The notes beneath the pieces are model-generated. The model saw only the letters and a program-made list of their open reading frames with translations, was not told the DNA's origin and did no database searches. A stretch of 32,000 bases of DNA, taken from NCBI GenBank assembly GCA_937888485.1, contig CALAQQ010000275.1, positions 1-32,000 on the forward strand, in the 5' to 3' direction. Source of the stretch: an uncultured Clostridia bacterium (GTDB taxonomy: Bacteria > Bacillota > Clostridia > Oscillospirales > Acutalibacteraceae). Of this stretch, positions 1 to 32,000 are shown in pieces. The translations under genes and the position numbers were made by a program. Position 1 is the first letter of the stretch; each line of letters opens with the position of its first letter.

Positions 1-196
1 GTTCGTCCTCACGCTCAATACGGGACGATTCCTCCTCATCGAGGGAGGATTTCACGAAGCCGCTGTCGATGCCGTAGTTTTCAATAAGCTCCTTTATTTC
101 CTGAGGAGTGGGACTTATAACGGAAACCCAGCAGCCTTCGGTAAAATTATCGGTCAGAGCCATTCTGCCGTTTGTGTAAGTATAGAAATTGATCAT
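1..196 (-). CDS. corA: CorA-family magnesium/cobalt transporter, first 65 codons only (gene continues past window start)
   Basis: Absent from the ORF track because it is edge-truncated. The reverse complement from ATG 196..194 reads MINFYTYTNGRMALTDNFTEGCWVSVISPTPQEIKELIENYGIDSGFVKSSLDEEESSRIEREDE with no stop to position 1. The CW..I.P...EI ... LDEEE.SRIE.ED pattern is the usual N-terminal cytoplasmic domain of Firmicute CorA proteins. Confidence 0.65.
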   Translation of the reverse strand, partial: MINFYTYTNGRMALTDNFTEGCWVSVISPTPQEIKELIENYGIDSGFVKSSLDEEESSRIEREDE

Positions 197-398
197 AGCA
201 AAGCATAGCCTGCGTATGCAGACATTCCTCCTTTCGCCTGTTACAGAGATATACAGGCAAGGAGAATCAGCTTTATTTGCAGATACAACGATGCGGTATA
301 TATCTCATAGACATATTATTCATACTATTCCCATAAGGGTCGGAACTCATAACCGCACCACCTTTTCGTTTTATTTGCAGGGATAATTCCCCTTATAC

Positions 399-427
399 AT
401 TATATCACACAATTCGCATTTTTACAA
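399..427 (-). promoter_or_regulatory. Sigma-A type promoter for corA (TTGTAA-17 nt-TATAAT with TG extension)
   Basis: The minus strand reads TTGTAA (427..422), a 17 nt spacer ending in TGTGA, then TATAAT (404..399). This leaves a leader of about 195 nt before the corA ATG. Confidence 0.55.
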
Positions 428-465
428 GAGATTTTTTTAAAATTGTTCAGATAAAATTGATTGCA

Positions 466-493
466 GCAAAAAGGACACGTTTTGCGGTGTCCT
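466..493 (-). terminator. Rho-independent terminator after dpaB
   Basis: The minus strand reads AGGACAC-CGCAAAAC-GTGTCCT followed by TTTTTGC. A second 10 bp hairpin (AAGGGGACGC/GCGTCCCCTT, 526..558) lies directly after the dpaB stop. Confidence 0.6.
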
Positions 494-562
494 CAATCTG
501 TAGAAAAAGTTATAATAAATGTTTTAAGGGGACGCTTTCTCTTGCAGAGCGTCCCCTTAAAA

Positions 563-1147
563 TTAGTTTATAATCGGTCTTAACTGAATTCCGTCGAATG
601 CTGCTGCTACCGCTTCGGGAATAAGCTCAAACTGTGCCACAAGTGATGCAGGCTTACGTAGAATATCATCCTGTAACATAGGCACAAAATAATAATTTTT
701 TCTGTTGAAAAGCTCTCCGATATTCTTCGCAGAACCCAACAGTGAATCATTTGAAGCTATGGCAAGCACTACAGGTTTTCCGCTTCTCAGATGTGATTTA
801 ACCGCCATTGTCACCGCTGTGTCAGTTATTCCGCAGGCAAGCTTCGCCGCCGTATTCGATGTACAGGGCGCTACAAGCATAATATCTGTCATGTTTTCAG
901 GGCCGATATGTTCAGCTTCTGCTATATCGGATATAACAGGTCTGCCGCATATATCCTCCAGCCGTTTCAGATTTTCCTCATTGCTTCCGAAACGTGTGGA
1001 CAGTTCTGCCACATTCTCCGACATTATGGGAATAAGCTCCGCACCCCTTTCACGGAGAATTTCCGCCTGTCTGAAACAGCGTTCAAAAGAACAGAAAGAA
1101 CCTGTCATCGCAAATCCGATACGTTTTCCCTTGAAATCATCACTCAC
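563..1147 (-). CDS. dpaB: Dipicolinate synthase subunit B (SpoVFB, flavoprotein family)
   Basis: The ORF 563..1165 translation matches SpoVFB throughout (KGKRIGFAMTGSFCS ... APCTSNTAAKLA ... FVPMLQDD). The preferred start is GTG 1147, because AAAGGGGA lies 7 nt upstream and gives MSDDFKGKRIGF, like B. subtilis MSSLKGKRIGF. The ATG at 1165 has no SD. Confidence 0.88.
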   Translation of the reverse strand: MSDDFKGKRIGFAMTGSFCSFERCFRQAEILRERGAELIPIMSENVAELSTRFGSNEENLKRLEDICGRPVISDIAEAEHIGPENMTDIMLVAPCTSNTAAKLACGITDTAVTMAVKSHLRSGKPVVLAIASNDSLLGSAKNIGELFNRKNYYFVPMLQDDILRKPASLVAQFELIPEAVAAAFDGIQLRPIIN

Positions 1148-1991
1148 AAATATTTCCCCTTTCATTAATCATTCCGATAACAGTTTCCGCTTCGGCATAT
1201 CCTGCGCTGACAGGAGCGTTTTTCCCAGGCAGTCCCAGAGCGTGAATATATCTTATTCCAAGTTTGTCAGCCGCCTTGAAATCCATACCGCCGGGTTTTG
1301 AAGCAAGGTCAATAAACAGCGTATCTTTCGGGAATTTCTCCAGCATATACCCCGAAAGAACGAGTCGGGGAACTGTGTTGAATACAAGGCAGTAATCGCC
1401 GTTTATATCCTCTGTGCTGATACTTTCAATACCCATAGCGGCTGCTTTTGCTGCCCCTTTTTCATTGCGTACAGCTGCGGTAACTCTGCTTCCGAAGCCC
1501 TTTAAAATCTGAGCAAGCGCCATACCGATTCTGCCCAGTCCCACTATGAGAACAGGTAAGCCGTTAAGTGTAACAGACAGACGTTCAAGTGCAAGCATAA
1601 CTGCCGCTTCCGCTGTGGGAACGGCATTTTTTATTGCCAGTTCCTCTCTGTCCATGTAGGCGGATATTTCGTGGGACGGAAAAAATGCTGCTGTTTTTTT
1701 CTCAGCTGTTCCCGTAAATATTACGGCGTCCTCTGTCAGCAGGTTTTCCACTGCTGAAACTGTTAATTCTCCCGAATACAAAGGCGAAAACAGCTTTCCC
1801 GCTTCATCGGGGGGAGGTACGGGAAGCACTGCAAATCTGCATTTTTCCGATGCAGGCTGTACACCTGAAATTTCCTTGAAGGCTGTGTCATCAAAGCCTG
1901 TGTAACAGACCTCAAAATCTCTGCTGAGCCGCTGCGCACAGTAAATCTGCCGCAAGTCGCCTCCTGCAATAAGTATTTTTTCTTTTTTCAT
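1140..1991 (-). CDS. dpaA: Dipicolinate synthase subunit A (SpoVFA, NAD-binding dehydrogenase-like)
   Basis: 283 aa. It has MKKEKILIAGGDLRQ at the N-terminus, the Rossmann motif VGLGRIGMA, and ASKPGGMDF near the C-terminus, all typical of SpoVFA. It overlaps dpaB in operon fashion. Confidence 0.9.
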   Translation of the reverse strand: MKKEKILIAGGDLRQIYCAQRLSRDFEVCYTGFDDTAFKEISGVQPASEKCRFAVLPVPPPDEAGKLFSPLYSGELTVSAVENLLTEDAVIFTGTAEKKTAAFFPSHEISAYMDREELAIKNAVPTAEAAVMLALERLSVTLNGLPVLIVGLGRIGMALAQILKGFGSRVTAAVRNEKGAAKAAAMGIESISTEDINGDYCLVFNTVPRLVLSGYMLEKFPKDTLFIDLASKPGGMDFKAADKLGIRYIHALGLPGKNAPVSAGYAEAETVIGMINERGNICE

Positions 1992-2298
1992 TGGCTGCTC
2001 CTTTTTGAATCTTTTTTCTACTTCGTATTATATGGCTGTTTTGAAAAAAAGGTTACAGTAAGAGTGTGCTAACAATTTTTTCGTTTCCGCAAGTAAACAA
2101 TCCAGCTTTTTTCATTTTTTTCTGATATAATATAAAGGAACCTCTAAAAACCTTACTCACAGCTGAATTTTTATGACAAAATCCTTTACTGCACTGTCAT
2201 GCCTTGTAAATGATATTCGTCATGTACGAAATTCCGCACGTGTTCCGGTTTTTAGAGAACCCCATAATTGTGATAAAAATAACAAAAGGAGGTTCTGT

Positions 2299-2736
2299 GT
2301 GAAAACCGTTGAAATATTCTCAGACGGTGCTTGCAGCGGTAATCCCGGACCCGGCGGCTATGGTACAATTCTCCGCTTTGGAACAATTGAAAAAGAACTT
2401 TCCGGCGGCGATGCACATACAACAAATAACCGTATGGAGCTTATGGGAGTTATCGCAGGACTTTCCGCACTGAAAGAGCCTTGCAAAGTAATACTCACCA
2501 CCGACAGCAAATATGTGGTTGACAGTATAACTAAAGGCTGGGTTTACAGCTGGCAGAAAAAAGGCTGGAAAAAAGCTGACGGAAAACCTGCTCTCAATGT
2601 TGACCTGTGGGAAAAACTTCTACCCTTGCTGGAACGCCACGACGTCACCTTCAACTGGGTCAAAGGTCATGCAGGTCATCCCGAAAACGAAAGATGCGAC
2701 CGCCTTGCCGTCGCTCAGAGAGATATACATTCCTGA
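2299..2736 (+). CDS. rnhA: Ribonuclease HI
   Basis: The translation [19 protein letters not shown] ... TTNNRMEL ... TDSKYV ... [18 protein letters not shown] is colinear with E. coli RNase HI, including the DEDD residues. The start is GTG 2299, with AAAGGAGG at 2285..2292. The track ORF start at 2173 is an unsupported extension. Confidence 0.92.
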
Positions 2737-2748
2737 AAGAGGTTTAAT

Positions 2749-3675
2749 ATGGAAAGAAAAAGATTTATTTATGCCGACAATGCGGCAACTACAGCTGTTT
2801 CAGATGAAGTTCTCAGCGCTATGATGCCGCACTTCCAGACGGCTTACGGCAACGCTTCAAGCATTTACGAATTGGGACGAAGTGCTCAGCGTGATATTGA
2901 AATTGCCCGTGAAAAAGTTGCAAAGGCTATCGGTGCTGATCCCATTGAAATTATCTTTACCAGCTGCGGCTCAGAGTCCGACAACTGGGCTATCAAGGGC
3001 ACAGCTGAGCAGATGGCTAAAAAAGGAAAGAAACATATCATCACTTCTGTAATTGAACATCATGCTGTACTCCATACTACGGAATATCTTGAAAAACAGG
3101 GCTTTGAGGTAACATATATCCCCGTTGACGATAAGGGACTTATCAATGCCGAAGATGTCCGCAATGCTATCCGTGAGGATACAGCACTTGTAACAATTAT
3201 GTATGCCAACAACGAAATCGGCACAATTCAGCCTATTGCCGAAATCGGCAAAATCTGCCGCGAGGCAGGGGCGGTTTTTCACACCGATGCCGTACAGGCC
3301 GCGGGTAAGACGGAGATCGACGTCAGGAAAACGCCGGTCGACATGCTCTCGCTGAGCGGACACAAGTTTCACGCGCCGAAAGGAATCGGCATTCTGTACG
3401 TTCGCCGCGGAGTGAAATTGAAGCAGTTCATGCTCGGCGGACACCAGGAAGGCCGCCGCCGCAAAGCGGAGCTCCTTGACGCGCGAAAGGGCGAGAGAGT
3501 GGGAGGATACTTCCATCACAACGTATTGACAACCTTTTTTCTTCATAAGTGCAAACAAGCAAAAAATCCATATTTGCGGCAATGCCGAAACAACGGTCGC
3601 CGCCAAACTCACATTCTAATTGATTTCCGAGATATGTTGCATTGTCATCAAGGAATTTTACGGTCTTTCCGTTAG
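2749..3675 (+). pseudogene. nifS: Cysteine desulfurase (NifS/IscS class V aminotransferase), 3'-truncated and compositionally chimeric
   Basis: Residues 1 to ~234 are typical NifS ([33 protein letters not shown]-lysine motif [17 protein letters not shown]). Homology ends at about 3450..3462. The expected RAGTENV segment and the catalytic SSGSACTS cysteine loop are absent from this ORF and from every ORF in the window. The remaining reading frame to 3675 is antisense to the next gene. Confidence 0.75.
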
Positions 3676-4261
3676 GAAGACGGTATTCGAGGTTGATATA
3701 ACCGCCCACGAGAGCATTAAGCTTTTCAACCTTCGGCATTCCTTCGATATGTAAATCATTGAATTCGCTGATGAGCTGTTGCTTGAATTCCTCAAACTTT
3801 TCTGCACCGTCAAGATTTTTATATTGCTTCCAGTAATTCAGCTTCGGCAGCATATCTTTCATATAAGCACGAGCCTGTTCCGAAGAAAACTCTTCGTTTG
3901 CCATATTCTGCACGCAGACCTCAATTAAATCATCCATATTATGATACATATATTCGCCGTCAGCATAGCACCATTTACAGTATTCTTCGTTAAAAAAGCC
4001 GTCTGTTTCCTTGCTGATATTACAGTCTTCAAGCGGCATACCGCAGCATTGGCAAACGAGTTTTTGCGGAGAGCCTAAAAGAGTATTGATTGAAACATCA
4101 AACAGCTTTGATAAAAGCTTCAGAGTTTCCGTGTTAGGGGTTGTTTCACCGTTCTCCCATCGGCTGACCGCCTGGCGGGTAACAAAAACCTTTTCGGCAA
4201 GTTCATCCTGTGATAAACCTTTTTTCGTTCTGAGTTCAAGAATAATATCTTTTGTTTCCAT
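3428..4261 (-). CDS. XRE-family HTH regulator fused to a zinc-ribbon domain and a C-terminal domain of unknown function
   Basis: The N-terminus [45 protein letters not shown] is a canonical HTH_3. It is followed by CQCCGMPL ... YCKWCY (4-Cys ribbon). The last 36 codons (3428..3538) run antisense into GC-rich nifS sequence, so they look like a junction-derived tail rather than the native C-terminus. Confidence 0.8.
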
Positions 4262-4346
4262 AAATTTATCACCTCAGTATTATTCTAACACCGAATGTTT
4301 TAATGAACAAGCAACTCGCTGTTGCTTTTGCTTGATTAACATGAAT

Positions 4347-5063
4347 TTATCTGTGAGCCTTGAAATCTATTCCTGCTTTTCTTGCTTGACTGCACAGGTC
4401 TTTTGTCTGCAATTTGTATTCCTTACCGTCTTTGATGAAATGAGTTCCGCATTGTCTGAATTCAAAGGATACGTTTTTACGAACACACTGTTCTCTGATA
4501 TCAAGTGCCCAATCATAATCAAACGCCCGTGCACAATAATCCGACTCTCCGCCGACAACTACAAGTTCAATATTATCAAGATACGGTTCGATATGTATTT
4601 TTTCAAGCAACGGTTGTGCAGTAATACATTTGTGCTTTATCGGAAGTGATTTGAATAATGACAGTCTTTTATCCGCATTTTTTTGATTTTCAACAGTACA
4701 GCACACAACAACATTCTCATATCCATCGCCCCAATCGTCAGGGACACAATCTGCAAACCTTTCTATTCGTTTAGTGAGAAAAAGAAAAGTACAGTCTTGT
4801 CGTTGTTTTATCATATCCCAGCACTCTTTGCGCCACTCGTCCGCTTCTTCTATCAGAAAATCCGTTGAAAAGCAAAGGTAAACCATTCCTGCTTTCATTT
4901 TGTAGTTTCCGTTTTTTAACCGCTCAACAGGTTTGTAAAAATCTTTTGTTTTTATAATATCGTTTGTATTAACACCACGTTTTGCATCGCCTTTGTGTAT
5001 ATAGCAATGCAGACATCCTTCACTGCATTTTTTACAACCTCGCCACGGATTCCACATAGCCAT
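4347..5063 (-). CDS. DUF5131 / phage Gp37-Gp68 family protein (radical-SAM-like Cys cluster)
   Basis: It shows the family hallmarks MAMWNPWRGCKKCSEGCLHCY (WNP..GC...S.GC..CY), FLTKRIERF, VVVGGESDYCARAFDYDW and FEFRQCG. The start chosen is ATG 5063 (GGAG 11 nt upstream). The track start at 5072 is GTG, only 2 nt from the SD. Confidence 0.8.
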   Translation of the reverse strand: MAMWNPWRGCKKCSEGCLHCYIHKGDAKRGVNTNDIIKTKDFYKPVERLKNGNYKMKAGMVYLCFSTDFLIEEADEWRKECWDMIKQRQDCTFLFLTKRIERFADCVPDDWGDGYENVVVCCTVENQKNADKRLSLFKSLPIKHKCITAQPLLEKIHIEPYLDNIELVVVGGESDYCARAFDYDWALDIREQCVRKNVSFEFRQCGTHFIKDGKEYKLQTKDLCSQARKAGIDFKAHR

Positions 5064-5092
5064 AATAAACACTTCTCCAACTTCTTATTTAT

Positions 5093-5407
5093 CTATCTCT
5101 TTTTCTTCGGTAACGGGAGTTCATCATACATAGCGTTGAAAAGCTCTGCAAGAAAATCTCTGTTGTCAACATCATCGACGAGCAGCATTTCTTTTGCTCC
5201 CTCATAAGGCAATTCAAAAGTTGCATCGGGCATAAGAGCAACAGCCGATTTGACGGGCTTCACAAGCAGTCTATCATCATAAATTCCGCCGATGATTTTG
5301 CCTCTATAGTAGAGGATATATTCTCCCATCATCGCTCTGTATGTTACATCATCCAGTTCGGATAACTGTTCTAAAATGAATTCCAAATATTCCTTACTTG
5401 AAGCCAT
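5093..5407 (-). CDS. TfoX N-terminal domain protein
   Basis: MASSKEYLEFILEQLSELDDVTYRAMMGEYILYYRGKIIGGIYDDRLLVKP ... matches the small TfoX/Sxy N-domain family. The start is ATG 5407, with GAGG 6 nt upstream. It lies 20 nt upstream of the DUF5131 gene on the same strand. Confidence 0.7.
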   Translation of the reverse strand: MASSKEYLEFILEQLSELDDVTYRAMMGEYILYYRGKIIGGIYDDRLLVKPVKSAVALMPDATFELPYEGAKEMLLVDDVDNRDFLAELFNAMYDELPLPKKKR

Positions 5408-5543
5408 AATGTACCTCGTAAAAATTTTTATCATCTTAATCATATCACATAAAGCCTGAAAATTCCACCGTGTTTTTTGTGCCGTTCATATACAAAGGTA
5501 CTGATTACTCTGCACATATGGAAATGATCAGACCGTGTTTTTT

Positions 5544-5575
5544 GCCCCGCTTCGTGCGGGGCTTTTTCTTTTTGT
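5544..5575 (+). terminator. Strong intrinsic terminator on the plus strand with no annotated upstream plus-strand gene
   Basis: GCCCCGC-TTCGT-GCGGGGC followed by TTTTTCTTTTT. The opposite strand has no U-run. Confidence 0.6.
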
Positions 5576-5689
5576 TCCGCTTACTTGGATTTGTTATAAA
5601 ATTTTTCTCCAACCTTTGGAACATTTTGGCTTTCTTGTGTCGTATATGGTTGGAGGGCAAAATCATTATCACAAAAGAAAGGAGAATTT

Positions 5690-6613
5690 ATGAAGAATTC
5701 AAACGACTCTCTTATTCTCGGTATTGACCACGGATACGGGAATATCAAAACAGCAAACAAGACTTTTGGAACGGGTGTTTATGTGAGCGACACCGAGCCT
5801 GCTTTCAAAGACAATTTGCTTACGTGGAACGGTAAATATTACACAATCGGTGAAGGTCACAAGGAGTTCGTTGCCGACAAAATACAGGATATGGATTACT
5901 ATGTTCTGACCTTGGCAGCTGTCGCTTACGAGCTTCGTGCACGTGGACTGCGTGAGGCTAAAGTTCACTTGGCGGCAGGTCTTCCTCTGACCTGGCTCAC
6001 TGCACAGAAGGAAGCTTTCCGCAGCTACCTTTTGCAGAACAAAGAGGTTGAATTCAGCTTCAACGGCATTGACTACAGGGTCGAGTTTACGGGTGCGGAT
6101 ATTTTTCCGCAGGGGTTTGCCGCTATTGCGGACAGAATTCACGAATTCAGCGGAACAAATATGCTCTGCGATATCGGCAACGGTACGATGAACGTTATGC
6201 TTATCAATGAGAAGAAACCCGAAAACCGAAGATGCTTCACGGAGAAATTCGGCACTCAGCAATGCGTGATTCAGGCAAAAGAAGATATGATGCGCACTCA
6301 CCACGCAACGGTTGACGAATCGGTTATCACCCGTGTGCTTCGTTTCGGCAAAGCGGATATTGCGGATGAATTTCTTGAAACGATTACGAAATCCGCAAAG
6401 AACTATGTTGCCGAGATCTTCCGCAATCTTCGCGAACACGGCTACGACCCGAGAATGATGCGACTGACGGTTGTGGGCGGTGGCGGATGCCTGATTAAGA
6501 ATTTTGCCGACTGCGACAAATCACGAATTACCGTTATTGATGATATCCGTGCAACCGCAAAGGGTTATGAACGGCTTGCAACGAGGCAACGAAAAAGAAG
6601 TGGCAACAAATGA
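5690..6613 (+). CDS. parM: ParM/StbA-family actin-like segregation ATPase
   Basis: The actin-fold motifs are present: GIDHGYGNIKT (phosphate 1), CDIGNGTMN (phosphate 2) and VVGGGG (adenosine). A strong SD, AAAGGAG, precedes the ATG. Confidence 0.8.
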   Translation: MKNSNDSLILGIDHGYGNIKTANKTFGTGVYVSDTEPAFKDNLLTWNGKYYTIGEGHKEFVADKIQDMDYYVLTLAAVAYELRARGLREAKVHLAAGLPLTWLTAQKEAFRSYLLQNKEVEFSFNGIDYRVEFTGADIFPQGFAAIADRIHEFSGTNMLCDIGNGTMNVMLINEKKPENRRCFTEKFGTQQCVIQAKEDMMRTHHATVDESVITRVLRFGKADIADEFLETITKSAKNYVAEIFRNLREHGYDPRMMRLTVVGGGGCLIKNFADCDKSRITVIDDIRATAKGYERLATRQRKRSGNK

Positions 6614-6870
6614 ATATCAAGAAAATATCCGTGCGATTTAACCTTGATAAAGAAGCTGACAGCAAAGCTTGGCACTATCTTCGCTCTGTCAAAGGTCAGT
6701 CATACACTGAAACAGTAATCAATGCTCTGTTGAATCACGACCTGGCTGACCTCATTGAAGAAAAATTTGTCGGTATGAAACTTCAGGCACCACCCGAAGA
6801 AAAACAAATAAGCGAGATTGAACAAGAGGAAAATGATGATATCATCTTCAATTTTCTCGACAGCTTTTAG
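6610..6870 (+). CDS. Small ribbon-helix-helix-like protein, probable ParR-type centromere-binding partner with an acidic tail
   Basis: It is translationally coupled to parM (ATGA overlap at 6610..6613). The N-terminal KKISVRFNLDKEADSKAWHYL fits a beta-strand plus helix RHH pattern. The function is inferred from position only. Confidence 0.5.
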   Translation: MNIKKISVRFNLDKEADSKAWHYLRSVKGQSYTETVINALLNHDLADLIEEKFVGMKLQAPPEEKQISEIEQEENDDIIFNFLDSF

Positions 6871-6933
6871 TGACGGCATTTTTGCCGTCACTTTTGTTAT
6901 GCCGAAAAAACTATGACGGCACTTTTGCCGTCA
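6871..6933. repeat. Two copies of a 20 bp palindrome TGACGGCA-N4-TGCCGTCA
   Basis: 6871..6890 is tgacggcatttttgccgtca and 6914..6933 is tgacggcacttttgccgtca (19/20 identical, 43 bp centre to centre). The first copy is followed by CTTTTGTT and may double as the parM-operon terminator. Confidence 0.7.
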
Positions 6934-6937
6934 ACCC

Positions 6938-7070
6938 GAAACGGACTGTTTTGATAACCGCCCTCCTAAACGAAACAGTCCGCTTCATTTTGAGAAACGG
7001 ATAAATCCGAAAAATATCTGTTTCTTCAGTCTTAGCAAGCATTGGATTTATTGTAATAAATCCGCTTGCG
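6938..7070 (+). promoter_or_regulatory. Inverted-repeat cluster upstream of mobC, candidate oriT
   Basis: There is a perfect 10 bp IR, CGGACTGTTT (6942..6951) / AAACAGTCCG (6973..6982). There is also a composite IR, GCAAGC-att-GGATTTATT-gt-AATAAATCC-GCTTGC (7035..7069). The direct repeat ATAAATCCG occurs twice, at ~7001..7009 and 7056..7064. The position immediately 5' of mobC-relaxase is the usual oriT location. Confidence 0.5.
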
Positions 7071-7110
7071 GGGTAAACCCCGAGAATCAAAAAAGAAAGG
7101 AATGAACATT

Positions 7111-7440
7111 ATGCAGAAAAGAATCCACCGAGTAACCGTTTGCCTTACAGAAGAAGAACACCTCAGGCTCAATGAGATGTGTAAGGCAACCGGACTCACA
7201 ATGTCAAAGCTGATAAGATTTCTGCTCAGCGGCTATTTACCTGCACAGGCTCCTCCTGCCGAGTATGCTGTGCTGATAAAAGAACTGCGTGCAGTCGGCA
7301 ACAATCTTAATCAGCTTGCAAGAATCGTCCATTCGGGCGGTTATCTGAATACTGCCGAGCTTGAGAAAGCTTGCAAAAAATTCAATGAGGTTTCGGAAAA
7401 GGTTGACGAAGCCTTTGCACCCAAAAGAGCATGGCAGTAA
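7111..7440 (+). CDS. mobC: MobC-family relaxosome accessory protein
   Basis: RVTVCLTEEEHLRLNEMC (RHH-like) plus the signature LRAVGNNLNQLARIVHSGGY. The preferred start is ATG 7111 (GAAAGG 10 nt upstream). The track start at 7066 is a TTG lying inside the IR cluster. Confidence 0.8.
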   Translation: MQKRIHRVTVCLTEEEHLRLNEMCKATGLTMSKLIRFLLSGYLPAQAPPAEYAVLIKELRAVGNNLNQLARIVHSGGYLNTAELEKACKKFNEVSEKVDEAFAPKRAWQ

Positions 7441-8708
7441 CTAAAATATTCCCCATAAAAGGCAGGATTGGCAAATGTATCAACTATGTAATGAATCCCG
7501 AAAAGACAGTTGAAGCTGACGGGTGGAGTTATGTTGACGGCATCAACGTAACTCCCGAAACAGCTGAGAAAAATATGATGTCCGTAAAACGTCGCTACGA
7601 TAAGGAGGACGGGATAATGGCTTATCACGTAATTCAGTCTTTTGCACCCGGTGAGGTTACACCCGAAGTCGCACACGAAATCGGAATGAAGCTTGCCGAG
7701 AGAATGTGGGGCGAGAGGTTTGAAGTTGTTGTTTCAACTCACCTTGACCACGAGCATATCCACAACCACTTTGTTTTTAACTCCGTATCGTTTGTTGACG
7801 GGAAGAAGTATAACGACAATAAACGGAATCTTTACAGATTGCGTGAGGTATCCGATGAACTTTGCAAGGAATACAAACTGTCGGTTGTTATGAATCCGAA
7901 AAAGTCAAGAGGTATTCCGTATAACGAGTATATGAACGAAAAGAATATGAAGCTTACAAAGAATGCGATTATCAAAACCGAGATTGACGAAACGATACTC
8001 ACATCAATAAGCCGAAAGGACTTTTTCAATCAGATGAAAAAGAAGGGATACACCTTTAATTTCACAAGCCGATACTCAACGGTTTATCACCCTGCGTTCA
8101 AAAGACCGACAAGGCTTCTGACTCTCGGTGATGACTATGTTCCCGTGAATCTGATAAAACGCATTGACGAAAGCTGGCGCAGATACCCTGTTAATCTTCC
8201 GCCGCAGGATAACCTCTACAGAATGTATATCGGTGACGAGCCGACAGTCGGTTATGCACAGACCTATGTGCGGTTTATAACCATTGTTGAAGCGGTGAGG
8301 AAAAGACCGGATAACAACAGAGTTGCGGTTAAATACCTTGCCGATGAAATACGCAAGCTTAACAGGCTCGTTGAACAGCAAAACCTTTTGTGCGGTAACG
8401 ATATTGAAACCCCAGAACAGCTTGAAGCCTACAAGCAAGGCTGTAAGGATGAGATTGCAGAGTTAAGTGAGGCGAGAAATATTCTGCGAAGCAAGCTGAA
8501 AACTGCTCAGAACCACGGTGATGAAAATGAAGAGCGAGAGCTGAAAGGGTATATTTCAGATCTTACCGGAAGGATGAAAATACTGAGAAAAAATATTACC
8601 GTTTGCGAAAGGATTGAACAGAAGAAGCCTGAAATCGACGAGAAGCTTCAGGACATCAAAGAAATTTACCAACCAACCAGAAATAAAAATTATGAAAGGA
8701 GCCGTTAA
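7431..8708 (+). CDS. Relaxase / mobilisation nuclease (MobA/VirD2-type domain)
   Basis: It has the N-terminus MAVTKIFPIKG...INYVMNPEKT, the histidine triad THLDHEHIHNHFVFNSV, and a coiled-coil C-terminus. It overlaps the mobC stop by 10 nt. Confidence 0.85.
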   Translation: MAVTKIFPIKGRIGKCINYVMNPEKTVEADGWSYVDGINVTPETAEKNMMSVKRRYDKEDGIMAYHVIQSFAPGEVTPEVAHEIGMKLAERMWGERFEVVVSTHLDHEHIHNHFVFNSVSFVDGKKYNDNKRNLYRLREVSDELCKEYKLSVVMNPKKSRGIPYNEYMNEKNMKLTKNAIIKTEIDETILTSISRKDFFNQMKKKGYTFNFTSRYSTVYHPAFKRPTRLLTLGDDYVPVNLIKRIDESWRRYPVNLPPQDNLYRMYIGDEPTVGYAQTYVRFITIVEAVRKRPDNNRVAVKYLADEIRKLNRLVEQQNLLCGNDIETPEQLEAYKQGCKDEIAELSEARNILRSKLKTAQNHGDENEERELKGYISDLTGRMKILRKNITVCERIEQKKPEIDEKLQDIKEIYQPTRNKNYERSR

Positions 8709-8709
8709 T

Positions 8710-9570
8710 ATGGCAAACAGAAAATTAAAATCTGCGGTTAACATACCGCTTGAAAAAATCCGTCCCTTTGAGGGACACCCCTACAAGGTTATTGATAACG
8801 AGGAGATGAACACCCTGATTGAAAGCATACAGGAGCAGGGCATTCTCTCACCGCTTATCGTAAGACCGCTTGAAAATACAGAGGATGAATACGAGCTTAT
8901 CTCGGGACACCGCAGACTGAGGGCAGCACAGAAGGCAGGGGCAAAAAATGTTCCTGTCTTTATTTATGCCGTCAGCCGTGATGAAGCCGCAATAATGCTC
9001 GTGGACAGCAACCTGCACAGAGAACATATCTTGCCTTCTGAAAAAGCTTTTGCTTATAAGCTTAAGTTGGAGGCTCTTAAACATCAAGGTAAAACTTCGT
9101 GCCAACTTGGCACGAAGTTGAGAACAGATGAAGAAATAGCAGAAGACACAAACGATAGTGCAAGACAAGTACAGCGCTATATCCGTCTGACATATCTCAT
9201 CCCCGAGCTGCTTGACCTTGTTGACGAGGGCAGAATTGCTCTCACTCCTGCAGTTGAGCTGTCTTACCTTACCGAAGAACAGCAGTATTCTCTGCTTGGA
9301 ACGATTGAGGTCGAGGACAGAACACCGTCACTTTCGCAGGCAGTCCGCTTCAAAAAGCTCAGTCAGGCAGGTCAGCTGACCGATGAACTCATCGACTCGA
9401 TAATGCAGGAAGAAAAGGCAAATCAGCGTGAAATGTTCCGCATGCCGATGGAACGTTTGCAGAAAGCATTGCCCGATTTGAAGCCGAGTCAGGTTGAGGA
9501 TTTCATCATCAAAGCCATTGTTTACTATCAGAAACACTTGAACAGAGGAAAGGACAAGGGTGCGAGATAA
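8710..9570 (+). CDS. ParB/Srx N-terminal domain protein (ParB-like nuclease/partition family)
   Basis: IPLEKIRPFEGHPYKV and LISGHRRLRAAQKAG (the GxRRxxA arginine box). The start is ATG 8710, with AAAGGAG 8 nt upstream. The track start at 8614 overlaps the relaxase and is unsupported. Confidence 0.8.
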   Translation: MANRKLKSAVNIPLEKIRPFEGHPYKVIDNEEMNTLIESIQEQGILSPLIVRPLENTEDEYELISGHRRLRAAQKAGAKNVPVFIYAVSRDEAAIMLVDSNLHREHILPSEKAFAYKLKLEALKHQGKTSCQLGTKLRTDEEIAEDTNDSARQVQRYIRLTYLIPELLDLVDEGRIALTPAVELSYLTEEQQYSLLGTIEVEDRTPSLSQAVRFKKLSQAGQLTDELIDSIMQEEKANQREMFRMPMERLQKALPDLKPSQVEDFIIKAIVYYQKHLNRGKDKGAR

Positions 9571-9597
9571 TCCGCACATTTGTAAAGGAGGTTTGTA

Positions 9598-9798
9598 ATG
9601 AGTAATATTGATATAAATAAAATAAGCGATGACCCCGAATACTGTTTTGCGGCTTTGAAGCTCATTGAGCAGTTATTCAGGGACGGCAAAATACCGGAAT
9701 ATATGTTTCACAATATTCTGAAAGACTATGCGGATATTGTGGACGAAAGCAAGTTCATCAAAGGAAATCACAATCAGACAAAGGAGGACACAATATGA
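9598..9798 (+). CDS. Hypothetical 66 aa protein translationally coupled to the serine recombinase
   Basis: AGGAGG lies 7 nt upstream of ATG 9598, and its stop overlaps the recombinase ATG (ATGA at 9795..9798). I recognise no family. Confidence 0.5.
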   Translation: MSNIDINKISDDPEYCFAALKLIEQLFRDGKIPEYMFHNILKDYADIVDESKFIKGNHNQTKEDTI

Positions 9799-11534
9799 TA
9801 AATTCAGATTTCGGAAAGCGACGGGTAGTAATCTATGCCCGAGTTTCCACAGACCACAAAGAGCAGCTGTCGGCGCTTGAAAATCAGCTGGATTGGTATG
9901 AGCCGATTCTCAAGGCAAGACCCGAATGGGAGCTCGTTGACAGGTATATTGACGAGGGTATCACGGGCACATCCGCCGAGAAAAGACCGCAGTTTATGAA
10001 AATGATAAGGGATGCCAAGAAAAAGAAGTTCGATTTGATTATCACCCGTGAGGTTTCCCGTTTTGCCCGTAACACGGTTGACACCCTGCAGTACACCCGT
10101 GAACTTAAGGCGATGGGCGTTGAGGTTTTCTTCATAAACGATAACATCAAAACCTTTGACGGTGACGGCGAATTGCGACTGACGATTATGGCAACCCTTG
10201 CGCAGGACGAAAGCCGAAAAACATCGGTGAGAGTTAAAAGCGGTCAGCAGACATCAATGGAGAACGGTGTGTTCTACGGCAACGGCACCATTCTCGGCTA
10301 CAGGCGAGTTGAAAAACTGCTTGAAAACAACAAAAAGCACGTGGACTTTTTCATCGACCCCGTGCAGGCTGAAACGGTAAAGCTGATTTATGAAATGTAT
10401 CTTGAAGGTCACGGACTTATGCAGATAAAGAATGAGCTTGAACGCAGAGGCTACAAAACCGCAACGGGTAAAAGCAGGTGGTATGAAACGGTCATATCCA
10501 ACGTTCTGAAAAACTCGTTTTACTGCGGTATCATCACCTACCACAAGGAATATACGCCCGATTACCTGACACAGAAAAAGGTCAAAAACTACGGTGAAAT
10601 CGACCTTGTGCAGGTCAAGGGCAGACACGAGCCGATTGTATCGGTAGAAGATTACGAAAGGGTGCGAGCAATTATGGCAAGCAAAACAGCTCAATGCAAA
10701 ATGAACGCAAAGAAAAGAAGTCTGATGATTGGCAGAAGACCGAGAACTACCGTATGGGGTAAGCTGCTCATCTGCGAATGCGGTCACAAGTTCAACACAA
10801 GGAACTGGTACAGAACGGCAACACAGTCAAACATCGGTTATCAGTGCTACGATTCCGTGCGGACAGGCTCTTATGAAAGCAGAAAAAGGAAGGGGTTGCC
10901 GCTTGAGGGTATCTGCCGTACCCCGATGATACCCGAATGGAAGCTGCAGTTGATGGCAAACCACATCTTCCGCAACTATCTTATGCAAAGGGACAAGGTG
11001 CTGGCGCTTGCCAACTCGATGCTCGAAGCTCACATCGGCGACACGGGTGAAACAGTCGATTACGAAGAGATTATTGAGCAGAAGAAACGGCAGCTCGCAA
11101 AGCACAACCGAAAGCTCGACAACTATATCGAAATGAGGGCGGAGGGTGATATTGACAAGGACTCGTTCACCCAAAAAACATCGGAGCTCAGAGCCGAAAT
11201 AAGAAAGCTGAGTGACGAGATTGAAGCACTTGAAGATAAGCAGAACGACGAGCCTGAAATTGTGGACTACAAAGAAAAGCTGACGGTGCTTCAATATGCC
11301 CTTGTGCAGTACACAAATCCCGATGAAAACGACATACCCGAAAGCATAATTGAAGCCTTTGTTGAGAAGATTGTTGCAAAGAAAGACGGCTTTGATTGGT
11401 ACCTGAGATTTGACGGCGACCCGAACGATCCGCTTCACCTGAAAACCGAGGGCAGAAGGCGCCAAAACAGCTCTGTATCAACGGTTGGGGGACACCTCCC
11501 AACCACTCCTTTCGGAGACGCAGGCAGCTATTAA
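9795..11534 (+). CDS. Large serine recombinase (resolvase/invertase catalytic domain, recombinase domain, zinc ribbon, coiled coil)
   Basis: VVIYARVSTDHKEQLSALENQ contains the catalytic Ser. Also present are DLIITREVSRFARNT, LAQDESRKTSVRVKSG, the Cys-rich segment CECGHKF...YQCYD...GICRTP, and a long coiled-coil region. Confidence 0.92.
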   Translation: MINSDFGKRRVVIYARVSTDHKEQLSALENQLDWYEPILKARPEWELVDRYIDEGITGTSAEKRPQFMKMIRDAKKKKFDLIITREVSRFARNTVDTLQYTRELKAMGVEVFFINDNIKTFDGDGELRLTIMATLAQDESRKTSVRVKSGQQTSMENGVFYGNGTILGYRRVEKLLENNKKHVDFFIDPVQAETVKLIYEMYLEGHGLMQIKNELERRGYKTATGKSRWYETVISNVLKNSFYCGIITYHKEYTPDYLTQKKVKNYGEIDLVQVKGRHEPIVSVEDYERVRAIMASKTAQCKMNAKKRSLMIGRRPRTTVWGKLLICECGHKFNTRNWYRTATQSNIGYQCYDSVRTGSYESRKRKGLPLEGICRTPMIPEWKLQLMANHIFRNYLMQRDKVLALANSMLEAHIGDTGETVDYEEIIEQKKRQLAKHNRKLDNYIEMRAEGDIDKDSFTQKTSELRAEIRKLSDEIEALEDKQNDEPEIVDYKEKLTVLQYALVQYTNPDENDIPESIIEAFVEKIVAKKDGFDWYLRFDGDPNDPLHLKTEGRRRQNSSVSTVGGHLPTTPFGDAGSY

Positions 11535-11581
11535 GGATATGTAATCTTTTAGTATAATTTTATATATTGAGTTATAAACCG

Positions 11582-11616
11582 ACTCCCTCTGCTATGAAAC
11601 GGCAGAGGGAGTTTAT
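11582..11616 (+). terminator. Hairpin terminator after the recombinase gene
   Basis: ACTCCCTCTGC-tatgaaacg-GCAGAGGGAGT followed by TTATGTTT, a weak U-tract. Confidence 0.5.
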
Positions 11617-11621
11617 GTTTC

Positions 11622-11650
11622 TTGACTTTGAGTGTACCTTATTTTATAAT
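11622..11650 (+). promoter_or_regulatory. Near-consensus sigma-A promoter TTGACT-17 nt-TATAAT
   Basis: TTGACT at 11622..11627 and TATAAT at 11645..11650, with a spacer of exactly 17 nt. It drives the membrane-protein gene at 11734. Confidence 0.6.
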
Positions 11651-11733
11651 AAAAATAAAGATAAAATTTGGTGAATATCTATGTTAATTGATTTTCAGAG
11701 TGATTTGTTTCACGCATTTTCAGGATGTGCATT

Positions 11734-12417
11734 ATGAAGAAGAGAACTTTTTATACGGAAATTTCATATGTTTTGGGACTTATAATTATGGCTTTTGGCA
11801 CTGCATTTACAGAAAAGGCTGACTTTGGCATGTCGATGGTGGTAGCGCCCGCATATATAATACATTTGAAAGTGTCGGAGTTTCTGCCGTGGTTTACATT
11901 TGGCGTGTCTGAATATATGTTTCAAGGCTTTTTGATACTTTTAACCATCGTGGTTGTGAGAAAATTCAAACTGTCCTATTTGTTTTCTTTTGTAACGGCA
12001 GTGATTTACGGAACACTGCTTGACGGTGCAATGGTGCTGATTTCATCTTTACCCGAAAATACAATTGTGCTCAGAATAATATGGTATATTCTCGGCATTT
12101 TATTATGCACATTTGCGGTTTCTCTTTTCTTTCACACCTATATTTCTCCCGAAGCCTATGAGCTGATTGTGAAAGAGATTGCATCAGAATTCAAACTCAA
12201 CATAAACAAGGTGAAAACAGTCTATGATTATACAAGTGTTGTGCTTGGAATTATAATGTCTTTTGCGTTTTTCGGCTTTGGTGTATTCAGAGGCATAGAC
12301 ATCGGTACAATACTCTGCGCAATTGTCAACGGATTTTTAATCGGCAGATTTTCAAAGCTTCTCGAAAAGCACTTCGAATTCAAAAACAAATTCAGAATTC
12401 AGAAGTATTTTGAATAA
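11734..12417 (+). CDS. Polytopic membrane protein (about 6 TM), resembles the YczE/YitT-type small membrane protein family
   Basis: 227 aa and highly hydrophobic, with regularly spaced TM segments. The preferred start is ATG 11734 (AGGA 8 nt upstream) over 11725. The family assignment is from memory only. Confidence 0.6.
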   Translation: MKKRTFYTEISYVLGLIIMAFGTAFTEKADFGMSMVVAPAYIIHLKVSEFLPWFTFGVSEYMFQGFLILLTIVVVRKFKLSYLFSFVTAVIYGTLLDGAMVLISSLPENTIVLRIIWYILGILLCTFAVSLFFHTYISPEAYELIVKEIASEFKLNINKVKTVYDYTSVVLGIIMSFAFFGFGVFRGIDIGTILCAIVNGFLIGRFSKLLEKHFEFKNKFRIQKYFE

Positions 12418-12437
12418 CTATTATAAATTATCTGAAA

Positions 12438-12470
12438 ACTCCCTCTGTCAGAAAGGCAGAGGGAGTTTTG
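12438..12470. terminator. Bidirectional terminator between convergent genes
   Basis: ACTCCCTCTG-tcagaaagg-CAGAGGGAGT, flanked by AAAA on the left and TTTT on the right. Confidence 0.7.
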
Positions 12471-12483
12471 CGGTTTATATGAT

Positions 12484-14415
12484 TTATGATGAAATCTGAA
12501 CTTTGAATAATGTTTTGTTTTTCGAAACAAGCAGCCTTCCGAAGAGCAGGTTGCTGAAATTATTGACGGTTATTTCCCGAGGGGGAACAACGGGATATTC
12601 TGCGTTGTATGAATTGGAATTGTGTTTCGGATTGACCTTGGTGAAAAGATAGTTATTTCCGATTCTGTGAACATAGAAGCCGTCGATTTCTATTCTTTGA
12701 GGCAGATAGCAGGTATAACCGAAATCGTGATCCTCTGAATTTTCCGCATCGATAATATGACTTGAAATACCTGTGGGATAAAATTTACAGTTGCGGATAA
12801 TTAGCTCGCCGTTCCAGGTTGAGCCGTAATCTGAACGAAGGGCAATAAAGCTGTCGGATAAAACCGTAGTATTCTCAATCAAAGCCGTTCCGCTTCCTAT
12901 CAGCTTTATTCCGTGATGACCGAGAACGGAGTTTTTAACCGTTGCGTTGAGGACACCCTGATGTGCATCGAAGCGTGAAAGCGCACAGCCGTCATAAACC
13001 AGATTTTTGCAATAGTTCGTACCTGCAATTCCCCAATAATCGTTATCGGTTATATTGTTTGTCTGGTTGCAATTAATGAACTTTGCATTGACTGCGGTTG
13101 CGGCGCCTATATCATAAGTGCCCATTGCAACCGATGTTCCTGCAGAGCCTGTTGTGGAATACTTTTTATGACCTGTAAATGTGCAGTTTTTGACCGTCAC
13201 ATAAGCACAGCACGAAAGGCTGACAAAAGCCGAATAAGGTGCTCCTGTTTTACCCTCGTTTTTAATGTCATGGTATATTCCGTCTATAACGGTGTTTGAA
13301 CGTCTGACCTGAATTCCTCTTGCATAATAGGTGTATTCGGAAGCGGCATTGTTTGCAAGAGTCGTGAATCTTCCGCCTTTTACGGTTAATATTCCGGTGT
13401 CAATAGGATAAGCCGTGGCAGAGGTTACTGAATCAAAATCCCAGATAAGCGGAGTATCTGCTGAAATGTTTCCGTTTTCGTCAACGAGAATGACATCTGT
13501 CTGATTGCTGCCCGAATTCTGATTTGCACCCTTGCGGATATATCGCTTGACATTTGAATCCGTAAGAACGACAAGACTTTTTCCGTCAAGTGATGTGCCT
13601 ATGCTTTTTGCATCGGATTTAAGAGGAGTAACCTTATCGGTAATATTCATACTGTTCTGTGACGGGGAAACATTGAATATCCAGGCACTTCTGTTTTCAA
13701 CCTGAGTGTCGTCAATTACAAAGCGTGCGGTTGACCAGTCGGTATCGGTCATAATGCAAGCGGTTTTGTTTGCACCGCCGATATAATATGTTGCGGTTTC
13801 GTTCGCAAAGACGCTTAAACCGTTTGCGTTTGCATATTCGTGGGTTTTTACGATAGCTTCAAGGTCATCTGTTTTGCCGTCACCCACAGCTCCGAAATTC
13901 TCATATGTAACATAATCAGTGAAAGTTTTGTTAAACTCATAACCGTCTGTAAAGTCATAACTGCCACTTGAATTCAGCAGAACTTCATCGGTAAAAGCGG
14001 TTATTCCTCTTGAAATTCCTGTTTTTGAACTGCCCGTAATACAGACATTACCGTTTTCAACCTTAAGACTGAAGCTGTCTGTATCATTCAGAGCTTCGTT
14101 AATTACAAAAGCATTTCGGACATCGGTTTTGGATACGGTAATCTTTTTGCCGCAAGCTTTATAAAACTCATCGCAAAGAGTTTCGGCGGCATTGGAGTAC
14201 AGAGTATCGTTTTCACAGTCAGGAATAACAACGGAGTATTCACCGATAGAAACGCCGTTTACCGTTATCCCGTCAAGCTCTCTTACAATATACGGGCTTT
14301 CATAGTTACCCTTTGCAAGCTCATTTTTAAGCTCAATTTCAGAGAAAAGCTGCGAAAACGGAGCTGAGAAAGCTGAAATAACGGACATTATTACCGCAAC
14401 TATTTTTGAAAACAT
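12484..14415 (-). CDS. Secreted or anchored right-handed beta-helix protein (pectate-lyase-superfamily / GH28-GH55-like fold)
   Basis: There is an N-terminal hydrophobic segment, MFSKIVAVIMSVISAFSA. The motif YENFGAVGDGKTDDLEAIVKTHEYA is typical of the Pectate_lyase_3 domain. It is followed by repetitive N/G/T-rich beta-helix-like sequence. Confidence 0.7.
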   Translation of the reverse strand: MFSKIVAVIMSVISAFSAPFSQLFSEIELKNELAKGNYESPYIVRELDGITVNGVSIGEYSVVIPDCENDTLYSNAAETLCDEFYKACGKKITVSKTDVRNAFVINEALNDTDSFSLKVENGNVCITGSSKTGISRGITAFTDEVLLNSSGSYDFTDGYEFNKTFTDYVTYENFGAVGDGKTDDLEAIVKTHEYANANGLSVFANETATYYIGGANKTACIMTDTDWSTARFVIDDTQVENRSAWIFNVSPSQNSMNITDKVTPLKSDAKSIGTSLDGKSLVVLTDSNVKRYIRKGANQNSGSNQTDVILVDENGNISADTPLIWDFDSVTSATAYPIDTGILTVKGGRFTTLANNAASEYTYYARGIQVRRSNTVIDGIYHDIKNEGKTGAPYSAFVSLSCCAYVTVKNCTFTGHKKYSTTGSAGTSVAMGTYDIGAATAVNAKFINCNQTNNITDNDYWGIAGTNYCKNLVYDGCALSRFDAHQGVLNATVKNSVLGHHGIKLIGSGTALIENTTVLSDSFIALRSDYGSTWNGELIIRNCKFYPTGISSHIIDAENSEDHDFGYTCYLPQRIEIDGFYVHRIGNNYLFTKVNPKHNSNSYNAEYPVVPPREITVNNFSNLLFGRLLVSKNKTLFKVQISS

Positions 14416-14583
14416 TTTTCATCACCTTTAAATCTGACATTTTGGAAAGATATATTTTTATTATATCTTTCATGCCGAAGATTTGCAAGAGTGAGTATAG
14501 AAACACAGATGCGGTTTGTTTTAGGTTGAATAATCGGGGCATATATGGTAAAATAAGCTGATGATGAATGAGGGGGATTGAGA

Positions 14584-14985
14584 GTGGCAGGAATGGGAGC
14601 AATGCTTATCGGTATGATAACGGGCGGTATAGCCTGGATTTGCTTTATCATAACGACTCTTATATTGAGTGTTGTGATTTTTATCGATGCATATCGACAC
14701 AATATGAAGGCGGTTCTTTGGGCTGTAATGGCGATTCTTTTCAATTTTTACAGTCTGCCTGTTTATATATTTGTCAGAATAAAGATGGCAACCCTCAAAT
14801 GTGCTTCGTGCGGAACAAAAGTTGGTCAAAAAAAGAAATACTGTACCGTATGCGGTGCGGAAGTTCCAAATTTTGATGACGGAGCAATTGCCAAAAAGGT
14901 TATCAAGTATGTTATTATTGCTCTTGCGGCATTCGGCATTTTGGGCGGTGTTTATGTAGCGGTAGTAACAGAACTGAATCTCTGA
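14584..14985 (+). CDS. Small membrane protein with a central zinc ribbon (CASCG...CTVCG) and an N-terminal PLD-nuclease-N-like TM pair
   Basis: It has 3 to 4 TM segments. FIDAYRHNMKAVLWAVMAILFNFYSLPVYIFVR resembles the short PLDc_N membrane motif. The start is uncertain: GTG 14584 lies 7 nt after GGGGG, and the alternatives are TTG 14578 and ATG 14593. Confidence 0.55.
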   Translation: MAGMGAMLIGMITGGIAWICFIITTLILSVVIFIDAYRHNMKAVLWAVMAILFNFYSLPVYIFVRIKMATLKCASCGTKVGQKKKYCTVCGAEVPNFDDGAIAKKVIKYVIIALAAFGILGGVYVAVVTELNL

Positions 14986-15031
14986 AACCAGGTTACGGTG
15001 TGATGAATAACAGCATAAAAGGAAGGTATAT

Positions 15032-16426
15032 ATGAAAACAACCGAAAAAATTCTGAAAAATGAAAAGCGTGAGCTCGAAAGACTCGGAAAAATGCAGAAC
15101 AGAAGCTCAGGCAGCAGATATTTTCTGATTTTGCTTATACTTATTGCGATAGTCAATATCCTTGATGAGGTAACGAGCAATCTTACAGTTACGGTGCAGT
15201 CGTCATTTGTTACGGAATTCTTTGTGAATAATCCGTTCATGGGAAAGTATTATTCATATGAAGACGGTCTTGCTTTCCATTCGGGAATAGGCGTTTTCAC
15301 CTATGTTCTGGGATTGTTTACACCGTTTTATAAGGCGCTTGCCGATAAATGGGGCAGAAAACCGCTTTTTGCCATTTCAACTCTCGGCATGGCAACGGGT
15401 CTTCTTGTTATTCATCTTTCATCAAGCTACATAATGTTCCTTATCGGCTTTGCGATTATCAGCTTTTTTATGGGTCACGATATTCAGATTATCTATATTC
15501 TTGAAGAAGCTCCCGACAAACACCGCGCAAAGATTTACAGCTTCCTCAAGAGTTTCGGAATTCTCGGGGTTATCCTTATTCCGACCCTCCGAGATATCCT
15601 TATGGGTAATGATGCGACAAAATGGCGTGAAATCTTCCTCGTGCCTGCACTGATTGGTTTTGCGGCGGTTGTGCTTGTTGTTATTCTGGCGAAGGATACC
15701 AAGGTTTTCATCGGTGAAAGAATCGAATATCTTTCACGCCCCTACGAGGAGAGACAGGCTGAAAAAGCGCTGAAAAAACAGCAGAAGGTAGCTCAGAGGA
15801 ATCAGTCGGGCGTTTTTAACGGCGTGAAATATATTTTTGCGAATAAAGATACCAAGATGCTGATTATATCCCATATTATCTTTGATGCGGCAATGCCTGC
15901 TATTGCTCTTTATTTTGAATCGTCAATGCACCGTGCGGGAATGAGCACAAGCGATATAACAAAGGCTCTGTTTATGGTGCCTGTGATTTATGCGGCAATA
16001 ACCTTTCTTTCGGGATTTATTGCCGACAAGGCAGGAAGAAAAACAACGGTCACCCTCTTTTCGGCAACATGTGTTATCGGATATATTCTTTTTGTAGCAG
16101 GTATTCTGAACGGTTGGAATCCTTATCTTGTCGGTTCGTTTGCCGGACTTTATCAGGGCTCGTATTGGATTGGCAGAGACTATATGAATGTTATGATGAC
16201 CGAAAAAGTTCCGACGGATATCCGTGCATCGGTTGTGGGTGCAGAGGGCTTGCTGGTTATCATAGGTCTTGTTGTCGGATACGGAAGCATTATTGCCGGT
16301 ATGATGATAATGCCGATATGGTGGGCATGTCTTACAATTTCAATCCCGACTGTTACCGTTGCAGCAATTCTTTTTGTACTTAAGGTTAAGGAAACAAAGG
16401 GTGCAAACCTTGATGAAATTGGTTGA
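15032..16426 (+). CDS. MFS transporter
   Basis: 464 aa with about 12 TM segments. It has an MFS-type loop motif, ALADKWGRKPLF (the D-x-x-G-R-K/R signature between TM2 and TM3), and a second GFIADKAGRK. SD AAGGAAGG is present. Confidence 0.8.
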   Translation: MKTTEKILKNEKRELERLGKMQNRSSGSRYFLILLILIAIVNILDEVTSNLTVTVQSSFVTEFFVNNPFMGKYYSYEDGLAFHSGIGVFTYVLGLFTPFYKALADKWGRKPLFAISTLGMATGLLVIHLSSSYIMFLIGFAIISFFMGHDIQIIYILEEAPDKHRAKIYSFLKSFGILGVILIPTLRDILMGNDATKWREIFLVPALIGFAAVVLVVILAKDTKVFIGERIEYLSRPYEERQAEKALKKQQKVAQRNQSGVFNGVKYIFANKDTKMLIISHIIFDAAMPAIALYFESSMHRAGMSTSDITKALFMVPVIYAAITFLSGFIADKAGRKTTVTLFSATCVIGYILFVAGILNGWNPYLVGSFAGLYQGSYWIGRDYMNVMMTEKVPTDIRASVVGAEGLLVIIGLVVGYGSIIAGMMIMPIWWACLTISIPTVTVAAILFVLKVKETKGANLDEIG

Positions 16427-16460
16427 AAACAAACAAATTTTTTGCTTTATAACAAAAATC

Positions 16461-16488
16461 TTGCATTTCCCAAAAATATTGTTATAAT
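16461..16488 (+). promoter_or_regulatory. Promoter TTGCAT-16 nt-TGt-TATAAT
   Basis: TTGCAT at 16461..16466 and an extended -10, TGTTATAAT, at 16480..16488, about 30 nt upstream of ATG 16518. Confidence 0.55.
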
Positions 16489-16517
16489 TAATTTGACATA
16501 TGCAAGGAGGTAGCTAT

Positions 16518-16793
16518 ATGAAAAAATTTCTCTCAGTTATTCTGGCAGTCGTTATTATCTTTTCGTCTTTCGCAACAACCTTTGCATCGGCAATTGTGCC
16601 GGGTCCCACAGTTTCTGTCGTTTCTACAATTGATTTGTTGGAAAGCGATCCAATGACTTCATGGATTCTTGCTCCGCTTCATCTTCTGGAAGATATCATT
16701 CCCGAGGAGTCCTATAATGAATTGATTAATTTTTTGCTTATGTTTGATTTTGTTTATCTGACTACAAAGATTATGGGTTCAATTAGATTTTAA
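16518..16793 (+). CDS. Small secreted protein (91 aa), unknown function
   Basis: AAGGAGG lies 8 nt upstream of ATG 16518. The signal peptide is MKKFLSVILAVVIIFSSFATTFASA. The gene has its own promoter and terminator. Confidence 0.55.
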   Translation: MKKFLSVILAVVIIFSSFATTFASAIVPGPTVSVVSTIDLLESDPMTSWILAPLHLLEDIIPEESYNELINFLLMFDFVYLTTKIMGSIRF

Positions 16794-16804
16794 TAAAAAA
16801 CATA

Positions 16805-16838
16805 AAGAGCTGTCGATACGGACAGCTCTTTTTTTATT
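16805..16838 (+). terminator. Rho-independent terminator
   Basis: AAGAGCTGTC-gatacg-GACAGCTCTT followed by TTTTTTT. Confidence 0.8.
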
Positions 16839-16952
16839 CAAAGAGAGTTTTAAGAAATTTGTTTAAAATAGCAGTTGAAGATACTTGGTATCTGTGTTTT
16901 GGGGTTTATTGTTTTTATCAAAAATCAAAAGAAAAATAGAGAAAGAGAAATT

Positions 16953-16981
16953 ATTGAAAAATGATGCTCAAAGTGATATAT
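16953..16981 (+). promoter_or_regulatory. Promoter TTGAAA-17 nt-TATATT with TG extension
   Basis: TTGAAA at 16953..16958, TG at 16973..16974, and TATATT at 16976..16981, upstream of the phosphodiesterase gene. Confidence 0.5.
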
Positions 16982-17013
16982 TTGAGATATAACTATGCAA
17001 AGGGGTAAATATA

Positions 17014-17778
17014 ATGAAAGTAATAATGATGCTTCCCGACGGCATGCGTCCCGATTCGCTTGCAAATATCGAAAAAGCACAGAGAATATTGAAAGAGTCA
17101 TCCTATTCTCTCAATGCTGAAACTGTTTTCCCTTCGGTTACTTTGCCCTGTCACATTTCGCTTTTTCACAGTGTTACACCCGAAAGACACGGTACAACAA
17201 CCAACACTTATATGCCGCAGGTCAGACCTGTTGACGGTTTGTGTGAGGTGCTGAAAAGAGCAGACAAGAAATGCGCGGTTTTTTATAACTGGGAAGAAAT
17301 CCGTGATGTTTCCCGCCCGAATTCTCTTGCACATTCATGCTTTTATGCGGGAAGAAGAATCGGTTATAAGCAGGCGGGAGAGGAACTCACCGATGCGGCG
17401 ATTGATTATCTGAAAAAATATGATACCGATTTTACTTTTATTTATTTCGGTTATCCCGATATGCAGGGACATAATTTCGGCTGGATGACGGATGAATATA
17501 TGGAAGCGATTGAAAACAGTTGGGATAATATTGAAAAGCTGATGAATTCTCTCGGCGATGAATATACATATATCATAACGGCGGACCACGGCGGTCATGA
17601 CAGAACTCACGGCAGCGAAATGCCCGAAGATATGCTTATTCCCGTGATAATCAAGGGTAAGGATTTTGACGCTGGAAGAATTCTTGAAAATGTCAATATA
17701 ATCGACCTTGCGCCTACTGTTACAAAACTTCTCGGAGTTGAACCCGACGGTGAATGGGAAGGCAAGTCACTGATATAA
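17014..17778 (+). CDS. Alkaline-phosphatase-superfamily enzyme, type I phosphodiesterase / nucleotide pyrophosphatase-like
   Basis: DGMRPD, FPSVTLPCHISLFHSVTPERHG (nucleophile Thr motif) and ITADHGGHDRTHGS (metal-binding DHG motif). There is no signal peptide. Confidence 0.72.
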   Translation: MKVIMMLPDGMRPDSLANIEKAQRILKESSYSLNAETVFPSVTLPCHISLFHSVTPERHGTTTNTYMPQVRPVDGLCEVLKRADKKCAVFYNWEEIRDVSRPNSLAHSCFYAGRRIGYKQAGEELTDAAIDYLKKYDTDFTFIYFGYPDMQGHNFGWMTDEYMEAIENSWDNIEKLMNSLGDEYTYIITADHGGHDRTHGSEMPEDMLIPVIIKGKDFDAGRILENVNIIDLAPTVTKLLGVEPDGEWEGKSLI

Positions 17779-17784
17779 AAAAAG

Positions 17785-17808
17785 ACCCTCTGTCCGAAGA
17801 CAGAGGGT
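17785..17808. terminator. Bidirectional terminator hairpin
   Basis: ACCCTCTGTC-cgaa-GACAGAGGGT, flanked by AAAAAAAG on the left and TTTATT on the right, between convergent genes. Confidence 0.7.
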
Positions 17809-17824
17809 TTATTGCTGTCAGAAA

Positions 17825-18319
17825 TTATGCGATTTCCTTAACGCCGATGTGAATGCCCTTCTCAAGATATTCGAAGATTGTACCAAATACCTTGTTGTAG
17901 GGGATATCCTTAAGAAGACCGAAGAGACCGCCGAAAATCTTTTCATAGAGATCTGTTTCTTCAAGGAACTTCATGATCTTGTGAACGGGGATGCTGAGAT
18001 ATTTGCCTTTGCATTCTGCAACGTGTGCATCAAAAGCGTTTCTTGTTACAACGATTTCGCCGCAGTAGTCGCATTCGCCTTCGAATTCAAGGCAAATGCC
18101 TTCGTGAATCTTAAGTTCTTCTTCTGTAGCAAAGTCAGCGCCGCATTCATACTGGCAATCACGGAAATAACCGTCGCAGTTAGCGAGATGCTTATTATAT
18201 GCAGCTTCGTTTTTGTAAGTTTCATTGCAGTAGGGGCAAGTGTTTGTTGATGCAAATGCAACTGTTGCTGTTGAAAGAATGCAAACAAGTGCAAGCACGA
18301 TTGATAAGAACTTTTTCAT
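17825..18319 (-). CDS. Signal-peptide protein with three tandem C2HC zinc-finger-like modules and an amphipathic C-terminal region
   Basis: The signal peptide is MKKFLSIVLALVCILSTATVAFA-ST. Three modules follow with C-x2/3-C-x12-H-x3-C spacing at residues 28..48, 55..76 and 83..103. SD GAAAGGAGA lies upstream of ATG 18319. Confidence 0.75.
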   Translation of the reverse strand: MKKFLSIVLALVCILSTATVAFASTNTCPYCNETYKNEAAYNKHLANCDGYFRDCQYECGADFATEEELKIHEGICLEFEGECDYCGEIVVTRNAFDAHVAECKGKYLSIPVHKIMKFLEETDLYEKIFGGLFGLLKDIPYNKVFGTIFEYLEKGIHIGVKEIA

Positions 18320-18383
18320 TATTCTTATCTCCTTTCAAATTATTTTTTTGGCGCATTTCACGTAGCAACCATATATTGTAATA

Positions 18384-18412
18384 ATCCTATCATAAATGAA
18401 CAAATTTGTCAA
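18384..18412 (-). promoter_or_regulatory. Promoter TTGACA-17 nt-TGa-TAGGAT for the zinc-finger protein gene
   Basis: On the minus strand, TTGACA is at 18412..18407 and TAGGAT at 18389..18384, preceded by TG. Confidence 0.45.
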
Positions 18413-18462
18413 TATGTATTAATAAAATGTTAACGCCGTATAGAAAAAATTTTTGATTTTTG

Positions 18463-20328
18463 TTATTTTCCCCAGTTGTAGGGTCTGTCTATGAAGTCGA
18501 CGGTTTCTTTATCCTGAGGAATAATTGCAAAGGATGAAACTCTGTCAAGACCGTGGCTTTTGAAGTCGTCATAGAGCTTTTCATTTTCTTTGAGCCTTCC
18601 GGGATTGAGGAAGATGAATTCGCCCATGAAAAGATTGGATTTATAGTATCGCCAGCTGAGCTCGGCAACCTCAACGTTGAATTTCTGCTCTTCGGTTATG
18701 TCGGAATTCAGCGCAAGGTCAAACAGAATATCGCTTTTGGCAACGGTATAAGGTGAACAGAATCCTGCCTGATAGTGCCAGTCAAAGTCAAAGGCGTGGG
18801 CTGTTGCTTTTGTCTGTGCCGTCTGGAGGTCAATATATTCCTTGATATAGGGAGCGGCTTCCTTGCCGTAGAAGGCATTGAGAAAATCGTTCATGTGATA
18901 TTCAACATCGCAGTTGACATCCCACTGAAGCTTGCAGAGAAGATAATTGCGGAGTTCGTTGAATGCAGCATAATGACCGTCACCGCAGTTGTAGATATAA
19001 CCCGTTATGCCGATGTCGTGCATGTATTTCATGGTTGACTGCATTGTTTCGAAGTTTGAGAAAAACATAGCAGTGTTAAGGAAATTAATTGTGTAGTCGT
19101 AGATATATGTTGTGTCCGCAACCTTGACCCAGTTTGCAAAATCCTCGGCAATCTGAGGGGCAGGGTCACCGTAAAGCATATCGAATGTTTCATTCTCGAT
19201 TCCGTCCATCGCACCGCATTCGGTAAGGAGATGGCTTCTGCATGCTTTATGAAGTCCGCAGAGAACGGGCGCAACGTTGGGATTGCAGCGAAGCGATAAA
19301 TCTGTCGGAGGTCTGTCGGTTTCATTATAGGCATAGAAGGTGAACATGAAATCGGGGAACTCATCATCGAGTGCATCGGCAAAATTATTTGTAAAGATAA
19401 GCGTCGGTGCACATACCGTGCCGTATTTTTCGTAAAGAGCTTCACATGAGTCGCAGTGGCAGTAATTCATGTTATCTTTCTGACCGATATGAATATATTT
19501 TGCATCGGTTTTGCAGTTGAGAATTGCATTTCTTCCGTTTTCAACCGCAATCGGAAGCACGTCGGGGTGGGAAAGGCAGACGTGGTCGGTGCTTCTTGTG
19601 CCGTCGGGCTGAAGAGCAAAATATTCGGGATGCTCTGCAAAGAGTGAATCAGGAACAAGGTCGGTTAAAGTGACGTCCCATAAAACGTAGGTCAGCGCAC
19701 CGCCGTATGCCGTAGCTTCTTTCCAGAAAGAAACGTTCATTTTTGTTCTTGCGCGGTGAGCGTCGTTTGTGTCTTGACAGTCATTTCTTCTGACTGAAAA
19801 TGACGGTTCAACTGTACGGTTTATATTTGCATCGATGATAACATCCTTGTTTTTGGGAACAACTTCAAGCGTCGGCGTAAACCAACGAACGCCAAGATAT
19901 TCTTCAAGGAAGGTATAAACGCCGTAGAGAGTGCCTCTGTCACTTCCTCCCGAAATATAAAGATTTTTGCCGTCGGATTTAAGTGTGAAGCCGTCATCGG
20001 CTAAATCTTTAAGCTCCGAATTTTTAATAATAACAGCGTTTTGACTGTCGGAAATCTTGTTTTCTGTTATGTGTTCAATTTCCGCACCGCTTATTTTTTC
20101 GATATATGTCTGAAACTCGTTGACGGCGGTGAGTATGCACTCCGATGGGTTTTCTTCCGTTACAATAACATAATCCGTTTCGCTGTTTTCAACGATATAC
20201 ATCGGAGTTTCAATCGTCGGAGCAACGTATTTATCTCCGCCGTAATTGATGTTTGTGTTGAGGGGAATAATTCCAACGGCAAAAAGAATAATCTCAAAAA
20301 GAGAAAAAATTGCTTTGATTGTTGCCAT
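18463..20328 (-). CDS. DUF4838-domain protein (putative glycoside hydrolase, GH20-like N-terminal fold), N-terminally anchored
   Basis: There is an N-terminal TM segment, IFSLFEIILFAVGIIPL. GFTLKSDGKNLYISGGSDRGTLYGVYTFLEEYLGVRWFTP is the characteristic DUF4838 N-terminal region. Confidence 0.65.
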   Translation of the reverse strand: MATIKAIFSLFEIILFAVGIIPLNTNINYGGDKYVAPTIETPMYIVENSETDYVIVTEENPSECILTAVNEFQTYIEKISGAEIEHITENKISDSQNAVIIKNSELKDLADDGFTLKSDGKNLYISGGSDRGTLYGVYTFLEEYLGVRWFTPTLEVVPKNKDVIIDANINRTVEPSFSVRRNDCQDTNDAHRARTKMNVSFWKEATAYGGALTYVLWDVTLTDLVPDSLFAEHPEYFALQPDGTRSTDHVCLSHPDVLPIAVENGRNAILNCKTDAKYIHIGQKDNMNYCHCDSCEALYEKYGTVCAPTLIFTNNFADALDDEFPDFMFTFYAYNETDRPPTDLSLRCNPNVAPVLCGLHKACRSHLLTECGAMDGIENETFDMLYGDPAPQIAEDFANWVKVADTTYIYDYTINFLNTAMFFSNFETMQSTMKYMHDIGITGYIYNCGDGHYAAFNELRNYLLCKLQWDVNCDVEYHMNDFLNAFYGKEAAPYIKEYIDLQTAQTKATAHAFDFDWHYQAGFCSPYTVAKSDILFDLALNSDITEEQKFNVEVAELSWRYYKSNLFMGEFIFLNPGRLKENEKLYDDFKSHGLDRVSSFAIIPQDKETVDFIDRPYNWGK

Positions 20329-20352
20329 ATGCTCAGCCTCCTTTATGCTCTA

Positions 20353-20381
20353 AATATAATTTATAGAAATAAAAAAGTCAA
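20353..20381 (-). promoter_or_regulatory. Promoter TTGACT-17 nt-TATATT for the DUF4838 gene
   Basis: On the minus strand, TTGACT is at 20381..20376 and TATATT at 20358..20353, with a 17 nt spacer. Confidence 0.5.
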
Positions 20382-20397
20382 GGCTTACTGTTTTTTC

Positions 20398-20426
20398 TTG
20401 AAAAGTAAAAATTTATATGGTAATAT
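20398..20426 (+). promoter_or_regulatory. Promoter TTGAAA-17 nt-TAATAT (TG-extended) for the GH92 gene
   Basis: TTGAAA at 20398..20403 and TAATAT at 20421..20426, preceded by TGG. AAGGAGG at 20435..20441 precedes ATG 20449. Confidence 0.5.
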
Positions 20427-20448
20427 CAAACTATAAGGAGGCGGTTTC

Positions 20449-22710
20449 ATGTGGAAAATAATAAGAATATTAGTTTCTGTTTTCGTGGCATTTGAAACAC
20501 TGTTCACGGGAATTTTCGGTGGAGTTATGCCCAAAAGTGTTGATGTGCCTGAGGTGACAACAGGGGAATATACTCAGTACGTTGACCCGTTTATCGGTAC
20601 GGGCGGAACTCCCTGGACCTGCGGAATGCTCAGTCCTGCGGCAACGGTGCCTTTCGGCGCAGTCAGACTCGGACCCGACACAACCTTCCTCGGCGGTATT
20701 TATATCACCAAAATGAACACCTCGGGTTATTATTATGAGCAGGCGCATATCAAAGGCTTCAGCCATTCCAGACTTTCGGGTACGGGCGCTGAAGATTACA
20801 GCCATTTCAGAGTAACTCCCGCAATCGGCGACAATGAGCCCGCGGTTATGACTTATTCCCATTCAGATGAAACCGCAGCTCCCGGTTATTATGCGGTTTA
20901 TCTTCCCACGGTCGGCTGCCTTGCGGAAATGACGGCTGATACACACACGGGTATTCACCGTTACACTTTTAACACCGATAAAGATGCAAGACTTTATATC
21001 GATGTGACAAGCGCTTCATCAAACAAAACATCAAAAGACGGTCATGTTTCCTATGATGAAAAATCGGGGATAATTACGGGAAGATGTATAATTGACGGTC
21101 AGTTTTCGGGAAGATTTGACGGTCTTCCCGCATATTTTGCTGCGGTTGCGAATAAACCCGTAAAAGCTTTCGAAATCAAAGAAAATGACGGCAAGGTCGG
21201 GATTGACCTCAATTTCGGCTCGCTTAAAAATGAGAGCGTTGAGCTTAAAATGGGCATAAGCTATGTAAGCTGCGAAAATGCGCTTCTCAATCTTAATGCA
21301 GAAACAGACGGTAAAAATTTTGATGCAGTCAGAGAAAAAGCGGTTAAGTCATGGGATGAACGCCTTTCAGCAATCAAAATCGCTTCCGACGATGATGAAA
21401 TAAAGACCGTTTTCTATACAGCACTCTATCACGCAATGATAATGCCGACGGATTTCACCGACGTCAACGGAGAATATCTCGGCTTTGATAAGAAAGCACA
21501 CAAGGCAGAGGGTTATACTTACAGAACGGATATGTCGCTCTGGGATACCTGCAGAACAACTCATCCGCTTTATACCCTTATTGCCCAGGATATTCAGACC
21601 GACTGCCTCAACAGTCTTGTTAATATGGCACAGCAAGGCGGCGGAAATCTTCCCCGCTGGCCCATGGGCGCAGGATATTCGAGCTCAATGTTCGGCGATT
21701 CGGCAAATATCGTTATTGCGGAAAGCTATCTCAAGGGCATAACCGATTTTGATGTTGAAGCGGCATATGAGGCAATGAAATATTCATCGGAAAATGCTAC
21801 AAACAAAGCGGGCAGAAACTTCATTGAATTATATAATGAGTACGGATACATCCCCAATGATGCTGAGGGAGTCAGAAAATCCGTTGCATGCACTCTTGAA
21901 TATGCATGGCAGGATGCGGCAATTGCATCTCTTGCAAAGGCTCTCGGCAAGGAAGAGGATTATCAGAGATACACAGAAAAATCCATGTATTATAAGAACG
22001 TTTTTAATCCCGAAACAAAGTATTTCCAGGCAAGAAATGCCGACGGCTCATTCGTTTGGAATTTCAGCCCGTATATAACGGAATTTTATGATGCGGTTAT
22101 GATAAAGAAATTTGCAAACTGTTATTCCGAGGGCAGCGCAAGGCATTGGAGATGGGCGGCACAGCATGATATTGAAGGAATGATCGAGCTTTTCGGTTCG
22201 GAAGAATATTTTGTCAGCGAGCTTGAAAATTTCATGGAAGATGCATCGCTCACAAGAGCCGCAATTGATCCCGGCCACGGTTACTGGATAGGCAATCAGC
22301 ACGATATCCACACTCCCTATCTTTTCAATAACGCAGGCAGACCCGACCTTACGCAGAAATGGGTGCGCTGGACTCTCAAAAACCGTTTCAGCGATGATAT
22401 CAACGGCCTTGACGGCAACGATGACGGCGGAACTACAAGCACGTGGTATGTTTTTTCGGCGCTCGGATTCTATCCTCTTGCAGGCACGGATAAATACTGG
22501 ATAGGTTCACCGAATATCGATTCGGCAGAAATTACTCTTTCAAACGGCAAAACGCTTAAAATCACCGCAAATAATCAGAGCGATAAGAATATTTACGTAA
22601 GCGGAGTAACCCTCAACGGCGAGAAACTCAACGGATTCTACGTTACTCACGAACAGCTTATGAACGGCGGCGAGCTTGTTTTCAACATGAGCAACACCCC
22701 GAACAAATAA
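20449..22710 (+). CDS. Glycoside hydrolase family 92 (alpha-mannosidase family), N-terminal signal/anchor
   Basis: YVDPFIGTGGTPWTCGMLSPAATVPFGAVRLGPDT, GFSHSRLSGTG, LWDTCRTTHPL and GLDGNDDGGTTSTWYVFSALGFYP are GH92 hallmarks. Confidence 0.9.
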   Translation: MWKIIRILVSVFVAFETLFTGIFGGVMPKSVDVPEVTTGEYTQYVDPFIGTGGTPWTCGMLSPAATVPFGAVRLGPDTTFLGGIYITKMNTSGYYYEQAHIKGFSHSRLSGTGAEDYSHFRVTPAIGDNEPAVMTYSHSDETAAPGYYAVYLPTVGCLAEMTADTHTGIHRYTFNTDKDARLYIDVTSASSNKTSKDGHVSYDEKSGIITGRCIIDGQFSGRFDGLPAYFAAVANKPVKAFEIKENDGKVGIDLNFGSLKNESVELKMGISYVSCENALLNLNAETDGKNFDAVREKAVKSWDERLSAIKIASDDDEIKTVFYTALYHAMIMPTDFTDVNGEYLGFDKKAHKAEGYTYRTDMSLWDTCRTTHPLYTLIAQDIQTDCLNSLVNMAQQGGGNLPRWPMGAGYSSSMFGDSANIVIAESYLKGITDFDVEAAYEAMKYSSENATNKAGRNFIELYNEYGYIPNDAEGVRKSVACTLEYAWQDAAIASLAKALGKEEDYQRYTEKSMYYKNVFNPETKYFQARNADGSFVWNFSPYITEFYDAVMIKKFANCYSEGSARHWRWAAQHDIEGMIELFGSEEYFVSELENFMEDASLTRAAIDPGHGYWIGNQHDIHTPYLFNNAGRPDLTQKWVRWTLKNRFSDDINGLDGNDDGGTTSTWYVFSALGFYPLAGTDKYWIGSPNIDSAEITLSNGKTLKITANNQSDKNIYVSGVTLNGEKLNGFYVTHEQLMNGGELVFNMSNTPNK

Positions 22711-22714
22711 AATC

Positions 22715-22741
22715 AAAACCCCCGGCTCAGCCGGGGGTTTT
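22715..22741. terminator. Bidirectional terminator
   Basis: AAAA-CCCCCGG-ctcag-CCGGGGG-TTTT between convergent genes. Confidence 0.8.
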
Positions 22742-22743
22742 GA

Positions 22744-23484
22744 TTATTTGAGAAGTTCTTTAAGCGTTGCAACGTCTTTTGAGAATTGCAACGGGCTGTC
22801 ACCTTTTACGAATTCAAGGATATAATCGGTGTTCTTACTTTCCTTTTTCAGGACTGCGATGTATTCTTTCCATTCATTGTTGCCTTTGAGGGGGTGCCTT
22901 ATTCCGAGCTTGCCCCAATGGAAAACGTGAACTCCGTCAACGTAAGGTGCAACGGCTCTGAGATTATCAAAATCGGCTTTGACCCTCAGGGGTTGCCAAT
23001 ATGTTGCGATATTCTCACGGTTTACCGCTTTCAGAAATTCGAGCGATGATTTGCCGTTGTCGTTGAATGTGCCTTCATGAAATTCGAAAGAAAGGGTTAT
23101 GCCCTTTTCCTTTGACATATCGCAGAGCTTTTGTGTTTCTTCAACAAGGGAATCAAAAAGTTTTTTATCCGTTTTGTCGCTTGAAGAAGTGCCGAGCCAG
23201 AGGCGTATTCTTCTGCATCCGATTTTTTCCGAAACGGAGAGAATTTTTTCGAAAAGCTCGTAATCCTTCTGACCGATTCTGTAGTAACTGCCGTAGGAAA
23301 GAGGTTTTATGCCGTATTTTTTCTGCAAGGAAATAACCTCTGCAAGTGCGTTTTCATCGTCGGGAGGAAGGTGGATATCTCCGCCCCATTCGATATATTC
23401 AACGCCGTTTTCCTTTGCGATAATGCAGATTTCTTCTCTTGAAAGCTTGCGGAAGGTGACGCTTGTAAATCCGAGTTTCTGCAT
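22744..23484 (-). CDS. Sugar phosphate isomerase/epimerase-like TIM-barrel protein (xylose isomerase-like fold)
   Basis: MQKLGFTSVTFRKLS...IEWGGDIHLPP...RLWLG...SFEFHEGTF is typical of the AP_endonuc_2/xylose-isomerase-like TIM family. The start chosen is ATG 23484, 1 nt after the upstream stop. The track start at 23574 would overlap the LRR gene by 89 nt. Confidence 0.72.
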   Translation of the reverse strand: MQKLGFTSVTFRKLSREEICIIAKENGVEYIEWGGDIHLPPDDENALAEVISLQKKYGIKPLSYGSYYRIGQKDYELFEKILSVSEKIGCRRIRLWLGTSSSDKTDKKLFDSLVEETQKLCDMSKEKGITLSFEFHEGTFNDNGKSSLEFLKAVNRENIATYWQPLRVKADFDNLRAVAPYVDGVHVFHWGKLGIRHPLKGNNEWKEYIAVLKKESKNTDYILEFVKGDSPLQFSKDVATLKELLK

Positions 23485-23485
23485 A

Positions 23486-24694
23486 TTACTGTCTTTCTGC
23501 CGAATATGCGATATCAATGCTCTTTTTGAAAAGCATGAAGTCATATTGCGGTCTCCAGCTGTCGCCAGTTTCAACGTTATTTTTGAATTCTTCCTCGGAA
23601 AGAGGAGTGTTGATTACGGAAACGCCTCTGAGCTCATCGCCTTCTTTATATACGGTGTCCCAGAATGCGTGGTGACCGATATATGTAACACTTTCGGGAA
23701 TATAAACATAGGTCATCGCCTGGTTATAGCTGAATGCGTCGGATCCGATATATTCAAGTCCTTCGGGGAGTGAATTATATACAACGCCGAGAGATGCTTC
23801 ATCGGTGAAGTGAGTGTCGGTTACATCGCCTTTATAGCTGTAAACTCCTTCAAGAAGAGGAATTTCAAAGAACGCAAGAGTTTCAATCGTTTTGACACCT
23901 TCGGGAATATAAACATTCTTCATGTTTGCATAGTTGAAGCAAAGCTGACCGATTTTTTCAACCGTTGAGGGAACAACATATGTGAGAACGTCTTTTACAT
24001 ACTGCTCATAGTTTGCATCCTCGGGAGCAGGCTCGGTTCTGTAACCGTTTTCATCATACTTGGCATGACCGTATTTTTCTGCAAGATAGGTGTCATGGTC
24101 GCAGGGACGGCAGATGATTTCGGTTTTGCCCTTATTATAAAGAACGCCCTCGATATCGCAGTAATTGGGATTGTTTTCGTCAACCCTGATTTCCTGTAAT
24201 GCCCAGCATGAATAGAAAGCTTTTGGGTCAACATAATCAACGCCTGCACCGATGTTGATAACCTTGACCTTTTCATCGCAGTTGAGTGCGTATTCACGAA
24301 CGGAGGTTATCTTTTTTGTTTCATCCTTGGAGATGATGAAGTTTGTATTTACATCGGGATTCTCACGGTCATATTCAATGCTTGAAACAAAGTCGATGTC
24401 AAGAGTTGTTATATAACCCGTGTTGCTGAATTTTTCGAGTTCAAAACCTGATTCGGTCTGTTTATATTCAAAAGTATCCTTCTGAACTGTTCTTACGCTG
24501 AAATAACAGGAAATCGAAACGGCTATGATGATAACAATTGCGAAAATTGCTTTTTTCATACCGTAATGCTTGAATTCCTTACCGATATGAGGAGCTGAAA
24601 GACCTTCAACCTGATAGGTCCAGATTTCATCCTCGGGGATATCAAGATGAATGGGTTCTTCAACGGGAATCTGTTTCTTTTCTTTCTTACTCAT
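23486..24694 (-). CDS. Membrane-anchored BspA-type leucine-rich-repeat surface protein
   Basis: It has a short cytoplasmic N-terminus and a TM segment, AIFAIVIIIAVSISCYFSV. Repeated IxxxAFxxCxxLxxI/V units follow (VINIGAGVDYVDPKAFYSCWALQEIRV, VEKIGQLCFNYANMKNVYIPEGV, LEYIGSDAFSYNQAMTYVYIPESV). Confidence 0.75.
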   Translation of the reverse strand: MSKKEKKQIPVEEPIHLDIPEDEIWTYQVEGLSAPHIGKEFKHYGMKKAIFAIVIIIAVSISCYFSVRTVQKDTFEYKQTESGFELEKFSNTGYITTLDIDFVSSIEYDRENPDVNTNFIISKDETKKITSVREYALNCDEKVKVINIGAGVDYVDPKAFYSCWALQEIRVDENNPNYCDIEGVLYNKGKTEIICRPCDHDTYLAEKYGHAKYDENGYRTEPAPEDANYEQYVKDVLTYVVPSTVEKIGQLCFNYANMKNVYIPEGVKTIETLAFFEIPLLEGVYSYKGDVTDTHFTDEASLGVVYNSLPEGLEYIGSDAFSYNQAMTYVYIPESVTYIGHHAFWDTVYKEGDELRGVSVINTPLSEEEFKNNVETGDSWRPQYDFMLFKKSIDIAYSAERQ

Positions 24695-24706
24695 AATATC
24701 CCCTCC

Positions 24707-26467
24707 TTAACCTTTATATCCGCCCGAAGCGGTAACGCCTTCTTCTTCGGCTTTCTTTTCCATAACTTCGGCACGGCGTTTGAGAACTTCCATAACCATG
24801 TTCTGCTTCTTGCTGTCATAGTCCCAGAAGAGGTAGGGAATGGTCATGAGCGCAAATCCGATAACGTCAACGATAATCGGAATAACGATGATGCTTCTTC
24901 TTGAAGCGTCGATAAAGAGAACATCCCAGTTGGAGTTGAAGCCGTATTTGAGAAGCATGAGAGGAATGATAAGTCCTACGAACGAGGTGATAGGACCTGT
25001 AAACCAACCGAAAACGCCTGCAAAGCTTTCGAGTCTTTCGCCCGAAAGATACATCTGATAGTCACCGATACGCACGTTCATGTCGTGACCTGCGGTTGTG
25101 GGAACGGTCTTTGTCATTTCCATGAAGAAGAGAACGGCAACGCAGATTGTTCCGCAGAGGGTGAGGTTATCGCCGCAGAACCACATTGCATAGGCGATAA
25201 GACCGTTGCCTATTGCTCTTGTGAGCTGATAGAAAATCATAATCTGTCTGTATGAAAATCTCTTGAGGAAATAGGGAGAGAGCAAATCGGGCGGAGTTCC
25301 CGCAAAGGAAATGAGCATAACGATGAGGCTGTAGGGGAGACCGCTCAGACGGAAGGTATAGAAATAAAGAATCGTAACAAACGGAAGCATACCGTTTCCG
25401 AGAGAGTCGATAAGACCGACGATGGTGTTGATAAGCAGATATTTGTTTCGGAGAACGCCGAACATACCGTCCCAGAATTTAATCTGAACCTTCTTTTCAA
25501 CGGGAGGCTGGGGGATTCTTTCTTTGATTCTGCCTGCAAAAATCATTGTGAATGCGGCAAGAACGCAGAAGGTAATGGGAATAACGTATCTGTAAACATT
25601 GATATCAGCCCATTCATATCTGAGCATACCGATAGCTGCGGGCATAATTATGCCGACAATTGTGTTAAAGAAATGAGAAAGCTTAACGGGATAGCTGCGC
25701 ACAAGGATTCTTTCCTGAAGATTGGGGCTTATGCTCTTGGTGCAGATTTCCATGTTGTTGGCAAAACCGAAAACGTTGTATGTTGCGAAAAGAAGGTTTG
25801 CAACCCATACTCTTGTTGCAACGTCGGGAATGTTATAAACGGGAAGCCAACCGATGAGGATAACCATTATGCACTTGGGAACAACGTCGCAATAGAGCGA
25901 ATACTTGTATCTTCCGAATTTGGGAAGAAGCTTTTTGCGCCAGAAAATATTTCTTGCGCCCACCCAGCCTGTGTAAAGGAAATGAGTGCCGAATGTTTTG
26001 AAACACGCCGTTGCATTCATGCCTTCAAGACCGTTGAGATATGTAATGAACGGACTGGTCTGGTTGAAAAGCCGTGAATAGTCGAACAGAATTGTCGATA
26101 TGCCGAATATCATCATCAAGGCATAGACGAAATAGAATTTCTTCTCGGTTTTCTTGGGAAGGAAGCCGAGGTTGTCACAAACGAACCACCACATCAGCGC
26201 TGAAATATAGCCGAGGGGCATATTCAGAATGCCGATAACGGAGAAGGTGAGATAGGGGAGCTTATAGTGGTGCATGATGAGATAACATGAGGAGAAGAAT
26301 CCTATGTATTCAAGCACCTTTGAGCCTGCGTAGTTGCTTCCGACGGCAAAAAGAACGTCCTTATATTCCTTGTAGGGAACGTATTTGCCTTCGGCGGGGG
26401 TGTTCCAATGGGTTTTGATTTCGGTAAACAGCGATTGTACTTTGGCAATCAGACCGTTCATGAGCAT
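24707..26467 (-). CDS. Large polytopic transporter-like membrane protein (distant MFS/GPH-like), probable glycoside importer
   Basis: 586 aa with at least 12 hydrophobic segments. It sits 10 nt downstream of the GH31 gene, as in yicI-yicJ type pairs. Family membership is not verified. The start could be ATG 26467 or ATG 26461. Confidence 0.55.
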   Translation of the reverse strand: MLMNGLIAKVQSLFTEIKTHWNTPAEGKYVPYKEYKDVLFAVGSNYAGSKVLEYIGFFSSCYLIMHHYKLPYLTFSVIGILNMPLGYISALMWWFVCDNLGFLPKKTEKKFYFVYALMMIFGISTILFDYSRLFNQTSPFITYLNGLEGMNATACFKTFGTHFLYTGWVGARNIFWRKKLLPKFGRYKYSLYCDVVPKCIMVILIGWLPVYNIPDVATRVWVANLLFATYNVFGFANNMEICTKSISPNLQERILVRSYPVKLSHFFNTIVGIIMPAAIGMLRYEWADINVYRYVIPITFCVLAAFTMIFAGRIKERIPQPPVEKKVQIKFWDGMFGVLRNKYLLINTIVGLIDSLGNGMLPFVTILYFYTFRLSGLPYSLIVMLISFAGTPPDLLSPYFLKRFSYRQIMIFYQLTRAIGNGLIAYAMWFCGDNLTLCGTICVAVLFFMEMTKTVPTTAGHDMNVRIGDYQMYLSGERLESFAGVFGWFTGPITSFVGLIIPLMLLKYGFNSNWDVLFIDASRRSIIVIPIIVDVIGFALMTIPYLFWDYDSKKQNMVMEVLKRRAEVMEKKAEEEGVTASGGYKG

Positions 26468-26477
26468 TGTTCCTCCT

Positions 26478-28883
26478 TTATCTGTAAAGTTCCATAATTT
26501 CTTTTATAGGACCTGCGAATTCCTTGGAAACCGAGGGGAGTGATTTGCCTTTTTTGATAAAGGAATTATAAATCATGCCCTTCTTATCGGTTGACATCTG
26601 GAATTTTGAGATAACTTTGGTAAGTTCCTGCTTTTCATTCTTATTTTCAAGATATACGCAGTTGCCGAGAGCGATTTTTATATCAGAAACAGCCTTTGCG
26701 GTGACGGTGATTCTGACTGTGTCACCGTCTTTTTCTGCTTTTGCATCGTAAACCGAGCCGTCAACGGTAACATTTGCATCAGCCGAAACGATATCCTTGA
26801 ATTTAATAACGAAGGTTCTGTTTTCGGGAGCAACATTCGTAATTCCGTCTGCCTTTGAAACGGAGAAATCAACCTTGTCTGCTTTTTCGGAAACTGTGAA
26901 TGCGGTTTTGAGATATTCGCCGTTCTGATATGAAAGGGTATCACCGTCGTCTTCATAGAGGGTGAAGGTGCTGTTGCCTCTGTAAACAAGAAGTTCGAGG
27001 GTTTCGGGGTTTGAGCAGTCGTTTGTTCTGTCGTTGGCGCTCATGGGAATGATTGCACCCTCTTTTGCGAGAACGGGAATATAATCGATATCACGGAACA
27101 TCTTAACAAACTTGTTGCCCTTATAAATTCTGCCTGTAAAAATGTCGGTGTATCTTCCGTCGGGAAGCCATACATTGACTCCTGCAAGATTTGTTCTGAG
27201 AGAGGTGTGTTCGGTGATGGGCGCAACGATGAGTTCTGTTCCGAAGAAAAATTCGTTTCTGCATTCATATGCGCTCTTATCTTCGGGATAAGCATAGTAC
27301 ATAGGTTCACAGATAGCTCTGCACTCGGTATGAGTGCGGTAATTCATCGTGTAGATATAGGGGAGAAGCTTGTGTCTTAAGCGGAGAGCATCGGTTGCGA
27401 TTCTCTGAACAGGTCCGCTGAAATTCCAGGGTTCCTTGCCTGCGAATTCGTTGTTTGTTGAGTGAAGTCGCATAACGGGACTGAAAACGCCGAGCTGTAC
27501 CCAACGGAGATAGAGCTCGTCGTCTTTTTTGCCCATGCAGTGACCGCCGATATCGTGGCTCCACCAGGGATAGGCGATGTTTGATGCCGTTGCGGTGAAT
27601 CCGGGCTGAAAATCGAGGCTCTTCCAGGTCTGGGTTGTGTCACCGCTGAAACCGAGAGGATATCTCTGACTGCCTGCACCGCAGAATCGTGAGAGAATAA
27701 GCGGTCTGTGGTTATCTTTGGCGTTGTCGAGGAAATGATAGTGATTGAGTGCCCAGAGAGGGTCAAGACCCTTGACAGCGGTATTTTTGCCCTGCTGCCA
27801 GTCAATCCACCAGAAGTCGATGCCCGCTTTTTCGAACGGATGATGAAGAATATCAAAATAGTTTTCGGTAAACTTCTTATCGGTTATATCAAAGGGAACG
27901 GGCTTCTTTTCGGCAGGATTCTGACCCATAGCCTTGCACATATCTTCATATTGGTCCTCAAACCAACGAACACCCATTGAGGGGTGAAGATTGAAGGTTA
28001 CGTGGTAATTATCGTCTTTAAGCTTTTTGAGGAATGCATAGGGGTCGGGGAAAAGCTCGGTGTTGAAGCTGTAACCCGTCCAGCCGACTGACCACACATC
28101 ATAGACATATTCCATAAAGTTTCTGTGGTTTGTAACCTTGTGAGCGTCTTTTCCGAATTTTTCTTTGATTTTAACCCAGTGCCAGTCCATGTCAACCGTT
28201 GCAACGGTGATAGGTATTTCTTCCTCTTTGAACTTATCCATAAGGGTTAAATATTCTTCTTGAGAATAATCTTTGTATCTGCTCCACCAGTTGGAAAGAG
28301 CATATCTCGGAATGAGCGGAACTTTGCCTGTGAGTTTATAAAGGTCGGTTGTTGCACCGATATAGTCATTGCCGTAGGCAAAATAATATTCGTCTTTTTC
28401 TTTGTTTTCACGGGGGAGAATTGTTCCGTCGGGTTTGAGTGCAAGGGTTTTGCTGTCGTCAAGAATTGCAACTCCGTTTCTTGAGCATACGCCGTCGGAA
28501 AGTCTGATTATGCCTGCTGTGATATCGAGCGTACGGCATGTTCCTTTGAGGTTGCCCGATTTATAGTTTTTAACCGTTCTGCCGTCAGCAAGTTTTATCG
28601 AAAGCATCTTTTTGGATGAAAGCGAATATGTGAAAACAGCTTTTTCAGTTATGATTTCGATTTTATTTCCCGACTCTTTAACGTCGAATTTTGCATCTCC
28701 GAGATTTCTGAACCATACGCTCTGAGTAGGTTCATCGCAGAATTTGCCCTCGTTCTGAACTTCGACACGAAGAAGGCAGGGGGTGATAACCGTAAGTCTT
28801 ACGGACTTATATGTAAGGGTCTGATTTTTGTCTGCAAGCGGTGCGCAGTCAATTTTAAAGCGTTTTTCGAATTTTTCCATAGC
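26478..28883 (-). CDS. Glycoside hydrolase family 31 alpha-glycosidase (cytoplasmic, specificity unknown)
   Basis: VDMDWHW, GIDFWWIDWQQG, RPLILSRFCGAGSQRYPLGFSGDT, WWSHDIGGH and PVMRLHS are colinear with GH31 catalytic-domain motifs. The start chosen is ATG 28883 (MEKFEKRF, with GGGAGAA 6 nt upstream) rather than 28937. Confidence 0.85.
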   Translation of the reverse strand, partial: AMEKFEKRFKIDCAPLADKNQTLTYKSVRLTVITPCLLRVEVQNEGKFCDEPTQSVWFRNLGDAKFDVKESGNKIEIITEKAVFTYSLSSKKMLSIKLADGRTVKNYKSGNLKGTCRTLDITAGIIRLSDGVCSRNGVAILDDSKTLALKPDGTILPRENKEKDEYYFAYGNDYIGATTDLYKLTGKVPLIPRYALSNWWSRYKDYSQEEYLTLMDKFKEEEIPITVATVDMDWHWVKIKEKFGKDAHKVTNHRNFMEYVYDVWSVGWTGYSFNTELFPDPYAFLKKLKDDNYHVTFNLHPSMGVRWFEDQYEDMCKAMGQNPAEKKPVPFDITDKKFTENYFDILHHPFEKAGIDFWWIDWQQGKNTAVKGLDPLWALNHYHFLDNAKDNHRPLILSRFCGAGSQRYPLGFSGDTTQTWKSLDFQPGFTATASNIAYPWWSHDIGGHCMGKKDDELYLRWVQLGVFSPVMRLHSTNNEFAGKEPWNFSGPVQRIATDALRLRHKLLPYIYTMNYRTHTECRAICEPMYYAYPEDKSAYECRNEFFFGTELIVAPITEHTSLRTNLAGVNVWLPDGRYTDIFTGRIYKGNKFVKMFRDIDYIPVLAKEGAIIPMSANDRTNDCSNPETLELLVYRGNSTFTLYEDDGDTLSYQNGEYLKTAFTVSEKADKVDFSVSKADGITNVAPENRTFVIKFKDIVSADANVTVDGSVYDAKAEKDGDTVRITVTAKAVSDIKIALGNCVYLENKNEKQELTKVISKFQMSTDKKGMIYNSFIKKGKSLPSVSKEFAGPIKEIMELYR

Positions 28884-28908
28884 ATTCTCCCATTTTATTG
28901 ATATATTT

Positions 28909-28937
28909 ATTATATATTGTTTAATCGGTAAAGTCAA
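28909..28937 (-). promoter_or_regulatory. Promoter TTGACT-17 nt-TATAAT for the GH31 operon
   Basis: On the minus strand, TTGACT is at 28937..28932 and TATAAT at 28914..28909, with a 17 nt spacer. Confidence 0.55.
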
Positions 28938-29003
28938 TTAATGCTTTATTTTATATTTCATTTATGTTATTATATATTCAGAAAAAAGCAGAGGAGAATA
29001 AAA

Positions 29004-30035
29004 ATGACATTCATGGCATTCAAACGCATACTCATGGCGGTTATAATGATACCGTATTTTCTTTTTAACTATGCATTCAATGACTATGCATATCCTGCGG
29101 TAAGTACATCGGGTGCATATGTTTTTTGCTATTTTGTCGGCAACGAGGTCAATGAGCAGAGAATTCATCTTGCAGTCAGCACAGACGGTTATAATTTCGA
29201 AGCGCTCAACAACAATGAGCCGATAATCACGCAGACCAAAGGCACAGGCTGTGTCCGTGACCCGTATATTCTCAAGGGCGTTGATGAAAATGGCAAGGAT
29301 TGTTATTTCATCATCGCAACCGATATGAATGCTCTTGAGGGTTGGACATCAAACCACAGTCTTATTACCTGGCGTTCGTATGACCTCATAAACTGGACGG
29401 ATGAAACCGTTATTGATATCCGTCAGTTTGAGGGATTTGAAACAACAAACAGAGCATGGGCACCTCAGGCTATCTGGGACGGCGATAAGGGAATGTATAT
29501 GGTTTACTGGGCAAATTCAACTGCTGAAAACGATACTGCGGGTCATTACTATGCCTACACCAAGGATTTCAAAACCTTCGAAACCGAACCGAAGGTGCTT
29601 TTCGGAAGATGGAATGAGGTCGACCCCGAAACGGGCGAAACAAGAAATATCCAGTGCATTGACGGCGATATTATTTACAACGAAAAAGACGGTTACTATT
29701 ACCTCTATTTCAAAGAAGATTTAACTCAGAAAATCGCTTATGTTAAGTCAAAAGACATGACGGGACCTTATAATACGGACTACACAATCTGCTCCCTCAA
29801 TTGGTGGGGAGTTGAGGGAAGTTCAATGTACCGCATAACGGGTACGGATGCATGGATGATGATTATGGATGAATATTCGGAAGGAACATTCTTTGCACAG
29901 ATGACAAGGGATTTTGAAAATTTCAGAAGAGTTCAGCGCTCAACCTATTCGCTCGACCATCTAAGACCCCGCCACGGCTCGGTTGTTGCTGTTTCGGAAG
30001 AAGAATATTTTGCACTTGTAAATGCTTATAACTAA
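29004..30035 (+). CDS. Glycoside hydrolase family 43 protein (five-bladed propeller), N-terminal anchor/signal
   Basis: HLAVSTDGYNFEALN, CVRDPYIL, IIATDM, WAPQAIWD, CIDGDII and VEGSSMY fit GH43 blade motifs with the catalytic Asp/Asp/Glu candidates. The start is ATG 29004, with GAGGAG 7 nt upstream. Confidence 0.8.
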   Translation: MTFMAFKRILMAVIMIPYFLFNYAFNDYAYPAVSTSGAYVFCYFVGNEVNEQRIHLAVSTDGYNFEALNNNEPIITQTKGTGCVRDPYILKGVDENGKDCYFIIATDMNALEGWTSNHSLITWRSYDLINWTDETVIDIRQFEGFETTNRAWAPQAIWDGDKGMYMVYWANSTAENDTAGHYYAYTKDFKTFETEPKVLFGRWNEVDPETGETRNIQCIDGDIIYNEKDGYYYLYFKEDLTQKIAYVKSKDMTGPYNTDYTICSLNWWGVEGSSMYRITGTDAWMMIMDEYSEGTFFAQMTRDFENFRRVQRSTYSLDHLRPRHGSVVAVSEEEYFALVNAYN

Positions 30036-30074
30036 AAGAAAACACGGTGTCGAAATCCGACACCGTGAATTTTT
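30034..30074. terminator. Bidirectional terminator
   Basis: AAAAGAAAA-CACGGTGTCG-aaatc-CGACACCGTG-AATTTTT between the convergent GH43 and kinase genes. Confidence 0.8.
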
Positions 30075-32000
30075 ATTCCGTTTTAGGAAGTGAGAGAGTA
30101 ACCTTGAACAAATCGCCGTCAACTTCAACTCTGAATCTGCCATTTTGCAATTCGCAGAGATTCTGAGCTATCGAAAGTCCGAGACCGCTTCCTTCGCCCG
30201 AACGTGAAGCATCGCCTCTGACAAATCTCTGAGTGAGTTCGTCTGCGGAAACATCAAGAGGGTATTTCGAAATGTTCTTGAAAACTATAGAAGCGTATTC
30301 CGTGCCGTCGGCAACCTCAACATAAACCCTTGTGCCTTCAAGAGCGTATTTTCTGATATTCGAGAAAAGATTTTCGACTATTCTCGATGTTTTCTGCGAA
30401 TCGGCAAACACCGTAACGGGAACGGGAGGAGTTTTAAGAACAAGACCGATGCTGTAGCTTTTGAGTTCATCCTCATGTTCACCGACTGCCTGGGTTGCGA
30501 ATTCACAAAGATTTATTTTTATCGGATGGATTTCAATCGCACCCGATGAAGCTTTTGAGGCTTCAACCAAATCTTCGATAAGCTTTTTCATTTTTGCCGC
30601 TTTATCATCGAGAACGTTGATATATCTCTGTGCGGTTTCGTTTTCAACATCGCATTTTTTGAGAAGGTCAACGTAGTTAACGATTGAGGTAAGGGGAGTT
30701 TTGAGGTCGTGAGAAACGTTGGTTATAAGCTCCGCTTTCATTCGCTGGTCTTTGACTGCGCTTTCAACCGCATTCTGGAGTCCGTCCTGCATGGAGAGGA
30801 TATCCTCCGCAAAGCGGCGCATGAAGGGAGGCATGAATTTTGTATCAATTTTTCCGTTAAGATTGCCTTCTCTTGCCTGTGAAACACAAGCCATTATTCT
30901 GTCAAGCGAAACAAAAATGAGTGCTGCGAACAAACCGACTGCCGTAAAGACAATGAGTACAATAAAGAAAATAATAGTGAAATCTGCACTGCCCCAATCG
31001 GTTGCAAGACCTACCCACATTCCCATGAGGAAAAGAAGCAGAAGCACTGCCGCTGTTGAAGCAAGGGACACAATTTTGAATTTTGTTCCCTGTCCCTTTG
31101 AATAATCACAGGCAAGGATATATTTTATTTTGTCAATTTGCTTTCTGAAGAAAGCACCGATTTTTTTGAGTATCTTATCAAAAGGTTTAAGGATAAATGC
31201 AAGGAGTTTCCAGATGTTTTTAAGAAGCCAGCCTGCAAATCTGAAAAGCTGATAACAGAGAGTATGCTTCCAAAATGATTTGTTGCGGATATTGCGGATA
31301 AGGCTTGCGATAAGTCCTGTGATTATCATGAAGAAAATGCTTGCAAAAGCACCGACAAAGATATCGGTGAAAGTGCCGATGAATTTCAGGAGAGTTGCAG
31401 TGAATCCGTATTTGAGTACATTCGAATGCAGGATTTCATCGGGAAATGCTTCATATATCACAATAAATACCGCACCTGCCGCCGCCAGTGCTGCAAAGCA
31501 TGCACCGAGAATCCAGTTGATTCCGGTAGGAATTTTATCAAAGAAATTGAGAGTTATTCCGTTTGCCGTTTTGCCTGCAACAGAGAGAAGATATATGCAC
31601 GCCGCACAGGCAATAATAAAGCTTACCGCAAAAAGAATAAGGCAGGTTGTGATGTTGCTTATCGGTGCACGGAGGAAGGAATTATACGCTCTGTGCGAAA
31701 TCATGAACGGATCTGTAACGTTGCTGTCAAGAGCGAATGAAAAATAAGCAACGGTGTTTTGAGTGTTTGTAAAATACATCTGACTCTGTTCCAGAATGCT
31801 GATGTTATTGCCGAAAAGCCACTGACTGAACTCATCGTAAACGCTCGGAACGCTTTTGTATTCGTTGCTTTTAATAACTTTATATGTACCGTTTATGCTC
31901 GCTTCAACGAATTCTCCGCCGAGTTTTGCAATAATCTGTTCTTCGGTATCGGTTGCGGTAACTCCGCAGTTTGTTTTGATTTTACCGTTTCCGATTATCG
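30073..32000 (-). CDS. Sensor histidine kinase (HisKA plus HATPase_c) with a multi-TM N-terminal region; 5' end lies beyond the window
   Basis: It has the H-box ELITNVSHDLKTPLTSIVNYVDLL, the N-box ENLFSNIRKYA, and the G-boxes RGDASRSGEGSGLGLSIA. My own translation upstream of the track start (31779) stays open in frame to position 32000 (...EFVEASINGTYKVIKSNEYKSVPSVYDEFSQWLFGNNISILEQSQMYF), so the gene is edge-truncated. Confidence 0.88.
   Translation of the reverse strand, partial: IIGNGKIKTNCGVTATDTEEQIIAKLGGEFVEASINGTYKVIKSNEYKSVPSVYDEFSQWLFGNNISILEQSQMYFTNTQNTVAYFSFALDSNVTDPFMISHRAYNSFLRAPISNITTCLILFAVSFIIACAACIYLLSVAGKTANGITLNFFDKIPTGINWILGACFAALAAAGAVFIVIYEAFPDEILHSNVLKYGFTATLLKFIGTFTDIFVGAFASIFFMIITGLIASLIRNIRNKSFWKHTLCYQLFRFAGWLLKNIWKLLAFILKPFDKILKKIGAFFRKQIDKIKYILACDYSKGQGTKFKIVSLASTAAVLLLLFLMGMWVGLATDWGSADFTIIFFIVLIVFTAVGLFAALIFVSLDRIMACVSQAREGNLNGKIDTKFMPPFMRRFAEDILSMQDGLQNAVESAVKDQRMKAELITNVSHDLKTPLTSIVNYVDLLKKCDVENETAQRYINVLDDKAAKMKKLIEDLVEASKASSGAIEIHPIKINLCEFATQAVGEHEDELKSYSIGLVLKTPPVPVTVFADSQKTSRIVENLFSNIRKYALEGTRVYVEVADGTEYASIVFKNISKYPLDVSADELTQRFVRGDASRSGEGSGLGLSIAQNLCELQNGRFRVEVDGDLFKVTLSLPKTE

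Follow-up and report, generated by a model that had tools for sequence, protein, structure and literature searches.

Does a bacterium of the gut encode zinc fingers that work outside the cell? Zinc fingers with Cys/His ligands are textbook intracellular modules, serving mostly nucleic-acid or protein recognition in eukaryotes, and to our knowledge the cytoplasmic, single-finger Ros/MucR proteins are the only well-studied relatives in bacteria. The question is raised by an open reading frame of 164 codons plus a stop codon in a gut Clostridia genome, located within the window (the whole 32,000-nucleotide stretch of DNA that was analysed), whose product was predicted from its sequence to carry three tandem finger units behind a signal peptide. 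The features of the locus are collected in Table 1.

Table 1. Features of the finger gene and its flanks; positions are those of the window.
Feature	Position	Strand	Description
A/T-rich block GTTAACATTTTATTAATACATA	18413..18434	(-)	Abuts the -35 hexamer on its upstream side
Sigma-A-type promoter	18384..18412	(-)	TTGACA (18407-18412), 17-nt spacer, extended -10 TGaTAGGAT (18384-18392)
5' untranslated region	18320..18383	(-)	About 60 nt; ribosome-binding site GAAAGGAGA at 18328-18336
Coding sequence	17825..18319	(-)	164 aa; 36 homolog clusters; dN/dS 0.16-0.29 against 8 orthologs
Sec (type I) signal peptide	18251..18319	(-)	Residues 1-23; predicted cleavage between AFA and S; conserved in the family
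Finger 1	18176-18238	(-)	C28-x2-C31-x12-H44-x3-C48; CPYC-x12-H-LAN-C, residues 28-48
Finger 2	18092-18157	(-)	C55-x3-C59-x12-H72-x3-C76; CQYEC-x12-H-EGI-C, residues 55-76
Finger 3	18011-18073	(-)	C83-x2-C86-x12-H99-x3-C103; CDYC-x12-H-VAE-C, residues 83-103
C-terminal tail	17828..17995	(-)	Residues 109-164; three amphipathic helices; diverged copy of the family 'K.IDW..I..KV' repeat
Intrinsic terminator	17775..17808	(-)	10-bp stem with 6 G-C pairs, then a T run; hairpin 17785-17808

The segment originally proposed to contain the fingers (18011..18238) is their exact extent, and the protein sequence quoted for it is also exact. Several features identify the units as fingers of the classical type with Cys as the fourth ligand. 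First, shuffling of the mature sequence produced two or more such units in 0 of 200,000 shuffles, and the pattern is therefore more than chance. Second, the spacing as far as the first His is that of a Cys2-His2 finger, the fourth ligand being Cys (C48, C76 and C103), and the core aromatic and hydrophobic positions are present (Y35/Y41, F63/L69 and V90/F96); the units are joined by the linkers DGYFRD and LEFEGE, of 6 residues apiece. Third, three Pfam models exceed their curated cut-offs, zf-C2H2 (PF00096; 36.9 bits against 25.2, with three matched stretches), zf-C2H2_4 (36.4 against 27) and zf-C2H2_jaz (27.6 against 22.6); zf-TRAF (PF02176) stays below its cut-off of 27 at 17.0 bits, and ROS_MUCR gives no Pfam match to this protein even at E-values up to 10. 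Finally, across 23 homologs with a mean column identity of 57%, each of the 12 ligand positions either never varies or is conserved to at least 90%, and dN/dS values lie at 0.13-0.26 for the fingers and at 0.16-0.39 for the tail.

Structure prediction, proposed at the outset along with C2H2 profile searches as a check on the fold, agrees with this assignment. The full-length AF2 model has three beta-beta-alpha units (pLDDT 73), and a fingers-only model has the order E-E-H in each unit (pLDDT 82); AF2 leaves the inter-finger geometry uncertain (pTM 0.53). Foldseek comparison with the PDB returned multi-finger arrays for all of the best 50 matches, with probabilities up to 0.99-1.00 and E-values of only about 2e-3, and the A1 profile searched against PDB sequences matched Aart (3.4e-5), Miz-1 (8.8e-5), a TRAF4 finger (0.037) and the hantavirus Gn CCHC fingers (0.043). 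As modelled, the fingers are beta-beta-alpha units with a conserved core, and they would bind zinc. A metal- or disulfide-stabilised extracellular module had been envisaged, and the evidence favours the metal part of that suggestion; after signal removal the protein contains an odd number of Cys, nine, and all of them occupy ligand positions alongside conserved His, which makes a disulfide-knotted module unlikely.

The N-terminus, MKKFLSIVLALVCILSTATVAFA followed by S, has the organisation of a Sec signal peptide, as had been recognised. It opens with a basic n-region (K2, K3), continues into a core of some 18 hydrophobic residues (FLSIVLALVCILSTATV) and has, judged from the sequence, a cleavage site at A21-F-A23 before S24 that obeys the -3/-1 rule, with no lipobox. 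Across the family residues 1-5 and the AFA site do not vary, and both a Peripla_BP_4 solute-binding protein and an anchored protein of the NPXTG type begin with an N-terminus of the same kind. A lipoprotein was considered and rejected, as C13 lies outside any lipobox and is not conserved. The finger protein would thus be a substrate for export via Sec.

A signal peptide joined to 1-6 fingers, mostly Cys3His, is present in at least 126 sequence clusters, which derive from Clostridia MAGs where the source is named, and the fourth ligand is Cys in 232 of the 263 fingers of this exported family. The initial query whether homologs are confined to gut Clostridia seems about right for the subfamily of the window protein (Acutalibacteraceae/Oscillospiraceae MAGs). 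The C-termini are of three kinds: amphipathic repeats as in the window protein, anchors of the sortase type (x[D/E]TGS) and, in a single case, a dockerin-like module. In 68 of the 126 clusters x[D/E]TGS is followed by some 20 hydrophobic residues and a closing KKK, and these C-termini fall just below threshold with NCBIfam Rumino_NPXTG and LPXTG_anchor; the dockerin-like module (GDINGDGVINVLD) at the C-terminus of P0066 scores 17.1 bits with Dockerin_1, below the cut-off of 22.9. The zf-TRAF model, with its cut-off of 27, gives 28.1 bits with the relative P0086 and 26.5 bits with P0195. The combination of signal peptide, fingers and anchor-type C-termini argues that the fingers are extracytoplasmic head modules, and would place them at the N-termini of secreted or wall-anchored proteins of a large unnamed family. 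There is no name for this family in Pfam or NCBIfam beyond the generic finger models, searches of NCBIfam, PHROGs and PDB sequences gave no specific match, and cluster members are annotated at source only as 'hypothetical protein [Clostridia bacterium]' or 'uncharacterized Zn-finger protein'. Literature searches on extracellular zinc fingers, on Firmicutes signal-peptide zf-C2H2 proteins and on dockerin/cellulosome zinc fingers likewise found no description, in keeping with the view of the original prediction that an exported finger array is not a described entity.

The C-terminal tail is conserved within the family (alignment A2). Its modelled helices span residues 112-121, 124-137 and 141-163 at low confidence (pLDDT 50-60), with hydrophobic moments of 0.43-0.70, GG/FG motifs and no transmembrane stretch, and the tail is near-neutral (pI 6.0, 7 basic and 8 acidic residues). 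It has no relatives in Pfam or the PDB, and a profile built from 22 tails matched only finger-family proteins, together with one sequence resembling a chimeric assembly. With no relatives outside the finger family, there is no support for the tail as an independent anchoring domain. The window protein ends in ...IHIGVKEIA and has neither the xxTG, hydrophobic stretch and basic tail of a sortase substrate nor a dockerin or other recognised anchor; by analogy with its relatives it may be retained at the surface.

The gene is an independent transcription unit, as had been proposed, with its own promoter (picked up by a promoter scan) and terminator. The elements TTGACA and TGnTAnnAT vary little or not at all over 13 loci from at least three contexts, and GAAAGGAGATAAG ahead of the ATG is nearly invariant among the aligned loci. 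The A/T-rich block is kept beside the gene across several differing genomic contexts (alignment A3) and is a possible UP element or binding site for a regulator. The terminator is common to the finger gene and a convergent phosphodiesterase gene, the two being arranged tail-to-tail. Within the 5' untranslated region all Rfam matches are below threshold (PyrR 27.7 bits against 54, DUF805b 19.4 against 35.6) and were treated as chance, and RNAalifold gives only a 6-pair hairpin of -0.34 kcal/mol without compensatory changes; a riboregulator was therefore rejected, there being neither an Rfam match above threshold nor a convincing conserved fold.

The promoter and ribosome-binding site move together with the gene through at least three contexts while staying invariant, and the finger gene is a self-contained, probably strongly expressed cassette. 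Linkage to DUF4838 and GH92 genes is restricted to some close relatives (at least 75% identity), and other relatives lie after a V-ATPase operon, a MatE gene or transketolase genes, or elsewhere. The functional weight initially placed on a glycan-utilisation island is therefore not sustained; the neighbours were typed, and genomic context was set aside as a functional clue because homologs occupy unrelated contexts, with no hint of a partner or ligand at the loci examined. The finger protein diverges faster than the products of neighbouring genes, with 80-84% identity where they keep 88-95%, a behaviour common among surface proteins, and tandem paralogs of the gene occur. A phage or moron origin was rejected, since a search of IMG/VR viral contigs returned no relative.

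What, then, might such a protein do? The reading that we prefer, with a probability of roughly 0.55, is that it is a zinc-stabilised, rod-like, acidic finger array with an amphipathic tail, acting as an exported surface binding or scaffold module that does not bind nucleic acids. What the analysis shows is the pattern in the sequence, the membership of a family, the fold as predicted, the conservation and acidity, the variants of architecture and the behaviour of the gene as a cassette; we infer export, zinc binding, surface retention and the binding role. The protein, of about 16 kDa, would be exported by Sec and cleaved between AFA and S to give a mature protein of two modules, one with three Zn(Cys3His) beta-beta-alpha fingers on short linkers, acidic and probably rod-like, and the other a tail with three amphipathic helices. 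Zinc would be acquired once the protein is outside the cell, a feasible step in the anoxic gut, where thiols stay reduced. The fingers would be a binding or spacer module for a ligand other than nucleic acid (a protein, a glycan or a surface), and the tail would either tether it to membrane or wall or drive its oligomerisation. Throughout the superfamily, one of Clostridia (Oscillospirales-type), the fingers would form an outward-facing head and the C-terminus would provide retention or assembly through amphipathic repeats, a helical stalk with a sortase-type anchor, or a dockerin-like module. Counting against this reading, extracellular zinc sites rich in Cys are unusual and would be sensitive to oxygen.

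Other explanations differ in where they place the protein and in what they take the fingers to bind. The original prediction had raised a secreted nucleic-acid-binding effector, in which the fingers would attach to DNA or RNA outside the cell or, after uptake, to host nucleic acids. The fingers do have the spacing and core of classical fingers, their nearest structural and sequence matches are DNA-binding arrays, and MoHTR1/2/3 provide a precedent for secreted C2H2 effectors in fungi (PMC7672089, PMC10189765). However, acidic residues outnumber basic ones by 17 to 7 in the finger region (net charge -12, pI 4.5), the helix positions -1, 1, 2, 3 and 6 are mostly acidic or small (N/E/A/A/K, T/E/E/E/I and T/R/N/A/A), and the TGEKP-like 7-residue linkers and basic recognition helices of a DNA-binding array are absent, as is any nuclear-localisation-like basic patch. 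The finger region is net negative in 121 of the 126 exported family members (family median -4), against +12 to +21 in finger arrays without a signal peptide from the same search, one of which, among the longer matches, is named as a fish protein. This family-wide acidity argues against DNA or RNA binding. Moreover, relatives with predicted covalent anchors to the producer's wall would not be translocatable, and we know of no route by which a Gram-positive commensal delivers proteins into host nuclei; such an effector is very unlikely. A non-exported protein, in which the hydrophobic N-terminus is an uncleaved anchor and the fingers face the cytoplasm, or is part of a cytoplasmic regulator, would accord with the overwhelmingly intracellular occurrence of zinc fingers. 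It would require that the positive n-region, which puts the N-terminus inside and the remainder outside, and the canonical AxA cleavage site, invariant in the family, both be misleading; the sortase-type signals of the 68 related clusters make sense only if the protein body is outside, one relative bears a dockerin-like module, and acidic fingers are ill-suited to DNA. We regard this as extremely unlikely.

Two further possibilities accept export. Each finger might reversibly hold one Zn2+ at the surface for an importer, the protein thereby scavenging, storing or buffering zinc, and the pneumococcal polyhistidine-triad (Pht) proteins and fungal Pra1 are parallels for protein zincophores. There is one predicted metal site per 28-residue unit with 1-6 units across the family, export is predicted, the strong invariant promoter makes abundance probable, and cations would be drawn to the acidic surface. 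Nonetheless, an AdcA/ZnuA-type importer or Zur/AdcR gene adjoins the finger gene in 0 of about 12 distinct contexts examined, inspection by eye of the conserved upstream block reveals no recognisable Zur- or AdcR-type operator, and conserved non-ligand surface residues together with the conserved tail suggest more than metal storage. Structural Cys3His finger sites also hold zinc very tightly, a poor fit to delivery, and we consider a zincophore unlikely. The tail could instead be the active part of a pro-protein, a membrane-active peptide resembling bacteriocins or PSMs, with the acidic fingers as a neutralising or carrier pro-domain that masks it. The high hydrophobic moments and GG/FG motifs of the tail are compatible with this, as is a small, stand-alone, strongly expressed and fast-evolving cassette with tandem paralogs. 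The tail is not cationic, however, no immunity, transporter or processing genes are linked at the contexts examined, there is no conserved cleavage site between the modules, and many relatives have a stalk and wall anchor in place of the tail, so that we give this proposal hardly any credence.

A broader and more tentative extension of the surface-module reading, to which we assign rather less than even odds, is that anaerobic gut Clostridia use beta-beta-alpha fingers as a general surface module. The family would then be an unrecognised class of adhesins or scaffolds with more than 100 clusters, 1-6 fingers, and amphipathic, sortase-anchored or dockerin carriers, in which folding depends on environmental zinc and the absence of oxygen. 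If so, the finger module would be a built-in sensor of a gut niche that is anoxic and replete with zinc, and the rule that Cys-based zinc fingers are 'intracellular only' would be extended, an exported family showing that the finger fold works outside cells in anoxic habitats. A new head domain would join the catalogue of Gram-positive surface proteins in gut and rumen Oscillospirales, and questions would arise about how surface architecture depends on zinc and redox state, and about a possible transfer of the fingers from eukaryotes. For annotation, the family warns that bacterial 'zf-C2H2' matches should not be read as transcription factors.

Several known systems resemble the window protein in part. 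Ros/MucR proteins (PMC9779718) are likewise bacterial with a C2H2-like zinc site, but their architecture is unlike that of the window protein, with a single finger inside a globular DNA-binding domain of about 58 residues, and they are cytoplasmic, basic regulators or silencers of transcription in alpha-proteobacteria. MoHTR1/2/3 of the fungus Magnaporthe oryzae (rice blast), described in PMC7672089 and PMC10189765 as secreted C2H2 nuclear effectors, are also small proteins with a signal peptide and fingers; they are eukaryotic and are reported to enter host nuclei and bind DNA, whereas the window protein is acidic and bacterial and has wall-anchored relatives. The hantavirus and nairovirus Gn tail (PDB 2K9H; PMC3243910) contains tandem beta-beta-alpha CCHC fingers that pack on each other, and is linked to the window protein by the weak profile similarity noted above (E 0.043), which is not significant, and by sub-threshold Pfam Nairovirus_NSm matches in family members; it differs in being cytoplasmic, in having two fingers with a ribonucleoprotein-binding link, and in not lying next to a signal peptide. 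Classical C2H2 arrays (PF00096; Zif268, TFIIIA and CTCF) share with the window protein the C-x2-4-C-x12-H spacing, the x3-aromatic-x5-hydrophobic-x2-H core, the tandem arrangement and the beta-beta-alpha fold (predicted for the window protein), and their Pfam gathering cut-off is exceeded. They differ in having His as the fourth ligand, 7-residue linkers of the TGEKP type and a basic rather than strongly acidic array, and the window protein has in addition a signal peptide and a bacterial, extracytoplasmic setting.

The overall design of the family recalls the sortase-anchored and cellulosomal proteins of Ruminococcaceae (NPXTG/LPXTG, dockerins), since relatives of the window protein have a signal peptide, an N-terminal head, a stalk and an x[D/E]TGS anchor, or a dockerin-like end, although the window protein itself has neither anchor nor dockerin. 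We know of no described adhesin domain in which a zinc finger is the head module. The fingers of TRAF6 form a rigid rod that serves protein interactions and not DNA binding. TRAF fingers (PF02176; TRAF6 fingers 1-3, PDB 3HCS) have the same Cys2-His-Cys ligands and H-x3/4-C spacing as the window protein, and in the 3hcs_A sequence the inter-finger linkers are, as here, exactly 6 residues. They differ in having x11 before the His rather than x12, and TRAF proteins are eukaryotic and cytoplasmic with RING, coiled-coil and MATH regions, whereas the window protein lacks these and is bacterial and predicted to be exported. Nonetheless, 3hcs_A is the structure that superposes best on the finger model as a whole (TMq 0.45, rmsd 6.1 A; arrays bound to DNA reach a TMq of 0.26-0.38), and on the model the finger array is probably rod-like in the manner of TRAF6.

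The 164 aa protein in which the original prediction placed three zinc fingers of classical type is the product of the finger gene located in the table, and consists of a predicted signal peptide, a finger region (residues 24-108) and a tail of three amphipathic helices (residues 109-164). Linkers of six residues each (DGYFRD and LEFEGE) join the fingers, and shuffling the mature sequence 200,000 times never produced two or more such units. The assignment to the classical type holds, the protein scoring above the curated Pfam cut-offs for three C2H2 models (zf-C2H2, 36.9 bits, cut-off 25.2; zf-C2H2_4, 36.4, cut-off 27; zf-C2H2_jaz, 27.6, cut-off 22.6). The zf-C2HC_2 and zf-TRAF models fall below their cut-offs (20.3 and 17.0, both against 27), and NCBIfam and PHROGs searches gave no specific match.

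Locations of the finger gene, its parts and its neighbors in the window, and of genes at loci in other genomes (L-numbers)
Feature	Position	Strand	Description
DUF5131	4347-5072	-	mobilisable-element block (4347-11534)
ParM-like ALP_N	5690-6613	+	mobilisable-element block
MobA/VirD2 relaxase	7431-8708	+	mobilisable-element block
Large serine recombinase	9795-11534	+	mobilisable-element block
ORF without Pfam match	12484-14415	-	643 aa; conserved in related MAGs, 78-85% identity
Type I phosphodiesterase/metalloenzyme gene	17014-17778		convergent with finger gene
Finger gene	17825..18319	-	164 aa
Finger 3	18011-18073	-	C83-x2-C86-x12-H99-x3-C103
Finger 2	18092-18157	-	C55-x3-C59-x12-H72-x3-C76
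Finger 1	18176-18238	-	C28-x2-C31-x12-H44-x3-C48
Signal-peptide codons	18251-18319
Conserved upstream block	18320-18434		about 120 bp
DUF4838 gene	18463-20328		upstream of finger gene, co-directional
ORF without Pfam match	24707-26467	-	586 aa
ORF without Pfam match	28941-30035	+	364 aa
L001 hydrolase	13278-14852		LCAT/lipase-like
L028 hydrolase	835-2724		LCAT/lipase-like
L008 tandem pair	7279-7821, 8001-8480		exported finger proteins
L028 tandem pair	2984-3628, 3645-4400		exported finger proteins
L031 tandem pair	7001-7711, 7739-8329		exported finger proteins

The beta-beta-alpha fold expected of these units is also predicted by modeling. Given the family alignment, AlphaFold2 folds the full-length protein into a helix at the signal peptide, three strand-strand-helix units and, at the C-terminus, a set of three helices (mean pLDDT 73; 76-89 in fingers 2-3, 50-60 in the tail); residues 24-110 modeled alone again form three beta-beta-alpha units (pLDDT 82). 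When both models are compared with the PDB using Foldseek, the best 50 matches are all multi-finger arrays, including CTCF, TFIIIA, ZFAT, ZBTB proteins, Zif268 and TRAF6 (best E-values about 2e-3, probabilities up to 0.99-1.00). The best global overlay of the finger-only model is with the TRAF6 N-terminal region (3hcs_A; TMq 0.45, rmsd 6.1 Å over 81 columns), a chain with C-x2/4-C-x11-H-x3/4-C units separated by exactly six residues; DNA-bound classical arrays overlay with TMq 0.26-0.38. The family profile finds classical arrays as its best matches among PDB sequences (Aart, 3.4e-5; Miz-1, 8.8e-5), with weaker matches to a TRAF4 finger (0.037) and the hantavirus Gn dual CCHC finger 2k9h (0.043).

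The N-terminus has the appearance of the Sec signal peptide originally proposed, with a basic start (K2K3), a hydrophobic core of about 18 residues and a conserved A-F-A|S site at -3/-1, and M1 is the only start codon preceded by the invariant ribosome-binding site GAAAGGAGA. (A lipoprotein reading was rejected, as C13 lies outside any lipobox and is not conserved.) A pattern scan of GTDB genomes recovers the same N-terminus on two proteins otherwise unrelated to the finger protein – a Peripla_BP_4 solute-binding protein (210.8 bits) and a surface protein with Listeria-Bacteroides repeats and an NPXTG-like anchor – and on this sequence evidence it is evidently the standard export signal in these bacteria.

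The architecture of the wider family is stronger evidence for export than this N-terminus. HMMER, run exhaustively over 1.84 billion representatives, gave 719 matches at E up to 1e-3, and signal peptide and fingers occur together in at least 126 clusters of proteins of at most 320 aa among the matches listed and those of a second profile search. Of the 126 clusters so found, 38 have one finger per protein, 51 have two, 28 three and seven four, with five and six in one cluster each; Cys occupies the fourth ligand position in 232 of 263 fingers. Three C-terminal classes are seen. Class A ends in amphipathic repeats ('K.IDW..I..KV....K.IDF..I..K.KP..EK'), and the tail of the window protein is a divergent version of these. 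Class B, with at least 68 clusters among the matches listed, has a conserved helical stalk, a Glu/Thr-rich linker and a sortase-type sorting signal (x[D/E]TGS, about 20 hydrophobic residues and KKK) that scores just below the NCBIfam cut-offs (Rumino_NPXTG, up to 19.8 against 23.5; LPXTG_anchor, 14.4 against 15.9). Class C is a single protein (P0066) ending in a dockerin-like GDINGDGVINVLD...NLDTEEGINAKD module, its Dockerin_1 score also below cut-off (17.1 against 22.9). Since a wall anchor or dockerin needs the remaining chain outside the cell, the finger module of this superfamily would be extracytoplasmic, distal and N-terminal.

Exported fingers may extend beyond the window protein's own family, judging from differently built matches in the HMMER search. 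A signal peptide precedes nine acidic C2H2 fingers and a C-terminal domain in P0084, C2HC fingers above the zf-TRAF cut-off (28.1 against 27) in P0086, and four C2HC fingers, a beta-rich domain and an amphipathic tail in P0125 and P0127; P0076 and P0114 have an N-terminal membrane segment and four C2H2 fingers, and P0060 has about nine followed by a C-terminal hydrophobic segment. In other genomes, exported finger-protein paralogs are also found in tandem pairs; one pair has a three-finger paralog of 31% identity whose spacings differ (C-x2-C-x20-H-x4-C), and others combine one-finger and two-finger sortase-type proteins.

Homologs of the window protein form 36 clusters in a 5.8-billion-protein collection, nearly all of 159-165 aa, and in an alignment of 23 (mean column identity 57%) all twelve ligands, the MKKFL start and the AFA site either do not vary or show at least 90% conservation. 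In pairwise comparisons with eight orthologs, dN/dS is 0.16-0.29 for the gene, 0.13-0.26 for the fingers and 0.16-0.39 for the tail, indicating purifying selection on both modules. The protein is nonetheless diverging faster than its neighbors, with 80-84% identity to these orthologs as compared with 88-95% for the flanking GH92, phosphodiesterase and MFS genes. Seven of eight comparisons give a dS of 0.03-0.24 over the signal-peptide codons, much lower than the 0.4-0.97 of the remaining gene, which points to gene conversion or to constraint on the nucleotide sequence at the 5′ end. One homolog (P0024, 75% identical) has altered ligand cysteines (C31F, C48F and C59S) and no Pfam finger match on record, and is either a decaying copy or a product of assembly errors.

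The surroundings are fairly described as a glycan-utilisation island, with DUF4838, GH92, GH31 and MFS transporter genes nearby together with a BspA-type LRR protein, but linkage of the finger gene to them is not conserved: relatives at 70-85% identity lie downstream of V-ATPase subunit D or elsewhere, and more distant ones adjoin MatE, transketolase or ribosomal-protein loci. Three long ORFs without Pfam matches at E up to 1e-5 are interspersed among the island genes, and the window also contains a block typical of an integrated mobilisable element. The predicted promoter and terminator are both recognizable. In at least three unrelated contexts (including the upstream regions of loci L010-L025) the finger gene keeps a conserved upstream block: an A/T-rich stretch, TTGACA without variation, an extended -10 (TGnTAnnAT) after a 17-nt spacer, a leader of about 60 nt and GAAAGGAGATAAG before the ATG. 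Downstream of the stop codon is a strong terminator. The gene thus acts as a cassette complete in itself, which is probably highly expressed and, given the conserved upstream block, moves or persists as such. It was not found in the viral contigs searched, and the leader has no Rfam family match or supported RNA structure. Two unrelated loci each have, no more than a few kb from a finger-protein gene, a gene for a secreted LCAT/lipase-like alpha/beta-hydrolase, and the L028 hydrolase ends in an amphipathic Phe-rich helix; this proximity may be coincidental.

We propose, with a probability of roughly 0.55 for the scheme as a whole, that the protein is an exported, zinc-folded acidic rod with a retaining tail. 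Its gene would be transcribed from its own consensus promoter, whose sequence is evident and whose strength we infer, and the protein would be exported unfolded by Sec and cleaved at AFA|S, as its sequence and relatives suggest. Outside the cell, three Cys3His sites would bind zinc and fold the acidic array into a stiff rod; the fold is that of the models, and metal and rigidity are suggested by homology to classical and TRAF fingers. Such zinc-thiol sites are plausible in the anoxic gut, where thiols stay reduced. The tail helices (hydrophobic moments 0.43-0.70, no transmembrane segment) may tether the protein to the membrane or wall, or cause it to oligomerise, because sortase anchors or a dockerin-like module fill the same position in relatives, and the finger head would bind a non-nucleic-acid ligand or serve as a spacer.

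Other roles fit less well. Zinc scavenging or buffering is unlikely: no zinc-uptake genes are linked to the finger gene, and inspection of the upstream sequence by eye recognized no Zur/AdcR-like operator. A nucleic-acid-binding effector, one of the options originally raised, is highly improbable in view of the acidic finger region (17 acidic and seven basic residues, pI 4.5; mature protein pI 4.8) and the negative charge seen family-wide (median -4, negative in 121 of 126 exported clusters among the matches listed). The DNA-reading helix positions (-1, 1, 2, 3, 6) are N/E/A/A/K, T/E/E/E/I and T/R/N/A/A. Finger arrays without a signal peptide in the same HMMER search have net charges of +12 to +21, and among its longer matches one is named as a fish protein. 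We give very little credence to a pro-form of a membrane-active peptide, which the amphipathic tail might bring to mind, as the tail lacks cationic character and no genes for immunity or processing are linked, and equally little to a protein that is not exported at all, against which the signal peptide and the anchored relatives argue.

The proposed exported acidic rod can be compared with several known systems. No family name, source annotation or paper was found for exported bacterial finger arrays, in agreement with the original statement that none was known to be described, although the literature covered is incomplete and this is absence of evidence only. The zinc site is the only feature in common with Ros/MucR (PMC9779718). 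The rice blast fungus secretes C2H2 proteins that are DNA-binding nuclear effectors (PMC7672089, PMC10189765), and bunyavirus Gn tails carry tandem CCHC classical fingers (PMC3243910), although these are cytoplasmic. Compared with Pfam zf-C2H2, the window protein passes the model but is without the second His, TGEKP linkers and basic surface; with TRAF-type fingers it shares ligands and linker length, but it is below the model cut-off and is without TRAF partner domains. It is therefore a hybrid, with the x12 spacing and hydrophobic core of classical fingers and the Cys3His ligands and short linkers of TRAF. In TRAF6, linkers this short make the array a rigid rod, and classical-finger variants with CCHC ligands (FOG, NEMO and TRAF) contact proteins and not DNA. 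What we rate as new is the compartment, architecture and lineage in which this known fold occurs.
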